From: Candidatus Woesearchaeota archaeon
GTDB lineage: Archaea; Nanobdellota; Nanobdellia; CAYMVK01; CAYYFB01
Direction: 5' to 3'
DNA length: 64,000 nucleotides
Assembly (NCBI GenBank): GCA_964471255.1
Contig: CAYYFB010000002.1
Location: forward strand, 106,283 to 170,282
The notes under the pieces were generated by a model. The model had not been told where the DNA came from and did no database searches. It saw nothing but the letters and a program-made list of their open reading frames with translations. Made by a program: the position numbers and the translations under genes. Of the stretch, positions 1-64,000 are shown in pieces; position 1 is the stretch's first letter; every line of letters starts with the position of its first letter.

Positions 1-853
1 TTCTTGATGCACCAATACTTCTCAATAACCCGATTATTCTAAATCTTTCAAAAACACTTGTGTAAATTGAATTCATAACTCCTATGCTTCCTACCACAAG
101 AGAAATCGATGCTGTTGCCAAGAAAAATATCTGAACAAGAATTTTTATCTTACTTACACTCTTTAAAAGAGTCTCTCCAGTTACTATTCTGAAATCTTCT
201 TTTCCCCTCCTTTTTTTGAGATACTCACGTAATCCTTCTGAAACAATTTCTGGATCTTTCTTTGTTTTTACTAAAACAAAAGAATATCCAGATTTTCCAA
301 AAAGTTCATTATAAGCGCTCTCCAGAATTACAACTGAAGAATCATCAAATTGGCTGCCAGTCCCTTCTAAGATTCCCACTACTTTGAACTTTTCTCCAGC
401 TATTTCTATGGTTTTTCCTACTTCAGCATCAAAAATTTTCTTAGCTACCTTACCTAAGACACATTCATGTCCTTTTTTCAAATACCTCCCATCCGCAATC
501 CTATATCCCGTATCTTCAAACATTTCTTTTACTTTCCTTTTCCCTATCCCATAAATGAGGATAAGTTCTCCATCTTTCATTATTCTTCCAGCCTTAATTG
601 GAAGAGCTAATTTAACATCTTTATATTTCTCTATTTGAGTTATATCTTTCTCAGAGAATCCAGAAAGGGACATGGGAACTACAAGGAGTTTGTTTGTTCC
701 TAAAGAAGAAATTGCTTCTTCCACCCCAGCAAATACTCCTTTGCCTATTGAAAAAAGAGTGAAAATCGAAAATGATCCTATAATGATCCCAAGGCAGGAA
801 AGAAATGATCTTAGTTTTCTATTAAGGATGTTCTTAATAACAAACCATATCAT
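1..853 (-). CDS. ABC transporter permease, FtsX/MacB-like (3' end runs off the window)
   Basis: Not in the ORF track because there is no stop in the window. My translation from the ATG at 853-851 gives MIWFVIKNILNRKLRSFLSCLGIIIGSFSIF...VMNSIYTSVFERFRIIGLLRSIGASR: an N-terminal TM helix, an extracytoplasmic domain and the start of an FtsX helix bundle. ATGA overlap with the stop of ORF 850..2070. Same strand and operon as the ABC ATPase. Confidence 0.7.
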   Translation of the reverse strand, partial: MIWFVIKNILNRKLRSFLSCLGIIIGSFSIFTLFSIGKGVFAGVEEAISSLGTNKLLVVPMSLSGFSEKDITQIEKYKDVKLALPIKAGRIMKDGELILIYGIGKRKVKEMFEDTGYRIADGRYLKKGHECVLGKVAKKIFDAEVGKTIEIAGEKFKVVGILEGTGSQFDDSSVVILESAYNELFGKSGYSFVLVKTKKDPEIVSEGLREYLKKRRGKEDFRIVTGETLLKSVSKIKILVQIFFLATASISLVVGSIGVMNSIYTSVFERFRIIGLLRSIGASR

Positions 854-2070
854 ACTATTCTTCCAATTACCAATCCGATTGCGAAAATGATGACAGGGAT
901 CAAGTACTTCCAAATTTCTACTTCTTTCTGCCATTTAGGTTCTGGAAGGGACACTTCAATCGATTTCCACTCTTCTCCATCGAAAAAGTAGAGTTTTCCT
1001 TTTCCTCCAGAATCTAGCTCAATAGATTCATAATCTTTTGAATAAATTTCCCCTATAAAGTAAGTCTGATTATTCAATAACAAATGAACTGATTCTGCCT
1101 TTTTATCACCTTTATTGAAGACTATAAATTTTATTTTCTTTCTTTTCCAATCGAAAGAATATCCGTAGGATATGTTTGCTTTTTTTCTAATTTTTAAATA
1201 GAAATACCCAGTGTCTATTTCTTTCCATACACCTCTTTCTTCTTTCTCCAGTTTATACCCCAATTTCAAAGTATCCATATCAGGATCTAGGATTTTATAT
1301 GAGAATTCTGGAGCGGGGCCTAGTTCACAGTTCTTATTTAATTCAACTTCTTCTTCAGGGGTGAGACACAATCTACATCTATCGCATATTGAAAATTGAA
1401 GTTTGCCTTCCTTTTGAATCTCCTCCTGGAGTATAAGTATACTCTCTTTGTTTTCTGGCTTTAATGGAAAGATTAAAGTATAGTTCATTGCTTTAGCTTC
1501 TCCTTCATTCTCAAACAAAGCTAAAATCTTCAGAATTTGAGTATCTTCCCCTTTGCCATATATTTTTATTTTAACAGCATCTCCATCACTACACACAACG
1601 TTTTCTCCGACAAATTCCCCATAAACACAGACTCTATCCCCTAAATAGTCAAAGCTTATTGTTATTTCGTTTATCTTCCCCTTTGTTAGGTAAAGAGGAT
1701 AAATGTTCTTTATTCTTGGGAGTTTAAATGGAATGATCAGAGCGTCCAGAATTTGCTCTTTATTTCCCTCAATTTTTATCTTCATCTTTGCTGGCTTCTC
1801 ACACAAGTTTTTCCCTCTTACTAAAACAGAAATTGTATTATTTGCAGAAACCCATCCCAAATCTATTTTGTCTTCTTCAAGTTTAATACAGGAAGGAGCA
1901 TCTATTTTTATTTCGAGATCTTCCCCATTAAGCTCCCATAATTTCAGCTCATATGTGAAAGACTTATTCACTTCAAGGAATACTTTTGGCTCATAGAAGA
2001 TTACACTTACCATGGAAAATACAACTGGAGCAAGAAGGTGGATGAGAAGAAGTGCTTTTAGGAATTTCAT
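850..2070 (-). CDS. Secreted, C-terminally membrane-anchored beta-rich protein of unknown function, within the ABC operon
   Basis: 406-aa ORF with an N-terminal signal-like segment ([19 protein letters not shown]) and a C-terminal TM helix (YLIPVIIFAIGLVIGRIV). It overlaps both neighbours by 4 nt. Confidence 0.6.
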   Translation of the reverse strand: MKFLKALLLIHLLAPVVFSMVSVIFYEPKVFLEVNKSFTYELKLWELNGEDLEIKIDAPSCIKLEEDKIDLGWVSANNTISVLVRGKNLCEKPAKMKIKIEGNKEQILDALIIPFKLPRIKNIYPLYLTKGKINEITISFDYLGDRVCVYGEFVGENVVCSDGDAVKIKIYGKGEDTQILKILALFENEGEAKAMNYTLIFPLKPENKESILILQEEIQKEGKLQFSICDRCRLCLTPEEEVELNKNCELGPAPEFSYKILDPDMDTLKLGYKLEKEERGVWKEIDTGYFYLKIRKKANISYGYSFDWKRKKIKFIVFNKGDKKAESVHLLLNNQTYFIGEIYSKDYESIELDSGGKGKLYFFDGEEWKSIEVSLPEPKWQKEVEIWKYLIPVIIFAIGLVIGRIV

Positions 2071-2777
2071 ACCACAATCCTACCGTCCTTCATTTTTATA
2101 ATCCTTTCTGCCGAAGTAGCAACAGAGTTATCATGCGTAACAACTACGATTGTTTTACCAGATTTATAAAGCTTTTTGAATATTCTTAATATCTTCTCCC
2201 CAGTTTTTGAGTCCAAATTGCCTGTGGGCTCATCTGCGAGTATTATTTCTGGATCATTAGCAAGAGCTCTTGCTATTGCTACTCTTTGTTGTTCTCCCCC
2301 AGATAGTTGAGTAGGAAATTTATTAAGATGTTTCTCTAAGCCTACACTTTCTAATAATTTAACTGCTTTCTTTCTAGCACTTCTAAGAGGTATTCCCCTA
2401 ATTGTTATTGGAAGGGCAACATTATCAAGAACCGTTAAGTAGGGAATTAGAAGAAACTGTTGAAAAATAAATCCTATTTTCTCCCTTCTAATTCTGTCTT
2501 TATCGTGCTCCAGAAGAAGGCTACAGTCTTTTCCAAAAAGAAATATTTTCCCTCGGTCAGGAGATTCTAATAATCCAATAATTCTTAATAATGTGGATTT
2601 GCCTGCTCCAGAAGGCCCCATTATGGCTACAAATTCATTTCTCTCTATCTGAAGAGTAACACCAGCAAGTGCAATTGTTTTACCATATATTTTCCAGACA
2701 TTTCTTAGATCAACCAAAATTTCTTTTTCCATCATTTTTTCTTTTCCTTTCTTTGTTAATATATTCTTATCACTCAT
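2067..2777 (-). CDS. ABC transporter ATP-binding protein (MacB/LolD-like)
   Basis: Walker [10 protein letters not shown], signature [15 protein letters not shown], Walker [13 protein letters not shown]-loop VVTHD. The true start may be the internal MMEKE. Confidence 0.9.
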
Positions 2778-2933
2778 AAGTAACAGAAATATAAAAGATA
2801 AGAAGAAAAAGAATCATAGATAAAACAAGGACGGATGAAAAAGAAATTATTAAGAAAGAACTTTTCATCTACACAATAGCAGAAAGAAATTTCTAGAAAT
2901 TTTCTGCGTATATCCACTGACAATGCCTCTTGT

Positions 2934-3281
2934 CTAACAAGTTAGATGAATTGCTAAAGCGGCTTTTTTCCCTTCTTCTATTAGGTTATTATACTCCTTT
3001 ACTGCTTCCTTACTATCCTTTACTATAACTTCAATTCCCCTTTCTTTAAAATAAGAGATAACATCCTTGTCTACTTTCATAATCCCATAATATCCAGTCC
3101 CAATTACAAGAATTTCAAATTTCTTTTCTTTTAGCCACTTCAGGTCATCTAAGGATAATCTGTGTCCTTCCTTTCTCCACCATTTTTCCAGTATTTCATC
3201 TCCACAGATAATAATATCGTTCTTAAACATCCTTTCTCCAATTTTTATCCTTCCAAACTCATATTCCTCAACTCTTTGCAT
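2934..3281 (-). CDS. Mth938-like (DUF498) domain protein
   Basis: MQRVEEYEFGRIKIGERMFKNDIIICGD...FEILVIGTGYYGIMKV resembles the Mth938 fold family. I trimmed the start to the internal Met to remove the overlap with the divergent GATase gene. Confidence 0.55.
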   Translation of the reverse strand: MQRVEEYEFGRIKIGERMFKNDIIICGDEILEKWWRKEGHRLSLDDLKWLKEKKFEILVIGTGYYGIMKVDKDVISYFKERGIEVIVKDSKEAVKEYNNLIEEGKKAALAIHLTC

Positions 3282-3291
3282 AATCCCAATT

Positions 3292-3846
3292 ATGGAGGTA
3301 TTAATCATAAACAATTACAAGGGAAAAATAGGACTGAAGCGCACCAGAAAAATAAAAGAGTTGTTTCTTAAATGTGGGTTTAGAGATTTTAAGATTCTAA
3401 ATTTTGAAAAGGTAAGGGAAGAACATATAAAAAGAAGCGAGCTCGTGGTATTGTCTGGATATGAGTCCGGATGCATAGGGGATTACCTAGAACTTTCAAA
3501 GAAAGTAAGAAAGGCAAAAAGAGCAATCGGGATTTGTGGTGGAATGTATATAATTGCCTTAGCATTCCATGTGCTTCCGAAAAGTCTTCCTAAAAGAAGG
3601 AAGGGGTTTAATAAAATTGAATTTAAGAAAAGAACATTCCTGGTTTACCATAATCACATTCTCTATCTGCCTGAGGAGAGGTTAAAAAAGTTTGAAATAC
3701 TTGGCCGCTCCAGATTCCTTAGAATGAAAATCCCAGAAATAATTAGAAAAAATAAATTTATTGGCCTTCAGTTTCATCCAGAGCTTTCTGGAGCGGACGG
3801 ATTAAATATAATTAAAGAAATTTTATTTTATTACTTGAAAACTTAA
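3292..3846 (+). CDS. Class I glutamine amidotransferase-like protein
   Basis: Nucleophile elbow GICGGMYIIA and C-terminal LQFHPE motif typical of GATase1 (GuaA-N/PabA-like). Confidence 0.7.
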   Translation: MEVLIINNYKGKIGLKRTRKIKELFLKCGFRDFKILNFEKVREEHIKRSELVVLSGYESGCIGDYLELSKKVRKAKRAIGICGGMYIIALAFHVLPKSLPKRRKGFNKIEFKKRTFLVYHNHILYLPEERLKKFEILGRSRFLRMKIPEIIRKNKFIGLQFHPELSGADGLNIIKEILFYYLKT

Positions 3847-4142
3847 TAACTCCTGGCAAGTTGTTGGATCTATCCTTCTGTATGAATCTGTGAAGTTTAA
3901 GATCAATGTGATTATTAATCTAGTTACAAGTGTGTTGTTTAGTGGTAGGTATTTATTCTCTAATTATTCCGAATTGCCAAAAATCTATGTCTTCCTTTCT
4001 TTATATCTCTCTCATATTAAATCCTTTCTCAATGATTATGCCATCCACAAATACTTTCCATTTACTTTGCTCTTTCCAAACTTGTATCCCTTAATTCCTA
4101 TAATTCTAGAAGGACTAAATTTTCTTTAGCTTCTATGTTACC

Positions 4143-4370
4143 ATGAAGAGGTCCCTCAAAATTCTTTCTGTAATCTTACTTTGGATAGCTGTTATTTGCC
4201 TCTGGATTCTTTATTTACTTATTACTATATCTCAGCTAGGGTTAAAATACCTCATTAATACCGTGCTTGACTGGAGAGTTTGGGTAAAAATCATTGTTGC
4301 TGTTTTAATAATCGACTTGACAATTGAACTTTGTTCTAGAGTTGCAAAAAGACTCTTAAAAAGGAAATAA
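4143..4370 (+). CDS. Small membrane protein (two predicted TM helices)
   Basis: 75-aa ORF with hydrophobic stretches ILSVILLWIAVICLWILYLLITI and VKIIVAVLIIDLTIELC. No homolog recognised. Confidence 0.35.
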   Translation: MKRSLKILSVILLWIAVICLWILYLLITISQLGLKYLINTVLDWRVWVKIIVAVLIIDLTIELCSRVAKRLLKRK

Positions 4371-4398
4371 ATATATCTCAAAGCACTAACTTATTCAT

Positions 4399-4535
4399 GC
4401 CGCCGTAGCTCAGCGGTAGAGCACCAGGCTCATATCCAGGGATGAGGGATTTGAGCGCTGACCATGATGAAATGCTTGGGGAGAGCACTGAAGGGAGAAA
4501 CCTGGGGGTCCGGGGTTCGAATCCCCGCGGCGGCA
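4399..4535 (+). tRNA. tRNA with CAT anticodon (elongator Met or Ile2) and a roughly 65-nt intron after position 37
   Basis: Acceptor GCCGCCG/CGGCGGC. D arm TAGCTCAGCGGTAGAGCA. Anticodon stem CCAGG(4424-4428)/CCTGG(4501-4505), with loop CTCATA + A. T arm CGGGGTTCGAATCCCCG. Discriminator A. G1-C72 argues against an initiator. Confidence 0.9.
4435..4499 (+). ncRNA. Box C/D sRNA-like module inside the tRNA(CAT) intron
   Basis: Box C-like GGGATGA 4439-4445, 12-nt guide GGGATTTGAGCG 4446-4457, D-prime CTGA 4458-4461, C-prime ATGATGA 4464-4470, guide ending ...TTGGGGAGAGCA, D CTGA 4488-4491. Confidence 0.6.
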
Positions 4536-4561
4536 GTTCTTTACTTCTAGACGGAACTTCT

Positions 4562-4999
4562 CTACTTGCATTCAATTTCTTCTAAAAATTCTTTTGGTCT
4601 CAAGATTTTAAGTCTATGCTCTTTTACTTCAAGTTCTTTATTTTTGTCTCGTAAATCTAGTAAGTCCTTATCCAAAGTTATCAGGTACTCTGCTTTGATC
4701 TCATAGGCTACATCTAGGAATTTATTATCTTTAGGGTCCCTGCAAAGGGAAAAATGTTCCCTTGGAAAAATAAGTACAGATTTTTCTTCTATAGCTTTGT
4801 AAAATTCGAATACTAATGAAAAAGGAAAATAATTAGTTCCTTTTAAAATTAGAGTCTTAAAGTATTCTATCAAGATCTCTTGACTGATGAAATTTATAAT
4901 CTTGTTTTCAAATAATTTCTTTATTACTTTGAAAGAATCTCCCGATTTAGATATTAAAGCTGCCAAGATTACAGAAGTGTTTAAAACCACTTTTATCAT
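4562..4999 (-). CDS. PIN-domain protein (VapC-like toxin, PIN_3-type)
   Basis: MIKVVLNTSVILAALIS...ILIEY...DPKDNKFLDVA...ITLDKDL. The first conserved acidic residue is Asn (LNTSV rather than LDTNV). 4-nt overlap with the upstream RHH gene. Confidence 0.65.
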   Translation of the reverse strand: MIKVVLNTSVILAALISKSGDSFKVIKKLFENKIINFISQEILIEYFKTLILKGTNYFPFSLVFEFYKAIEEKSVLIFPREHFSLCRDPKDNKFLDVAYEIKAEYLITLDKDLLDLRDKNKELEVKEHRLKILRPKEFLEEIECK

Positions 5000-5253
5000 T
5001 TTCTTATAGCTTTTATCATTTCAACAACTTCTTTGTCACTTACCAGCTTATTTTCTTTCTTTAATTTTTCTCTTATTAGATTAATCTCTTCTAGCAACTT
5101 TTTGTAGTACTCTTCTTTTTTCAAATCGCTAATCATCTTTAGTATGGAAAATCTTATTAATTCAGACTTATCTTTGAATATGCCAAGCTTTATAATGTCC
5201 TCTATTTGCTTCTCAAGGCCTTCAGGGATTCTTATTGTTAGAACTTTCTCCAT
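4996..5253 (-). CDS. Ribbon-helix-helix (CopG-like) antitoxin candidate
   Basis: MEKVLTIRIPEGLEKQIEDIIKLGIFKDKSELIRFSILKMI is an RHH-like N-terminus. Translationally coupled to the PIN gene. Start trimmed to the internal Met. Confidence 0.55.
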   Translation of the reverse strand: MEKVLTIRIPEGLEKQIEDIIKLGIFKDKSELIRFSILKMISDLKKEEYYKKLLEEINLIREKLKKENKLVSDKEVVEMIKAIRK

Positions 5254-5334
5254 ATTACACGTGTAATACATCAGTATTTAAGGCTTTTACACTTTCTTAG
5301 AGATTCATCCCAAATTTCGATATAGTAAATAGGA

Positions 5335-5985
5335 TTATCGAAAGCCCACTACGAAATATTCTTCCTTTCTGAAAACACTATCTTTATAGACCTCTGCTTT
5401 GTACCCTTTTTGTTCAGTATATTTCTTTAGAGCCTCTATCCAATCTTCATATTTCTCAAATTTCTTCCCTATCAATTTTTCAGCAATAGCTCTATCCACA
5501 CAACATGGAACAATCACTATTTTTTCAAAGCCCAAATTGGAGCCAATATCTATAGCTCTGAGAGAAAGGGACTTACAACAGTGCAAAGCAACAACTATTT
5601 TCTCATAATTTTGAAATTTCTCGATAATAGGTTTGAGTTCTTCCTCAAGCTCACCATCAAATAAATCTTTTCTTATATAGAAAAACCTTTTTGTTTTCTC
5701 AAAATTCTTAACAAGAGAAACAGGGGCTCTAATATCTACAGCAATTGAGACTCCATTGTTGTAAAGAACATTATAGAGGCTTATTAGTGCTCTAGACCCG
5801 GAACAAAGCTCAAGGACAAGAGCTTTTCTCCCTTTAATTTCATTCCAGAAAACTAGCAAAGTCTCGGTTATTTCCTTAAAAGGATCCAATGATTTTTTAG
5901 CTATTTTAATCAATATATCAGATTGTTTTCTTCTTAGAAACCATTTCCACATTTGATAAATTTTTTCCATAAAGAGGTCAAACAA
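5335..5985 (-). CDS. Hypothetical protein, possible SAM-dependent methyltransferase fold
   Basis: 216-aa ORF with a weak motif-I-like VLELCSGSRAL. The ORF-track start is a TTG and the true start is uncertain. Confidence 0.35.
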   Translation of the reverse strand: MFDLFMEKIYQMWKWFLRRKQSDILIKIAKKSLDPFKEITETLLVFWNEIKGRKALVLELCSGSRALISLYNVLYNNGVSIAVDIRAPVSLVKNFEKTKRFFYIRKDLFDGELEEELKPIIEKFQNYEKIVVALHCCKSLSLRAIDIGSNLGFEKIVIVPCCVDRAIAEKLIGKKFEKYEDWIEALKKYTEQKGYKAEVYKDSVFRKEEYFVVGFR

Positions 5986-6262
5986 ATGAAGGTTATTATT
6001 CTCTTCAAGATAGACATATACTAATACCGTATTTAAGCTTGTTTGAGGATCTATAATAAAGAAGATATTCCTTATTACTTTCGAATAACTTTTTATAATT
6101 CTAGCAATATCTTTGCTAGCTAATAGCTTATTCTTTTTTGATCTTCCTCTTATGGTATTAATTTCCCTTAATAATTCTCTGTAATCCTTTTCTTTTCAGG
6201 TATTGCTTACTGTTTTTAGTTTGAAGAACCAATTACCTTTCTTTAAAATCTTTCTAAGCAAT

Positions 6263-6846
6263 TTAATAACTTTTCAACCCATATCTTTCTAGAAAAATTG
6301 CCAAAATAGGCTTATATGTAAATTTACTAACTCCTAAAACTCTTAATGCCTCATTTATTCTCTTGCCTGCTATCTTTGGATCTTTCCCTTCAAATTCCAA
6401 TTCCCCTAGCCATCCAATTTCAGGAATGTATTCTATTACTGTTTTAAAATTTGGCCTTGGTATTTCATAAAACTCACAGTTCACTTTCCTAATCACAGCC
6501 AGCAATTTAAATCCCAAATCATTAACTATTTCTTTACATCTCTCAAGACTTCCTTTATATAACACAACTTTCCCTTCTGGATATAAAGATCTCTTAAATT
6601 TTACTCCATCAATCTCTTTAACTTCGTTCTTTGTAAGCAAAATTTCCGCTGGCTTTCTAGGAACTTTCATTCCCTAATCCTTAAATTCTTCCTAATAGGG
6701 TCCCATTTTTCATTTTTAGGAACATAGTAGTAGTCTGTAAACTCATAGGGAAACAATAGTTTTGCATTTAGTTTCTTTAGCCTATTTTTGAATTCCTTTA
6801 TATCATCAATAAAATATCTTATTTCACATTCATACGCAGAAACCAT
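6263..6846 (-). pseudogene. CYTH-domain (CyaB/ThTPase-like) gene split into two overlapping ORFs
   Basis: The upstream 59-codon ORF 6667..6846 (my translation MVSAYECEIRYFIDDIKEF...NLRIRE) carries the CYTH ExExK/R signature (ECEIR). The downstream ORF 6263..6670 carries the C-terminal half (IEYIPEIGWLGELEFEG). The two join at an ATGA overlap in different frames. Confidence 0.45.
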
Positions 6847-6892
6847 ATTTCCTTGAACATTTCCTAACTCTTAAGATCCCTTTCATAAGCAA

Positions 6893-6944
6893 TGTTCATT
6901 TTGAATGAACAAAGTTTAAAAATAATGTTCATCGTGAGTGAACA
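6893..6944 (+). promoter_or_regulatory. Two TGTTCA..TGAACA palindromes bracketing a TATA-like box upstream of the HEPN-MNT operon
   Basis: TGTTCATT-ttg-AATGAACA at 6893-6911, TTTAAAAATA at 6915-6924, TGTTCA-tcgtgag-TGAACA at 6926-6944. This lies about 70 nt upstream of the ATG at 7013. Confidence 0.4.
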
Positions 6945-7012
6945 CTACAAAAGACAAATTAATGAAAGGTTTTATCTCACTCTAATTTTCCTTCTAGGCT
7001 CTATTGTAAATT

Positions 7013-7372
7013 ATGGACCTAAGCAAGAAAGCTAAAATGTTTGAAGAGGAGGCCTATGAAGCGTTCGAAAAGGGAAGATATACATTTACAATTCTTTTTG
7101 CAGAACAAAGCATCCAGCTTTATATAAAACATATTTTGTTTAAAAATTTCGGAGATTTTCCAAAAATACATAATTTAAGAGTTCTTTTTAAGGGACTAAA
7201 TAAGATAAGAGATTTAAGCGACTTTATTGAGGAAAATTCAGCAATTATCGATTTGCTTATGACTGCATATATTGAAGCAAGATATACAAGCATGGAATAT
7301 AGCAAGGTAAGTGCAGAGCTAGCCCTTAAATTTCTAGAAAAATTTAAGGAGAAAATAAAGGATTTGCTATGA
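7013..7372 (+). CDS. HEPN domain protein (HEPN-MNT pair 1)
   Basis: 119 aa, all-helical, with AEQSIQLYIKHIL...HNL...YIEARYT typical of small archaeal HEPN proteins. 4-nt overlap with the MNT gene. Confidence 0.75.
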   Translation: MDLSKKAKMFEEEAYEAFEKGRYTFTILFAEQSIQLYIKHILFKNFGDFPKIHNLRVLFKGLNKIRDLSDFIEENSAIIDLLMTAYIEARYTSMEYSKVSAELALKFLEKFKEKIKDLL

Positions 7373-7725
7373 AATATAGCGTTATAGACCTCCAAAGAGA
7401 GCTAATAGAATCCTACCAGAAATATAGGAAGGACTACTTGAAATATGCTAGAAAAATAAAGGAAATTGCTGAAGAATTTTTTAAGGAAAATCTATTAAAG
7501 GTAATAGTATTTGGATCAACAGTAAAAGGAAATTTTAAGCCCTGGAGTGACATAGATGTTGCAATAATTTTAAAAGAGAGAGTAAATGAGATTGAGATTG
7601 CAAAGTTTATAGGAAAAATAAACAAATTATTTGGTATTCATCCATTTGAAATTCATGTAATTCCCCTAAAGTTTTGGGAGGAATGGTATTCGAAATTTAT
7701 TAAGAAGGATTGGGTTGAGGTTTAG
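7369..7725 (+). CDS. Minimal nucleotidyltransferase (MNT, pair 1)
   Basis: VIVFGSTVKGNFKPWSDIDVAIIL matches the GS-x(n)-DxD pol-beta-type NTase motif. Confidence 0.8.
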   Translation: MKYSVIDLQRELIESYQKYRKDYLKYARKIKEIAEEFFKENLLKVIVFGSTVKGNFKPWSDIDVAIILKERVNEIEIAKFIGKINKLFGIHPFEIHVIPLKFWEEWYSKFIKKDWVEV

Positions 7726-7783
7726 ATAGACCACTGGAAGGGCCTAATATTTTAGCCTGAACTAAAAATCGGGTAAATAATCT

Positions 7784-8860
7784 CTATTCCTTGATGTATT
7801 TCAAAATTTCCTTAGGATACACTTTAATCCTTATTCCTTGCTCATACTCTTTTAGAAATTCCTCAATTTTCCTTTTGAATTCCTTATTAATCTCTGAAAG
7901 TCTTTTTTCTCTAACAAAAGGATCAACATATCTGCGCTTGGTCCTAACTACAAAGTCAAATTCTTTTTCATCTATCTCAACTCTAATATTCTTTAGCAAA
8001 GATAATATTTTCTTCAACTCCCTATCCTTTATTAAAATCCTATATATTTCTTCCTCTCCCCGCTCCAGAAAATCTTTGGTTTCTATTAGGCCCTGCTCCA
8101 GAGCCTTCTTTAGGATTTTGCTAATAACCAGGAATATCCCTGAATCTTTATTGTAGTATCTAGATAGCTCCAAATAGCTTAGTGAATAAATTAAGGCTGT
8201 CTTTTCAGAACTAAAATACAAATTGCTTCCTTTTTTTATGTCCCTTGCTATCCAAAACAGATCTTCCCCAAATATGGATCTAATATGCCTTAGGGAATAG
8301 TCTAATCTATCTGCGCAAATGTTTGGAATTGGAGAATCTAAATATCTGTATCTTCCATTCCTAAATTTTTTTACCATTCTTTTTAGATTTAAACCATGGT
8401 TCTCACAAATTTCATTTATTTTTGAATTTTCCAAGAAACTTTCCATTACTCTTTCATGCCATTCCTGTTTTTCATAATCCCCAAACAAAAAATCGATTAT
8501 ATGACCAAAAGCAGGCCTGGAAATATCATGCAATAGCCCCATTATTCTTTCTTCATAATTAGCTCCTAGGCTTGTTAATAATGCATAGACTCCAATCGAG
8601 TGCTCAAAGATTGTAACAGGCTTTTTATAGAATGGATTATTGGGGCTTAGGAATACTTTATATCCGCTAAGAGTTATCTTTTTTAGCCTTTTGAATTCTG
8701 GAGCGCGAATTATTTCTGAAGAAAGCTTATTCATTTTAATTTTTCCATATTCTGTTTTTATTTCCATAGATAGGAAAGGATAAATTCCTAATAAGGTGTT
8801 AACAGTGCTTAGATTTTTAAGAAGGTATTTATAGAATTTTCCGCTTTTAATCCAACCCAA
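7784..8860 (-). CDS. HD-domain metal-dependent phosphohydrolase
   Basis: FEHSIGVYALL ... GLLHDISRPAFGH is an HD motif. The track start at 8860 is TTG; the real start is probably an internal Met (for example MEIKTEYG). Confidence 0.7.
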   Translation of the reverse strand: MGWIKSGKFYKYLLKNLSTVNTLLGIYPFLSMEIKTEYGKIKMNKLSSEIIRAPEFKRLKKITLSGYKVFLSPNNPFYKKPVTIFEHSIGVYALLTSLGANYEERIMGLLHDISRPAFGHIIDFLFGDYEKQEWHERVMESFLENSKINEICENHGLNLKRMVKKFRNGRYRYLDSPIPNICADRLDYSLRHIRSIFGEDLFWIARDIKKGSNLYFSSEKTALIYSLSYLELSRYYNKDSGIFLVISKILKKALEQGLIETKDFLERGEEEIYRILIKDRELKKILSLLKNIRVEIDEKEFDFVVRTKRRYVDPFVREKRLSEINKEFKRKIEEFLKEYEQGIRIKVYPKEILKYIKE

Positions 8861-9276
8861 TATTTATCCTATTTATTTTTTCCTTAAACTCCTCCCATCT
8901 CTTATGCTCTTCTTCTGGACTTGCTTCTGCACTTTTGGGTTTTCCCTTTATTTTTAGCCAGCACACCCCATAAATGTCATACATATGTGGTTCTTTCCGG
9001 TAATCTGGAGGGACATTGATATTGTGTTAACCAATCAATTTTCTCCTTCGTTCTTAATGCTTTTTAAATCCTCTTTTTTCGAGCCCAAACATATATTTCC
9101 CAAAAGAAAGCCATTTATGGCTCCCTTATCCAATATATTCTCCTTTTTGTTATGATAAAATAGAAGCGCACTCCCTCTTTTTCAAATTCCTTAGCTATTT
9201 GCTCTATATAAGCTATATTTGTTCCTTTTACTTTATTAGTTCTTAGGACAAATATTTCTGTGTTCTTACCTTCCAT
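8847..9276 (-). pseudogene. Decayed second copy of the end of the cassette (tail of the giant protein plus N- and C-terminal pieces of the 261-aa gene)
   Basis: My translations follow.
- 9276..9115 gives MEGKNTEIFVLRTNKVKGTNIAYIEQIAKEFEKEGVRFYFIITKRRIYWIREP*. It aligns to the last 52 aa of ORF 10083..13517 (MKENDIRYYILRTDRPQEVPLDKIKQLANKFEQENIGFYFVITRRKLWPRKM).
- 9114..9064 gives MAFFWEIYVWARKKRI*, versus MGIYWRVTVWAKDPQDI at the start of ORF 9292..10077.
- 9023..8847 gives NINVPPDYRKEPHMYDIYG...KRWEEFKEKI, versus NINVPPDYWKYPNFYDIYG...NFWKEFERKV at its end. Confidence 0.65.
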
Positions 9277-9291
9277 TTCTTAAGCTATAGT

Positions 9292-10077
9292 TTAGTCAAT
9301 TGAAATTTCTTTTACTTTTCTTTCAAATTCTTTCCAGAAATTATCTGCTTCATCATCAGACATACTCCACCCTGATATTTCCTCTTCTCCATAAATATCA
9401 TAGAAGTTTGGATATTTCCAGTAGTCTGGAGGGACATTGATATTGTATTTTTTATGAAAATTCTTTACTTCTTTTGGGAACTTTTCAACAAGAACTCTAT
9501 TAACTTCGCCAGGAACAATAGATCCGATAACTCTTTTTTCCCTGACATCTTTATATCCTAGAGGATTCCAATATATCAAAAATCTTTTTCGCTTGATTGC
9601 TGGCCAGGGTATTTTCAAAGGTTCTTTGCTCAGTATAAAAAGGGTCCCAGCACAGACCTTAAATGTCTCAAAATATGCTTCCATGAACCTAACTATTTGG
9701 CTGTAATCTGGAGCGGGAATTGGGAGAGATTTATCACTTCCATCAGCAATAATTCCTTTTTCAGTAAAGTAAATCCACCAAGCCAATGGAAATGCAGGAA
9801 AATCCCCTCTATCAGCAGTTAAAGTAACTAAAGCGCTTGATCTCGATGCTCTTACTAGACTGTACATTATTGTCGTTACTATATGTTCTTTGGTCCTTCC
9901 AGGTTTTAGACCTGGAGGAGTTATGTCCCCACCCTTTGCCATAACTGGCTTTCCATTTCTTGTCCGTATCTTCCAATATTGTGTTCTTAGATAGTGGCTT
10001 CTCTTACCTACTTTGAATATCCGCTGTATATCTTGAGGATCCTTAGCCCAAACCGTCACCCGCCAGTATATTCCCAT
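9292..10077 (-). CDS. Hypothetical protein, partner gene of the giant surface protein
   Basis: 261-aa ORF starting 5 nt after the stop of ORF 10083..13517. No recognisable domain. A decayed paralog lies immediately downstream. Confidence 0.6.
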   Translation of the reverse strand: MGIYWRVTVWAKDPQDIQRIFKVGKRSHYLRTQYWKIRTRNGKPVMAKGGDITPPGLKPGRTKEHIVTTIMYSLVRASRSSALVTLTADRGDFPAFPLAWWIYFTEKGIIADGSDKSLPIPAPDYSQIVRFMEAYFETFKVCAGTLFILSKEPLKIPWPAIKRKRFLIYWNPLGYKDVREKRVIGSIVPGEVNRVLVEKFPKEVKNFHKKYNINVPPDYWKYPNFYDIYGEEEISGWSMSDDEADNFWKEFERKVKEISID

Positions 10078-10082
10078 TTATC

Positions 10083-13000
10083 TCACATTTTCCTAGGCCA
10101 TAATTTTCTTCTGGTTATTACAAAGTAGAACCCAATGTTTTCTTGTTCGAATTTATTAGCAAGTTGTTTTATTTTATCCAAAGGTACCTCTTGTGGCCTA
10201 TCCGTCCTTAAGATGTAATACCTTATATCATTCTCCTTCATAAAAGCAATAATCCTATCTACCTTAGTTTCCCCATTTTCCCCCAAAAGCTCGGATAATT
10301 TATCTAATACAAAGGTCCTTGTATTTTCTATTAGGACCCTTCCTTCACTCGTTTCCAAAACCTCATCTACTTCTATCCTATAATCCTTTAATTCATGTCC
10401 CACATATAGCCAATCTGTTATTTCAAATTCTTTTGGAGATCTTGTCGTATATCTTATTTCATCCAAGTCGCAAACCTTCCCAATCTTTAAGTCCTGCAAG
10501 AGATTCTTAAACTCGTATTGGGTTTGTTCTCTTCTCATAAACTCGGTAAAGAATCTTTTATGCCCTATCTTCTCGATTCTGTTCATAATTAAGATCCAAA
10601 TATCCAAAGACTCCGCTCCAGTTTTCTGCATTGCTTTGTAAAACTCAGATACCCTTTTTGGATTGTAAGCAAATATTCCTAGCCATTCTGGCTTAGCCTT
10701 AATTAGCCTAATAGCAAATTCTAGCTCTTCTGGAGCGAGCCCTTCAAATGCTTTTATTACATCAACTTCTCTTAATGTCTTAACAACTTTCTCATTCTTT
10801 ACTGCCTTATAAACCACATTAACGTCTTTTATCTTCTTAGTAAGGTAATCTGCCTTCTCTTTTCCTAATAATTTTCTTATCTCTAAGTACTTGCTCCAGA
10901 AGTCTATTTCAATTGTTGTCGTTATGACATTGGCTACATCCAAAACAAAGTATGGAAGCTCTTCCTCAAGTAAGAATGGATTTTTTGTGTTTGCTAATCT
11001 TAGGCCTCTCCAGGTTGCTGAAGCTGCAGTTGTAATTCCACAGGCTGTTAAAGCTGGAGTGGCCGCTCCAGAACTTGCTAAGGTTGCTGCTAGAGCTGCT
11101 CCACATGCCACTCCAGAAGCTAAATCAAGACCAGCTTGTATGTTTCTTGATTCTCTTTCAAATTTATTCCTTGACTCATAAATTCCAGTATATAAATTCC
11201 CTACTATTTCCCTTAGCCTAAATAGGCTTCCCAGTAATCTTTCCTCTTCCAATTTTTCAATATAATCCCTAATTGATTGGGTCCTTGCTTCTGATTCTAA
11301 GATTCCTTTTTCAAACATCTCAATTAAGTCCCCATTTATGTTTTCAGATTTTCGCTTCTTTAGCCAGGAATATAGAGCTCTTACTCCTGGAATCCATTTT
11401 ATGGCGCTCCAGACTGGAACCTCTTTTTGAATATAAGAATCTATATCTTTTCTGACCCGCTCCAGATAATCAAGAACATCCTTAAATCTCTCCCTTCCCG
11501 CTCCAGTAAGAATTGGCAAATAATAATTAGAATCCTTATCTTTTACCTCTAATATCTCCCCGTACTTGTCTTTGTATGCTTTTCTAATGTATCTTTTTAT
11601 TTCTCTTCTAACTTCCTCTATTATTCTAAGAGTTCTTCTATCCAGAATTCCCTTCCTTAAGCCTACTAATCCAAATTTTGCATAGCTTGAAAGTAGCGCT
11701 CCAGAATCATAGAGAGCCAATGCATTCCTTATTTCATTCTCATTAAAACTAGCTAGCTTATCTAGTAGTCCAAATTTATATAAAAAGGAAATGAAATCTT
11801 TCCTTCCAGTTAGATTAAAGATTCTAATTGCTATTTTGTAATACTTCTTTGGAACCAGTTGATAGATTTGATATAAGGCTTTCAAATCATAGCTATCTAG
11901 GTTATTCTTTAAAACATATTCAGCAAAATCCTTATCCTCAACCTTTCTAAGGACATAGATTGCCCTTTTTCCATATTTCTGGACTAGTTTATCTACAAAC
12001 TCTCTTCCAAATTTTGCATAGAGGTCCTGGTATTCAAATTCGGTATACTCAAATGGAAATATTTTCGTCCTAAATGAATTAAACAACTCTGTCACTCCTT
12101 TTCCAAACCTTTTAAAGATCTCTAATAGAGAAACCCTCTTCTTAATCCTATTGGCATATTTTATTCCCAAATCGGTTAGTTCGACCTCATTTCCTCTTAT
12201 TTTAACTAAGTTCCCTCTCCAGAAATCCCTTCCTGCTCTTATCCCAGTAGTTAAAATTATCCTTCTTAAGTAATTGCTAAGTAAAAAGGCGAGGTAAGCT
12301 GATGCAAATAAAGAGGTTGAAACAAGAATTGCTTTTCTGCTTGCTAATTTGATCCTTACAAATGCTCCAGAATATTTCCTTTTTGATCCCTCCTTTGGTT
12401 TTAATGGATAGTCAAAAGATAAGGGAGTAATATTTCCATAGGTCAAAATTGTTTTTCCATATTCATTTTCCGCTGTTATTTTCAGAACTCCAAATCCTTT
12501 TAGGAATATTTCATTATCCTTTACTTCCTTCTCCTTTCCATTAAAAGAAATATAAACTCTTTTTGCATATTTTGTTTTAAATTTTAAGAGAAAGCCATCG
12601 GATGGAGCTTGGAAGAATAGCCCACATTTACCATTAAAACAAACTTTAATGTCATAAACAATTGGCTTTGAATATACATTAACTCTAATCTTTTTTTCAG
12701 AAAAATCATAGGATGGATCATCTGAAAGATCCCAAACCCTTACAGTCAGTTCTTTTAAACCTAAATCGAAAACATCATTTACACAAACCTTTTTATGATT
12801 TGAATTTATTACTCCAGAAAATAATTCCCGATTGTCTAAATAGACTTCCAATTTTGCTTTATATGGGCTTTCTAAGTTCTTTACTCTCACATCAAAACAA
12901 TCTCCTGGCTTTATTTCGTTTAGATTAAGCATTATTTCTGGTTTTTCATCGCATATGGTCCTAGTATCACAAACAATCCGCTCATCGCAAACCTCCTTAT

Positions 13001-13517
13001 ATTTATCAATGCATACTTTCTCCGTAGTCTTTTCAGCGCATGGATCCCAAACCTGATCATATTTTATGCATCCGTATTCAACGCATCTATGACAGGTATC
13101 GCATTTGGTCCGGTAACAGGTATCGCAAACTAATTTTTCTCTATAATCAGCACAATACCAGTGTATACTGCAAACTTTTACACTAAAAGGCCACCAGCAA
13201 TCCCATCCTAATCCAAATTTGCATTTGCAATCGAAATAGTAATCCCAATCTATGCATTCACTTGTCCTAATCCATCGGCAATTACAAGAATAAGAAACTC
13301 TCCTGCAGTTGCAAGGATAAGATTCCTTGTGCTTGCATCCATATTTCTCACATATGGTTACATAATCTCCATGGCAAACTTCTTCAAGATGACAATCTGT
13401 TCCTATGTAAACTTTATGGCAATTGGATTTTACTCTATGGCAATTGTAGCTCTCCTGCCAGCAATGGGAAAAAATTAAAGGAAATATGAAAAACAAAAGG
13501 AAAACAAGCTTTCTCAT
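10083..13517 (-). CDS. Giant (1144 aa) multidomain membrane/surface protein with a Cys-rich N-terminal region
   Basis: The ORF reads, in order:
- signal-like N-terminus MRKLVFLLFFIFPLIFS;
- about 170 aa with roughly 35 Cys (NCHRV, NCHKV, DCHLE, CDTCYRTKCDTCHRC...);
- beta-rich repeats;
- a TM helix (AILVSTSLFASAYLAFLLSNYL);
- a long helical region;
- an Ala/Gly/Thr-rich hydrophobic segment (GLDLASGVACGAALAATLASSGAATPALTACGITTAASA);
- a C-terminal globular domain. Confidence 0.8.
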   Translation of the reverse strand: MRKLVFLLFFIFPLIFSHCWQESYNCHRVKSNCHKVYIGTDCHLEEVCHGDYVTICEKYGCKHKESYPCNCRRVSYSCNCRWIRTSECIDWDYYFDCKCKFGLGWDCWWPFSVKVCSIHWYCADYREKLVCDTCYRTKCDTCHRCVEYGCIKYDQVWDPCAEKTTEKVCIDKYKEVCDERIVCDTRTICDEKPEIMLNLNEIKPGDCFDVRVKNLESPYKAKLEVYLDNRELFSGVINSNHKKVCVNDVFDLGLKELTVRVWDLSDDPSYDFSEKKIRVNVYSKPIVYDIKVCFNGKCGLFFQAPSDGFLLKFKTKYAKRVYISFNGKEKEVKDNEIFLKGFGVLKITAENEYGKTILTYGNITPLSFDYPLKPKEGSKRKYSGAFVRIKLASRKAILVSTSLFASAYLAFLLSNYLRRIILTTGIRAGRDFWRGNLVKIRGNEVELTDLGIKYANRIKKRVSLLEIFKRFGKGVTELFNSFRTKIFPFEYTEFEYQDLYAKFGREFVDKLVQKYGKRAIYVLRKVEDKDFAEYVLKNNLDSYDLKALYQIYQLVPKKYYKIAIRIFNLTGRKDFISFLYKFGLLDKLASFNENEIRNALALYDSGALLSSYAKFGLVGLRKGILDRRTLRIIEEVRREIKRYIRKAYKDKYGEILEVKDKDSNYYLPILTGAGRERFKDVLDYLERVRKDIDSYIQKEVPVWSAIKWIPGVRALYSWLKKRKSENINGDLIEMFEKGILESEARTQSIRDYIEKLEEERLLGSLFRLREIVGNLYTGIYESRNKFERESRNIQAGLDLASGVACGAALAATLASSGAATPALTACGITTAASATWRGLRLANTKNPFLLEEELPYFVLDVANVITTTIEIDFWSKYLEIRKLLGKEKADYLTKKIKDVNVVYKAVKNEKVVKTLREVDVIKAFEGLAPEELEFAIRLIKAKPEWLGIFAYNPKRVSEFYKAMQKTGAESLDIWILIMNRIEKIGHKRFFTEFMRREQTQYEFKNLLQDLKIGKVCDLDEIRYTTRSPKEFEITDWLYVGHELKDYRIEVDEVLETSEGRVLIENTRTFVLDKLSELLGENGETKVDRIIAFMKENDIRYYILRTDRPQEVPLDKIKQLANKFEQENIGFYFVITRRKLWPRKM

Positions 13518-13643
13518 AATTCATCTTCCTACTCTCTAGAAAAAAATTTATCTTTGATTAGAAAAGTTGAGGTAGTTAGAAATTTTCTATTTTTCCAATA
13601 AAATTCGAGGGATCTTTAGACAAGGGGGAATAACTATTAATCA

Positions 13644-14459
13644 TTGGGCAATAGTAATAAGTACATGGATTATGAAGTTACATTAGATAAGGAGATCCTT
13701 TCTCAAAACAAAATAGCGCTTGCTAGAGCAATTACTCTTACTTTGGAAGATGAAGGGTTCAGGCAAAAAGTTTGTGAACTTTGTTTACCCTATTCCTCCA
13801 GAGCTTTAAGGATAGGAATAGCAGGGCCTCCTGGAGCGGGAAAGAGTAGCTTAATTAGGGAACTAATAGGGTACTTTCTAGAAAAAGAAAAAAAGGTTGC
13901 AGTATTAAGCAATGATCCTGTGGATAAGCGAACAGGAGGTGCATTTTTGGCTGACAGATTAGAATACCAGCAGTATACTTCTCATAAGAGATTTTATGCA
14001 AGGAGCATTGCAACTAATGAAGAATATGACATCCATCCAGTAACTCCCTCCATAATGGCTTTGTGCGCTTATGCTGGTTATGATGTAATCATAGTAGAGA
14101 GCACTGGATTGGGGCAGAGGTCACTTACTTTACCTGAGTACTGCAATATTTTCATTTGGGTAACTACCCCCTTCTTTGGAGGTCCTATGCAAGTAATTAA
14201 GACTGATTGGCAGCTTAAACCTGCGGACATAATTGTTATAACAAGGGGAGATATTTTATTCGAGCTTTGTAATTATGCTGCTGCAGTAATAGAAAGAACT
14301 TTAGCAGAGATAAAGGCAGATAAAAAAGCAGAGGTAAAAGTAGATGTAAATAATGTAAAAATTGTATCAGTAGGTTTAAGAGATAGGAAGAATCTTGATG
14401 AATTCTTTAGTATCTTGGAGGAAGTAATAAAGAAAAAATTTCCAGGATTCTACAGGTAA
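13644..14459 (+). CDS. G3E-family P-loop GTPase, MeaB/ArgK-like
   Basis: GIAGPPGAGKSSLI (Walker A), LSNDPVDKRTGGAFLADR, VIIVESTGLGQ. Order and spacing are as in MeaB/ArgK. The start codon is non-ATG in the track. Confidence 0.7.
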   Translation: MGNSNKYMDYEVTLDKEILSQNKIALARAITLTLEDEGFRQKVCELCLPYSSRALRIGIAGPPGAGKSSLIRELIGYFLEKEKKVAVLSNDPVDKRTGGAFLADRLEYQQYTSHKRFYARSIATNEEYDIHPVTPSIMALCAYAGYDVIIVESTGLGQRSLTLPEYCNIFIWVTTPFFGGPMQVIKTDWQLKPADIIVITRGDILFELCNYAAAVIERTLAEIKADKKAEVKVDVNNVKIVSVGLRDRKNLDEFFSILEEVIKKKFPGFYR

Positions 14460-14490
14460 GTAATATATTTTGCTTAGCTGTTTATAAACT

Positions 14491-14868
14491 GTGAAAAAGA
14501 AAATAAGAATACTCATCCATGCAAATGAAAATGAGTTTCTGAAAATAAAAGAAGAATTGAATAAACTGTTCAAAAATAAAGACTATGAAGTTATTTTTGA
14601 GAAGGATTTTATAGAAGATTTTGAGCACTTAAAGAAAAAATATAAGGAAATAAAAATAAGTTCTGGGGCGGAAGCAAAGAAATTGCTAGCACCAGACATA
14701 ATACTTGAATGTGTAATGTATGATCCAAAGCAAAATTGCCTAGTTATATCACCAAAAAGGGCATTGAAATACAAAATAACATCTATAAAGATAGCTCAAG
14801 ACAGTTTTGGGTCAAAAACAATCCTTCAATTTAGGCTTGATTATAATATTAAGAAAATAAAGGCTTAA
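14491..14868 (+). CDS. Hypothetical protein
   Basis: 125-aa ORF with a GTG start and no recognisable motif. Confidence 0.4.
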   Translation: MKKKIRILIHANENEFLKIKEELNKLFKNKDYEVIFEKDFIEDFEHLKKKYKEIKISSGAEAKKLLAPDIILECVMYDPKQNCLVISPKRALKYKITSIKIAQDSFGSKTILQFRLDYNIKKIKA

Positions 14869-14882
14869 TGAAATGAAATTAA

Positions 14883-15836
14883 GTGGAAGGTAAGTACCCC
14901 GAGGTGGCAAAAAAAGATATTGGAACCTTTCTTGGAGAGATTTCCAAAATATTAATAGGATATAAAGGCTATAGAGAAGAGATCCCGAATTCAGAATTAC
15001 TAGGCATAGTTAACAAATTTTATTCAATATTTTCAGAGAAAAGGAAAGAAATAGAAAAAGTATTAGGAGTAAAAATTCAGGAGTCAAGATTAGAATTATA
15101 TCTTTCTCCTTTTGAACTATTTAGAGATAGTATTGGAATTGAATTTGTAGAAGAGGGGGAAACGATTGCAAGAAGATTAGTTGATATTCTGGAGCAGGCT
15201 TATAGGAGGGAAGAAGAATTTAATCCAGCCCTAGTAAAAGTGGAATTTGGTCCTGAGGACTTAATTTTTCTCTTTATATTTAGTGAAATCTGGACAAGCG
15301 TTCTAGCCGCTTGTGGATCAAGCTATCCTGGCGGAAAAGTAATTGTTTCTCCCATTTATATGTTATTCCTCTGTAAAAAGGGAGGAATAGACCTTGAGAA
15401 ATGCGTTGAGAGGGAAATTGCAAACTTACTGTTATTCCAAGTCTTCAGCAATCTCCTTGAGGTGATATTGGAGCTTGGAAGGAAAGCCCAGAGAATTTAT
15501 TTTCAAACTGGGGAATATGGATTAGGTCCTTGGAAAAGTGATATCTTGCTCGAGGCCCTTGTTGAATATTCATTCTTTGCGAGAGTTACTAATTCTATCA
15601 TAAATGCCTTTTCATATGTATTGGGATATCGGGATAACCTGGAGGGGCCTATCGAAAACGCTATTTATGACCTATGGAAGAGGGAAGGAAAGACAATAAT
15701 TGACGAATTAAGGCGAATACATAGCTTTGTAGATCTTATAAAGTTCCTTAACAGAAAAAGAGTAGAATTCTCAACAGAATATGAGTTTATAAGAAAAAAG
15801 TATCAAAGAGTTATTACAATGACGAAGGTGGCCTAA
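14883..15836 (+). CDS. Hypothetical protein
   Basis: 317-aa ORF with no recognisable motif. Confidence 0.5.
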   Translation: MEGKYPEVAKKDIGTFLGEISKILIGYKGYREEIPNSELLGIVNKFYSIFSEKRKEIEKVLGVKIQESRLELYLSPFELFRDSIGIEFVEEGETIARRLVDILEQAYRREEEFNPALVKVEFGPEDLIFLFIFSEIWTSVLAACGSSYPGGKVIVSPIYMLFLCKKGGIDLEKCVEREIANLLLFQVFSNLLEVILELGRKAQRIYFQTGEYGLGPWKSDILLEALVEYSFFARVTNSIINAFSYVLGYRDNLEGPIENAIYDLWKREGKTIIDELRRIHSFVDLIKFLNRKRVEFSTEYEFIRKKYQRVITMTKVA

Positions 15837-15840
15837 ACTA

Positions 15841-15914
15841 TGCCCCCGAGGGGATTTGAACCCCCGACCTTCCGGTCCGAAGCCGGACGCTCTTCCAGGC
15901 TGAGCTACGGGGGC
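15841..15914 (-). tRNA. tRNA-Arg (TCG)
   Basis: The reverse complement reads GCCCCCG TA GCTCAGCCTGGAAGAGC G TCCGG CTTCGGA CCGGA AGGTC GGGGGTTCAAATCCCCT CGGGGGC A. Confidence 0.9.
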
Positions 15915-15938
15915 ATAAATAAAATAAAAAAATAACTA

Positions 15939-16544
15939 CTATCTCTTCCTTTCCTCAAGCAAGAATGAAAGCAGTAGAGTTGCTGTGCTTAAGTCCGCAT
16001 TGCTTCCCTCATATATTTTCTTTAACTCCTTTTCTGTTAGGAATTTAGGTAATTCTTCCATATTTGCTTTTAATATTTCCTTGAACTCATCAAATGAAGG
16101 TTTTTTCAATTCATAGGTTTCATCAAATTTAAATTCCTTAGATATTTTTTCATAGTTTTCCTTATTTATAGCACAGATTACCGCTTTTGTCTTTTCCATC
16201 AATTCCCTAATCCTTAAATCATCAATAGAGATCTCAGACTCAAGAACTAAATCCAAATCATCTATTAGAACTACATCCAAATCCTTAGCTTCATTAATAG
16301 CCTTAAGTATTTGAGTAATTGTTGGAATTATTCTCTTAGTCTTCTTCCCTTCTTTAGCTAATTTCTCCTCTATTATCCTTAATAGAGTTGTTTTTCCTGC
16401 CCCCTTTTCTCCCAGTATCAATATTTTCTTTTTTCCCTTCTTAATAGAGCTAATAATATTATCTACTACCCCTCCAAACCTTTTTGTAAGCTTAATCTTA
16501 TAAGTTTCTTCAAAAGAAAGTGGATGAACCCTCATGTTTCTCAT
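15939..16544 (-). CDS. Small P-loop ATPase of unknown function
   Basis: Walker A ILILGEKGAGKTTLL and Walker B-like VVLIDDLD. Confidence 0.55.
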   Translation of the reverse strand: MRNMRVHPLSFEETYKIKLTKRFGGVVDNIISSIKKGKKKILILGEKGAGKTTLLRIIEEKLAKEGKKTKRIIPTITQILKAINEAKDLDVVLIDDLDLVLESEISIDDLRIRELMEKTKAVICAINKENYEKISKEFKFDETYELKKPSFDEFKEILKANMEELPKFLTEKELKKIYEGSNADLSTATLLLSFLLEERKR

Positions 16545-16562
16545 TTGAGTTCCAGATAATAT

Positions 16563-17321
16563 ATGCTTTGGTTAGTAGGATTACCACCCTCCTTAGACCT
16601 TATCCCTCCAAAAGTTGTTAGGGTTTGTAGAAAGGCTAGTCGAGTCCTTCTGGAGCGATATACAAACTATCCGTGGATTAAGACTGAAGAGCTTTCAAAT
16701 CTTTTTAAAAGGGAAATTGAGGAAGTAAGCAGGGAATATTTAGAAAACAAATCTGAAGCCATAGTAAAATCTGCAAAAGCTGAAAATATTGTTATTCTTT
16801 CATTTGGAAATCCCTTAGTAGCTACTACTCATTATTCCCTGATTCTAGAGTGCCAAAGGAGCAAAATAAAATTTGATATTATCCATTCTCCATCAATTTT
16901 TGATTTCGTACTAGAAACTGGCCTTCATTTCTATAAATTTGGAATTACCGTATCGATTCCATTTAGAGAAAAGGTTGCTTTACCATTTTCTGTTTATGAA
17001 AAAGTAAAAAAGAATCTCAAAGCTGGAGCGCATACCTTAATTTTGCTTGATGCCTCTCCAGAAGAGGGGAGATATATGAGCATAAAAGAGGCATTGAATA
17101 TCTTGCTGGAGCTGGAGCAAAGAATTAAAGAAGGTTTGTTTTCCGAGGAAAAAAGGCTTCTAGCCTGCTCCAGACTTGGAACTCCAGAGAGAAAAATTGT
17201 ATATGGTGAAATAAAAAAACTAATGGAAATTGATATAGGTCCTCCCCCTTACTGCTTAGTATATCCAGCAAGCCTTCATTTCACAGAGAAGGAGGCCCTC
17301 CAGAAATTTGAAATTATTTAA
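16563..17321 (+). CDS. dphB: Diphthine synthase (tetrapyrrole-methylase fold)
   Basis: LWLVGLPP..., SFGNPLVATTH, TLILLD, PPYCLVYPASLHFTEKEAL. Length (about 250 aa) and motifs match archaeal Dph5. Confidence 0.85.
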   Translation: MLWLVGLPPSLDLIPPKVVRVCRKASRVLLERYTNYPWIKTEELSNLFKREIEEVSREYLENKSEAIVKSAKAENIVILSFGNPLVATTHYSLILECQRSKIKFDIIHSPSIFDFVLETGLHFYKFGITVSIPFREKVALPFSVYEKVKKNLKAGAHTLILLDASPEEGRYMSIKEALNILLELEQRIKEGLFSEEKRLLACSRLGTPERKIVYGEIKKLMEIDIGPPPYCLVYPASLHFTEKEALQKFEII

Positions 17322-18322
17322 AAATAGGGATTATTTACTAATATTTCCCCCTTTTCCTTATCAACCTTGAATTTAACATTTAGCATTTTCTCACATACCC
17401 AAATGTTTGTTAAGGTATGCTGGGTTATTCTTGAAGTTATAAATTTCCCACCATAAAGGGCAATCCATAGGACTAGGTGATCAGCTAAATATGGGTCTAC
17501 TGGAGCGGCCAGAAAATCTTTTAATTCTTTTGCACATTTTCTACCTATCTCCTCCGCAGGAACTCCTTTTTCTCCTAATCTATCATTTCCAATTATTGTA
17601 GAATTAGAGACATAAACAAGAACAATTCCACATCCTGTGGAAAAGGTTTTTGAATAGTCATGCTCGGTTTTACTTAATTCTAAAATTTCTCCCGCTCCAG
17701 CTATCATTCGCTCACAGACCCTTCTCTTTCTTAAATTTTCAGATGCATTCGTATAGCCCTCGAATTTCCCTTCTCCCACTTCTGTTAGATTAAATTTTCC
17801 TTCAAAGTTTCTCCCATCAATATTTACCTTAACAATCCCCCCTCCCCTAGGATAATATCCTCTTCTTTCTACATTACAAATTATCTCCGCTCCAGCTCTG
17901 CAGAGATGCTCAAAATATACTTTTCTATAATAATCAATTAGGGGGCTATGGGTTACATCAGTCCCCCCTACTATTTTTAATCTAAAAGGCGCTCCAGTTG
18001 TTAGGCAAATAGGAACTAGGGTCTGGAGCAGCAAAGATATGGACCCTGCAGTTCCTATATCGAAGAAATAATTACCAGCTTTCGGCTCTCCAGGATAAAA
18101 CTCTATTTCCAGTGATCCAACTCGCGCTCCAGAACACCTCCCATTTACTATTTGCTTCGCTGAAAGTATTCCAGTCAAATGCTGAGGTCTAAGCCCAGGA
18201 TTGCTTCTTTTTTTCCTTATATTAAAGACCCTTATCGGCTCTCCAGTAACACAGGAAAGGGCTATTGCTGTCCTAAGAATTTGTCCTCCTCCCTCACCGT
18301 AAGATCCATCTATCTCGATCAT
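17318..18322 (-). CDS. rtcA: RNA 3'-terminal phosphate cyclase
   Basis: IEIDGSYGEGGGQILRTAIALS at the N-terminus, GGTDVTHSP, and length 334 aa. Confidence 0.9.
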   Translation of the reverse strand: MIEIDGSYGEGGGQILRTAIALSCVTGEPIRVFNIRKKRSNPGLRPQHLTGILSAKQIVNGRCSGARVGSLEIEFYPGEPKAGNYFFDIGTAGSISLLLQTLVPICLTTGAPFRLKIVGGTDVTHSPLIDYYRKVYFEHLCRAGAEIICNVERRGYYPRGGGIVKVNIDGRNFEGKFNLTEVGEGKFEGYTNASENLRKRRVCERMIAGAGEILELSKTEHDYSKTFSTGCGIVLVYVSNSTIIGNDRLGEKGVPAEEIGRKCAKELKDFLAAPVDPYLADHLVLWIALYGGKFITSRITQHTLTNIWVCEKMLNVKFKVDKEKGEILVNNPYF

Positions 18323-19266
18323 GGGTTAATAACTTCTATTTTTCCTTCTTTATCAATTTTTATTTTCATAAAATCCGCTCCAGCCACAACCTTATCATAT
18401 TCTTTCTTTGCTTCCTCAAGTAATGGCCTAGTGTCTTTATATCTTTGGGAGAAATGAGTAAGGACTAATAGCTTTGGTTTTATAATTTTCCCTATCTCTC
18501 CTGCCTGTTTCGAATCCAAATGCATTTTTTCTGTTTCTTCTCCCCTATCTTTTGATAAGTAAGTTGATTCAATTATTAATAAAGTTGAATCCTTCGCTAT
18601 TTCAAAAATTTGATCACAATAATCCGTATCAGTAATGTATACTATCTTCTTTCCAGGAACCACATAAGTCGCCTCTTCAGGAGTAATTAATTTCCCCCTT
18701 ATTCTGATTGGCTTCCCTTCCTTTAATTTCCTTAGGATTTTCCCTGGCCTAATCCCCTCTTTTTTCAAAAAATCTTTTCTTATGTTACGATAAGGGTATG
18801 TTTCAAAAGCATAGGCTAGACAAGGAATATCATGCTTTAGATAAATACAGGAAACTTGGAATTCTTTTTCTTTTAAAATTGTTCCTTTATAGCCTAAAGG
18901 TATTTCATTTATCTTTAACTTAAACCCAAGTCTGTAAGCGCAGCATTTTAGCATATGAAAAAGGAACTCATTAGTACCAACTGGCCCAAATATCAATAAA
19001 TCCTTTTTTCTTCCATTTAGATCCATAGACTGAAGCAGTCCAGGTATCCCTAATACATGATCTCCATGCCAATGGGTTATGAAAATTGCTTCAATTTTTT
19101 GTGGGCTTAATCCTGCCTTTCTTATCCTCAATTGTGCCCCTTCCCCGCAGTCAAATAAGAATATCCTTCCCTTATACCTTAGAGCAATACAGGGGTGTTC
19201 CCTATATTCGGTAGGGAAAGAGCTAGAAGTCCCCAATAGATATACCTCAATCATACTAACTAGCAA
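18319..19266 (-). CDS. rnz: Ribonuclease Z (tRNA 3' endonuclease, metallo-beta-lactamase fold)
   Basis: LLGTSSSFPT, FLFDCGEGAQ, ITHWHGDHVLGIPGLL, LTHFSQRY. Confidence 0.85.
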   Translation of the reverse strand: MLVSMIEVYLLGTSSSFPTEYREHPCIALRYKGRIFLFDCGEGAQLRIRKAGLSPQKIEAIFITHWHGDHVLGIPGLLQSMDLNGRKKDLLIFGPVGTNEFLFHMLKCCAYRLGFKLKINEIPLGYKGTILKEKEFQVSCIYLKHDIPCLAYAFETYPYRNIRKDFLKKEGIRPGKILRKLKEGKPIRIRGKLITPEEATYVVPGKKIVYITDTDYCDQIFEIAKDSTLLIIESTYLSKDRGEETEKMHLDSKQAGEIGKIIKPKLLVLTHFSQRYKDTRPLLEEAKKEYDKVVAGADFMKIKIDKEGKIEVINP

Positions 19267-20332
19267 AAGAAGTGAGAATTGTACCAGCCAGGATTGAAAG
19301 ATAAACTAGAGTTAATGTTATTCCTATAACCTTTCCTCTTATCTTTTTGGAGTAATTATAATAAGCTATTCCAGTTAGACCTCCCGTTACTACCATCCCA
19401 ACTGCTCCAGTAATGCTGAGAATATCTACAAACCCCAACTTCCCTATATAAGCTACAAAAAAAGGAAGGTAGTAAGCAATAAAAAGAGATAAAAATCTAT
19501 TTAACTTAAAATCTCTCTCCAGCATGCAAAACAGCACATATCCTAAAGAAATATAAGAAGTACTCATGCACAATAGTACTAAAGCAAGGCCAAAAACCTT
19601 CTTAATGCCAGTTAGGTTCTCTATTGCAATTTGTTTAATATTTTCCCCATAATTTCCGAGAAATGCTAAGGCAAAAACAAAATACAAAACAAAAACAAAT
19701 AAGTAAGCTAACAGGACAGATATCCCCACCCTCCTTTTATCAAGAAATTTTAGTAATATTGGAATTGAACTATAGCCTGCGCTTGCAAATACACATACAT
19801 TAAAAGTGTAGAAAAAATTTGCTGGAGAGCTACCATAAAGATTAGAAATTTTGACTCCAGGAGTCAAGAAAAAAGCTATTAAGAATGCTGATGTAATTAA
19901 AATAATAACAAGGCATGTCTGGACTTCTGATAATACCCTAATTCCTTTATAACCTAACAAGGAGATTAAAAAAACAAACATGATGCTAGCAACTCTTTTG
20001 TCTATTCCTATTAAAGCATTAACAGCCTCCCCTATCCCTATATTATAAGCAACAATAGCCCCAAAGCAAAGAAAGAAAAGGCTTAGGCTAGAAATTATGA
20101 ATCCAAATTTTCCAGTATATCTTGAGTAAATATCAGGAATTTCATCTTCCTCCTTCCCCATATCCGCAAGCATAAGGGATGTAATTCCCAAAAGCAAGCA
20201 AGAGAGAGACAGTGCTATAGACCCTAAGGCAAAGCCTGTTTTGGAAAAGGCATAAGGAATACCGAAAATCCCCGCTCCAACGATTGTACCTATCATTACA
20301 CTGGCCCCAACGAATATGCCCTTAACTCTCAT
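19256..20332 (-). CDS. Amino acid permease-like transporter (about 11 TM)
   Basis: A polytopic membrane protein with N-terminus GASVMIGTIVGAGIFGIPYAFSKTG, typical of amino-acid/aromatic permease families. Confidence 0.6.
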   Translation of the reverse strand: MRVKGIFVGASVMIGTIVGAGIFGIPYAFSKTGFALGSIALSLSCLLLGITSLMLADMGKEEDEIPDIYSRYTGKFGFIISSLSLFFLCFGAIVAYNIGIGEAVNALIGIDKRVASIMFVFLISLLGYKGIRVLSEVQTCLVIILITSAFLIAFFLTPGVKISNLYGSSPANFFYTFNVCVFASAGYSSIPILLKFLDKRRVGISVLLAYLFVFVLYFVFALAFLGNYGENIKQIAIENLTGIKKVFGLALVLLCMSTSYISLGYVLFCMLERDFKLNRFLSLFIAYYLPFFVAYIGKLGFVDILSITGAVGMVVTGGLTGIAYYNYSKKIRGKVIGITLTLVYLSILAGTILTSFAS

Positions 20333-20375
20333 ATCTCTTCTTATTTTATAGGAAAAAATAGTAGTGGGATATTAG

Positions 20376-22136
20376 ATGAGAATAGCAATAATTGATAGGA
20401 AAAAGTGTGCTGCATTTAGTAAGTGCGATTTAATTTGCATGAGATACTGTCCAGTCCAAAGGGCAAAGAAGGAGGTATTTAAGATCGTGGATAAGAAAAT
20501 CCAAATAAATGAAGAGCTCTGTATAGGCTGCGGGATATGTGTAAAGAAATGTCCATTTAATGCAATAAAAATAGTAAATATCCCTGATGAGTACGAAAAA
20601 AGGTTAATTCATAGTTATGGAAAGAATTCTTTTAGACTCTATGGATTACCCCATCCTAAACTTGGGGAAATAATTGGAATATTGGGAAAAAATGGGATTG
20701 GAAAAACAACATCCTTTCTAATTCTTTCTGGAAAACTTCTTCCTAATTTTGGCAAGGAAAACATAAGAGAAGAGGACGTTCTTAACAATTTCAGAGGAAA
20801 AAGCATTGCTAAATATTTTGAAGAGCTATACTTTAAAAAGATAAAAATATCACAAAAACCCCAGTATATTGGTCTAATAAAAAAGAAATTCAAAGGAAAA
20901 GTAAGTAACCTTATAAAAAAGTTCAATGTTGAAAAAGTTATAGAATTACTCCGGTCTCTTAATTCAGAATATTTGCTAGAGAGAAGGATAGAGGATTTGT
21001 CTGGAGGGGAGTTACAAAAACTTTTGGTTTGTCTTGCACTTTCAAAGGATGCAAACGTTTTCCTAATAGATGAACCATCAAGTCATTTGGATATTATAGA
21101 AAGAGTAAGAGTCTCTAATTTAATAAGAAATCAGATAGGAGAGGACTCGTATTGTATGGTTATAGATCATGATTTGTTGGTAATTGATCTGTTAGCTGAT
21201 TACGTTTATATCTTTTATGGGACTCCTGGGGCCTATGGTGTTGTTTCAAGTCTTTATCAGTGTAGAGTAGGAATAAATGCGTACCTAGATGGCTTTCTTA
21301 GAGCTGATAATGTAAGATTCAGAGAATGGAAAATTATTTTTGAGGAAAAGAAAGCAATACCAATAGAAGAGTCGGAAACGTTGCTTGAATGGGAAGGAAT
21401 AAAGAAAAGACTTGGAGATTTTGAACTGAAGGCTCAAAAAGGAAAAATTAGGGTTGGGGAAATAATTGGAATATTGGGAAAAAATGGGATTGGAAAAACA
21501 ACCTTTCTGAGAATAATAGCGAATGAGCTTTCTCCAGACTCAGGAGAGATAAAAAAGAACGATTTAAAAATTTCGCATAAAAAACAATTTATAGTTCCAG
21601 AAGGAAAAGAGCTGGTTAAGGATGTTTTAGGAAAAATAAACAAAGATTACAATACAGGGTACTTAAGAGAAACTGTAATAAGGCCATTGGGAATTCTGGA
21701 TTTGCTAGAGAGAAGGATAGAGGATTTGTCTGGAGGGGAGTTACAAAAGTTTGAAATAGCTAAGTGTCTGATTTCAGATGCAGATATTTACTTACTCGAT
21801 GAACCTACCGCCTATTTAGATATAGAAGAAAGAATAATTCTTTCAAAGGTTATAAGAAAGGTTGTAAAAGATTTGAAAAAGGCAGCATTTGTTGTAGACC
21901 ACGATCTCCTTTTCTTAAATTATGCAATAGATAGCCTAATAATTTTCGAAGGAATACCTGGAAAACAAGGCCTTTGCTCAGAACCTTTGGACTTTTATAC
22001 AGGAATGGAAAGATTTCTTAGATCTGTTGGAATAACCATAAGAAAAGACAAAGAAAGTGGTAGGCCAAGGGTAAATAAACCTGGGAGCAAGAAAGATAGA
22101 GAGCAAAGAAGCCTTAACAGATATTTTTTAGGTTAA
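20376..22136 (+). CDS. abce1: ABCE1 / RNase L inhibitor homolog (ribosome recycling factor)
   Basis: N-terminal 4Fe-4S ferredoxin cysteines (CIGCGICVKKCPF). Two ABC NBDs, each with GILGKNGIGKTT and LSGGELQK. Confidence 0.92.
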   Translation: MRIAIIDRKKCAAFSKCDLICMRYCPVQRAKKEVFKIVDKKIQINEELCIGCGICVKKCPFNAIKIVNIPDEYEKRLIHSYGKNSFRLYGLPHPKLGEIIGILGKNGIGKTTSFLILSGKLLPNFGKENIREEDVLNNFRGKSIAKYFEELYFKKIKISQKPQYIGLIKKKFKGKVSNLIKKFNVEKVIELLRSLNSEYLLERRIEDLSGGELQKLLVCLALSKDANVFLIDEPSSHLDIIERVRVSNLIRNQIGEDSYCMVIDHDLLVIDLLADYVYIFYGTPGAYGVVSSLYQCRVGINAYLDGFLRADNVRFREWKIIFEEKKAIPIEESETLLEWEGIKKRLGDFELKAQKGKIRVGEIIGILGKNGIGKTTFLRIIANELSPDSGEIKKNDLKISHKKQFIVPEGKELVKDVLGKINKDYNTGYLRETVIRPLGILDLLERRIEDLSGGELQKFEIAKCLISDADIYLLDEPTAYLDIEERIILSKVIRKVVKDLKKAAFVVDHDLLFLNYAIDSLIIFEGIPGKQGLCSEPLDFYTGMERFLRSVGITIRKDKESGRPRVNKPGSKKDREQRSLNRYFLG

Positions 22137-22855
22137 ATCATAAGCAAGACTCTTAAGAAAGACCTAATAGATGTACAAAAGGAAATAAGGATCAAAAAAT
22201 AGAGAGGAGCCTTGTAATCTTCTATGTATTTCTTCAAGAGGTAAAAAATTAACAAGGATCCAAAAATTCTTAGAGTTGGGTAAGAAACTGGTAAGGTATT
22301 TAACAAAAATTCAGATAAGGGATGTAGTTCTCCATAACCAAAGTAATGGGTAGCAAATAGTGGAACTATAGAATCCAGGGATGAAAAAAACAGAAAAAGC
22401 ATTAATTCAACATCCTTTATAAACAAAATTGGAAATAGGGGAAGAAGGCAAAAAAATACAGAAAAATTTATTCCTTTTCTATTTAGAAAGACCAAGGAAA
22501 AAATAAATGATGCTATAAGCGCATTTATCCAACACACTCTATCATAGTTTTCCCCGTAGATTTTTCTTGAAAAATACAACATAAAAAATCCTAAAGGTAT
22601 GAATATAATCCATATTCCAGGAGTAACTGTGAAGAAGGAAGTTGGGAGAACGTGGGCATCCTCCAACAATCTGGTAGAGATCCCAATTAAGGAGAAAGAG
22701 AGTATTGTCTTTAAGAAGTTTATATCGAATTTAAATTTTAATTTCTTTAAAACCCAATACACAATCAAAAACCATATAAATGCTAAGAAAGACAGAAAAA
22801 ATTCCCAAAAAACAGAATAACTACCCATATAGTCTCTGCTGGATAAGGCTAACAA
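22133..22855 (-). CDS. Integral membrane protein of unknown function
   Basis: 240 aa, about 7 hydrophobic helices, no motif recognised. Confidence 0.5.
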   Translation of the reverse strand: MLALSSRDYMGSYSVFWEFFLSFLAFIWFLIVYWVLKKLKFKFDINFLKTILSFSLIGISTRLLEDAHVLPTSFFTVTPGIWIIFIPLGFFMLYFSRKIYGENYDRVCWINALIASFIFSLVFLNRKGINFSVFFCLLPLFPILFIKDVELMLFLFFSSLDSIVPLFATHYFGYGELHPLSEFLLNTLPVSYPTLRIFGSLLIFYLLKKYIEDYKAPLYFLILISFCTSIRSFLRVLLMI

Positions 22856-23153
22856 GATAATCTATCCTCTGAGTTAAGTAATCTATTCGTTGAACGAGTC
22901 TTTGAATATCTAATCTCATCATATCTATCTTATTGCTTAATACAGCGATATCCATAGAAATGTCTTTTTCAGTATGCAGCTCTACCGCCCTTTCTATTTT
23001 TGGCTTCCTTTCTAGGGGTTTAATAGGAGTTACAGAGGGTTTAGAGAGTTCCTCTCTAAACTCGCTCTCAAAATTTAAATCAATATCCTCTATCTCAGGA
23101 AATTCTTCCTCTTTCTTTTTCTTTTTTTTGAAGATACTCACAATCCCTCTCAT
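22821..23153 (-). CDS. Small coiled-coil protein
   Basis: 110 aa with a basic/acidic N-terminus and a C-terminal heptad repeat (DIQRLVQRIDYLTQRIDYLVSLIQQ). Confidence 0.4.
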   Translation of the reverse strand: MRGIVSIFKKKKKKEEEFPEIEDIDLNFESEFREELSKPSVTPIKPLERKPKIERAVELHTEKDISMDIAVLSNKIDMMRLDIQRLVQRIDYLTQRIDYLVSLIQQRLYG

Positions 23154-23166
23154 ACCTTTTTAGGAA

Positions 23167-24522
23167 ATGATTAATACTTTTTGGCTTTCGATTTATTTTG
23201 TGGAAGTAAGTAAGTTATTAGAAAAATTTGAAAAGATAAAAGAGATGAAATTTAGTGTAGACAAGCCAAGGTTCGATTTTGAGGAATTCTATTTATCAGT
23301 TTTAGGAAAATCTGTGGAAGATGGATGGGAAGTAAAGAAATACATAGAGAAAATTGTAATAACGCCTGGATCAAAAGCAATGGATATTTTTGGAGCAAGA
23401 CTTTCTGGATGGCAAGAAAAAATCTTCAAAATTGGAGAGCAGATTTCAGTAATGACAAGAGGGATATGGAAGCTCTTTAATGATTTGAGAAAAGCTGAAA
23501 GATTAAGAATACTCTTTAAAGAGTGGGAAAAGAAAAAAGATGAAAAAGCACTTTATCAATTAAAAGCTTACTGGATGACTGAAGTTGATCCAAAAGAGTC
23601 TGGACGTGGATCTATAAATGCATTAGCAGCAATGGGGATGCCAATTATCAGAGATGCTTTCTTTGCCTGCAAGAGTATTGAAGAAGCGGAAAAATTAGAA
23701 ATAAATGAGAGAGTAAAAAGAATTTTGCTCCAAAAATTAAAGTCGTTCTTTATATGGCTTGAATATGAAAAAGAAAATGTAGAGAGAAGGTTAAAGTTTA
23801 CAAGAAGCTACTTGAAATCGATGATGTCTTCACTTGAAAATTACATTTCATGGCTAAAACCCTTGCTTCGCTTTACTAGGGCTTTTAAGTTCGAAGAGTG
23901 GAAGGAGCCTTTTATGCTTTCTTTATTCGATCAGACTTTAGCCTATGCTAGCCTATTTTTATTAAAGGAAGTTCAAGATGGGTATTTTTGCCTAGTAAAG
24001 TTAGATTTAAAATGTTTGGGAAGACATAAGAGAATCTCTGTTCCTCCTGCTGGAGAGACCTATGTGCTTAGCGGTTCTCTTAGTATTTCTCTAGAGGGAT
24101 ATGCGATTAATGAAAAGCAAAAAAAGGAATTATTCGATGCAATTGATGAAGAAGAACAAAAAGCTTTAGAAAATATTGTCTCTAAATCAGAGGAAGAGAT
24201 AATAAAAAGCATAAAAGAATACTTAGAAGCGGTCGAAAAAGGTGAAACAGAATATATAAAGAAAAGTTTGGGAATTGAAGAGGAAAAAAAGAAAAAAAGT
24301 TTAAAAGAAAAAATAAAAGAAGAAAGCCTCATTCTATCCACTTTCATAGAGGCGGCAGAGTTTTTTAGCAAACTTTTTAAGAAGAAAAAGGAGGAAAAGA
24401 AAGAGGAAAAGGAAAAACCTCCAAGAGAACTAAAAATCTATGACCATATAAAAGATTTATGTAAGGATGAATTTGATAAGCTTGTAGATACAGTAAAAGC
24501 TATCGCAGGTATTGAAATATGA
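23167..24522 (+). CDS. Hypothetical 451-aa protein with a Lys/Glu-rich C-terminal half; first gene of a three-gene operon
   Basis: Long ORF with no domain recognised. ATGA overlap with the next gene. The start is uncertain (an internal Met at about 23245 is possible). Confidence 0.55.
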   Translation: MINTFWLSIYFVEVSKLLEKFEKIKEMKFSVDKPRFDFEEFYLSVLGKSVEDGWEVKKYIEKIVITPGSKAMDIFGARLSGWQEKIFKIGEQISVMTRGIWKLFNDLRKAERLRILFKEWEKKKDEKALYQLKAYWMTEVDPKESGRGSINALAAMGMPIIRDAFFACKSIEEAEKLEINERVKRILLQKLKSFFIWLEYEKENVERRLKFTRSYLKSMMSSLENYISWLKPLLRFTRAFKFEEWKEPFMLSLFDQTLAYASLFLLKEVQDGYFCLVKLDLKCLGRHKRISVPPAGETYVLSGSLSISLEGYAINEKQKKELFDAIDEEEQKALENIVSKSEEEIIKSIKEYLEAVEKGETEYIKKSLGIEEEKKKKSLKEKIKEESLILSTFIEAAEFFSKLFKKKKEEKKEEKEKPPRELKIYDHIKDLCKDEFDKLVDTVKAIAGIEI

Positions 24523-26573
24523 CAGAACAGCCCATACCAAAAGGCTTTAAGTTTGAATGGAGTACTTATCAAAGACTTTCGGAGAATCCTTTAACTGAAT
24601 TAGGAATAAAACCATCAGCTATAGGTACTTCTGGAGTAGGTAGGCCCCCTCTTGAGTTATTTGAAACATTGCTTGGATCTGGAGCACCAAGAATAGAAAT
24701 TGTTGAATCTTTAGGAGAAAGAGGGTTCCAGATCCCCAAATGGGCTGCTGAGAGGATCAGAGAATTAGCAAAAATAAATAAGGTAAGAGTAAGTTTGCAT
24801 GCCCCACCAAATCTTACTGATATTTCAACTATGAAAGAGGACCAACTGAAAAATATACTTCATAAAGAGCTTGAGACTGCTGTAGATTTGGTAATGAGTC
24901 CAAAGGAGAAGAAAGGAGATCCAAGAGAAGTCTTGGAAAAAGCTAAAAAAGGTTTAGTAAATCTACATGGAAATATTGGAACCCAACTAGGTCTCTTTAA
25001 AGTAAAACCAGAGATGGGCGGTGTTCCTGCTCCATATATAGAATATTCCCAACCTTACCTAATTGCAAGGAAGACACCCACAGGAGAATATGAAATAACA
25101 AGGCTTGAAGGGAGACCGCTCGCAGCATATTCCGATGAGCTCCTTTCTATTTACTTCCCAGAAAAGAAGAAAGAGATAGAGGAGGAGCTAAGAAAATTAA
25201 AAGAAGATTATGAGGCTGGAAAAATAAGATTTGATGAATATTTGAATAAAAAAGACAAAATACTAAAAGAGATGGACAAATGGGCAAGAAAAGCGCTTCA
25301 ACTTCATGCAGATACAGAGGTAACATCTCTTTATCTAAGAATGAAAGAGCTGGAAGAAGATATTGGTGAAAGGGCAAAGGATATTGCAGAAACTATGGGA
25401 CAAATAGAAAGAATACGTAAGCAAATAGAACAAACAACAGATCCTGATGAAAGAAGAAGATTAGAAGAATTGCTTATCCAAAATCAGAAAAAACTGAGAG
25501 ATCTATTGAGGAGATCAAAAGGTGGGATTTTAATGAGGGATCTTGGAAGATCTATATCAAGCATTGCTTTTCTCCAATCCTCTCTCTCACAACTTTCTGA
25601 AGCATTTGAAAAACCAAAGAAAATAGAAAGGGAAGAAATAAAAAAAGAAATAGAAAATCTCTATGGAATAAAGATAAAGGAATTAGGAGAAAGATTAAAA
25701 GAAAGGGGCTTGATAACTGAAAGAGGGTTACAAAAAATATCAGAAGCTCTTGCAGATGTAAAGGAAGAATTAGCAAAGAGATTTGGAATGGGAGTAAAGG
25801 CTAATGTTCTCTCTGCTGAGGAATTCTTAGCAGAGAACACTGCCAGAAAACTTTCTAGAGTTTTAGCTGATTTCTTTGTAAAAAAAGGATACATGCCGAC
25901 TGTTTGCTTAGAGAATGTTCAAGTACCATGGTATGATGGAGATATAAGATTTCTTACCAAAGTAATTAAGAAAACAAGGGAATATTTTGTTGAGGAAGTT
26001 ATGAAACGGAGAGATAAACTAGAAGAAAAAGGACTTTCTCTTAGTAAGGAAGAATTGAAAAAACTGGCTAAAGATACGATAGGATTAACCCTTGATACTT
26101 CTCATTTGTGGTTTTGGAGAGATTATGGAAAATCAGATGAAGAAATACTCAAGGACTTGGAATACGCTTTAAAGGAGGGTGTTGTTAGACACATCCACGC
26201 TGTGGATACTATCCCAGGGCTTGGCCATCTTCACCTAGTCCCTGGAGAGGGGACATTAGACTGGAAAAAGATAATTAAAAAGATAAAAGAAGCTATAAAA
26301 GAAGGAAAGGTCCCTGAGGATGTATCTTTTATACTTGAACCTGGAACAACCGTTTCCGAATTAGCTGGATTGGCTAGGCTTCCAGGTGCGCAGGCAATGG
26401 GGATAAGAGAATCGGAACTTGCTGGATATACTTATGCGGCTGCAGTTTATCCGTGGGCAATGCAAGCAGGGCCAGTATCTCCTTATATAGGAACAGAGCC
26501 TTATCCTATAGCTTCAGAATACTTTGGATGGGGGCCTGAGGCTTCTTATTTTGAAGAAGTAAAAAAGAGATAG
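24519..26573 (+). CDS. Xylose-isomerase-like (AP endonuclease 2 family) TIM-barrel protein split by a long coiled-coil insertion
   Basis: The N-terminal part has RIEIVESLG, VRVSLHAPP and NLHGN. The C-terminal part has VCLENV, IGLTLDTSHLWF, VRHIHAVD, HLVPGEGTLDWKKIIKKI and VSFILEPG. Between them lie about 330 aa of K/E/R-rich heptad-like sequence. Confidence 0.6.
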   Translation: MTEQPIPKGFKFEWSTYQRLSENPLTELGIKPSAIGTSGVGRPPLELFETLLGSGAPRIEIVESLGERGFQIPKWAAERIRELAKINKVRVSLHAPPNLTDISTMKEDQLKNILHKELETAVDLVMSPKEKKGDPREVLEKAKKGLVNLHGNIGTQLGLFKVKPEMGGVPAPYIEYSQPYLIARKTPTGEYEITRLEGRPLAAYSDELLSIYFPEKKKEIEEELRKLKEDYEAGKIRFDEYLNKKDKILKEMDKWARKALQLHADTEVTSLYLRMKELEEDIGERAKDIAETMGQIERIRKQIEQTTDPDERRRLEELLIQNQKKLRDLLRRSKGGILMRDLGRSISSIAFLQSSLSQLSEAFEKPKKIEREEIKKEIENLYGIKIKELGERLKERGLITERGLQKISEALADVKEELAKRFGMGVKANVLSAEEFLAENTARKLSRVLADFFVKKGYMPTVCLENVQVPWYDGDIRFLTKVIKKTREYFVEEVMKRRDKLEEKGLSLSKEELKKLAKDTIGLTLDTSHLWFWRDYGKSDEEILKDLEYALKEGVVRHIHAVDTIPGLGHLHLVPGEGTLDWKKIIKKIKEAIKEGKVPEDVSFILEPGTTVSELAGLARLPGAQAMGIRESELAGYTYAAAVYPWAMQAGPVSPYIGTEPYPIASEYFGWGPEASYFEEVKKR

Positions 26574-26580
26574 ATTTAGT

Positions 26581-27315
26581 ATGAAGACAAGAGATATCGC
26601 AGTAAAGTTTGCTGATAGGGTTGTAGACAAATTCAAAGAGTTTATCAAATCTGTGGTTCTTTTTGGATCTGCTGCCAGGGAAGAGGAGGCTAGAGATATA
26701 GATCTTCTTATAATAGTCGATGACACATTACTTCCATGGACTGTAGAGACGTATAATACCGTTTATCATGAAATTGGGAAAATATTAGAAGATTTTGAAG
26801 AAAAGGAAAAAATACATCCTAATGTATTAGTACTAACAGCATTTGTTAATAACCTGATTAAGGGGGATCCAATTCTTGTAAATATAGTTAGGGATGGAAT
26901 TCCAATTTATGATGTTGGTGTATTCTCTGCAATGCAACGCCTATTGAGGAAAGGGACTTTTAAACCCTCTCCAGAAGCAGTTCAGGCCTGTTTCAATAGA
27001 GCGTTAATTCATGAGGGGAGAATAAAATGGAAACTTTTAACCACATTAATAGATGTCTATTGGGCGATGATAATGTTATCAGAGGCTTACTTACTAAAAC
27101 AAGGAATTATCCCAAGATCTCCTTCCGAGATCCCTGATCAGCTTAAAGAAATCCTAAAAGGAGAAAAATACCCAGAATGGCTAAGAGAAATCTATAATAT
27201 CCAGAAAGAAATAGCAAGATATCAAAAGAAGGAAGTAACTATAGAAGAACTAAAAAAATGGCTAGATAGGCTAAAAGAGTTCTCTACATATATGGAAGAG
27301 AAACTTAAGTCTTAG
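26581..27315 (+). CDS. Nucleotidyltransferase-domain protein with a C-terminal helical domain (KNTase/MNT-HEPN-like fusion)
   Basis: VVLFGSAAREEEARDIDLLIIVDD is the NTase motif. The helical C-terminal half is paralogous to that of ORF 28206..29210. Confidence 0.7.
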   Translation: MKTRDIAVKFADRVVDKFKEFIKSVVLFGSAAREEEARDIDLLIIVDDTLLPWTVETYNTVYHEIGKILEDFEEKEKIHPNVLVLTAFVNNLIKGDPILVNIVRDGIPIYDVGVFSAMQRLLRKGTFKPSPEAVQACFNRALIHEGRIKWKLLTTLIDVYWAMIMLSEAYLLKQGIIPRSPSEIPDQLKEILKGEKYPEWLREIYNIQKEIARYQKKEVTIEELKKWLDRLKEFSTYMEEKLKS

Positions 27316-28178
27316 ATTTTATATTCTTCTTTAATAAACTTTTCCAAAAGCTCCTTGTAGATTTTATCTCTAATCCTTCTCAATCCCTCATAAAATTTAC
27401 TTACCCTTTGCTTAGTGAGGACGCCTGCCCTGGAACGTATTTGTGGGACGTTTTTAAGAAGATATGTCCTAACATCGGAGCTTTCTGTTTCTATACCATA
27501 GATTGGCTCTATTAAAAGGGCTTCAGAAGCACTGTCTATAAGCTCCGCATGCAGGATAAGAGGAAGGATATTTTTTGCCTCTCCTTTTTTGTACAAATCC
27601 TCTAATGCCTTTTTAAGCTCTTCCTCCCCACTCAAGATCCCCAATCGTCCTGCCAACTTTCTTAGTTGATCGGAAAGAGTCCTGTTAACTTCATCTTCTC
27701 TCATATCCTTTCTCCTTTGGAAATCAACACTAGCTTTCTCAAGTGCATTGAATAATTCCATAAATAAAGTATCCTCATGGGAAACGGCCAGTTCATCTTT
27801 AATTGTTTGGAGCACCTCCCTCCTATTGTATTTTATTTCCTCAATTGAATTTTTGATCCTTTCCGAAAGTCTCCTTAATTCTTCATCTTTTTCTAAAAAA
27901 TCTTTTAAATCTCCAGCAGGAAAGATCAAACTCATTAGGGTTAAGAATGTTTCTAGATTGAGCTTGTCACTGGGAGTAAATTCCGCCTCTTTAATCTCCC
28001 TAGCAAATGCTTTAAGAGTGGATATATCTATCCCCCCAGACAAAGAGTAATTTATTATTCTCCTGACAATATCCTTCTTTTCCATTTCTTTTCTTACCAA
28101 CAATTCTGGGAGTCTGGCTTCACGCCATACTATTTCTATTCTGGGGGGAACTGGAGACCTAATCTCTTCTTCAGCCAT
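27312..28178 (-). CDS. Hypothetical acidic helical protein
   Basis: 288-aa ORF, convergent with the upstream operon (4-nt overlap of stops). No motif recognised. Confidence 0.5.
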   Translation of the reverse strand: MAEEEIRSPVPPRIEIVWREARLPELLVRKEMEKKDIVRRIINYSLSGGIDISTLKAFAREIKEAEFTPSDKLNLETFLTLMSLIFPAGDLKDFLEKDEELRRLSERIKNSIEEIKYNRREVLQTIKDELAVSHEDTLFMELFNALEKASVDFQRRKDMREDEVNRTLSDQLRKLAGRLGILSGEEELKKALEDLYKKGEAKNILPLILHAELIDSASEALLIEPIYGIETESSDVRTYLLKNVPQIRSRAGVLTKQRVSKFYEGLRRIRDKIYKELLEKFIKEEYKI

Positions 28179-28205
28179 ATTTTTTTCTATTGTGTTCTAG
28201 TAATT

Positions 28206-29210
28206 ATGCCTGAATCGAAAGAGGATATTCCTTTGAAGGAGGCTGTTGAGGCACTGAAGCAAGCTTTAGGAGTCAAAACTCCCCAAACCATTTATGATTT
28301 TCTATCTGAGAAAGATGTTCTTTTAGTAAAAAAGTATGCACAAAATGTCCTAAAAGAATTTGGGAGATATATAAAAACAGTCGCCGTTGTTGGGTCAAGA
28401 AAGACTGGCGTGGGGAAAGAACCTTCATCAGATCTAGATGTAATTGTAATTGTAGATGATACTGATGTTGAGAAGATGACTAGAGAAGAAGTAAAGACTA
28501 GGCTTCTTTTAATGCTTTATAGCATAGGAGAGGCTACGGAAAGGGAAGTTTTGGGGGAAGGAAAAAAGAGGAGACTACATATAAATGCCTATCTGCTAAC
28601 TGAGTGGTGGAAAGCATTATTAGACTGTAATCCAGTGATATTTACAATGCTAGAGACAGGTTTTCCTGTTGTCGATAGAGGCTTCTTCTTACCTCTCCAG
28701 ATTCTCCTAAGAAAGGGAATGATCATACCATCTAGACAGCATATAGATGAGTTGATGAAAACTTCTTTGTTTTTAATGAGGAAAGCTAAGAATTTCCTTT
28801 ATCATGATGTAGTAAATGATCTTTTTTGGACAGTAAGTTGTGCGGTTCATTCCATTTTGATGGAATTAGGATACAAACCACCACTTCCAAAAAGAATGGC
28901 CGAGGTTGCTGAAAAAATACTTGTTGAGAAGCATGGGATCCTAAAAAAAGAACATGTAGAGACTATCAGGGAAGTTGTTCAATTAACCAAGGACCTGGAG
29001 CATGGAAAAAGGAAAGTTGTCTATGGGAAGGAATTAGATGAGCTCATTCAAAAGGTAGATGACCTTGTTAGGAGAATTGAAAGCGCTCTTGAGGAAAAAA
29101 GGAGAAAAGAAGGGGTTGAAATTGGTTGGAGGATAAAACCACCTGAAAAAATAAAGATAGAAAGACCAGGGATATTTAAAATAGAAAAAAGAGGGGTTAA
29201 AGAGGGATGA
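28206..29210 (+). CDS. Nucleotidyltransferase-domain protein (paralog of 26581..27315), translationally coupled to rpl35ae
   Basis: VAVVGSRKTGVGKEPSSDLDVIVIVDD is the NTase motif. The following helical domain aligns by eye with the 244-aa paralog (LLRKG.I.PS...). ATGA overlap with the L35Ae start. Confidence 0.65.
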   Translation: MPESKEDIPLKEAVEALKQALGVKTPQTIYDFLSEKDVLLVKKYAQNVLKEFGRYIKTVAVVGSRKTGVGKEPSSDLDVIVIVDDTDVEKMTREEVKTRLLLMLYSIGEATEREVLGEGKKRRLHINAYLLTEWWKALLDCNPVIFTMLETGFPVVDRGFFLPLQILLRKGMIIPSRQHIDELMKTSLFLMRKAKNFLYHDVVNDLFWTVSCAVHSILMELGYKPPLPKRMAEVAEKILVEKHGILKKEHVETIREVVQLTKDLEHGKRKVVYGKELDELIQKVDDLVRRIESALEEKRRKEGVEIGWRIKPPEKIKIERPGIFKIEKRGVKEG

Positions 29211-29494
29211 AGAAAAAGTTAAAGGGTATTATAGTAAGCTTCAGAAGGGGAAGACATACTCAGTACAATAGACAGATGATAGTAAAAATAGAGGGCATTA
29301 GAAGCAGAAAGGATGCGCAAAAAGTGGTGGGTTGGAAAGTTATTTGGAAAAGCAAGGGAGGAAAAACAATAGAAGGTGTTATTTCATCCCCACACGGAAA
29401 TAAAGGAAAAGTAAGAGCAATATTTTCAAAAGGAATGCCAGGTCAAGCTCTTTTATCAGAAGTCATTATCCTGCCTCCAGAAGGTTCTCACTAG
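29207..29494 (+). CDS. rpl35ae: Ribosomal protein L35Ae (eL33)
   Basis: GIIVSFRRGRHTQYNRQMIVKIEGI...GVISSPHGNKGKVRAIFSKGMPGQAL. Confidence 0.85.
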   Translation: MKKKLKGIIVSFRRGRHTQYNRQMIVKIEGIRSRKDAQKVVGWKVIWKSKGGKTIEGVISSPHGNKGKVRAIFSKGMPGQALLSEVIILPPEGSH

Positions 29495-29666
29495 AGATTC
29501 TTTTTTCAGCTTCCTCCAGTGTTCTTACTTTTATGCAAACATACTTAATAACTAAGTAATAATTATCTCTCTCTACAATTAAAAAGCCCGATAATGGCTT
29601 ATTGAAAGGTATCCTCTTTTCTATCTCTAAGAAATGTTTATCTAAGGCTCCTATTTCATCATCCAT
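29466..29666 (-). CDS. Small hypothetical protein
   Basis: 66-aa ORF downstream of and overlapping ORF 29651..30166. No motif. Confidence 0.3.
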   Translation of the reverse strand: MDDEIGALDKHFLEIEKRIPFNKPLSGFLIVERDNYYLVIKYVCIKVRTLEEAEKRISSENLLEAG

Positions 29667-30166
29667 TCCGCCTTCCCCTCTTCTAACTTTTTTTCTTCTT
29701 CTTTTATTTTTTCAAGAATCTTTTCTGAAAGATTCAAAATATATTTCCGGCATTCCGATATTTGCTTCACTGCATCCTTAAAGAATTCTATTTGTTTTTC
29801 AATACTTTCCTTTTCTTCTCCTACTCGAACGCTAGTCCAATATATCCTTAACAATTTAAAAACCCATCTCATTGCTTCTTCTCTTAACTTTCTATCTTTA
29901 AACGGGGATTCAAGGGCATGAATGGGATTTTTTGGAAAAAGGTAATCTGAAAGAAAAATTAAATATCTATCTGCTGATCTCCTTACTATCCAAAGCAAAG
30001 CTTCTATTACATTATATGAGCATTTGAAATGTTTTGGGTAAGTCACCTCCAAATTTTTTTCTATATCCTCTAATGGAGGAAGATTAAATTCCTTTCTTAT
30101 TTTCTCATATTCCTCTTCAAACTTCTTTCTAGCTTCTCTCTCAAAATAATCTAGGACTTCTATCAT
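29651..30166 (-). CDS. Hypothetical helical protein
   Basis: 171-aa ORF with no motif recognised. Confidence 0.45.
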   Translation of the reverse strand: MIEVLDYFEREARKKFEEEYEKIRKEFNLPPLEDIEKNLEVTYPKHFKCSYNVIEALLWIVRRSADRYLIFLSDYLFPKNPIHALESPFKDRKLREEAMRWVFKLLRIYWTSVRVGEEKESIEKQIEFFKDAVKQISECRKYILNLSEKILEKIKEEEKKLEEGKAEWMMK

Positions 30167-30168
30167 AT

Positions 30169-30672
30169 ATGAAGGAATGTATTTTTTGTAAGATAGCTAT
30201 TGGGAGTGTTCCATCTTACAAAATTTGGGAAACAGACTCTGTTCTCGGTGTCCTAGACATTCTTCCTGCCTCAAAAGGGCATGTTATTATATTTCCAAAA
30301 GAACATCTCGAGAAAATAGAAAGCATAAGTGATAATATTCTAAAAGAGATCGTTATAGCAATAAAAGCCTTATGCTCTGCCATTTATAGAGCATTCAATC
30401 CAAAAGGCATACATATAGTGGTAAATGAGGGAGAGATAGCTGGACAGACAGTGAAACATTTTTCAGTTAATATTATCCCACGATATGGAAATGAAAAGGT
30501 GGTTTGTGCATGGGAAAAGAGATCGGTCTCACCGGAGGAATTGGTTCAAATCCAGCAAGTACTGTTAAAAGCTCTCCAGCAGACCACTATAGCAAAAGAA
30601 GGGGAGAAAAAAGAAGAAAAGATTGAGGATATAGAAGTAAAATACCTAAGTAGCCTTTTTACTAGAAAGTGA
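30169..30672 (+). CDS. HIT-family protein with a degenerate histidine triad
   Basis: CIFCKI...[30 protein letters not shown] is the HIT fold. The triad position reads [10 protein letters not shown] instead of HxHxHxx. Confidence 0.7.
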
Positions 30673-30837
30673 TTTTCTTATCCATTTTTGTTTCCTTGGA
30701 TCTCTTTTTTGGATTATCATGAACCTTTCACACTTTCTGGAGCAGAATCTGTAAATAGTTCCATCTTTTTTTACATAAACTATCCCGGTTCCAGGAGCTA
30801 TTTCCTTACCACAAAATGAACATTTAAATATCTTCAT
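30646..30837 (-). CDS. rpl24e: Ribosomal protein L24e
   Basis: [39 protein letters not shown]. Confidence 0.9.
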
Positions 30838-31115
30838 TATCTTCTCCTCCTAGTAAGAGGAGCTGCTTCTATCTCTGGATCTCTTAAAATAATTATATCC
30901 CCAACCCTAACAGGTCCTCTCACATTCCTTCTTATTGTCCTTACTCTTCCCTCTGGCCCCTCAACTTTTACTAAAACTTGGATAGCCTCTCCTCTTACTC
31001 CTGTTCTCCCAATTATTTCAACAACTTCTCCAGGAACAGCTCCTTCTTCTTTTGCAGCCTTTAATCCTTCTGTTATTGTTTTTAGTCTTTTAAATCCTGC
31101 TTTTTTGCTTCCCAT
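30837..31115 (-). CDS. rps28e: Ribosomal protein S28e
   Basis: [23 protein letters not shown]...[26 protein letters not shown], preceded by a roughly 20-aa N-terminal extension. Confidence 0.88.
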
Positions 31116-31116
31116 A

Positions 31117-31491
31117 CTATTCCTTCTTTAATTCTTTTATTTTTTCAACAATCTCAGCCAGAAGAGTTCTCCCTTCTCCAGGGTCTATTACACATGCTGA
31201 TGCCGCTGGCCTAGGTATCCCTGCACTTTGTCCTAGTCTGTGTTTACTTGAGACAAAAATATATGGAATTCCTCTTTCTTTGCAGAGAGGAGGGAGATGC
31301 ATAACTATTTCTGGTGGATCAACATCCTCTGCTATTATAACAAGCTTTGCTAAACCTCTTTCAGTAGCTTTTGTCGTTTCGTTCGTACCTTTCTTTATTT
31401 GGCCGGTCTCTCTGGCTATCTCCATCAATTTATATACCTTCTCCATCAATTCCTCTGGGACTTCGAAGTCCACATAAGGGGGTTTCGTCAT
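31117..31491 (-). CDS. rpl7ae: Ribosomal protein L7Ae (K-turn binding; C/D and H/ACA RNP component)
   Basis: [53 protein letters not shown]. Confidence 0.92.
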
Positions 31492-31541
31492 CCTTCCTCA
31501 CCTGATAAAGAGAATTAGTGAAAATAACAATTTAAAGCTTA

Positions 31542-32204
31542 CTAAGTCACTACCTCCAGTGCTGCTAAGATATTCTTCTTTACAACCTCTATGCTCTCTG
31601 GAGTGGCTATTAGCAAAATATCCCCAGCTTTAAGGGTAATATCTTTGTCATAAAATATTACATTCCCTTCGCGAATTATTGCAAAAATAAAGAAAATATC
31701 TCCATTACCTTTTATTTTTCCTAAAGGGATATCTTTTGGCTGTGTTTTTATTTTTATTTTGAATATTTTCATACCATCTATTACTGAATACTTTTCTATT
31801 CGGTAAAGAAGCTCCATAACTTTTGACAATAGTAATTCTGACTCCACAGCAACCAGCAGCCCGTGATCTATAGCTACGTTTTCAAGACTTTCATCACTTA
31901 ACCGAACAATTACATTCCTTGCTCCTAAATTTTTTGCCACCATTCCTGTTGTGAAGTTCTTTGAATCGTTTTTACTTAAAACTATCACACAATCCATTTT
32001 ATCAGCTTTTGCCGTTCTTAGGGTCTTCTCATCAGCAATATCCCCAATATATCCTTCTATCCCAAATTTTTCAGTAATTTTTCGGCACTTATCTTCTCTT
32101 TCATGAAGAAGTATCACTCTATGTCCCTCTTTTAGCAATATACTCATTAACTTCTCCAAAAACTCTTCTTCCCCACCTACCAAAAGAATGCGCATGCTAT
32201 TCAC
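31542..32204 (-). CDS. trkA: Trk potassium uptake system, NAD-binding subunit
   Basis: RILLVGGEEEF (Rossmann N-terminus) plus a C-terminal TrkA-C-like domain. Overlaps the trkH-like gene. Confidence 0.75.
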   Translation of the reverse strand: MNSMRILLVGGEEEFLEKLMSILLKEGHRVILLHEREDKCRKITEKFGIEGYIGDIADEKTLRTAKADKMDCVIVLSKNDSKNFTTGMVAKNLGARNVIVRLSDESLENVAIDHGLLVAVESELLLSKVMELLYRIEKYSVIDGMKIFKIKIKTQPKDIPLGKIKGNGDIFFIFAIIREGNVIFYDKDITLKAGDILLIATPESIEVVKKNILAALEVVT

Positions 32205-33528
32205 CCTTCAGGAATAAAATAAGTGAAAATGGAAAGACAAATAAAGGAATAACCCCTAACCTCCCAGCTATCATTAGAAAGATTGCAAGTATTTTTTCCC
32301 AGGCTGCTAATTGTGTATTAACATATACATCACTTAGAAAAGATGCAGAAAGGAGCAAAGCCTCATTTAAGTTTCGATGAATAGAAAAAACAAGACCCGA
32401 TAGAAAAAATAAGAAAAGATAAGCTAGAACCAAAGATAAGGAATATTGAAAAATTTCGTCTTTTAGATATTCTCTGGCCACATAGCCTGGGGTTGCTTTT
32501 TTAACCTCTTCTTTTATAAAAGACAGAATACGGAGTAGCCTTTCAAATTTGATACCCCCAGATGGGCTTCCAACCATTCCTCCAACAAAGATGGCAAATA
32601 GAGAAATAAGAAACACGGCAGGATGCATATTTTTGATATCAGGTACAGCCGTAGTAGTTGATAGTAAAATACTGTTCTCGATACCTCTTACACCCTGAAA
32701 TACTGAGAAGATTGTAGCAAGCAAGCCTATGTAAAAAATATAGGTAAGAATTATTCTTCTGTAGGTTTTTTTCTTTATCCCAAATAACCTTGCCATACCT
32801 ACCCCTCCCGCGAGCGAGAGTAAGAGCAGTACAACTCTTTGCAGAAAGGAAGCTTTGGGAAACTCTCTTAATGTTCCAGTGCATACAGCTGCCATGACTT
32901 CAAATATTGCAGAAAGAGGACTCATTCCAGCAATTATTAAAAGAAAAACTCCTACTATTGTTATAATGACATAGAGAAATAGGATTTTTGAAATGAGACT
33001 TCTAATATCCCACCCCTCTTTTTCAATTCCTTCAATTTTTATCATTTCGAACCACCCGTAGGTTCTTCCGAGTAAAAATATTGAAAAGAATACAATACCC
33101 AAGCCGCCAAACCACTGTTGCAGTATAGACCAAGCAATTAGTGATAGAAAGCGTAATTCAAGATAGGGGGCTGCAGTAACAAAAGAACCATAGCTGTTGA
33201 AGAGTGCGTCAATTAAGCTAACGTTCCCTATTAAGTATGGAATTACTCCTATTAAAGGAAAGAGAATCCATACACTAACTACCGTGAGGGGAGCAAGCCA
33301 TTTTTTTGATGAAATTATACTTAAATCAACCTGAATCCTAGAAAGTTTATTCCCTATGAAAAAAAGGACATTACTCAAAAGCAAAAAAGCAATAGAAAAT
33401 TTAAGTTCTTCCAATTGAGTTGTCAGCCCAAAATAAAGGGAGAATATAGAGGCTACAAAAAATATAACTGAGTAAATATTCAGAGTAATACCTATAAACT
33501 TCCAAAAAATTTTTTGCGAAATATTCAT
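32197..33528 (-). CDS. trkH: Trk/Ktr-type potassium transporter membrane subunit
   Basis: 443-aa polytopic protein with repeated pore-loop-like GG segments (WFGGLGIV, SLAGGVGMA, VGSPSGGIKF). Adjacent to trkA. Confidence 0.7.
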   Translation of the reverse strand: MNISQKIFWKFIGITLNIYSVIFFVASIFSLYFGLTTQLEELKFSIAFLLLSNVLFFIGNKLSRIQVDLSIISSKKWLAPLTVVSVWILFPLIGVIPYLIGNVSLIDALFNSYGSFVTAAPYLELRFLSLIAWSILQQWFGGLGIVFFSIFLLGRTYGWFEMIKIEGIEKEGWDIRSLISKILFLYVIITIVGVFLLIIAGMSPLSAIFEVMAAVCTGTLREFPKASFLQRVVLLLLSLAGGVGMARLFGIKKKTYRRIILTYIFYIGLLATIFSVFQGVRGIENSILLSTTTAVPDIKNMHPAVFLISLFAIFVGGMVGSPSGGIKFERLLRILSFIKEEVKKATPGYVAREYLKDEIFQYSLSLVLAYLFLFFLSGLVFSIHRNLNEALLLSASFLSDVYVNTQLAAWEKILAIFLMIAGRLGVIPLFVFPFSLILFLKGE

Positions 33529-34154
33529 ATATCTGGTAATATCTTTTTCTTAATTATTTTTTCTTTAATTAAAGAGAAAACATCCTCCTTTGGCAATTCC
33601 CCATTTACGACTAATATTTGATCTACTTTAGAATACCTTTCTATTAGATATTTAAAATTTCTCCTAACTGCTGATAGAGTTTCTCTATTTTCATAGATTT
33701 TTCTTTCCTCGTTAAGAGAGTTTAATCTTCTCAAAGCCTCTTCTGGTGAAATATCTATAAATATAGACAAATCTGGAAAAAGAACGCCAGAACCAAAAAC
33801 GACCTCCTCCAAATATTCTAAAGGATAACCTTCAAGTAAATGATAAGCGAGAGTATCTAGATAATATCTTTCGCAAATAACAATCTTTCCTTCCCTGATT
33901 CCTTTTTTTATAACTCTTTCTGTATGATCTATCCTGTCTGCATTAAAAAGAAATAACAGAGACTTTCTATCTACCTCTATTTTCCCTCTAACTATTTCCT
34001 TTAATAATTTTCCTACAGGACCATTGCTCGGTTCTTTTGTGCAGATTACGCTATATCCTTCAGAAGTTAACCAATTGGAAAGCAATTTTAATTGTGTTGA
34101 TTTACCTGAGGCTGATATCCCGTATATTACTATAAAAGCTCCCCTCTTCATCAA
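33525..34154 (-). CDS. tmk: Thymidylate kinase
   Basis: FIVIYGISASGKSTQLKLL, KEPSNGPVGKLL, CERYYLDTLAY. Confidence 0.85.
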   Translation of the reverse strand: MMKRGAFIVIYGISASGKSTQLKLLSNWLTSEGYSVICTKEPSNGPVGKLLKEIVRGKIEVDRKSLLFLFNADRIDHTERVIKKGIREGKIVICERYYLDTLAYHLLEGYPLEYLEEVVFGSGVLFPDLSIFIDISPEEALRRLNSLNEERKIYENRETLSAVRRNFKYLIERYSKVDQILVVNGELPKEDVFSLIKEKIIKKKILPDI

Positions 34155-34521
34155 TGTTTCCCTCCAAATATTTTTTCAAATGTTCTAATCCTTTAAGCGT
34201 TTCCCAACTTCTCTTTAAAATGTATTTTTCCTTACCATATCCTTCCAGAATAAGAAAATCTCCTTCCCAACGCGCTGAGGAAAGCATTAAAGGCATTTCA
34301 GGGACCGGAAGATTCAGCAATATATATAATAAAAAACTGCCTTGACGATCCCTTATTATAGCTATTTCATCTTCAAAACTAATCTTAGCAGGGCTTTCTG
34401 GAGTGTTTAGGATGTCTCGTAGTTTTTCCTTACCCAAGCTTACTGCCTTACTAATAATATCCTCCAAGGTATAAGCGAGTCTAAAAAGAAACTCAAATAA
34501 TTTACTTGCACAGGTACTCAT
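34102..34521 (-). CDS. Hypothetical protein
   Basis: 139-aa ORF between the DUF763-like gene and tmk. It overlaps tmk by 53 nt. No motif. Confidence 0.4.
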   Translation of the reverse strand: MSTCASKLFEFLFRLAYTLEDIISKAVSLGKEKLRDILNTPESPAKISFEDEIAIIRDRQGSFLLYILLNLPVPEMPLMLSSARWEGDFLILEGYGKEKYILKRSWETLKGLEHLKKYLEGNIDEEGSFYSNIRDISLR

Positions 34522-35591
34522 ATTTCTTTTAGCCTTTCCAAGATTCTTATTTTTTCCTTCTTTCCAAGCTTTAAATCTTGTAAGATATCTTCCAAAACTT
34601 GGATGCTTTTATCGTAAACTCTCTTCTTTACAAAGAATGGAAACCCATCTTTTCCTCCATGAGCAAAGGAGAATAATAGTGGGTCTTCAAAGCTTAATTC
34701 GGTCCCATAGATTAGATGAGAAATAAGCGCAAGAGCTCTTATGATTGATGAGCCAAACCCTTTAATCATAAATAATTCTTCAAAATCTTTTGGACTGTGT
34801 TTATTTATTTTAGAAAGGACTTGAAATATTTTCTTTGGTATCTTTATTCTATGATTTTTTGGAAAAATTAAATAGGTGTCTTTTTCAAATAGTCTTTTTT
34901 GTCCTTTCAAAATCATTTTTAATGTCCTAAATTCTCTTTCAATCTTCCTTGGGTCCTCAGTAGCTAGATCATAAATTGTTTTTCTAGTTTCCCTGCTTTT
35001 CCTAGAAGTAAGATCAATAACCCATTCCTCTCTCTTAGATCCTATTATATTGGAATGGGGTTCTTCAAACCAATCCTTTAGATCAAAAATAGACCAATGA
35101 TATCTTCTCGCATATTGATTAACTGGATTCATCCCTTGCTGGACTACGACCCAGTTCCCCTTTTCATCAACTATTAAGGAATGTATATAGAGCGAATACC
35201 CATCTTGCAATAAGGCATTATCAACTTTTGCACATAACCTGCTTATCTTCTTAAATTTTCCCTTTTCTCTTAATTTTGATTTATCTATTTCCTCCAAAGT
35301 TTTCAAGCTATGTTTTCCTTTTCCTCCAAATACTTGAATCTCATCAATGCCCTTTAACGCCTGTTTTAATGCATAAAGAGTTGCCGTGGTTGATCCTGAG
35401 GAATGCCAATCAAATCCCAAAACACAAGAGAAAGATTGGAACCAAATTGGATCGCTTAAAAATTTTAGGAACTTCTTTGTCCCAAATTCTAAGATAATTA
35501 TCTCAGAGATCTCCCTAGCTAATTTTATCATCCTACTCATTAGCCAAGGTGGGATTTTTCCATAATGGAGAGGGAGTTCAACTACTTTCAC
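34518..35591 (-). CDS. DUF763-family protein
   Basis: The N-terminus VELPLHYGKIPPWL and FDWHSSGSTTATL resemble my recollection of the conserved archaeal DUF763 family. Confidence 0.55.
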   Translation of the reverse strand: MKVVELPLHYGKIPPWLMSRMIKLAREISEIIILEFGTKKFLKFLSDPIWFQSFSCVLGFDWHSSGSTTATLYALKQALKGIDEIQVFGGKGKHSLKTLEEIDKSKLREKGKFKKISRLCAKVDNALLQDGYSLYIHSLIVDEKGNWVVVQQGMNPVNQYARRYHWSIFDLKDWFEEPHSNIIGSKREEWVIDLTSRKSRETRKTIYDLATEDPRKIEREFRTLKMILKGQKRLFEKDTYLIFPKNHRIKIPKKIFQVLSKINKHSPKDFEELFMIKGFGSSIIRALALISHLIYGTELSFEDPLLFSFAHGGKDGFPFFVKKRVYDKSIQVLEDILQDLKLGKKEKIRILERLKEI

Positions 35592-35640
35592 GAATTTTTT
35601 AAGAATTATCTCTAATTATCCTTTAGCCTGAAATTTGATC

Positions 35641-36621
35641 TTACTGGAAGAGATTATCGATCTCAGGAAATTTTGTTAATATATGAAGATTAGCTGATCT
35701 TTTTGATTTTATTTTTATTCCTATTTCCTTTTCGCTAAAGCATCTTGCCCTTAAGAATCTTCTATCAAAGAGGGATTGAGAGCCTATAGAAATCCTATCA
35801 TAAATCCCTCTAGAATAAAAAAAGTCTTTGAAAATTTGTACATTTCTTGGATTAAAATCATAAATCCTAAATCCATAAAGCCTTCTTTCTTCCAGAAATT
35901 GGATTAGGTCATCATTATGTGTTTTAGATATTTCAAACTCTTCTTCCCCAATAAATTTTACCTTTCTTAAAATTAGTTCTCTCTCGCTTCTAAGTTTCTC
36001 AATCAATGAGAGGTACTCTTTTTCCAGAGCATTTGCTGGAGGAAGGATTTTCCTTTCCTTAATTTTTTTATTCGTAAAGAGGAATGCAACAGAAATTGAA
36101 TATTTTCTAGGGACAACTTCAAAGGGTATTTTATTTTCTTTTAAGGTAGTATAAACGTCAATTCCCCAACTTTCTGGAGGGTAATGTTTCAGACTTGGTT
36201 TTCTGCAAGGCTTTCTCTCTAAGCAGGCACATTTTCTACATAAATTGCAAGGAGAAACTATCCCTAGAAAAAGACCTTTATTCGAAAATATTCTAAATAA
36301 TTTCCATCCTATCTTTTTCTTTTTGCTACTAATTATCCTATGCATTAAAACTAGCTTTATAACTTTCTGAGGTAAGTGCTTTACACTTTTCCAAATTTCA
36401 GATAAGGAAAAATAATGATAAATAACGTGGCAATATTTGTATTTTCTTGTGATTTCCCTAGCTTGAGAGGGTAAGGGAGTATAGGGAGGGCAAGTATAGT
36501 GTTTATTATAGCCTGGGCATTCCATGCAAAGAAAGCGGGTATATAGGTCAAAAATTGGGGCCTCTATTCTCTTTATACCTAACTTAAGCTCCTCTGGATT
36601 AGTATTCAAAAAAATGTCCAT
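35641..36621 (-). CDS. Cys-rich metal-binding protein (DUF2284-like)
   Basis: CMECPGYNKHYTCPPYTP and CNLCRKCACLERKPC cysteine clusters. Confidence 0.5.
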   Translation of the reverse strand: MDIFLNTNPEELKLGIKRIEAPIFDLYTRFLCMECPGYNKHYTCPPYTPLPSQAREITRKYKYCHVIYHYFSLSEIWKSVKHLPQKVIKLVLMHRIISSKKKKIGWKLFRIFSNKGLFLGIVSPCNLCRKCACLERKPCRKPSLKHYPPESWGIDVYTTLKENKIPFEVVPRKYSISVAFLFTNKKIKERKILPPANALEKEYLSLIEKLRSERELILRKVKFIGEEEFEISKTHNDDLIQFLEERRLYGFRIYDFNPRNVQIFKDFFYSRGIYDRISIGSQSLFDRRFLRARCFSEKEIGIKIKSKRSANLHILTKFPEIDNLFQ

Positions 36622-36645
36622 ATTACGATGAAAAATTCCTCTTTG

Positions 36646-38109
36646 TTAGGAAATTATAAATTGCTTGCAAACCCCCCTTCCTTGGATTATCAGACATAGT
36701 TCGTAGACTCCGGATCCTAGCAAATCGCAATTAAAGACTCTTGGACGGATATAAATATCGGTTATTACATTTGCCTGGAGGTCAATGGGACCAATATAAG
36801 AATGATTACAGATAAGCTTTCCGGAGCAAGAGTAATCTCTAGAAAGGCCTTTGAGCTTAAAATAACTACCGTTGAAAGGAATGGTTTCTTCAGAAATTAG
36901 AGATACTTTAATTGGACCCAAATAGATTTGTTTTATTTCTTCCTCGCTCAAAGCTCTGTTGTAGATGCGGACTTCGTCGATGGTGCCGTTCCAGAAATCT
37001 ATAGGCGCTCCTTGAGATACACCAACCCTAACTCTTGGCCCAGTATCACGTGGATAGGATGTTACTTCCTTTTCTTCTTCCAATATACCATCAACGTAAA
37101 TTCTTAAGAGAAGCTTACCGTTTATCAGGCCATAAGTCCCAGCTACATGATGCCATCTTCCATCATTTATCAAACTCGTGCTTTCTGCACTATGCCAATT
37201 AGCCCCATCATAATACTGAACTCTTGCAGCTCCCCAAGGTCTCATATCAAGATGATAATCCCAATCATTGCCTGCAGAAACTATCATTCTACGCTCGCCT
37301 GAGTAAGTTGTTTTAACCCACGTTACAAGAGTGAAATCTTTTAAAGGCTTACCTACTGCTTCTGTGATTTCCACATAATCATCTACTCCATCAAAACTCA
37401 AAGCTTTACCAAAACCTGAGCTTTCTTGATGGCTTTCATAAACAATATGATGTGAATCATGTGCAATGTTTCCTTTTCCCTCATCAAATCTCCAAAAAGC
37501 GATTAATCCATCTTGAATGAACGTATTGTTTTCATAGATCGCTTTTATCTCTTCTTCTGTTAGGGCTCTATTGTATATCCTCACTTCATCTATAATCCCA
37601 TTAACAGTTCTCTCCTCTCCAGCCATCCCTCCTATCCATAGGCTCTCCGTGCTTTCTGCTACTGAATATCCCGCAAATTTATCCGTTTGCTTTACAAGTT
37701 CACCATTAATGTAAAGTTTCAGGTAGGTTCCATCCCATGTTCCAACTACAAATTGCCATTCGTCCGTTAATTTGCCCCCTTCTAAAGTATGCCACCCTTC
37801 TCCGTCATAAAATCCAATGAGAAATCTATTTGGGTAGACATACTCATCAATTGCCAGACCATAGGAGAGCCATTTCCACGCGATAAAGTCCCAGTAAGGA
37901 GCAGCGCTAGGTTTGCTTTTGGCTTTTACCCACGCTGCAATTGTAAAGTTCTGTAGGTTTAGAGTATCACTATGAGATATTTCAACATAATCATCCACTC
38001 CATCGAACTGTAAAGCTTTTCCTATCTTCCCATCTACCCACCTAGCCCCAAAGATACTTCCATCATTTAGGACTTCCCCCATAAAAAATTCCATCATTTC
38101 CATTCCCAC
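36646..38109 (-). CDS. Tandem LamG / concanavalin-A-like lectin domain protein (likely the 3' part of a frameshifted gene)
   Basis: Two repeats of GKALxFDGVDDYVEI...W...IDEVRIYNRAL(T/S)EEEIK. No signal peptide of its own. It overlaps ORF 38063..38365 by 47 nt in another frame. Confidence 0.75.
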   Translation of the reverse strand: MGMEMMEFFMGEVLNDGSIFGARWVDGKIGKALQFDGVDDYVEISHSDTLNLQNFTIAAWVKAKSKPSAAPYWDFIAWKWLSYGLAIDEYVYPNRFLIGFYDGEGWHTLEGGKLTDEWQFVVGTWDGTYLKLYINGELVKQTDKFAGYSVAESTESLWIGGMAGEERTVNGIIDEVRIYNRALTEEEIKAIYENNTFIQDGLIAFWRFDEGKGNIAHDSHHIVYESHQESSGFGKALSFDGVDDYVEITEAVGKPLKDFTLVTWVKTTYSGERRMIVSAGNDWDYHLDMRPWGAARVQYYDGANWHSAESTSLINDGRWHHVAGTYGLINGKLLLRIYVDGILEEEKEVTSYPRDTGPRVRVGVSQGAPIDFWNGTIDEVRIYNRALSEEEIKQIYLGPIKVSLISEETIPFNGSYFKLKGLSRDYSCSGKLICNHSYIGPIDLQANVITDIYIRPRVFNCDLLGSGVYELCLIIQGRGVCKQFIIS

Positions 38110-38365
38110 TCCAGTCCCTGGTTATATTTCCATATCCCTCTTCAAGAGGGAGGAATAAAACCAATCCTTTCTTTTCGTTTATCCCATAAATATCTAATAT
38201 TTCCACCTCCGGAATTACCCCTTTTAAGCCTCTTTCTATACTCTTTTTTCCCGTCGCTGCAGCCTTTCTTATAATAGAAGAAAAGGTATAGAAAGTTGTA
38301 ACTGAGACCGAAATGATTATTATTACGATTAGAATTGAAGAAATAACTGGAGATATTGCTCTCAT
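38063..38365 (-). CDS. Archaeal type IV pilin-like (class III signal peptide) N-terminal fragment, running into the start of a LamG domain
   Basis: MRAISPVISSILIVIIIISVSVTTF is a pilin/archaellin-type signal. The C-terminus ...DWSGNGNDGIFYGG is the usual lead-in to a LamG_3 domain. Confidence 0.6.
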   Translation of the reverse strand: MRAISPVISSILIVIIIISVSVTTFYTFSSIIRKAAATGKKSIERGLKGVIPEVEILDIYGINEKKGLVLFLPLEEGYGNITRDWSGNGNDGIFYGGSPK

Positions 38366-38844
38366 AACAATTACTTTTCAAAATTTCTCATATACCTTTT
38401 GGCCATTACTAGCAATTAATCTCTTTTTTCTCAATTTTTATCCCTGTAAATGGCTTCCTTAAATTTTATTTTACAAAAACTTATGCAATTGATTGTTTCT
38501 ACCTTAATATGTTCGTTCTTCTCCTAAAGTTCCAGATTTTATGCTTCTTAACAAATTAAGAAAATGTAAAGGCTTATTTATATTGAGACAAGTGTATCAA
38601 AAGTGTTGATACAGATATACCAACATTTACTAAGACCTTTTCAACTGTTATATAAAGCTTGAAAACATAAAAAGATACAAAGCAGAAAAAAGAAATACCC
38701 TGGAAAAATAGGGAAAGATAAATTTAGAAAGATTGGAAGGACTGTTTCTTAGTAAGTTCAAGCGTTTTAGATAAGTTCTTAAATATTCTGAAAGAATGTG
38801 ATGCAAAGCATTCGCTTCTCAGAATATTTATGGAATAAAGCTAC

Positions 38845-40035
38845 CTAAAAACTGAAACGGGTAATTACCTTTTGATTTTTCTCAGAAAATAAGTTCAAGA
38901 GAAACTCAGGTATGCTATCTTTATCTAGTAACATAGCCTTTGATGAATGCTTCCTCTTTGCTTTTTTCTTTATTTCTATCCTTAAGTCTCCGGCTATGCA
39001 ATCTATTTCATAGTTGTTTTTATAATAATATATCTCTCCAAACTTTCTAAGCAAATGTTCCTGAACTACCCATTCCAGTAAGATTTCCTCTCTGGCTTCT
39101 AACCCGGTCAAGCTAAATATAGATCTTGCTATAAAGGGATCTCTTAGCATTACTTTCTTCTCTTTTCTAAAAATAACGTGAGGTCCTTCTTTTAAATATA
39201 TTATTTTCAAAATAAACAAATCTTCCATTAGGCCTAAATATTCTCTAACAGTTACATGGCTAATTCTTAATTCTGAAGCTATTGAATGATAAGATAGTGC
39301 GGATGGAGCCTTTCTTGCTACTTCATATAGTATTTCTCTGGCTAATTTAAAATCCTTTCCAATTTTTGTTATTTCCCTATCTACGCTAAGGAAAAAATCG
39401 ATTGAGAATTGTTTGTCCCTATTAATGCTCCTTGGAAAACCTCCAACATTTAAATATTCAGAAAATGCTTTTCTAAGCTCATAACCATACTTTTTATATC
39501 CTTTTACTTCAAGGAAATCTGGAAAAGATAATGGAAGGACATTTATTTTCCTTCCTTTTCCTCTACGCCCAGGAAAGGCTTCGTAAAATTTAAATAGCTT
39601 TACAGAAGAGGATCCAGAAACTATAATTACATGAGTATTAAATCTTCCAAGATCAATATACCCCTTAACTATTTTCCACCAATATTCTAAAGATGTTACC
39701 TCATCTAGTATTAATATCCCACTATCAACCTTATCAAGATAATAATCAACCGCTTCCTTTAGCTCCTTTAGAGTTGGAAATAGATCACAATTTATATAGA
39801 AAATATTCTTTGGATCATACCCACTTTCTATCAATTTTTTTATTAGGAGCTTCAATCCTGTTGTTTTTCCAACTTGCCTTGGTCCTATTACAAAATTAAG
39901 GGAAAAAGGTTCTAAGGAGATATTATTAATCCAATTAGGTATCCATCTAATCTCATTTTTCTCCCAGCTTTTTATATCATTATCTTCCCTTTCCCATTTG
40001 TCACTATACCACCACGGATTCATCTCTTCTAACAT
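38845..40035 (-). CDS. AAA-type ATPase (COG1373-like, AAA_14 + DUF4143)
   Basis: N-terminal NPWW motif, Walker A GPRQVGKTT, Walker B ILILDEV. Confidence 0.8.
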   Translation of the reverse strand: MLEEMNPWWYSDKWEREDNDIKSWEKNEIRWIPNWINNISLEPFSLNFVIGPRQVGKTTGLKLLIKKLIESGYDPKNIFYINCDLFPTLKELKEAVDYYLDKVDSGILILDEVTSLEYWWKIVKGYIDLGRFNTHVIIVSGSSSVKLFKFYEAFPGRRGKGRKINVLPLSFPDFLEVKGYKKYGYELRKAFSEYLNVGGFPRSINRDKQFSIDFFLSVDREITKIGKDFKLAREILYEVARKAPSALSYHSIASELRISHVTVREYLGLMEDLFILKIIYLKEGPHVIFRKEKKVMLRDPFIARSIFSLTGLEAREEILLEWVVQEHLLRKFGEIYYYKNNYEIDCIAGDLRIEIKKKAKRKHSSKAMLLDKDSIPEFLLNLFSEKNQKVITRFSF

Positions 40036-40055
40036 ATTGACAATGTATTGTCAAT
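40036..40055 (-). promoter_or_regulatory. Perfect 9-bp inverted repeat abutting the ATPase start codon, just downstream of a TATA-like box
   Basis: ATTGACAAT-gt-ATTGTCAAT at 40036-40055. The gene's ATG is at 40035-40033. TTTTTAAATAT (minus sense) lies at about 40055-40068. Confidence 0.45.
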
Positions 40056-40209
40056 ATATTTAAAAACCTTTGACACTACAATATCAAAGATTTATTAAGG
40101 CCTAAGCACCTGGGATACTGGAACGGGACATTTTCGAAATGGCTATTGAAAATTTTCATCAAAAAATTCAAGCCACTCCAGTCATATTAATTGCCTAAAA
40201 AGTAATCAA

Positions 40210-40770
40210 CTATTCTTTGCTTTCATATTCCTCTCTAAGTATCTCAAAAACCAGACTATCTTGGTAGCCTGCTCCAGGAACCCATTCATGTTTCCGCATC
40301 CTCCCAACCAACTTAAATCCATTTTTCTCAAGTACTCTAATGGATGCCTTATTTCCCTCAATTACCCCGGCCCAGACCTTGTTAAGGTTGAGATATTCAA
40401 ATGCGTATTTTAACATTAATCTAACAGCCTCAGTTGCATATCCTTTACCCCAATATTCTTTCCCTATCCAACACTCTATTTCAGCGCTCCTGGAGACCCA
40501 TCTTATCCCGTAAAGCCCTATTAAACCAACCAGTTCATTCGATTCTTTTTCAATTATGGCCAATATTATTTCCTCCTTCCTATTTTTGTTTTCAATAATC
40601 TCTTCATAAAATTTCTCCTCATCTTCATAAAATACTGGGAAATTTGATCTTGGCTCTCCTAAATGTCTTCTTAACTCCCATTTCCCATAATATTCATAAA
40701 TCTTCTTTATATCCTTGCGTTCTGGAGTGGCTAAACAAACTTTTTCTCCTTCTAAAACTATATGTCTCAT
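40210..40770 (-). CDS. GNAT N-acetyltransferase (RimJ/RimL-like)
   Basis: ECWIGKEYWGKGYATEAVRLMLKYAF...NLNKVWAGVIEGNKASIRVLEKNGF. Confidence 0.85.
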   Translation of the reverse strand: MRHIVLEGEKVCLATPERKDIKKIYEYYGKWELRRHLGEPRSNFPVFYEDEEKFYEEIIENKNRKEEIILAIIEKESNELVGLIGLYGIRWVSRSAEIECWIGKEYWGKGYATEAVRLMLKYAFEYLNLNKVWAGVIEGNKASIRVLEKNGFKLVGRMRKHEWVPGAGYQDSLVFEILREEYESKE

Positions 40771-40840
40771 AATTATGATAGTAATAGAAAGTGATTTACC
40801 AAAAAGACTTAGAGAATATCTCTAGGATCTAATAACTATT

Positions 40841-41722
40841 ATGAAGAAGATTTTTAAACCACATGAAGGAAAGCTAGTAGAAGTAACCGAACCTCTTCCT
40901 ACCTCTATACTTTTCTATTTTAAGCCTAATGAAAAAGAGGTAGAGGAAATTTCTAGAGAATATAAAATATCAAAGGATGAAATAGTTTCCCTCCAGGATC
41001 CTTACGAACTGCCTAGCTTTGAAAAGGAAAAGGGATATTCCTTTTGCGTGTTTATAGTACCTGTTAAAACTAATAGAGAAGTAGAAACAAGACCTTTGGG
41101 GATATTATTAAAGGATAGGCAAGTTGTTCTCATTAGCTATTTTAAAGAAATAGGGAAGGATTACTTGCCCTCCAATATAGATTTCTTCCTGCCCAATTTT
41201 CTGGAGCGGGTAGCAAAGGAATATTCAAAGCTTATAGAAGAATTAGGAAGGAAAATGTATGAGATTCAAGAATCTATAAGAACAACCACTACAAATGAAA
41301 GACTATTTGATCTATTTCTAATTAATAAGGCATTAACCTATATCCTGACTTCCATAAAATCAAATTTAGGGATAATTAGGAAAATAGAAGAGAGCGCTCC
41401 AGAACTGCTTAATGGGAAAATAACGGATATAATCGAGGAATTTGAACAAGCAATTTCTCTAGCTGAGGTTAGGTTAAATGTCCTGTCTGGGATGATTGGA
41501 ACATCCGCATCAATTATTTCAAATAACATTAGCCAAATAATGAGGGTTCTTACTGCAGTTACTATAGTATTGACAATTCCAACCCTTGTTAGCACAATCT
41601 ATGGAATGAATGTTCTACTCCCGCTCCAGCTCAACCCCTCTGCCTTTTATATTCTCCTAGGAATTTCATTTTTACTTTCTGGCTTGGTTTATCTTTTCTT
41701 CAGACTAAAAGGTATTTTATGA
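40841..41722 (+). CDS. corA: CorA-family magnesium transporter
   Basis: C-terminal two TM helices with the YGMN motif (STIYGMNVLLP). Confidence 0.85.
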   Translation: MKKIFKPHEGKLVEVTEPLPTSILFYFKPNEKEVEEISREYKISKDEIVSLQDPYELPSFEKEKGYSFCVFIVPVKTNREVETRPLGILLKDRQVVLISYFKEIGKDYLPSNIDFFLPNFLERVAKEYSKLIEELGRKMYEIQESIRTTTTNERLFDLFLINKALTYILTSIKSNLGIIRKIEESAPELLNGKITDIIEEFEQAISLAEVRLNVLSGMIGTSASIISNNISQIMRVLTAVTIVLTIPTLVSTIYGMNVLLPLQLNPSAFYILLGISFLLSGLVYLFFRLKGIL

Positions 41723-42393
41723 TTATAATGGTCTTTGGATTAGCAGGATCTGGAAAGTCCACTTTAATCTCAAAAATGAAAGGAAAGAAAATAAATCTAG
41801 ACCCTGGAGCGCGAGTTTTGCCTTATATTCCAGATATTAATGTTAGGGACAAAGTAAGGATAGAGCATATAATGGAAGGATATGGATTGGGGCCAAACTC
41901 AGCATTTATTCAGGCTTTCTCTGAGATTTCAGAAAACTTTGAAATAAATGATGAACCTGATTATGTTTGGGTAGATATGCCAGGTCAATTTGAGGTTTAT
42001 TATCTCTATGACTTTGAATTCATAAAAGGAAGAAAAGTTGGGCTTTATTTAATGGATTCAAAGAGAGATTTAGAGTGGAAAAACTTTTTAATGGATCACT
42101 TGCTTTTTATGGTTCTCTTTTTCAAATTTGATTTTCCTTTGCTTAGAGTTTTTAGTAAGGCAGATCTGCTAACAGAAGATGAACTTGATTTGCTAACCGG
42201 TTGGTGTTTAGGAGAGGATATACCGAAAGAAGAAGGTATGCTTGGAAATATACTTGAAGATTTAAGAAAATTACTTCAAGATTTCTATATTTACCAAAGG
42301 CCTATTTTTATTAGCGCCTATGATAAGGAGTCTTTAGAGGAATTGTTAAAATTCATAGAAGAAAGTCTTTGCACTTGCGGTGATATGACTTAG
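41719..42393 (+). CDS. GPN-loop GTPase
   Basis: VFGLAGSGKSTL, NLDPGA, GLGPNSA (GPN motif), VDMPGQFE. Confidence 0.8.
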   Translation: MIIMVFGLAGSGKSTLISKMKGKKINLDPGARVLPYIPDINVRDKVRIEHIMEGYGLGPNSAFIQAFSEISENFEINDEPDYVWVDMPGQFEVYYLYDFEFIKGRKVGLYLMDSKRDLEWKNFLMDHLLFMVLFFKFDFPLLRVFSKADLLTEDELDLLTGWCLGEDIPKEEGMLGNILEDLRKLLQDFYIYQRPIFISAYDKESLEELLKFIEESLCTCGDMT

Positions 42394-42537
42394 CTAATGT
42401 TATTATCATTTCTAATGAAACTCTTCATTAATTTGACAAGAAATAATGAACTACATGAAAATATCAATTAAGCCTTAACAGAAAAGGGCTGTATTCTCAA
42501 ATGCAAAGAGCTGTTTATAAACTTCTTTATACAAAGA

Positions 42538-42747
42538 TTGATAAACAGTATGAAAAAGACCCTTACCATTGAATTAGAAAAAGCATCAGAGGAACTAATA
42601 AAAAATATCTGTAATAGACTAGCAAGGGATATATACTATATATTATTGTTTATGAAGTACATTAAGGAGATAGAGGAATCAAAAGGAGAATTAATAGAGA
42701 TAGATGAATTTTGTAAATACATTGAAAAGAGTTTACTTAGAAAGTAG
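42538..42747 (+). CDS. Small hypothetical protein
   Basis: 69-aa ORF convergent with, and overlapping, the RelE-like gene. Weak. Confidence 0.25.
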   Translation: MINSMKKTLTIELEKASEELIKNICNRLARDIYYILLFMKYIKEIEESKGELIEIDEFCKYIEKSLLRK

Positions 42748-43053
42748 CTCCAAAAGATCTTTATATAATAGACTTGAGATTTTCTCAATAACTTTCTCTT
42801 GCTTTTTCTTGTGTACCCAATCTACTATGTAAAGTATTTTCCTTTTTGTGTCAAGCACGGCATACAGTCTGTAAGGTGGTCTATGCACTTTCTCCTCTAA
42901 CAGAATATAGTTGCCAGCCTTAAGAAGCCTCTTCATCCCCCTAACCCCTACCTCTTTTATCTTCTTGATTTTTTTCAACAATATTGCTAACTGTTTTCTG
43001 TCTTTTATCTTTGATATTCTTTCCTGAAAGTGTTTAGTAATCAGAACTCTCAA
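42733..43053 (-). CDS. RelE/ParE-like toxin
   Basis: ...HRPPYRLYAVLDTKRKILYIVDWVHKKK resembles the RelE-family C-terminus. TTG start preceded by GGAGG. No full-length antitoxin ORF upstream. Confidence 0.55.
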   Translation of the reverse strand: MRVLITKHFQERISKIKDRKQLAILLKKIKKIKEVGVRGMKRLLKAGNYILLEEKVHRPPYRLYAVLDTKRKILYIVDWVHKKKQEKVIEKISSLLYKDLLELLSK

Positions 43054-43126
43054 GTCTTATCCCTCCTCCCTAAATATTTTTCTCAGCTTGTGCTTGTGAG
43101 CTATCTCCTGTTCCATGGCACACGGC

Positions 43127-43474
43127 TTAAAGCCTAATTTCCCTTATATCTTTTCCTACCATTTTTGAATAAAATGAATTGAATTGTTCTGGAGTGGCCA
43201 GATGAAATTCAAATGGTTTTGCAAAATATTTTTCTCCAAGTTCCAAATATACCTTTCTCCTTAATTCCTTGTCCTTGAATTTATCCGAAACAATTAGGAC
43301 ATCTATATCGCTTAAGCCTATGGAATAATCTCCTCTAACTATGCTTCCAAACAGAAAAATTCTAAATTCCTTTATCCCATTCTTTTTTAAAATCTTTTTA
43401 ACTCCTCTTAAATATTTCAAAGGATTTTCAAAGTATTTCTTATTTTCTTCATATCTTGCTCTTAAGATTTCCAT
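43127..43474 (-). CDS. Minimal nucleotidyltransferase (MNT, pair 2)
   Basis: IFLFGSIVRGDYSIGLSDIDVLIV. Confidence 0.8.
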   Translation of the reverse strand: MEILRARYEENKKYFENPLKYLRGVKKILKKNGIKEFRIFLFGSIVRGDYSIGLSDIDVLIVSDKFKDKELRRKVYLELGEKYFAKPFEFHLATPEQFNSFYSKMVGKDIREIRL

Positions 43475-43842
43475 AACAATCCAATCAATTTTTGATATAA
43501 TTCCTTAGCTTTCTCAACGCTTTCTTTATCAAAAGTTTCTGGGAGGTATCTGCTTGAAATATATGCGCGTTCCAGTTCTGCAATTGTTCTTTTATACTGA
43601 CTAACTACTTCTTTTATATCTCTCTTCTTCATGACTTTTGATAGATCATGCAGAAGTTTTGAGAGTTTATGAGTTTTCTCGAAAAATCCTGTAAGATCAA
43701 GGAGTTTTGCCTTAACTATGAGCTGAATTGCCTGTTCTAAACAGAACATTGCCATTTCATATTGTTTATCCTTTTCGCTTTTCTTAGCTAGCTCAAAGAA
43801 ATATTTCCCCCGCTCCAGAAGAAGCTTTATTTCTTCTCTCAT
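43462..43842 (-). CDS. HEPN domain protein (pair 2)
   Basis: FCLEQAIQLIVKAKL...HKLSKLL...YISSRYLP. Overlaps the MNT gene by 13 nt and the aspS stop by 4 nt. Confidence 0.75.
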   Translation of the reverse strand: MREEIKLLLERGKYFFELAKKSEKDKQYEMAMFCLEQAIQLIVKAKLLDLTGFFEKTHKLSKLLHDLSKVMKKRDIKEVVSQYKRTIAELERAYISSRYLPETFDKESVEKAKELYQKLIGLLWKS

Positions 43843-45143
43843 GGTTTCACGCGCTCCGGATCCCTTGGAAACATCACTACCTCCCTAATGTTTGTAGTTC
43901 CAACTAATTGCATCATAAATCTATCCAATCCAAAACCAAATCCTCCATGGGGTGGCATTCCATATTTAAAGGCCTCTAAATACCAGTCAATTTTTTCAAT
44001 ACTAACCCCTTTCTCCTTCGCCTGCTCCAGAAGTTTTTCATATCTATGCTCTCTTTGGGATCCAGTAATTATTTCAAGCCCAAGGAATAGTAAGTCAAAT
44101 CCTTTTGTTACTGAAGGATCAGACTCTTTTCTCATATGATAAAATGGCTTATGCTTCCATCCATATTCTTCAACAAAGACAAATGGGATTCCTTTCAACC
44201 AGAAGTAGTTCCCAAGCAATTTTTCTTCTTCCCAACTTATATCTAGTTCTTCCTCAGCCTCCTTCCCATACTCTTTTTTTATTAACTTATGAGCATCCCT
44301 TACTGTAATTCTTTCGAAAACTGGAGCGGGCAGTTTGATATCTAGCTCCTTTATAGTCTCATTATTCTCTAGATTTTCTATCGTATATTTTAACCAATCC
44401 TCAATTATCTTCTCTATGTCCCTATGATCTTTGATAAAAGCTATTTCTGCATCAATTCCATAGAATTCGCATAAATGTCTTGTGGTAAAATGGGGTTCCG
44501 CCCTCCAGACTGGAGCGGTTATGAAAACTTTTTCAAATCCACAGGCTATTGCATACTGTTTAAATAACTGGGGGCTTTGAGTTAGGTAAGCTTCCTTATC
44601 AAAATAAACAATTGGAAATACTTCCGCCCCTCCTTCTGGAGCTTCAAGCGTTATTGATGAGGGATTTATTTCAATAAAATCATTCTCATAAAACCAATCT
44701 CTCATTGTCCTCAGGACTTCTGATCTTAATTTAAAAATAAGGAAATTTCTTCTATTTCTTAAATCAAGAAACCTATAATCTAGTCTCTTTGCTAGGGAAG
44801 TATTTGGATTGTAAATATCAATAGGTAAGGGCTGACTTTCTGCTATTACTTCAAACTCATTCACTAAAACTTCATGATGTCCAGTTTTCATTGCAGGATT
44901 TGGAGCCTTTCTCCTTACGACCTTTCCTTTAACTCTAATTAATGATTCATCCCTGATTTTCTTTATCCTTTCTGCAAGCTTATCTTTAAAAACTAGTTGA
45001 CAGGCTCCAGAACTATCTCTCAAAACTAGAAAAACAATTTTTCCTAGAATTCTTTTACTTCTTATCCATCCTATTAGCTCTACCTCACTACCTTCATGAA
45101 AGGGGATTTCTGAACAGTAAATCCTGGGCCCGATTTTTCTCAC
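43839..45143 (-). CDS. aspS: Aspartyl-tRNA synthetase, archaeal type
   Basis: OB-fold N-terminus (VELIGWIRSKRILGKIVFLVLRDSSG), class II motifs (FRAE-like WRAEPHFTTRH, GGFGFGLDR), 434 aa. Confidence 0.92.
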   Translation of the reverse strand: MRKIGPRIYCSEIPFHEGSEVELIGWIRSKRILGKIVFLVLRDSSGACQLVFKDKLAERIKKIRDESLIRVKGKVVRRKAPNPAMKTGHHEVLVNEFEVIAESQPLPIDIYNPNTSLAKRLDYRFLDLRNRRNFLIFKLRSEVLRTMRDWFYENDFIEINPSSITLEAPEGGAEVFPIVYFDKEAYLTQSPQLFKQYAIACGFEKVFITAPVWRAEPHFTTRHLCEFYGIDAEIAFIKDHRDIEKIIEDWLKYTIENLENNETIKELDIKLPAPVFERITVRDAHKLIKKEYGKEAEEELDISWEEEKLLGNYFWLKGIPFVFVEEYGWKHKPFYHMRKESDPSVTKGFDLLFLGLEIITGSQREHRYEKLLEQAKEKGVSIEKIDWYLEAFKYGMPPHGGFGFGLDRFMMQLVGTTNIREVVMFPRDPERVKP

Positions 45144-45150
45144 CTAATAA

Positions 45151-46983
45151 TCATTTCAAACTCCCTATATATTTAAATATTTCCCTACCATCAATCCTTT
45201 TTCCATACTTTCTTATCAGTTCCCCTATTATCTTGTTTATCTGATCCTTTCCGTATTTCTTAATTAGCTCCTCAATTTCTCCTTTAATTTTTTCTAAAGG
45301 TATTTTTCCAAGTTCTTTTATTACTTCGTCTTCACTCTTTCCATTAATTAACATCCAATAAGCCTTGTAAAAATTGTCTTTAGATATTTTTCCAGCGGAG
45401 AAAAGGGAAAATGTTTTTATAAATATTTTCTCATCAAATTCAAATTTTCCAAAATCTTTCTTTACAAGGGTATCTATAGATAAAAGCAATTGGGCAATTA
45501 GGTTTGGATCCTCTCCAGAAATGCTTACCAACTCTTCAAAAACTCCCTCCCTATCTTTGCTAATTAGTGCTTTTATTATTTCTTCCCTAACTCCATATTC
45601 ACTCGCCATTCTTTTTATTTTTTCAAATATTGGTTCTGGAATGCTTACTTTTGCTATTTCAATTAATTCAGCTGGATCTATTGGAGGTAAATCGGTTTCA
45701 GGATACATCCTTGCCGCTCCAGGCAATGGTCTTAAAAAAGTTGTTGTTCCATCTGGGTTTGCTTTTCTTACTTCTTTTGGTACTCCCTCCAGGCATTGAC
45801 ATAGCCTTTCTTTTAGAATTAGAAAGCATCTTTTAACTCTTTCTTCTGGACCGGCAATTAAAATAAATCCATCCTGATCAGAACAAAATAATTTCTCTTT
45901 TATTTCCTTAACTTTTTCTGGAGCGAAATATTTTTCAGCCTCATCTGAATGAATTAATCCTTTTAATCCAAAAGCTACTACGATATCTGCTAATTCTCTC
46001 CCAAATCTTTTTCCAGGCTGTATTTCAAAATTGAATAAACCTCTAAACTTAGGAACTTTTATTGCAAGTATTTTCCCTTCTTTTAAAAGTCTCTTTGAGA
46101 ATTTATCCTCCCATTTCTGGAGCAGCGAAGTAATATCTTTTATTTCTTCCTTTCTTATCTCCTCCTTAGTTAATCCTCTCTGGAGCAGCCCATTTTTTAG
46201 CTTTAATAAAGAAAGCTGCCGTATTACCTCATATTCTACTATTTTTGGAATTAGTCCTAGATCTTGTACCCCCTTTATTTCAACTCTTGCTCCTCCCTCA
46301 ATTGAAACATTAACATCCTGCCTTATGGTCCCAATTCCCCGCTTAACTCTAAAGCTTCTAAGGAACAGCCCAATATACTCAGCAACTTTTCTAGCCTCCT
46401 CCGGATCTTGGATTACCGGGTCTGTCCTTATCTCAACTAAAGGAATTCCTAATCTGTCTAGGGCAAAATATACTCTCTCCCCTTCCTCCTTAATTTTCCT
46501 TCCAGAATCTTCCTCAAGACAAATAGTCCCTATAGGAATTTTCTTTCCATTTACCTCAATCCAACCATTCATTCCAATTAATATTGTTCTTTGGAAACCA
46601 GAAGGAACAGATCCATCAACTATCGTCTTCCTCATTACACATAATATTTCAGGGATCTCACAATGCATGGCCAAAGCAATTCTTAAAGCTTCCAATAGAG
46701 CGTCCTTATCAGCCTCGTGTGGAGGCTCTTCATCAATATCTACCAAGCAATCAACCTCATCCCAGCAATAATAAATAACTTCTCTAGCCCTTGTCTCCTC
46801 AAATAAGGCTGCAATATCAATTTCTCTTAGCTCTCCAGGTACAGCCCTAAATAGCCTTTTTATTACCAGATCTGGCTTCCTATCCTTAACTATTCTGGAT
46901 GGGCACCTACAAAATAGTTTCCCGGTATCTAATTGTTGATGTATTTCGAATCCTACCTTAAGGCCAAGCTTTTGATAATCCAT
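45151..46983 (-). CDS. gatE: Glutamyl-tRNA(Gln) amidotransferase subunit E
   Basis: DYQKLGLKVGFEIHQQLDT...KLFC N-terminus, 610 aa with an insertion domain and a GatB/YqeY-like tail. Confidence 0.92.
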   Translation of the reverse strand: MDYQKLGLKVGFEIHQQLDTGKLFCRCPSRIVKDRKPDLVIKRLFRAVPGELREIDIAALFEETRAREVIYYCWDEVDCLVDIDEEPPHEADKDALLEALRIALAMHCEIPEILCVMRKTIVDGSVPSGFQRTILIGMNGWIEVNGKKIPIGTICLEEDSGRKIKEEGERVYFALDRLGIPLVEIRTDPVIQDPEEARKVAEYIGLFLRSFRVKRGIGTIRQDVNVSIEGGARVEIKGVQDLGLIPKIVEYEVIRQLSLLKLKNGLLQRGLTKEEIRKEEIKDITSLLQKWEDKFSKRLLKEGKILAIKVPKFRGLFNFEIQPGKRFGRELADIVVAFGLKGLIHSDEAEKYFAPEKVKEIKEKLFCSDQDGFILIAGPEERVKRCFLILKERLCQCLEGVPKEVRKANPDGTTTFLRPLPGAARMYPETDLPPIDPAELIEIAKVSIPEPIFEKIKRMASEYGVREEIIKALISKDREGVFEELVSISGEDPNLIAQLLLSIDTLVKKDFGKFEFDEKIFIKTFSLFSAGKISKDNFYKAYWMLINGKSEDEVIKELGKIPLEKIKGEIEELIKKYGKDQINKIIGELIRKYGKRIDGREIFKYIGSLK

Positions 46984-47056
46984 GTCAATTATTTAGCCTT
47001 ACAATTTTATTCCATTCATAGGAATTGAGGAATAGTTTTGTTCAAACTAATTCATT

Positions 47057-47860
47057 TCAAGTATAGGGTGCTGATATTTTTTCCTTAGCTGAAGGATAAA
47101 TTTTTTCCAAGGATTCATAAAAAACTACAAAAATAGCTTCGACAGCATCTTCACCAAGAACAGAGACGTGTCTTGCGAAAGAGAATAGCAAATCTATCCA
47201 GTCTCCAAGAGACCTAGGTAGATAACTATTGTATGGAATATCTTTTCTTAGAATCCTAGGACCCAGAAATTTGGCTGGCTCGGCTTCTTCATGGGCTTCT
47301 AAGTAATCTTGCAGTTTTATGAAACCAAGCTTAGACAATATATATCTTTCACTTTCAGATCCCTTTTTTACGAAACAAAGCGGAAGATAACCAGGCCTTC
47401 TTCCAGGTGCTGCCCCAACAAAGATCGCAGGTATTACCTCAACCCCCTCCTCAGACAATATATTCAATATTTCCTCTAGTCTATTTCCTATCGGTTTCCA
47501 TCCTTCATCTTTTCCCCATCCTTTCTCACAGAGCTTATAAAGAGAGAAAGGATGAAGGATGAGGAATAAATTTTCTACCAGATCCGTACTTCCAATAGAA
47601 AAACCCCTCTCATTAAGAAGTACATAGGAAGGAATGGCAGAGCATATGTGAAGCACACTCAATCCTAAGCTATTAACCAACGCTTCCATTTCGGGAGGAT
47701 TTGGGGTCTTTCCATTTATCATTTTGTAAAAGATACCCACCAAATTGATGGAAAATTCTATAAAAATTTCTTTGTCAATTTTAAGTTCACTTCTTCTTTG
47801 AGAATATACCTTCTCAGCAATTTCTCTTACCTTAGCTATTTGGGAAGGCTCCAAATACAT
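47057..47860 (-). CDS. Hypothetical protein
   Basis: 267-aa ORF with no motif recognised. Confidence 0.5.
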   Translation of the reverse strand: MYLEPSQIAKVREIAEKVYSQRRSELKIDKEIFIEFSINLVGIFYKMINGKTPNPPEMEALVNSLGLSVLHICSAIPSYVLLNERGFSIGSTDLVENLFLILHPFSLYKLCEKGWGKDEGWKPIGNRLEEILNILSEEGVEVIPAIFVGAAPGRRPGYLPLCFVKKGSESERYILSKLGFIKLQDYLEAHEEAEPAKFLGPRILRKDIPYNSYLPRSLGDWIDLLFSFARHVSVLGEDAVEAIFVVFYESLEKIYPSAKEKISAPYT

Positions 47861-47920
47861 ATATCACTCTTATGGGGTGACAAATATATAAATGAACGAA
47901 GTTAGTTTGGGATAAAATAT

Positions 47921-47993
47921 AGCCCCGTAGTCTAGCGGCCTAGGATGCCGGGCTCTGGACCCGGAGACCGGGGTTCGAATCCCCGCGGGGCTA
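47921..47993 (+). tRNA. tRNA-Gln (CTG)
   Basis: AGCCCCG TA GTCTAGCGGCCTAGGAT G CCGGG CTCTGGA CCCGG AGAC CGGGGTTCGAATCCCCG CGGGGCT A, with the A1-U72 pair typical of archaeal tRNA-Gln. Confidence 0.9.
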
Positions 47994-48020
47994 TATTTCT
48001 AAAGAGTTTCTTAGGAAAGC

Positions 48021-48611
48021 ATGGTGAAGGTTTTTGCAAGGATATTTATTTTTGATAAAAAGGCAATAGAGGAAAATAAAAGAGACATGAAGAGGTGGTT
48101 TAAGGTTATAGAAGAGGATGTAAAATTTGAAATAAAAGAAAACATTCTTGAGGAGGTATACAGTGAACTTCCTAAAGAAGTTAGGAAAATAATAGAGCAA
48201 GAAAAGATAAAAATCTATATTTGCCCACCAATAAGGGAAATTTGCAGGAATTGGGTCTGTGGGAGATGTAAAGGCAAGAAGGTTTTTCTAGAAATAGGAG
48301 TTTGGACTAAAGAAAGAATTCTTTGGAAGTTGTTACATGAAGTTTGCCATGTTTTGCAAGGAAAAGCTGATAAGGATAGATTATCAAGAGAGATTGTTGC
48401 TGGCCATTTTGCTGACCTATTTAGCCTAAGAGTTGTTCGGAAGGTTGAGGAAGAATATAAAGTAAAGATTGGAAGGAATGAAAAAGAAAAGATACTGCAT
48501 TGCTTGCTTAATCTTAGCTTAAATAATGTAAGGGAAATCACAGAAAAAATAAGTAAAATACTTGGAAAGAAAGATATAATTATGATGAGTCCTGCAGCAT
48601 CTGAGAAATGA
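48021..48611 (+). CDS. Hypothetical protein with an HExxH motif (possible zinc metallopeptidase)
   Basis: LLHEVCHVLQG in a 196-aa ORF. Weak. Confidence 0.4.
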   Translation: MVKVFARIFIFDKKAIEENKRDMKRWFKVIEEDVKFEIKENILEEVYSELPKEVRKIIEQEKIKIYICPPIREICRNWVCGRCKGKKVFLEIGVWTKERILWKLLHEVCHVLQGKADKDRLSREIVAGHFADLFSLRVVRKVEEEYKVKIGRNEKEKILHCLLNLSLNNVREITEKISKILGKKDIIMMSPAASEK

Positions 48612-48630
48612 TGAAGCTTAACGGTGCTGA
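48582..48630 (+). ncRNA. Box C/D sRNA candidate
   Basis: C ATGATGA 48582-48588, 12-nt guide GTCCTGCAGCAT, D-prime CTGA 48601-48604, 3-nt linker, C-prime ATGATGA 48608-48614, 12-nt guide AGCTTAACGGTG, D CTGA 48627-48630. Box order and spacing are canonical for archaea. Confidence 0.75.
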
Positions 48631-50219
48631 GAATATTCAATACATGCTTTTGCAAATGCTACAAAAATTGGATGAGGGTTTTCCGGCCTTGATTTAAACT
48701 CAGGATGGAATTGAACCCCCAAGAAGAAGGGATGGTTCCCTAACTCTATTGCCTCAACTCTTTTTCCATCTTCGCTCCAAGCAGAAAAAACTAGACCATT
48801 TTCTCTTAGGATGTCAAAATATTTTGGATTTACTTCCCATCTATGCCTGTGTCTTTCATAAACAAGCTCTTTTTGGTATATTTTATGTAAAAGTGTATTA
48901 GGAACTATTCTTACCGGCATCGACCCTAATCTCATTGTTCCTCCTAGTTTGTCAATATCCCTTTGCTCGGGCATAAGATCAACTACTGGATGAGGAGTCT
49001 CTGGATCAATTTCTGTGGTATTTGCCCGCTCCATACCGCAAACGTTCCTTGCATATTCTATAGCCATTAATTGAAGACCCCAGCACAAGCCGAGGACGGG
49101 TATTTTATTCTTCCTGCAGTACTCGATAAATCTCATCTTTCCTTCCGCAGCCCTTTTTCCAAATCCCCCTGGAATTATGCAACCATCATAGGGAAATTCC
49201 TTTATTTCTTTGTTCTCATAATCTGTGGCTTCTATCAGCGTAATGTCTGGCTTATATCCAAGTTTTAATGTGGTATGTTTTAGAGCCTCAATGATACTAA
49301 GATAAGCATCTGGAACACGAGTATACTTCCCAATTATCGCAATTTTTACGCTCCTTTTACAATTGCTCCATAGCTTACAGAAAGATATAAAATTATCAAG
49401 TTTCCCATCTTTTCTTTTTTCTAAATCAAGTATCTGAAGAATGGGCTCCAATATTCCTTGTCTACTTAGAACAATTGGAACTTTATAGTAAATGTCATAT
49501 GTAGGGACCTGAAAAACATTCTTTATTCCGCACCTAACCCTTATTTTCTCTATAATATATGGAGGAAGAATGATATCAGACCTTACAACCAATATATCAG
49601 GATTTAGACCCAAACTTCTAATTTGGGAAACACTTCTCTGGAGAGGCCTAGTCTTTGGTTCTTTAAGGAACGGAGGAACAAAAACGTACCCCACATGAAT
49701 TATGCAAACTCTATAATCTTCACTATTCTTCATCCTTCTTGCTGCTTCAATCATATACCAATTTTCCCAATCTCCAACACTTCCTCCTACTTCTACAAGA
49801 AATATTTCAAAATTTTTTGAGACTTCCTGTAAATGATCAATCACCCATCTTACGACATGAGGAATAAACTGCACTGTTTTTCCAAGATACTCCCCCTTTC
49901 TTTCCCTTTCAAGTATGCTCAGTAAAACCTTTCCTCCAGTCAAATAAGAAATTTTACCAGAGAGATTTTCATTTAACATTCTTTCATAGTGTCCTAGGTC
50001 CTCATCACACTCGGTCCCATCATCAAGGACATAAACCTCCCCATGTTCATAAGGATTAAGAGTCCCGGCATCTACATTCAAATATCCGTCAAACTTCATT
50101 ACTCCGATCTTAAAACCTGCTTCCTTTAAGATTCTTGCTATGCTTGCTGTTACGGTCCCCTTTCCTACTCCAGAAATTACCCCTCCAGTTACAAATATAA
50201 ACCTCTGGAGAGGGGGCAT
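48618..50219 (-). CDS. pyrG: CTP synthase
   Basis: FIFVTGGVISGVGKG N-terminus, GLCWGLQ GATase nucleophile, GVQFHPEF, 533 aa. Confidence 0.93.
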   Translation of the reverse strand: MPPLQRFIFVTGGVISGVGKGTVTASIARILKEAGFKIGVMKFDGYLNVDAGTLNPYEHGEVYVLDDGTECDEDLGHYERMLNENLSGKISYLTGGKVLLSILERERKGEYLGKTVQFIPHVVRWVIDHLQEVSKNFEIFLVEVGGSVGDWENWYMIEAARRMKNSEDYRVCIIHVGYVFVPPFLKEPKTRPLQRSVSQIRSLGLNPDILVVRSDIILPPYIIEKIRVRCGIKNVFQVPTYDIYYKVPIVLSRQGILEPILQILDLEKRKDGKLDNFISFCKLWSNCKRSVKIAIIGKYTRVPDAYLSIIEALKHTTLKLGYKPDITLIEATDYENKEIKEFPYDGCIIPGGFGKRAAEGKMRFIEYCRKNKIPVLGLCWGLQLMAIEYARNVCGMERANTTEIDPETPHPVVDLMPEQRDIDKLGGTMRLGSMPVRIVPNTLLHKIYQKELVYERHRHRWEVNPKYFDILRENGLVFSAWSEDGKRVEAIELGNHPFFLGVQFHPEFKSRPENPHPIFVAFAKACIEYSQHR

Positions 50220-50291
50220 AAGAGTAATCTCTCTAGACCTTATCTTTCCTTATATTTAAAGGATAATTATTTAAAGGGTAGGGAGAAGTAT

Positions 50292-50540
50292 ATGCCTAAG
50301 GACTTGAAGGAAAAAATAGAGGAGTTAAAAGGAAAAAAGGAAGTAAGTGAAGAGGAATTGGAAGAACTTGTTGATGAAGTAATGGACGCATACGATAATG
50401 AAGTCATTACAAAAGACGAGGCAATAGATCTCCTGAATGAATTAGCTAATTTAGGTTCTGAGTACGCTAGCGAGCTTTTAGAAGATTTAATGGCAGAAGA
50501 GGAAGAAGAAGCTTTTGAAGAAGAAGAGGAAGAAGAATAA
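50292..50540 (+). CDS. Small highly acidic protein
   Basis: 82 aa, about half Glu/Asp, with an EEEEEE tail. Confidence 0.4.
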   Translation: MPKDLKEKIEELKGKKEVSEEELEELVDEVMDAYDNEVITKDEAIDLLNELANLGSEYASELLEDLMAEEEEEAFEEEEEEE

Positions 50541-50544
50541 AAAA

Positions 50545-51030
50545 CTACTCTATCTCCAGTTTTCTTCCTTCTTCCTCTCTAATTTTCTTTTTTGCTCTTA
50601 TTTCAAGAATCCCATTTTCATACTTCGCCCTTGCTGTAGCCGGATCTATTTCTACAGGCAATGGAATTACCCTCCTAAATGACTTTGCAATTCTTTCTTT
50701 TCTATAAAAATCTTCTTCTTTTATTTCCATTTCTTCCTTACATCTTGCTTTTATATCTATCCTGTTTGAGTAAATTCTTAGATCAATGTCCTCCTTTTTT
50801 ACTCCGGGCAATTCTGCTCTAACTACGAGTTCATCTCCAATTTCCCCCACATCGACCCTTGGTACCCTTATCCTTCTTATTGTCTCGATGCCAACTGTAG
50901 GTATTTCCCTCAGAAACGCTTTGGTCATTCTTTCAATTCCTCTTAACATCTTTTCCATTCTTCTCCTAAACAATCGCAAAAATTCGTCTATATCCCAAAA
51001 TTCCTCTTCTAAATCCCAATCCCACTCCAT
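50545..51030 (-). CDS. hsp20: Small heat shock protein (Hsp20/alpha-crystallin)
   Basis: VDVGEIGDELVVRAELPGVKKEDIDLRI...FRRVIPLPVEIDPATARAKYENGILEI. Confidence 0.85.
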   Translation of the reverse strand: MEWDWDLEEEFWDIDEFLRLFRRRMEKMLRGIERMTKAFLREIPTVGIETIRRIRVPRVDVGEIGDELVVRAELPGVKKEDIDLRIYSNRIDIKARCKEEMEIKEEDFYRKERIAKSFRRVIPLPVEIDPATARAKYENGILEIRAKKKIREEEGRKLEIE

Positions 51031-51036
51031 ACTATA

Positions 51037-52230
51037 CTATTTTTTAACCCTTATTTTTATTTTTCCGACAAATTTTCTTTTGCCTATAATCAGAGTCGGT
51101 TTTGGAAGAACAATCTTTCCTTTTAATACCTCAAAACTGAAGGTTATTGTATATCCTAAATAGAGCTCTTCTCCAGCTTCCATTTTTCCTATGTCCCAAA
51201 TTAAGAAAGAATTTTGTCTTTTTGGTTCCAGTACTTCATATTTTTCTATTTTTGCAAAAGAAGGGATTTCATCTATAAGCCTTATGTCATCAAGATCCTT
51301 CAAAGCTTTGAGCTTTATGTTCACATGTACATAAGTTTTTCCTTCTTTTGAATAATAGAAATACTCCTTAAAGACTTTGATAACCGGCGGATAGAAGGCA
51401 TATAATACTAAGCCCACAACTAGAAGAGTTAGGATAGTATTTCCTATATCCAACACCACAAACGAATATTTTTTTCTGGAAAACGCCTGGACCTCAACAG
51501 GTATCTGGGCATATTCACCAACATTTTTTCCACCTTTTATTACAAACCCTTTCTTCTTTATTTCTAAAGAATCTACAAACGGAACATTTCCTCTGTTGTC
51601 TATTTCTATAATATAGTATCTAAAAAAGAAATAATCTTTTTTGATAACTTTTTTAACAACTTCTTTGTATTCCTTTACCTCTATTGCGTAAGAGGAATAG
51701 AAGGGGAAAGGATAGTTTTCAAACTCCACTTTCATTAAAATTGGGTAGTCACCGGCAATCAAATTTTCCAGTTTTAGGCTTTCTTTTCCAAAGAGTACCA
51801 TTGTTCCCATTTGGATACTGAATTTTTTTATCCTGTAATTACAAATTGGTTTTAATACAACCACATTTTTGTCTTGAACATATCTTAACTCACATTTGGG
51901 AACTACGACTCTTTTTGGTTTGCCGATGATAGGGAGAAGGAACATCTTTTCATGAGAATTGTAACGGACATATAAAGGAGTACGATAGCTATGCCCTACT
52001 TTACATGTAACTTCTACCTTCTTTTCTAGAGTTGCAAAAGGCGAAACAGTAAAAGAAGTGGGAGAAATATCTGGACCGTAAATATTAATATTGTAAGTTT
52101 TGTTCTCATTGTTCGTAATCAGCACCTGAAATATTGCTTTATCTCCAACTTCCACAACGTTTTTGATTGGATAAAATGTTATGGTCAGGGAAAACGCCAA
52201 AGGGAATATGAAAGCTAGGATTTTTCTCAT
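51037..52230 (-). CDS. Secreted/membrane protein of unknown function
   Basis: Signal-like MRKILAFIFPLAFSL, an internal TM helix (ILTLLVVGLVLYAFYPPVI) and beta-rich domains. Confidence 0.5.
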   Translation of the reverse strand: MRKILAFIFPLAFSLTITFYPIKNVVEVGDKAIFQVLITNNENKTYNINIYGPDISPTSFTVSPFATLEKKVEVTCKVGHSYRTPLYVRYNSHEKMFLLPIIGKPKRVVVPKCELRYVQDKNVVVLKPICNYRIKKFSIQMGTMVLFGKESLKLENLIAGDYPILMKVEFENYPFPFYSSYAIEVKEYKEVVKKVIKKDYFFFRYYIIEIDNRGNVPFVDSLEIKKKGFVIKGGKNVGEYAQIPVEVQAFSRKKYSFVVLDIGNTILTLLVVGLVLYAFYPPVIKVFKEYFYYSKEGKTYVHVNIKLKALKDLDDIRLIDEIPSFAKIEKYEVLEPKRQNSFLIWDIGKMEAGEELYLGYTITFSFEVLKGKIVLPKPTLIIGKRKFVGKIKIRVKK

Positions 52231-52252
52231 ATTTAAGACTCAGGCTTAGATA

Positions 52253-53224
52253 TTAAAACTTGCTTTTCTTCCACAAAGGAGGATATCTACCTCTTTCCAT
52301 AATGACCCTCTCTATTTTGGCCACAATTCCTCTTTTTTTCTCGAGTATCTCTTGAGAATTCATAAGCGCTCTACCAAATCCAATTAATTCATTTTTCAGT
52401 GTCATTATAGCAACAAAATCATCGGGTTGTATATCTGAACTCAATTTAGCCACTCCAGGCGCTTTAAGAGACGCACCATGGCAGATTGCATCAACACAAG
52501 AGTCCAGTACCCATATCTTTTTAAGATGCTCCACTCCAGCCTCAATAGGTAATAATATTTTTCTTAAATATTTCTCATTTCCTGTTTCTTTCCACACCAT
52601 GAAAGCATCGGCGATATCTTGTAATATTACAGAATCCTCCTCGGAAAAAGGTCCTGATCTTATCCTTCTTAATTCCTGCATATGGGCTCTTGTCCCCATC
52701 TCCTTCCCCATGTCCCAAATCAATTTTCTAATATATACCCCTGCCTCACATTCTATCTCCAAAAGAACATCTCTCCCATCCACCTCCAATACTTTTATTT
52801 TGTATACCCATTTTCTCCTTGGCCTCCTTTTTACAGCTGACTTAAGTGGTGGAACCTGAATTATCGGGCCCTCAAATTTCTTGATTGTTTTAAAGAGTTT
52901 TTCTTCTTTAAAGTCTGAATGAACATGCATTAAAGCAACATAAGTCTTTCTTCCATAAAGAAAAGCTTGTAAGACCTTTGTCCCTTTATTTACTCCTACA
53001 GGCAATACTCCTGTAACTTTGGGATCTAAGGTTCCACCATGTCCTACTTTGTTAACCCCCAGAATTTTCTTTATCCAATAACAAACTTGGTGAGAGGTAG
53101 GTCCTCTTGGTTTATCTAAATTTATTAAGGAGCATTCTAGCAACTCAGAGATAGATCTCTCATATGGGTCTTTTCCCCATTCTGGATTTGTTTCGGCTTC
53201 TTTTTTTACCAATATTTCTGACAT
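52253..53224 (-). CDS. cbf5: H/ACA RNP pseudouridine synthase Cbf5 (TruB family with PUA domain)
   Basis: INLDKPRGPTSHQV, VGHGGTLDPKVTGVLPV, and a C-terminal PUA-like region. Confidence 0.9.
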   Translation of the reverse strand: MSEILVKKEAETNPEWGKDPYERSISELLECSLINLDKPRGPTSHQVCYWIKKILGVNKVGHGGTLDPKVTGVLPVGVNKGTKVLQAFLYGRKTYVALMHVHSDFKEEKLFKTIKKFEGPIIQVPPLKSAVKRRPRRKWVYKIKVLEVDGRDVLLEIECEAGVYIRKLIWDMGKEMGTRAHMQELRRIRSGPFSEEDSVILQDIADAFMVWKETGNEKYLRKILLPIEAGVEHLKKIWVLDSCVDAICHGASLKAPGVAKLSSDIQPDDFVAIMTLKNELIGFGRALMNSQEILEKKRGIVAKIERVIMERGRYPPLWKKSKF

Positions 53225-53232
53225 AAAGAGAT

Positions 53233-54357
53233 ATGAGAATCGGAGTAACTAAAAAACTAGAGACTATATACCATTTAGAACTCCTCAGATCTGTTCTTTG
53301 GGCGAGTTTTGTAATTTTCTTTCCTGTTATACTTTTTCAAAAATGCGGGTTAGGCTGTTCTCTATTATTCTTAATGCTTTCCTACTCTATTTTTCCAATC
53401 TTTTCTCCTTTCTTAGCTTGGTATATTTCCAGAAGGAAGGTTTTGTTCTCTTACTTCCTTTATTTTCTATTAATGTTTATCGCAGTAATAGCCTCTCCTT
53501 TGGTTAAGAAGAATACACTAATGGTTTTATTTTTTATACCCTTCCTAACAGGAATTTCTCTTTCTCTATACTATCTTCCCTTTCATACTTCCTTGGCAAA
53601 ATATGGGAAAGAGAAAATTACTAAGAACGTCTCTTTCCTTCTTTTGATTTCTACATGTATAAATACTTTTTTCCCTGTTTTAACGGCAATCTTTATCAAA
53701 GTTTATGGAATAATGGGTTTTTATATCTTTCTTACATCTTTTATTTTCTTTTTTGCGCTTTTCCTTAGTACAAAATACAAAAGTTACCTTTCAGAAAAAA
53801 TTATTTTTGAAATAAAGATGCCAAAGAAGCGTCACTCTCTTTTTATTTTAGAGGGAGCGGTATGGTCAATTCCTAGGATTCTCCCAATATTTGTTTATCA
53901 ACTAACCGGGAGTGTGATGAAAACAGGTATTATCTTCTCCGCAGCCTCTCTCCTTAGTTCAGTTATTTCATACCTAATACTCCCCTTTCTTAAATTAGAA
54001 AAAAACAGAATAATACGAACGATCTCCTTTTCTCTATCCTATCCAGAGTCTTTTCTAATGATATCAAATTCACCTTTCATTTGTAATTTAAATTATCTTA
54101 TTTCAAGATGTGTACGGTGTTTTTTCTGGCCAATATACTTTGGAAGCATCTGTCTCAGATCTAAAGAAGATAAAACTCTTTCTAATACTTTTTTCTGGAG
54201 AGAGTTGTTTGGAAGATTCGGAGAGTTATTTATCTATATAGTAGGTCTAATTACCTTGAGTTTCAGATGGATGTTTACAATAGCCATCCTTGCCAATTTC
54301 TTAGGAAGCATTGTTATGTATAATACCTTTGCTAAAGAAAGTATGATGAAAGATTGA
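53233..54357 (+). CDS. Polytopic membrane protein (MFS-like)
   Basis: 374 aa with about 10-11 hydrophobic helices. No specific motif. Confidence 0.5.
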   Translation: MRIGVTKKLETIYHLELLRSVLWASFVIFFPVILFQKCGLGCSLLFLMLSYSIFPIFSPFLAWYISRRKVLFSYFLYFLLMFIAVIASPLVKKNTLMVLFFIPFLTGISLSLYYLPFHTSLAKYGKEKITKNVSFLLLISTCINTFFPVLTAIFIKVYGIMGFYIFLTSFIFFFALFLSTKYKSYLSEKIIFEIKMPKKRHSLFILEGAVWSIPRILPIFVYQLTGSVMKTGIIFSAASLLSSVISYLILPFLKLEKNRIIRTISFSLSYPESFLMISNSPFICNLNYLISRCVRCFFWPIYFGSICLRSKEDKTLSNTFFWRELFGRFGELFIYIVGLITLSFRWMFTIAILANFLGSIVMYNTFAKESMMKD

Positions 54358-54388
54358 TCTGAAGTGTGATGAAGATCTTAAGTGCTGA
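54343..54388 (+). ncRNA. Box C/D sRNA candidate
   Basis: C ATGATGA 54343-54349, 9-nt spacer AAGATTGAT, D-prime CTGA 54359-54362, 3-nt linker, C-prime GTGATGA 54366-54372, 12-nt guide AGATCTTAAGTG, D CTGA 54385-54388. Confidence 0.6.
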
Positions 54389-54643
54389 CTATCTCCCAAA
54401 TTCTCTTAAAACTTTTCTCCCTTTTGTTATTTTTAGAATTTTCTCTCGAATAGTTTCAGAGGATTCATCCTCCTTTACGTTTATTTTGTAAGGAAGAGGT
54501 TCTAAATGTTTTCTATTACATCTTCTCCTTTTTACAAAACCATCTATTAACACAAATTTATCATCTATTTCCTTGACTACAACACAAACCCTACCAGCTT
54601 CCCTACCTGCTATTTTAATACATAGCCTTCCTGGTTCTATCAT
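54389..54643 (-). CDS. rpl14e: Ribosomal protein L14e
   Basis: IEPGRLCIKIAGREAGRVCVVVKEIDDKFVLIDG...KRRRCNRKHLEP (KOW-type). Confidence 0.85.
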   Translation of the reverse strand: MIEPGRLCIKIAGREAGRVCVVVKEIDDKFVLIDGFVKRRRCNRKHLEPLPYKINVKEDESSETIREKILKITKGRKVLREFGR

Positions 54644-54652
54644 ATCTATCCC

Positions 54653-55510
54653 TTATTTATATAAATAAGAGGAAAAGTCTGGATCTTTAAAAGGGTTAAA
54701 TCTTTCAGGAAAGGACAGGTAGGCTGAAGGACAAATAAAATAAAGGCTAAGATTCTCTCTCACCTTTACTGGACCTAAGAATGTGAACGAAACATCTATC
54801 CCCATTTGCAAAAATATCCTCTCTATTCTAGAAAGAGCTGCCTGAATCAGCAGAGATGTGGGATTAAAAGGAGAAAGAGATAGATCTAGATAATCTCTGG
54901 ATAAAATGTAGTCAACTATAAGTAAAGGGATGTTCGTTATGCCCTCACTAAAAGAAGATATTTCTTTTATTTCATCTTGCATTTTCCTGAAGATCCTTAG
55001 AGAATAAAAGAGATCTTTACTCCTAAGAAGGGCCTTAGAGAAAATTGCCCCCAATAGGAAAGAAACAGATTCTAAAACAGCGTCTAAAGTATTTTCTTCC
55101 TCCCCCTTGCTCTCTCCAGATAAAATAATTTTTCCTTCTTTGGCTAAGTAGAGAAGGGAAGTGAAATTAAGAAGAGTAGCACCAATTCCTAAGTAACTAT
55201 TACCTTGAGGAACTAGAAGAATTGTTATCCCCTTGTTCTTTTTGCCTTTATCGCTAAAAATATAATTGGGAGAGATTGCCGCTCCAGTAAAGAGAGATGT
55301 TATTTCTCTTGGAATATCTTTTTTAGGGTTTAATATGGAAAGGAGATGATTGTATTTTTCTGTCCTAGCAAAATATTCTTCTTCAGATACAATTTCTACT
55401 CTAACAGAAGAGTTAAAGCGAATGCTTCTTATTATTTCTCCTAAACATGGAGCTATGTTCCTTACAAATTCCTCCGATACTTCCTCACTATAGATGATGA
55501 AGTTATTCAT
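54653..55510 (-). CDS. Hypothetical protein inserted between cmk and rpl14e
   Basis: 285-aa ORF with no motif recognised. Confidence 0.45.
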   Translation of the reverse strand: MNNFIIYSEEVSEEFVRNIAPCLGEIIRSIRFNSSVRVEIVSEEEYFARTEKYNHLLSILNPKKDIPREITSLFTGAAISPNYIFSDKGKKNKGITILLVPQGNSYLGIGATLLNFTSLLYLAKEGKIILSGESKGEEENTLDAVLESVSFLLGAIFSKALLRSKDLFYSLRIFRKMQDEIKEISSFSEGITNIPLLIVDYILSRDYLDLSLSPFNPTSLLIQAALSRIERIFLQMGIDVSFTFLGPVKVRENLSLYFICPSAYLSFPERFNPFKDPDFSSYLYK

Positions 55511-56054
55511 AGAAGAACCAATATCTCACAATCTCTTCAGCTATTTTTACCATTTTTTTCTTTCCTACTCTAGAAGTATTGAAATAAAAATCGATCTGGA
55601 GCGAGGGAATATCAAAAATATCTATGTGATAAAGGTAAATATACCTTTCCCTGGTTATGTTGTTTTTTCTTTGAACAAAATCATACGCGTCTTTTAAAGG
55701 AATTCTTTCCCTTTTTGCAATTCTTTCTGCCGCCTGCTCCAGATTACAATGAACATAGATAATCAAATCAATCTTTTCAAGCAAAAAAGGTAAAATCCAA
55801 GAGTCTATTACCAATCTCTCTTTTTCTTTGCAGATTTTTATAAGTTCTTTATCAATTTCCCTCTCTATCCTGGGGTTCTCTTTAAGGAAATCTAGCCACT
55901 CAAAAAATTTCTCCTTATCATTAAATCCATATTCAAAGCTTTTCTTCTTAATAAAATCTCCACATCTAAGGAGCTCGAGATTGAATACTTTTGCCAAATG
56001 GGACGCTATGGTTGACTTGCCCGCTCCAGAAGTTCCAACAACGCCTATCTTCAT
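55503..56054 (-). CDS. cmk: Archaeal-type cytidylate kinase / small P-loop NMP kinase
   Basis: MKIGVVGTSGAGKSTIASHLA. The position next to rpl14e and cbf5 matches the conserved archaeal cmk-rpl14e-cbf5 neighbourhood. Confidence 0.6.
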   Translation of the reverse strand: MKIGVVGTSGAGKSTIASHLAKVFNLELLRCGDFIKKKSFEYGFNDKEKFFEWLDFLKENPRIEREIDKELIKICKEKERLVIDSWILPFLLEKIDLIIYVHCNLEQAAERIAKRERIPLKDAYDFVQRKNNITRERYIYLYHIDIFDIPSLQIDFYFNTSRVGKKKMVKIAEEIVRYWFFYE

Positions 56055-56175
56055 AGCTAGATATACTGTTACTCCTAAAAAGTTTACTTAACTAAAAGCA
56101 TTTCTGGAGCGCGATGGAAATCTTTATCATAGACAAAACTAAAGAGTGATTACCAATTTAAAGCCCTTTATATAT

Positions 56176-56204
56176 CCCCCCACCCCTTAGTTTCCAGTGG
56201 AAAA
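56176..56204 (-). promoter_or_regulatory. ORB element 1 (dyad plus G-string, read on the minus strand)
   Basis: The minus strand reads TTTTCCACTGGAAACTAAGGGGTGGGGGG. This matches the archaeal ORB core TCCA(G/C)TGGAAA followed by a G-tract. Confidence 0.7.
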
Positions 56205-56332
56205 GAATGGAATGTGTTGAGAAGCAAGGAACAGAAAATGTATATAAAATAAGGAAATAGTAATATATAGAACTATTTACTACTAATTATAAATGAATAT
56301 TTAAAGACCTGCAATACTATACGCGAGTAGTG

Positions 56333-56354
56333 TTTCCATAGGAAATGAAGGGGT
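56333..56354 (+). promoter_or_regulatory. ORB element 2 (variant dyad plus G-string, read on the plus strand)
   Basis: TTTCCATAGGAAATGAAGGGGT, inverted relative to ORB 1 across the AT-rich segment. Confidence 0.6.
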
Positions 56355-56440
56355 GCCTCATATTTTTAAAGGGTTTTTATATGATGTTACTATTTGTTAA
56401 TTACTTTTTTAAATAAAAAAGCAAGAGCTCAGAGATAATC

Positions 56441-56471
56441 TCCCTAATTTGATTTCGTTTTCCACTGGAAA
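56441..56471 (-). promoter_or_regulatory. ORB element 3
   Basis: The minus strand reads TTTCCAGTGGAAAACGAAATCAAATTAGGGAG. Confidence 0.6.
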
Positions 56472-56717
56472 TTTTATTACTTTCAAGAGACAAAATTGCA
56501 AGTGGAAATTTTAATATTTATAAGTAGTAAAATCCGCTCCAGAATCTGGATAAGTAATTTATAAAGGCAACAAGCAAGGATGAATTGAGATATTCTAAGA
56601 CCGCCCAAGGCCTTTAAATGCCGGAAAACCTGGAGCGGCAAGAAAATTCCTATTTCAAATTATGAAATAAAAGGTTTTTTATAAGAAAGAATTAAATCCA
56701 TTATAGCTATTAATATT

Positions 56718-57911
56718 GTGAAACTTACAGACTTCTTTAAGCAAGCAAAAGAAGGAAAAAGGATATTTAGAAACAAAGATGTTCTAACTGATAGATATTT
56801 TCCTGATAAAATAATGCATAGGGATGAACAAATAAAGGCAATTGCTGAAATACTCTCTCCAGCGCTAAGACTGGAGCGGCCAAGCAATCTTTTTATTTAT
56901 GGGAAGCCTGGAACTGGGAAGACTCTTGTTATAAAGTATGTTACAAAAGAAATGGAAAAAGTGGCAAAAGAAGATAACGTACCTCTTGATATTATCTACG
57001 TAAACTGTAAAATGAAGAAAGTTGCAGATACTGAGTACAGATTACTCGCTCATTTAATAAGATGCTTTGGTAAAAGGGCTCCATTGCTTGGTATCCCTAC
57101 CTACGAACTTTATAGGAATCTTTTTTCTATACTTGATGAGAAAGAGAGGCTTGCAATACTAATTTTTGATGAGATTGATGAGCTTGTAAAAAAGACTGGT
57201 GATAATATTCTTTATAACTTTACAAGGATCAATGAAAACCTGGAGCGGGCCAAGGTATCTATAGTTGGAATTTCAAATGACATTGTATTTGTGGAAAACC
57301 TAGATCCTAGAGTAAAGAGCTCTTTAGGAGAGGAGGAAGTAATATTTCCCCCTTATGATGCTAATCAATTAAGAGACATTCTTTGGCAAAGAGCAAAGCT
57401 AGCATTTGAGCCAGAGGCTATTTCGGATGCTGTAATATCAAAATGCGCCGCATATGCTGCAAGGGAGCATGGAGATGCCAGGAAAGCATTAGACCTACTT
57501 AGGGTTGCTGGGGAGATTGCAGAGAGAGAAGGAAGAAGCAAGGTTCTGGAGCAGGATGTCGATAAAGCATTGGAGAAACTGGAGCGGGATAGGATAATAG
57601 AAATTGTGAAAGTCCAGCCAATTCAGTCTAAGCTAATTTTATTGGCAATAATAAATGCGATAGAAAAGAAGGGAGAACCTATAGAAGTAGGGGATGTTTA
57701 CGATGAATATGAGAGAATAACTGAAAAATTCAAGATTAGACCCATCTCTCAAAGAAGGGCATCGGATCTTATTTCTGAATGGGACATGTTTGGAGTAATA
57801 AATGCAAGAACTGTAAGCTTTGGTAAATATGGAAGAAAGAAAGAAATAAAATTGGCAATTCCAAATTCCATAAAAACAAAAATTATTGAAGTAATAGAGA
57901 ACTCAATTTAA
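56718..57911 (+). CDS. cdc6: Orc1/Cdc6 replication initiator
   Basis: GTG start. RIFRNKDVLTDRYFPDKIMHRDEQI, Walker A YGKPGTGKT, Walker B LIFDEIDEL, sensor and GDARKALDLLRVAGEIAE, and a C-terminal winged helix (ISQRRASDLISEWDMFGVINAR). Confidence 0.93.
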   Translation: MKLTDFFKQAKEGKRIFRNKDVLTDRYFPDKIMHRDEQIKAIAEILSPALRLERPSNLFIYGKPGTGKTLVIKYVTKEMEKVAKEDNVPLDIIYVNCKMKKVADTEYRLLAHLIRCFGKRAPLLGIPTYELYRNLFSILDEKERLAILIFDEIDELVKKTGDNILYNFTRINENLERAKVSIVGISNDIVFVENLDPRVKSSLGEEEVIFPPYDANQLRDILWQRAKLAFEPEAISDAVISKCAAYAAREHGDARKALDLLRVAGEIAEREGRSKVLEQDVDKALEKLERDRIIEIVKVQPIQSKLILLAIINAIEKKGEPIEVGDVYDEYERITEKFKIRPISQRRASDLISEWDMFGVINARTVSFGKYGRKKEIKLAIPNSIKTKIIEVIENSI

Positions 57912-57916
57912 TTCTT

Positions 57917-57955
57917 CCGCTCCAGAAAATGAATTACTAAAAAGTTCTGGAGTGG
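57917..57955. terminator. Hairpin made of two inverted motif copies between the convergent cdc6 and MNT genes
   Basis: CCGCTCCAGAA (57917-57927) and TTCTGGAGTGG (57945-57955) give an 11-bp stem with one G-T pair and a 17-nt loop. It starts 6 nt after the cdc6 stop. Confidence 0.4.
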
Positions 57956-57961
57956 CGGTCT

Positions 57962-58285
57962 TTATAATTTTTTAGCGTATTTGAGAATTTCTTTATAAAA
58001 GCTCAATTTCTTTGCTTTCTCAAATTCTTCCTCTGTCAATACTATTGGTTCTATCGGTAATTTTGTAAGAGAAAGGACGTATGCGATTCTTTCAATAGCC
58101 CTCATCTTTAGATCCCAGATTATGAGAAGATCTATATCAGAACCTTCATGAAAATCTCCTCTTGCAAAAGATCCAAATAAGTATACTTCTTTTGCTCCCA
58201 TTTTCTTCAATTTCTTCGCGAATTTTTTTATTTCATCAAATATTTCCTTACTTCTTTCAATATCGATTCTGACAATTTTATGCAT
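57962..58285 (-). CDS. Minimal nucleotidyltransferase (MNT, pair 3)
   Basis: VYLFGSFARGDFHEGSDIDLLIIW. Confidence 0.8.
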   Translation of the reverse strand: MHKIVRIDIERSKEIFDEIKKFAKKLKKMGAKEVYLFGSFARGDFHEGSDIDLLIIWDLKMRAIERIAYVLSLTKLPIEPIVLTEEEFEKAKKLSFYKEILKYAKKL

Positions 58286-58623
58286 AATTCAGCATCCTCT
58301 TTTGTAAAATATTTTGATGGGGGGAGATTTGAAATTATTCCATTAGGATATCTCGATGCTATGTACATTGCGTCTAAGAGATAAACTTCCCTTTCAAAAG
58401 ATTTAAGAGAGGGGATAAACCTTTCACATTCCTCTATTAAATCTCTTATAGAATGAGTTAATATTGCCCTTTTTCCATGCTTTATCAATACAGCCTTAAG
58501 GGCTTTCTCAGAGGCTTGTTGAGCCTGAAAGCATGCCCAATTATATCTTTTCATTCTTAAGCTATCTTTTGCGGCTTCCAGATCATATTCCGCATCTTCA
58601 AACCATCTTCTCCACTCTTCCAC
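58228..58623 (-). CDS. HEPN domain protein (pair 3)
   Basis: WFEDAEYDLEAAK...ACFQAQQASEKALKAVL...HSIRDL...YIASRYPNG. Confidence 0.78.
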   Translation of the reverse strand: MEEWRRWFEDAEYDLEAAKDSLRMKRYNWACFQAQQASEKALKAVLIKHGKRAILTHSIRDLIEECERFIPSLKSFEREVYLLDAMYIASRYPNGIISNLPPSKYFTKEDAELCIKLSESILKEVRKYLMK

Positions 58624-59107
58624 AAGTCTTAAGTATTGGAAACCTTTTAAATTTTCTTTTCTGATTATTCTTCCCTTACTAGCTCTTACATAGAAGAAAA
58701 AGCCATATCATTTCTGAAGTAGCTAGTAGACCCTCTGGAGTGGCTTTTTGTATTTAAGACATTGTCTACTCTACTCTTAGAATTCTTTGGAAAGGTTCAT
58801 ATTTCGAATTATTTTTGTGGAAGGCCGCTCCAGAATTCGGATAAAGGCCGAGTAGGTGAAAATTTTTAACTTTAAGAACCATGGTTTAATTTTGAGCATG
58901 TTCAATAGGACCTCCGTTAAGTGATAAAAGTGAGTATAGCAATGTTAATAAAAACACTGGCAGAACCAGAAAGAAGATATTACTTACTCCAAGAAACGCT
59001 TGAAGCAATATTAGAAAATAAAAAAAATAATTAATATTCCTGAGTTATACAGAGAGTACCAAGAAAAATGTATTAGAAAAGGAATTATCCCTCTAGATTA
59101 TAATGGT

Positions 59108-59587
59108 TTGTATTATATACTTAAAAAAATAGAGCCCTGTGAAGATACCTTCTATGTAAAGGAAATTTTTAGGAAAGCAAATTATCCAAGAATCCCACCA
59201 AACCTTGGAGGGATTTTAATAATAGCGACGGTTCTGGCGCGCTATGGAAGAATTTCAAAAGAAAATATTAGTAGTGTAGGAGTACTTACAATCTTAGAAT
59301 ACATAGGTCTGTTGATTGAAATGAATATAATCTCTCCTGAATTGGGAAAAAAGCTGTGCAAAAACATAAACTGCCGTTCCATTCGCCGTAGGAGAAAAAA
59401 ACTATGCAAAGGTTATAAAGCAATACCAACCTTGCTTAGAAGGCATGGTATTTGGTTAATTGGTAGTCCTATACGTTTACAGGACAGTTATGGGACTATA
59501 GAAAAAATTGAAATAGATGAGAGAGAAGGAATAATTTGGGCTTTTTATTCACAAGATAGCTTGAGAGGCTGTAAAAGAATTTACTAA
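59108..59587 (+). CDS. Hypothetical protein (start uncertain)
   Basis: 159-aa ORF with a TTG start in the track. The frame stays open upstream to about 59015. Confidence 0.35.
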   Translation: MYYILKKIEPCEDTFYVKEIFRKANYPRIPPNLGGILIIATVLARYGRISKENISSVGVLTILEYIGLLIEMNIISPELGKKLCKNINCRSIRRRRKKLCKGYKAIPTLLRRHGIWLIGSPIRLQDSYGTIEKIEIDEREGIIWAFYSQDSLRGCKRIY

Positions 59588-59764
59588 AACAGAAGCCCAG
59601 TTTTCTGGTATTGGTTTTTTTAAATGATGCTCCTACAGATACTATTACTTTACTTGCTTTACTGGGCCAACCTGGTTTTTCTTTCATTACCTACAAATCC
59701 AGGTTGTGCCAGAGTCCAAGCGAGTCTAGAGTAATTGTTTAAAAAGGTGAAGGAATTTTTTGGT

Positions 59765-62620
59765 ATGAATAAATCAATGGGGGAATTTCTGGATAAGGTT
59801 AGGAATATAGAGGCAAAGTGGAGCGAGATATGGATTAAGGAAAAAGAATTTGAGGCTGATGCCAAGCCTGGAGCACCAAAATATTTTATAACAGTCCCCT
59901 ATCCCTATGTTTCTGGGCCACCACACATTGGACATGGAAGATCTTATGTTGTGGGGGATGTAATAGCAAGATATAAGAGACTTAAGGGGTACCATGTCCT
60001 ATATCCCATTGCTTTTCATGTAAGTGGGCTACCTATTGCTTCTATAGCTGATGGAATCTCGAGAGGAGATAAAGGGATGTTTGATAGGATGATGTTCTAT
60101 GTACTTCCGTTTGAGAAGGATGAAGAAAAAGCCAAAGAGATTATAGAAAGCTTTAAGGATCCAATGAATGTTGCTCTATATTTCATAAAAATATGGGAAA
60201 AAGATCTTAAGAATTTTGGATTTTCTCTTGACTGGAGGAGAAAATTTCATACTGCAGAGCCAATTTATAATAAATTTGTTGAATGGCAGTATTATAAGCT
60301 TAAAGAGAAAGGAGTTTTGAAGAAAGGAGAATATTATGTCCTTTATTGTCTAATGCACAAACACCCAGCTGGAGAGGATGATATTCAGGACGGGGATGTT
60401 AACCCGGTAAAAAAAGTTGAATGGGTTGGAGTTAAGTTTAAATTCGAGGATGGATGGATAATAGCCGGAACTTTAAGGCCTGAGACAATCTTTGGGATAA
60501 CAAATGTATGGGCGAAGCCAGAAGCAAAGTACTGTAAAATTAAAGTTAATGAGGAAGTTTGGTATGTTTCCAGGGAGGCTGCGGAGAAGTTTTCATATCA
60601 ATTTGATAATGTTTCTATTCTAGAAGAAATAGATGGTTCTTACTTTATAGGGAAATGGTGTGTAGACCCACTAGGTAATAAACAAATAATACTTCCAGCA
60701 AGATTTATAGATCCAGACATAGGAACGGGCTTTGTTTATTCCGAACCATCCGATGCTCCAATAGATTGGGTAGCATTAATGGAATTGAAGGCCGCTCCAG
60801 AAAAAGTTAGGGAATTTGGAATAGATCCAAGAATATTAGAAAAAATAGAGCCAAAGAAGATTATTGATTTGCCTGGAGTGGAGGGACACCATAGCGAAGT
60901 TCTAATAAAGAAGTATAATGTAAAAGATCAATTGGACCCAAGATTAGAACAAATTTCTGAAGAGGCGTATAAGGAGCAATATTATAATGGAATAATGATT
61001 CCAGAAGGAGTAAAAGGGATGAAAGTATCTGAAGCTAAAGAATATGTAAAAGAGAAGCTATTGAGGGAAAATAAAGCAATAATTTTCTACGAAACATCAA
61101 GAAAAGCCGTCTGTAGAGCTAAGGGAAAAATAATTGTGGCTAAAGTAAAGGATCAATGGTTTATAGATTATTCTCCTGAATGGATTAAGGAACTAGGGAG
61201 GAAATGGTTAGATAAGAATATTGTTTATCCAGAGAAGTATAGGAAGCTATTTTATGATACAATTGATTGGTTAGAGAAAAGACCCTGCACCAGAACTAGG
61301 GGCCTTGGGACAAGGTTTCCATTTGACAAAAAATGGGTAATTGAATCCCTATCTGATTCTACCATCTATATGGCCTTTTATACCATTGCTCACTTAATCC
61401 GCTCCAGAAATATTGACCCATCTCAATTAATACCTGAAGTGTTTGACTATGTATTCCTGGGTAAGGGGGATGTTAAGGAAGTATCTAAAAGTTCAGGAAT
61501 ACCTGAAGAAACTCTAGAAGAGATGAGAAAGGAATTCCTATATTGGTATCCATTAGATCATAGGCATACTGGAGTGGCCCACATAACTAATCATCTTTCT
61601 TTCTTCATCTTACATCACTGCATCATATTCCCAGAAGAGTTGTGGCCAAAGCGGATTACTTTGCATGAAATGGTCTTAAGTGAAGGGGAAAAAATGTCAA
61701 AATCAAAAGGAAATGTGGTGCTACTTAAAGATATTGTAGAAAGGTATTCAATAGACCTTTATAGGCTATATGCAATAGGAACAGCAGATTTAGGGGCACC
61801 AATGGATTGGAGAGAAAGGGATGTTGCAGCATTAACAGGAAGACTACATAGATTTTTCCAAGTATGTGAAAAAGCAATTGCCGCTCCAGAAAGGGAGAAA
61901 GATAGGTTAGATGAGTGGCTCCTATCATCCTTTTATAAAAGATTGAAAGAAGCCTCCGCTCTAATAGAGTCTTTTAGGTTTAGGGAATATGTTCAAAGTC
62001 TATTTTATGGTGTATTAAGTGATATAAATAGATATTTATTGAGAAAAGGAACCGAAGATTATTATGGAGTAAAATTAATCCTTAAAGATTGGCTAATTTC
62101 CCTCTCTCCAGTCATTCCCCATATTTGTGAGGAATTTCTGGAGCGGATGGGAGAGAAAAGAATAAAAGATCAGAAATGGCCTGAGATTAGGGAAATAAAA
62201 GAAGAAATATTAAGAGAAGAAGAGTTCATTGAACAAGTGAAAGAGCAAGTAATAAAAATATGTTCTAGGCTTAAAAAACCGATTGAAGAGAAAGGAATAA
62301 AGGTTGTTAGGATAGTTATTCCAAAAGAAGAAAAGTACAAACTGTGGGAGGAAATAGAAAAAGTTTCTGAAAAAGACATTGGAAGAATTTTGGCTGAAAA
62401 AGGATTTTATGATCTAATAAGGCAAGCATTGAGGCAAAAAAGGGAAAAATTAATATGGTTTAACAGATCTAAGGAAAAAGAATTATTGGAGGATTCCATG
62501 AAATACTTTTCTTTCATATTTGGAGCACCATTTGAGCTAGTAATGGAGGAAGAAATACCTGAAGAAATTGCTAAAATTAGCGCTCCAGGTCAGCCAGCAA
62601 TTTTGGTTGAGTTTAAGTAA
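59765..62620 (+). CDS. leuS: Leucyl-tRNA synthetase, archaeal type
   Basis: PYPYVSGPPHIGHGRSY (HIGH), KMSKSKGN (KMSKS), a CP1 editing insertion, about 950 aa. Start moved to the first ATG (MNKSMGEFLDKVRNIEAKW); the track ORF begins at TTG 59735. Confidence 0.92.
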   Translation: MNKSMGEFLDKVRNIEAKWSEIWIKEKEFEADAKPGAPKYFITVPYPYVSGPPHIGHGRSYVVGDVIARYKRLKGYHVLYPIAFHVSGLPIASIADGISRGDKGMFDRMMFYVLPFEKDEEKAKEIIESFKDPMNVALYFIKIWEKDLKNFGFSLDWRRKFHTAEPIYNKFVEWQYYKLKEKGVLKKGEYYVLYCLMHKHPAGEDDIQDGDVNPVKKVEWVGVKFKFEDGWIIAGTLRPETIFGITNVWAKPEAKYCKIKVNEEVWYVSREAAEKFSYQFDNVSILEEIDGSYFIGKWCVDPLGNKQIILPARFIDPDIGTGFVYSEPSDAPIDWVALMELKAAPEKVREFGIDPRILEKIEPKKIIDLPGVEGHHSEVLIKKYNVKDQLDPRLEQISEEAYKEQYYNGIMIPEGVKGMKVSEAKEYVKEKLLRENKAIIFYETSRKAVCRAKGKIIVAKVKDQWFIDYSPEWIKELGRKWLDKNIVYPEKYRKLFYDTIDWLEKRPCTRTRGLGTRFPFDKKWVIESLSDSTIYMAFYTIAHLIRSRNIDPSQLIPEVFDYVFLGKGDVKEVSKSSGIPEETLEEMRKEFLYWYPLDHRHTGVAHITNHLSFFILHHCIIFPEELWPKRITLHEMVLSEGEKMSKSKGNVVLLKDIVERYSIDLYRLYAIGTADLGAPMDWRERDVAALTGRLHRFFQVCEKAIAAPEREKDRLDEWLLSSFYKRLKEASALIESFRFREYVQSLFYGVLSDINRYLLRKGTEDYYGVKLILKDWLISLSPVIPHICEEFLERMGEKRIKDQKWPEIREIKEEILREEEFIEQVKEQVIKICSRLKKPIEEKGIKVVRIVIPKEEKYKLWEEIEKVSEKDIGRILAEKGFYDLIRQALRQKREKLIWFNRSKEKELLEDSMKYFSFIFGAPFELVMEEEIPEEIAKISAPGQPAILVEFK

Positions 62621-62629
62621 TATGAAATT

Positions 62630-63367
62630 ATGGAGGTCATTAGATTAAATGAAATTAGGAATCCGGTAATTTCTGTTATAATACCTACCTATAATGAGGA
62701 GAAATATCTCAAATATACATTGCTCTCAATAAAAAATCAAGATTTTGACTTGCCCTATGAAATAATAATTGGAGATTCAAAAAGCGAGGACAGAACTATA
62801 GAAATAGCTAAGGAATTTGCTGATAAGATAGCTATTATAGAGAAAAGGAACATAGGGGCAGGAAGGAATGCTGGAGCAAAAATTTCTAAAGGAAAATATT
62901 TGGTGTTTATAGATGCGGATACAATTGCTGCTCCAAATCTCCTTTCTGAGTTTTATAATACTTTCCTCAATGACAATATTGTAGGAGTAACTTGCCCTAT
63001 TGTTCCTCTTCCTCCAACTGTATCTAATCTTCTAATGTACACCACCTTTAACTATTTTTGCAAGTTTACAATATACAAAAAACCCCAGTTGCCAGGAATA
63101 ATTTGCGCTTATAGAAGAGATGCGTTCTTTGAGGTTGGGGGATTCAATGAGGAATTGCATGTATGTGAGGACTTTGATCTTTCAGAAAGGATTGCAAAAC
63201 TAGGAAAGATTGTTTACAATGAAAAAACTTTTGTAATGACTTCCGCTAGAAGAATTGAGAAGTGGGGGAAAGGAAAAAGTGCAGCAAAATATATTGGGAT
63301 ATACATTAGTTACTTGCTTAGGAATAGATTAAAAAGAATACCCTTCTCTTATGAGCCAATAAGGTAA
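62630..63367 (+). CDS. Family 2 glycosyltransferase
   Basis: ISVIIPTYNEEKYL, FIDADT (DxD), 245 aa. Confidence 0.85.
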   Translation: MEVIRLNEIRNPVISVIIPTYNEEKYLKYTLLSIKNQDFDLPYEIIIGDSKSEDRTIEIAKEFADKIAIIEKRNIGAGRNAGAKISKGKYLVFIDADTIAAPNLLSEFYNTFLNDNIVGVTCPIVPLPPTVSNLLMYTTFNYFCKFTIYKKPQLPGIICAYRRDAFFEVGGFNEELHVCEDFDLSERIAKLGKIVYNEKTFVMTSARRIEKWGKGKSAAKYIGIYISYLLRNRLKRIPFSYEPIR

Positions 63368-63394
63368 AAAAGAAGAAATGGAAAATTTTTCTAT

Positions 63395-63523
63395 GCCCCC
63401 GTAGCTCAGCCTGGAAGAGCACCGGCCTCCTAATGATAAGGGCAGCTCGGGCTGAATAATGATGAATAAACCACCGTTTGAGGAGAAAGCCGGGGGTCGC
63501 GGGTTCAAATCCCGCCGGGGGCA
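63395..63523 (+). tRNA. tRNA-Arg (CCT) with a roughly 55-nt intron after position 37
   Basis: GCCCCCG TA GCTCAGCCTGGAAGAGC A CCGGC CTCCTA [intron] A GCCGG GGGTC GCGGGTTCAAATCCCGC CGGGGGC A. Confidence 0.9.
63433..63487 (+). ncRNA. Box C/D sRNA-like module inside the tRNA-Arg(CCT) intron
   Basis: C-like ATGATAA 63433-63439, 12-nt guide GGGCAGCTCGGG, D-prime CTGA 63452-63455, linker ATA, C-prime ATGATGA 63459-63465, 12-nt guide ATAAACCACCGT, D-like TTGA 63478-63481. Confidence 0.6.
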
Positions 63524-63804
63524 TTAATCTAGAGACCCCAAATGAGAACTAATCTGTTTGAACTACAAATTCTCACATACATCTTCTCACGAAAAGATTA
63601 GCTAGTAATTTCTCAGTGCTTCTCCTAATAAGAAAAGAATACAATCCTAAAGCACTGCAGTCTTTTTCACTTTCCTTTAAAAATTATTTTTCTTCCTTGT
63701 GCATCACATATGGGTGCTTTGTGGCCAACCTTTGTGGAACTTTCTAGCTGACTTTAGCTAGCTCCTTCATTTAAGTTTTAGAATAAGCTTATGACATGTT
63801 TTCC

Positions 63805-63878
63805 AGCCGGGGGTGGGATTCGAACCCACGAAAACCGGGTCTGCAGCCCGGCCCCTTAGACCCCTCGGGCACCCCGGC
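63805..63878 (-). tRNA. tRNA-Cys (GCA)
   Basis: The reverse complement reads GCCGGGG TG CCCGAGGGGTCTAAGGG G CCGGG CTGCAGA CCCGG TTTTC GTGGGTTCGAATCCCAC CCCCGGC T. U73 is the expected tRNA-Cys discriminator. Confidence 0.85.
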
Positions 63879-64000
63879 ACAATATATTATTTTTCCCTTC
63901 CATTTCAAAAATAAAAATTAAAGAAAAGAATCTAAGAGATGTTTGTTCTTCCTTAATTCTTCAATCTTTGCAAGCAATTTAGCTATGTTTTTATGATATT

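Follow-up and report, generated by a model that had tools for sequence, protein, structure and literature searches.

Known genomic words

In Escherichia coli, the genome-wide word GATC is extra-concentrated in the non-coding DNA of oriC and around the initiator gene dnaA (Dam/SeqA sequestration); it is palindromic, four letters long, and both its methylase and its reader are known. Bacterial DNA uptake signal sequences are known as USS in Pasteurellaceae and as DUS in Neisseriaceae; USS are rather evenly spread along their genomes. USS/DUS are non-palindromic 9-10-mers with weak flank preference, and parS sites are few and palindromic. All HIPs, the highly iterated sequences of cyanobacteria, are palindromic, and HIP1 is phylum-wide. 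USS/DUS double the frequencies of the tripeptides that they encode, fall on poorly conserved residues, and are missing from recently acquired genes (PMC2817400). HIP1 is over-represented 15- to 300-fold (PMC5861425, PMC4390886), is distributed non-uniformly on a 10-90 kb scale, and has been proposed to play a role in chromosome structure (PMC5861425). Deviations from HIP1 are 1-nt changes that are biased to the edge and lie outside the methyltransferase core (Elhai; PMC4390886).

Identity and abundance of the word

The window, a 64-kb stretch of DNA from a DPANN archaeon (Candidatus Woesearchaeota), contained 33 exact copies of the 9-letter word CTGGAGCGG (reverse complement CCGCTCCAG), compared with 0.07 expected from dinucleotide shuffles (shuffle maximum 1). 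This word was the top outlier among the 9-mers of the window. Its consensus was WW-CTGGAGCG-G/C, it differed from its own reverse complement and so was non-palindromic, and the sequences flanking its copies were unrelated beyond ~2 nt. Thirteen exact copies were on the plus strand and 20 on the minus strand, and 29 of the 33 were coding. Over-representation reached the HIP1 range of 15- to 300-fold and was found both inside and between ORFs.

The analysis covered ~86 kb of genomic sequence in total. A second contig from this organism (L208; sample SRR7051321), which has no cdc6 or ORBs, contained seven copies compared with 0.02 expected; five of them lay within 3.5 kb, and the word was again the top 9-mer. 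Sites compatible with the word were used in five of five cases in one block and one of six elsewhere. Copies are spread over at least two contigs, without a tie to the replication origin.

Four sister-clade genomes of similar GC (33 kb, GC 35-40%) contained zero copies and zero CGG-derived variants. No enrichment was found among 80 GTDB cdc6 loci, where AT-rich loci had no copies and a few GC-rich loci had one or two chance copies. One DPANN from the same environment also had zero copies. CTGGAGCGG is a lineage-specific, hyper-abundant genomic word that is written regardless of strand, frame, and coding status.

Coding context of the copies

Copies were found on both strands and in all reading frames. 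Genes in the rich tracts (see below) carried 26 copies, compared with 0.66 under synonymous-codon shuffling (~40-fold). Eight of 19 LER tripeptides were spelled CTG-GAG-CGG; usage within the respective codon families was 7% for CTG, 35% for GAG, and 2.6% for CGG. As with USS/DUS, residues under the copies were poorly conserved and tripeptide use was distorted. Comparison of Cdc6 with seven homologs revealed that K>R, QN>ER, and I>L replacements coincide exactly with copies, and GluRS read PGAA where the sister clade had GGEV, GGFV, VGEV, or GGEA. The word has imposed conservative substitutions on both Cdc6 and GluRS. The price paid by the organism was rare codons and conservative amino-acid replacements.

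It is barely conceivable that the word arises as a side effect of protein motifs or codon usage, or from a small mobile element (MITE/REPIN). Some copies did fall on widespread protein motifs (the P-loop GxGK, for example), and a few intergenic copies shared weak extended similarity (72-80% over 25 nt). Flanks, frames, codon use, the shuffle null, and the Cdc6 comparison effectively refute this reading: copies in all frames and on both strands, spelled with rare codons, exceeded the synonymous-shuffle null ~40-fold, relatives with the same proteins lacked the word, and most copies lay within conserved genes. A MITE/REPIN repeat was rejected on the unrelated flanks, the coding position of 29/33 copies, and a pair spacing and orientation that were not special.

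Rich tracts and deserts

Rich tract 1 (1308..18383) contained 14 exact copies and included dense patches in a giant ORF (10613-11704) and in the diphthine synthase/RtcA genes (16650-18383). It was followed by desert 1 (18384..41200; 22.8 kb), which had no exact copy and used 0 of its 11 codon-compatible sites. Rich tract 2 (41201..45722) contained six exact copies, in CorA, HEPN, AspRS, and GatE. Desert 2 (45723..55278; 9.6 kb) again had zero exact copies, and 0 of 4 codon-compatible sites were used. Rich tract 3 continued past the origin region and included a class-I aminoacyl-tRNA synthetase gene (Pfam tRNA-synt_1; 59735..62620, plus strand) with exact copies at 60792, 61399, 61881, and 62138. 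Density in the rich tracts was ~1.04 copies per kb. There, 29 of 38 codon-compatible positions bore the word, with rare codons; Fisher tests on this use of compatible sites are partly circular because the borders between rich tracts and deserts were drawn from the motif itself. Per kb, the rich tracts had ~2.5 times as many codon-compatible contexts. The gap test, the gene-order permutation, and the L208 results are free of that circularity.

The initial annotation had described strong clustering and these two deserts, and both descriptions held up. Relative to a uniform model, the maximum gap of 22,826 bp had P = 1.5e-5, the variance/mean ratio of 3.0 among 4-kb bins had P = 3e-4, and the occurrence of nine exact copies in 3.6 kb had P = 0.007. 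The longest motif-free run spanned 22 genes (P = 0.0007-0.005, gene-order permutation), and a runs test gave P = 0.003. These results support a mosaic that is regional and not a property of single genes. Within rich tracts, spacing was no more even than random (CV 1.20 vs 0.97).

Desert genes included the core genes ABCE1, L7Ae, thymidylate kinase, pyrG, and cbf5, mixed with accessory genes that the initial annotation had passed over (TrkAH, a permease, a laminin-G protein, AAA_14, GNAT, and hypotheticals). Core genes were found in the rich tracts too: AspRS, GatE, the class-I aminoacyl-tRNA synthetase, Cdc6, and RtcA. GC content was flat along the window (0.30-0.385), and composition therefore fails to explain the deserts.

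The deserts contained CTGGAG(TG/CA)G, the CpG-transition derivatives of the word, 12 times compared with 1.0 expected, while an intact CGG never followed CTGGAG. In desert 1 these variants occurred, for example, at 19402, 30737, 31598, 38106, 40173, 40269, and 40722, and in desert 2 variants occurred at 45918, 46117, 46180, 52450, and 52531. All 43 copies of CTGGAGCG[G/C] lay outside the deserts. One-nucleotide variants were restricted to positions 7-9, with the CTGGAG core almost invariant (in the rich tracts, positions 1-6 varied only once), and the two CpG-transition products were the commonest variants of the word. CTGGAG cores occurred at 1.6 per kb in the deserts; the sister clade and the control had ~0.5 per kb. 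The decayed copies and the raised core density indicate that the deserts have long been resident in the word-bearing lineage. Overall, almost every position able to carry the word did so in the maintained tracts, and the lapsed tracts had CpG-less copies only.

The deserts might alternatively have been imported recently from a lineage without the motif, or be chimeric joins in the metagenome assembly, so that the clustering would separate native from non-native DNA. Small motif-free stretches matched likely mobile cassettes (PIN, HEPN/NT, integrase), in line with the absence of bacterial USS from recently acquired genes (PMC2817400), and tetranucleotide PC1 differed weakly between zones (rho = -0.41). 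PC1 was driven by Lys/Glu/Arg-rich words, however, and thus reflects protein composition. Toxin-antitoxin and integrase cassettes were mostly without the word, and the 10-23 kb native deserts were also without intact copies. The deserts had been described as not obviously foreign, which agrees with codon usage that was alike between zones (P = 0.11), the flat GC content, and the 12 decayed copies of a lineage-specific word. As to mis-assembly, Logan contigs L001 and L002 (SRR7051321, an independent assembly) had identical proteins in the same gene order over the covered segments, which spanned no desert boundary, and for the second contig the ENA and JGI assemblies, made independently, differed by 1 nt in 21.7 kb. 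Foreign or mis-assembled deserts are highly improbable on this evidence.

Sites and genes around oriC and cdc6

All 15 sites reported around the origin carried CTGGAGCGG or CCGCTCCAG, nine exactly and six with one mismatch. Eight had been counted as non-coding; the number is seven, as the copy at 56021 encodes a kinase P-loop. The first copy after desert 2 was exact (55279..55287, minus strand) and lay in sense frame 1 of the ORF at 54653-55510, encoding the peptide TGAA. The AAA_18 kinase gene (55503-56054) contained the one-mismatch copies CTGGAGCGA (55596..55604, plus strand) and CTGGAGCAG (55734..55742, minus strand), the latter a CpG-transition variant, and an exact copy (56021..56029, minus strand) in its Walker-A P-loop GTSGAGKS. 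The intergenic variant CTGGAGCGC (56104..56112, plus strand) flanked the ORB cluster on its left, 50 bp upstream of the kinase start.

The oriC core (56181..56508) contained four ORB-type dyads at 56191, 56333, 56459, and 56496, two of which had an extended G-string and inverted orientation. The ORBs were TTTCCASTGGAAA (56191-56508); the word differed from them and sat outside the ORB elements. Exact intergenic copies followed 26 bp to the right of the last ORB (56534..56542, minus strand) and 80 bp upstream of the cdc6 start (56630..56638, plus strand).

The orc1/cdc6 gene (56718..57911, plus strand) contained four in-frame copies. Three were exact and encoded L-E-R (56871, 57240, 57579), each at a place where this lineage alone had changed one or more residues; the fourth, with one mismatch, encoded L-E-Q (57546) in a variable stretch. 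An inverted pair followed (57917..57955), made up of an exact CCGCTCCAG at 57917 and CTGGAGTGG at 57947. This pair formed a hairpin with an 11-bp stem, 6 nt past the cdc6 stop codon (-17.3 kcal/mol, z = -4.0). A HEPN/nucleotidyltransferase toxin-antitoxin cassette (57962..58623, minus strand) contained zero copies and was bracketed by direct repeats TCTGGAGTGGC (57946, 58734). Beyond it was an intergenic pair (58735..58833) of the variant CTGGAGTGG at 58735 (plus strand) and an exact CCGCTCCAG at 58825 (minus strand). The 83-96 bp spacing of inverted pairs, singled out earlier, was not special (P = 0.11), and direct pairs were equally common.

The origin as an organizing center

The word had first been taken for an origin-associated parS/ParB-, SegB-, or condensin-loading site that organizes or segregates the chromosome. 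Several observations fit such a site. The most exact copies in any 3.6-kb window were at cdc6/oriC, so that the description of the word as densest around oriC was correct only for exact copies at that scale. Copies bracketed the ORB cluster on either side, and a Lactamase_B-GluRS-PTH2 block that adjoins cdc6 in the sister clade, now on another contig, was motif-dense. The three spacers flanking cdc6/oriC held 4/4 exact and 7/9 family intergenic copies of the window in 1.2 of 8.15 kb of intergenic DNA; the chance of 4/4 exact copies there was ~5e-4, a post hoc value calculated from spacer lengths.

Set against the other rich tracts, the cdc6/oriC patch was not significantly denser (P = 0.25 for exact copies, P = 0.10 for the family). 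At the 1.5-kb scale the origin, rtcA/diphthine-synthase, and giant-ORF patches were alike, with 9, 9, and 8 family sites. Patches just as dense were found at a distance of 38-46 kb from the ORB cluster, and also on the contig that has no origin, where an exact intergenic copy (L208:4618) was also found away from any origin. Strand polarity across the origin was absent (left 8+/14-, right 5+/6-, Fisher P = 0.71; family P = 0.41). At ~1 copy per kb, mainly genic, the word was unlike parS, and no ParB/SegB/SMC-type gene was found among the ORFs of the window.

parS/ParB centromeres, SMC-loading sites, and archaeal SegB sites are resembled only in that some non-coding copies adjoin and bracket the origin. 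The window has dozens of copies per 64 kb, mostly coding and non-palindromic; they are just as dense at distant positions and on another contig, and no partner gene was seen nearby. The few copies, palindrome, and origin restriction expected of a parS/ParB-type role were all lacking. A parS-type origin site is unlikely, and the whole reading of the word as an origin-associated organizer is improbable. The cdc6/oriC cluster is one maintained tract among several. One origin-specific trait survives: copies are present in the non-coding spacers of cdc6/oriC, and one pair is a hairpin after cdc6.

The initial annotation had favored chromosome organization over a uniform tag. The distribution was indeed far from uniform, and this patchiness argues against a simple, evenly spread tag; origin proximity, on the other hand, was not the organizing variable. 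By analogy, a broader role in chromosome structure, as proposed for HIP1 (PMC5861425), may apply.

Comparison with known systems

Chi and KOPS/AIMS are likewise short over-represented words scattered through genes, but CTGGAGCGG had no strand skew, did not switch orientation at the origin, and was far more over-represented. GATC clusters offer a parallel, being made of a short word found across the genome and further enriched in origin non-coding DNA and around the initiator gene, although the origin-spacer enrichment here rests on 4-7 sites.

The word resembled HIP1 in being hyper-abundant (at least 40-fold), in occurring within and between genes, in its non-uniformity over tens of kb, and in 1-nt deviations that gather where a plausible methyltransferase core ends. 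For both, the candidate mechanisms are biased repair and selection for chromosome structure. In a HIP1-like explanation, CTGGAG would be a methyltransferase target, methylation-dependent mismatch-repair bias or nucleoid/domain selection would make and keep the word, and the tracts would be chromosomal domains. CTGGAG is presumably a Type IIS/IIG specificity, which serves as a lead only. The prevalence of CpG-transition products among the variants fits methylation of that cytosine. The near-constant CTGGAG core, with variants only at positions 7-9, parallels HIP1 (PMC4390886), and the 5-23 kb patchiness resembles its 10-90 kb scale (PMC5861425). In contrast to the HIPs, the word is no palindrome, and only one narrow lineage has it. 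No cognate methyltransferase was identified in the window, where the sole candidate was a small ORF with a Methyltransf_32 domain (5335-5985), and none of fitting specificity was seen. Genome-wide repair bias alone would not explain regional deserts, and the window is too short for periodicity. Taken together, this explanation is rather unlikely.

The word also resembled USS/DUS. Both are non-palindromic words of 9-10 letters with weak flank preference, present at ~1 copy per kb on both strands (here in the rich tracts) and mostly genic, in whichever frame the protein tolerates, with inflated use of the encoded tripeptides. Both are lineage-specific and largely missing from likely mobile cassettes, and in both an inverted pair makes a hairpin just downstream of a gene. 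Differences were the archaeal host, for which uptake specificity and competence machinery are neither known nor seen here, the bimodal mosaic with 10-23 kb deserts containing core genes and decayed copies, and the uneven spacing. Competence genes were not seen in the 64-kb window or L208. In a literature search, neither an archaeal word of the uptake type nor signs of competence in DPANN came to light; episymbiotic Saccharibacteria offered the closest precedent.

A proposed model for regional maintenance

At a probability of roughly 0.5, the favored reading is a USS/DUS- or HIP1-like word that is regionally maintained by a copy-favoring bias against CpG erosion. A DNA-level bias would keep re-creating the word, either through preferential uptake and recombination of conspecific DNA that bears the word, in the manner of bacterial USS/DUS, or through word-directed biased repair, while CpG transitions erode it. 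The bias would act on fragments of several kb and require a word already present. Tracts that lose their copies would consequently leave the process and decay, producing the all-or-none pattern.

Deserts of 10-23 kb with core genes are atypical of USS/DUS genomes. No competence gene, methyltransferase/Vsr-type gene, or other candidate reader gene was found in the window. The confinement of the window's exact intergenic copies to the cdc6/oriC spacers is a feature that the model itself does not explain.

By analogy with the bacterial systems, it is tentatively possible, though not probable, that CTGGAGCGG serves as a "self" tag of the uptake-sequence type, which would be a first among archaea, and biases uptake or recombination toward DNA of its own species. 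If so, the rich tracts would be DNA that is still exchanged and homogenized, and the deserts would be tracts that are out of exchange and decaying at CpG. In that case, the word could have been put to a secondary use in the spacers of oriC/cdc6.

Identity and abundance of the word

In the initial annotation about 15 exact or one-mismatch copies of a short motif were placed in 55279-58833, and each was recovered at its position (nine exact, six with one mismatch). Read off the sequence, the motif at all 15 sites was the 9-nt word CTGGAGCGG or its reverse complement CCGCTCCAG. An unbiased k-mer scan of the window returned CTGGAGCGG as the outlier word and also set the word length: CTGGAG occurred 150 times, CTGGAGC 72 times, CTGGAGCG 47 times, and CTGGAGCGG 33 times. 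These 33 exact copies (13 on the plus strand, 20 on the minus strand) were found in 64 kb of 35% GC, for which dinucleotide-preserving shuffles gave an expectation of 0.07 copies and a maximum of one. Flank preference around the word was weak (WW...V). Across the whole window the CTGGAG core was almost invariant and variants were restricted to positions 7-9, namely C7>T and G8>A, both of which are CpG-transition products, and G9>C. All ten G9>C variants fell within tracts rich in exact copies (1308-18383, 41201-45722, and a third tract comprising the origin region and beyond). CTGGAG is a Type IIS/IIG restriction-modification specificity, which serves only as a lead towards a possible link with methylation.

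Regional clustering of the word

A careful scan bore out that no exact copy lies in 18384-41200 (desert 1) or 45723-55278 (desert 2). Clustering beyond a uniform model, as first proposed, was supported by the 22,826-bp gap (P = 1.5e-5), the variance/mean of 3.0 in 4-kb bins (P = 3e-4), and the nine copies in 3.6 kb (P = 0.007). GC content, flat at 0.30-0.385, was ruled out as the cause of the deserts. Under shuffling of gene order the longest motif-free run (22 genes, 19.9 kb) had P = 0.0007-0.005, and the clustering is therefore regional; a runs test gave P = 0.003.

The patch at 16.6-18.4 kb was dense, as annotated, but diphthine synthase and RtcA had about equal shares of its copies, which were thus not mostly in rtcA. 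A giant ORF at 10083-13517 (minus strand, 1144 aa, without a Pfam match at thresholds up to E = 0.05) carried four exact copies and several variants, all within 10613-11704. Their unrelated flanks show that they are not repeats internal to the ORF, and a MITE/REPIN structure was rejected on unrelated flanks as well. The 83-96 bp spacing of inverted pairs had been singled out earlier; strand permutation gave P = 0.11, and pairs at most 250 bp apart were 20 direct and 19 inverted, so that the spacing is not special.

A second contig of the same organism was reached via its GluRS ortholog (L210; Logan, SRR7051321, a sample that also yielded the window's Logan contigs); L208 and L209, from ENA and JGI assemblies, cover 21.7 kb. 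Both cdc6 and the ORB cluster were absent from this contig. CCGCTCCAG was again the top 9-mer, with seven copies versus 0.02 expected, five of them within 3.5 kb (8866-12378) and none in the exosome/SBDS/proteasome operon. In L208 the stop codon of a short Phage_integrase ORF (4034-4615) lies between two copies spaced by 90 bp (4528-4626), one a CCACTCCAG variant and the other an exact CTGGAGCGG. In the ~86 kb of the genome sampled in all, the word is patchy everywhere and dispersed across the genome.

The origin region as one tract among several

The observation is real and needs re-centring, since the clustering is strong and regional, not centred on the origin. Four ORB-type dyads lie directly upstream of cdc6 (56718-57911, plus strand) at 56191, 56333, 56459, and 56496, of which two carry extended G-strings and lie in inverted orientation. 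The window's only exact ORB matches belong to this set, and one sister genome has ORB-like dyads at the same place. On these sequence features, the assignment of the window's oriC is sound.

The origin did not hold as the centre of the cluster. When 33 copies were placed at random within the rich tracts, at least nine fell in 3.6 kb with P = 0.25 (P = 0.10 for the family of exact and variant copies). At the 1.5-kb scale, nine family sites were counted in the rtcA/diphthine-synthase patch, nine in the giant-ORF patch, and eight at the origin. Strand polarity of the Chi/KOPS type was not found across the origin (Fisher P = 0.71; family, 0.41). A parS/condensin-type site, as suggested in the initial annotation, fails the defining features that were tested and is improbable; the origin cluster should not be taken as a parS-like centromere.

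Copies in the non-coding DNA around cdc6 were confirmed at seven of the 15 sites and not at eight as had been counted, because 56021 lies in coding sequence, for a kinase P-loop. Three cdc6-flanking spacers, 56055-56717, 57912-57961, and 58624-59107, which together make up 1,197 of the window's 8,151 intergenic bp, contained all four of its exact intergenic copies and seven of nine at family level; our post hoc arithmetic puts the chance of four out of four at ~5e-4, a figure softened by the exact intergenic copy on L208, the only one seen away from the origin. Copies flank the ORB cluster on both sides (left, 56021/56104; right, 56534/56630). At 6 nt past the cdc6 stop, the copies at 57917 and 57947 pair into an 11-bp hairpin (-17.3 kcal/mol, z = -4.0). 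Of the origin-centred reading, only this intergenic concentration, the bracketing of the ORB cluster, and the hairpin survive; the patch at cdc6/oriC belongs to one of several maintained tracts.

The origin spacers contained neither an Rfam family nor a tRNA. The window has five tRNA genes, none near the origin; two intron-containing tRNA genes, at 4399-4535 and 63395-63523 (both plus strand), had Rfam matches and were missed by ARAGORN.

Synteny is broken at cdc6, after which sister-clade genomes have Lactamase_B-GluRS-PTH2 (3384-5711 of L083; 10307-12626 of L085). Here this block lies on the other contig (9370-12075 of L208) and is motif-dense. The breakpoint region of the window (57912-59107) holds a HEPN/nucleotidyltransferase toxin-antitoxin cassette (57962-58623) between direct repeats TCTGGAGTGGC (57946, 58734) and outer CCGCTCCAGAA copies (57917, 58825). 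For its 64 kb the window has an unusually high density of toxin-antitoxin modules, with one PIN module and three HEPN/nucleotidyltransferase pairs (4562-4999, 7013-7725, 43127-43842, and 57962-58623). Most are without the word, the exception being 43127-43842 (exact copy at 43810, variant at 43189).

Imprint on codons and proteins

The exact copies comprised eight in sense frame 0 (L-E-R), 11 in sense frame 1 (x-G-A-x), ten in antisense frames, and four in intergenic DNA. Eight of 19 LER tripeptides were spelled CTG-GAG-CGG, where the shares of these codons in their families were 7% (CTG), 35% (GAG), and 2.6% (CGG). With synonymous codons shuffled within each gene, 0.66 copies were expected in rich-tract genes and 26 were present. 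In the rich tracts the word occupied 29 of the 38 positions permitted by the amino-acid sequence in any of six frames, and word-compatible contexts per kb were ~2.5 times commoner there than in the deserts; on the second contig all five compatible sites were used in one contiguous block and one of six elsewhere. Fisher tests on compatible-site use are partly circular, because the boundaries between rich tracts and deserts were set from the motif itself; the gap test, the gene-order permutation, the decay-variant test, and the replication on L208 are free of this circularity.

Cdc6 carries three exact in-frame copies: RLER, with a final R (others xxEK or xxEL); NLER, with ER (others NLQN, NLNK, ELKN, or ELKR); and KLER, with L (others KIER or KIEK). 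All three residue states were unique to this lineage among the compared homologs. GluRS, on the second contig, has PGAA, versus GGEV, GGFV, VGEV, or GGEA in the sister clade. It is at the DNA level that the word is imposed, and protein sequence has been altered to accommodate it in Cdc6 and GluRS. A by-product of protein sequence, codon usage, or mobile elements is effectively excluded as the source of the word.

In ABCE1 identical short strings, tttgtCTGGAGGGGagtta, occur at 20976-21009 and 21705-21738, 729 bp apart, each after the same CTAGAGAGA LER codons; they presumably reflect the two homologous ABC domains.

Gene content and decayed copies in the deserts

The deserts had been described as holding core genes. 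This was correct for ABCE1, L7Ae, and thymidylate kinase (desert 1) and for pyrG and Cbf5 (desert 2, which also encodes Hsp20), but desert 1 also holds a permease, TrkAH, a laminin-G protein, AAA_14, GNAT, and hypothetical proteins. Rich-tract genes include AspRS, GatE, a class-I aminoacyl-tRNA synthetase, Cdc6, RtcA, a MeaB-like GTPase, a GPN-type GTPase, and CorA. The deserts represent no functional gene class.

Codon usage in the deserts did not differ from that elsewhere (P = 0.11), in agreement with the earlier view that they are not obviously foreign. A tetranucleotide axis tracked the mosaic weakly; it was loaded on AAAA/AAGA-type words and mirrors the amino-acid composition of the proteins. 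Codon and tetranucleotide differences were rejected as a sign of foreign origin, being weak and accounted for by amino-acid composition.

After CTGGAG, the deserts had 12 single-transition derivatives of CGG, versus 1.0 expected, and no intact CGG; in the rich tracts 33 copies were intact and 18 had a single transition. Where unrelated triplets followed, cores were ~2.5-fold enriched, equally in both zones. All 43 copies of CTGGAGCG[G/C] lay outside the deserts, and general CpG depletion was no greater in the deserts than elsewhere. Because the sister clade is entirely without the word, the deserts must have resided long in a word-bearing genome; foreign or chimeric deserts are contradicted by the decayed copies and are highly improbable. 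Intact copies are not maintained in the deserts, and the decay record is a rare natural case of a word kept in some tracts and lost in others.

Lineage specificity

Cdc6 homologs placed the window in DPANN (Woesearchaeota/Nanoarchaeota-type), with next relatives 66-67% identical. In four sister-clade genomes (L083/L084, L085, L206, and L207; 33 kb; 35-40% GC) there were no copies of the word and no CTGGAG followed by CGG or a transition derivative, at a core density of 0.48/kb. The top SRP54 matches were all from the sister clade (L206, L207); a further candidate, P0134, was from another MAG, and this DPANN MAG of a sibling sample served as the negative control (L211) and had no copies. Among 80 cdc6 neighborhoods of GTDB representatives, a set without the source species (best match 54%), the word was not enriched (none in AT-rich loci, one or two chance copies in a few GC-rich loci) and no comparable hyper-abundant word was found, the top word of Thermococcus being the ORB. 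From this pattern of absence, the word is a recent feature specific to this lineage.

A motif-pair scan of viral contigs gave 120 matches, all GC-rich (41-68%) with only two matched copies each, and was set aside as chance or an unrelated conserved gene. A literature search for the word itself returned incidental primer matches only.

A model for maintenance and decay

A DNA-level process or selection puts the word at the positions that can carry it, though only in certain tracts, and CpG transitions erode it. Hyper-abundant genomic words that override codon choice and protein sequence are, to our knowledge, established for few groups, all of them bacterial: competent Pasteurellaceae and Neisseriaceae, with the DNA-uptake words USS/DUS, and cyanobacteria, with HIP1. 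The present case is best read as an archaeal word of the USS/DUS or HIP1 type, with a mosaic of maintained and decayed tracts. In the preferred model, a copy-favoring bias tied to DNA exchange or repair would keep re-creating the word. The bias would work on kb-sized fragments and require a word already present, so that tracts losing their copies would leave the process and decay, giving an all-or-none mosaic. We give this model as a whole a probability of about 0.5. The word closely resembles USS/DUS in inflated tripeptide frequencies, poorly conserved residue sites, absence from most of the likely mobile cassettes, and a hairpin pair past a gene (Findlay and Redfield, 2009; PMC2817400).

As the main alternative, the word could be HIP1-like. 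The CTGGAG core is clean and variation, mostly as CpG-transition variants, is kept to positions 7-9, which parallels the methyltransferase-linked model of Elhai (PMC4390886), and the mosaic parallels the non-uniform distribution of HIP1 on a 10-90 kb scale, which was interpreted as chromosome structure (Xu et al., PMC5861425). The word is not palindromic and no cognate methyltransferase was seen; this reading is tentative and rather unlikely. The only methyltransferase-like gene in the window is a small ORF with a Methyltransf_32 domain (5335-5985, minus strand; E = 1.5e-6) among the toxin-antitoxin cassettes.

No reader protein, competence gene, or word-specific methyltransferase was identified in the examined DNA, and unannotated ORFs yielded no reader protein even at E = 0.05. 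Competence is documented in ultrasmall episymbiotic bacteria (PMC10633639); literature searches returned no report of competence in DPANN and no case of an archaeal hyper-abundant word. If true, such a case in ultrasmall DPANN would mean sequence-specific DNA exchange or word-directed repair or methylation, and the mosaic would make the questions of drive versus selection, and of recombination versus chromosome structure, addressable from metagenomes alone.
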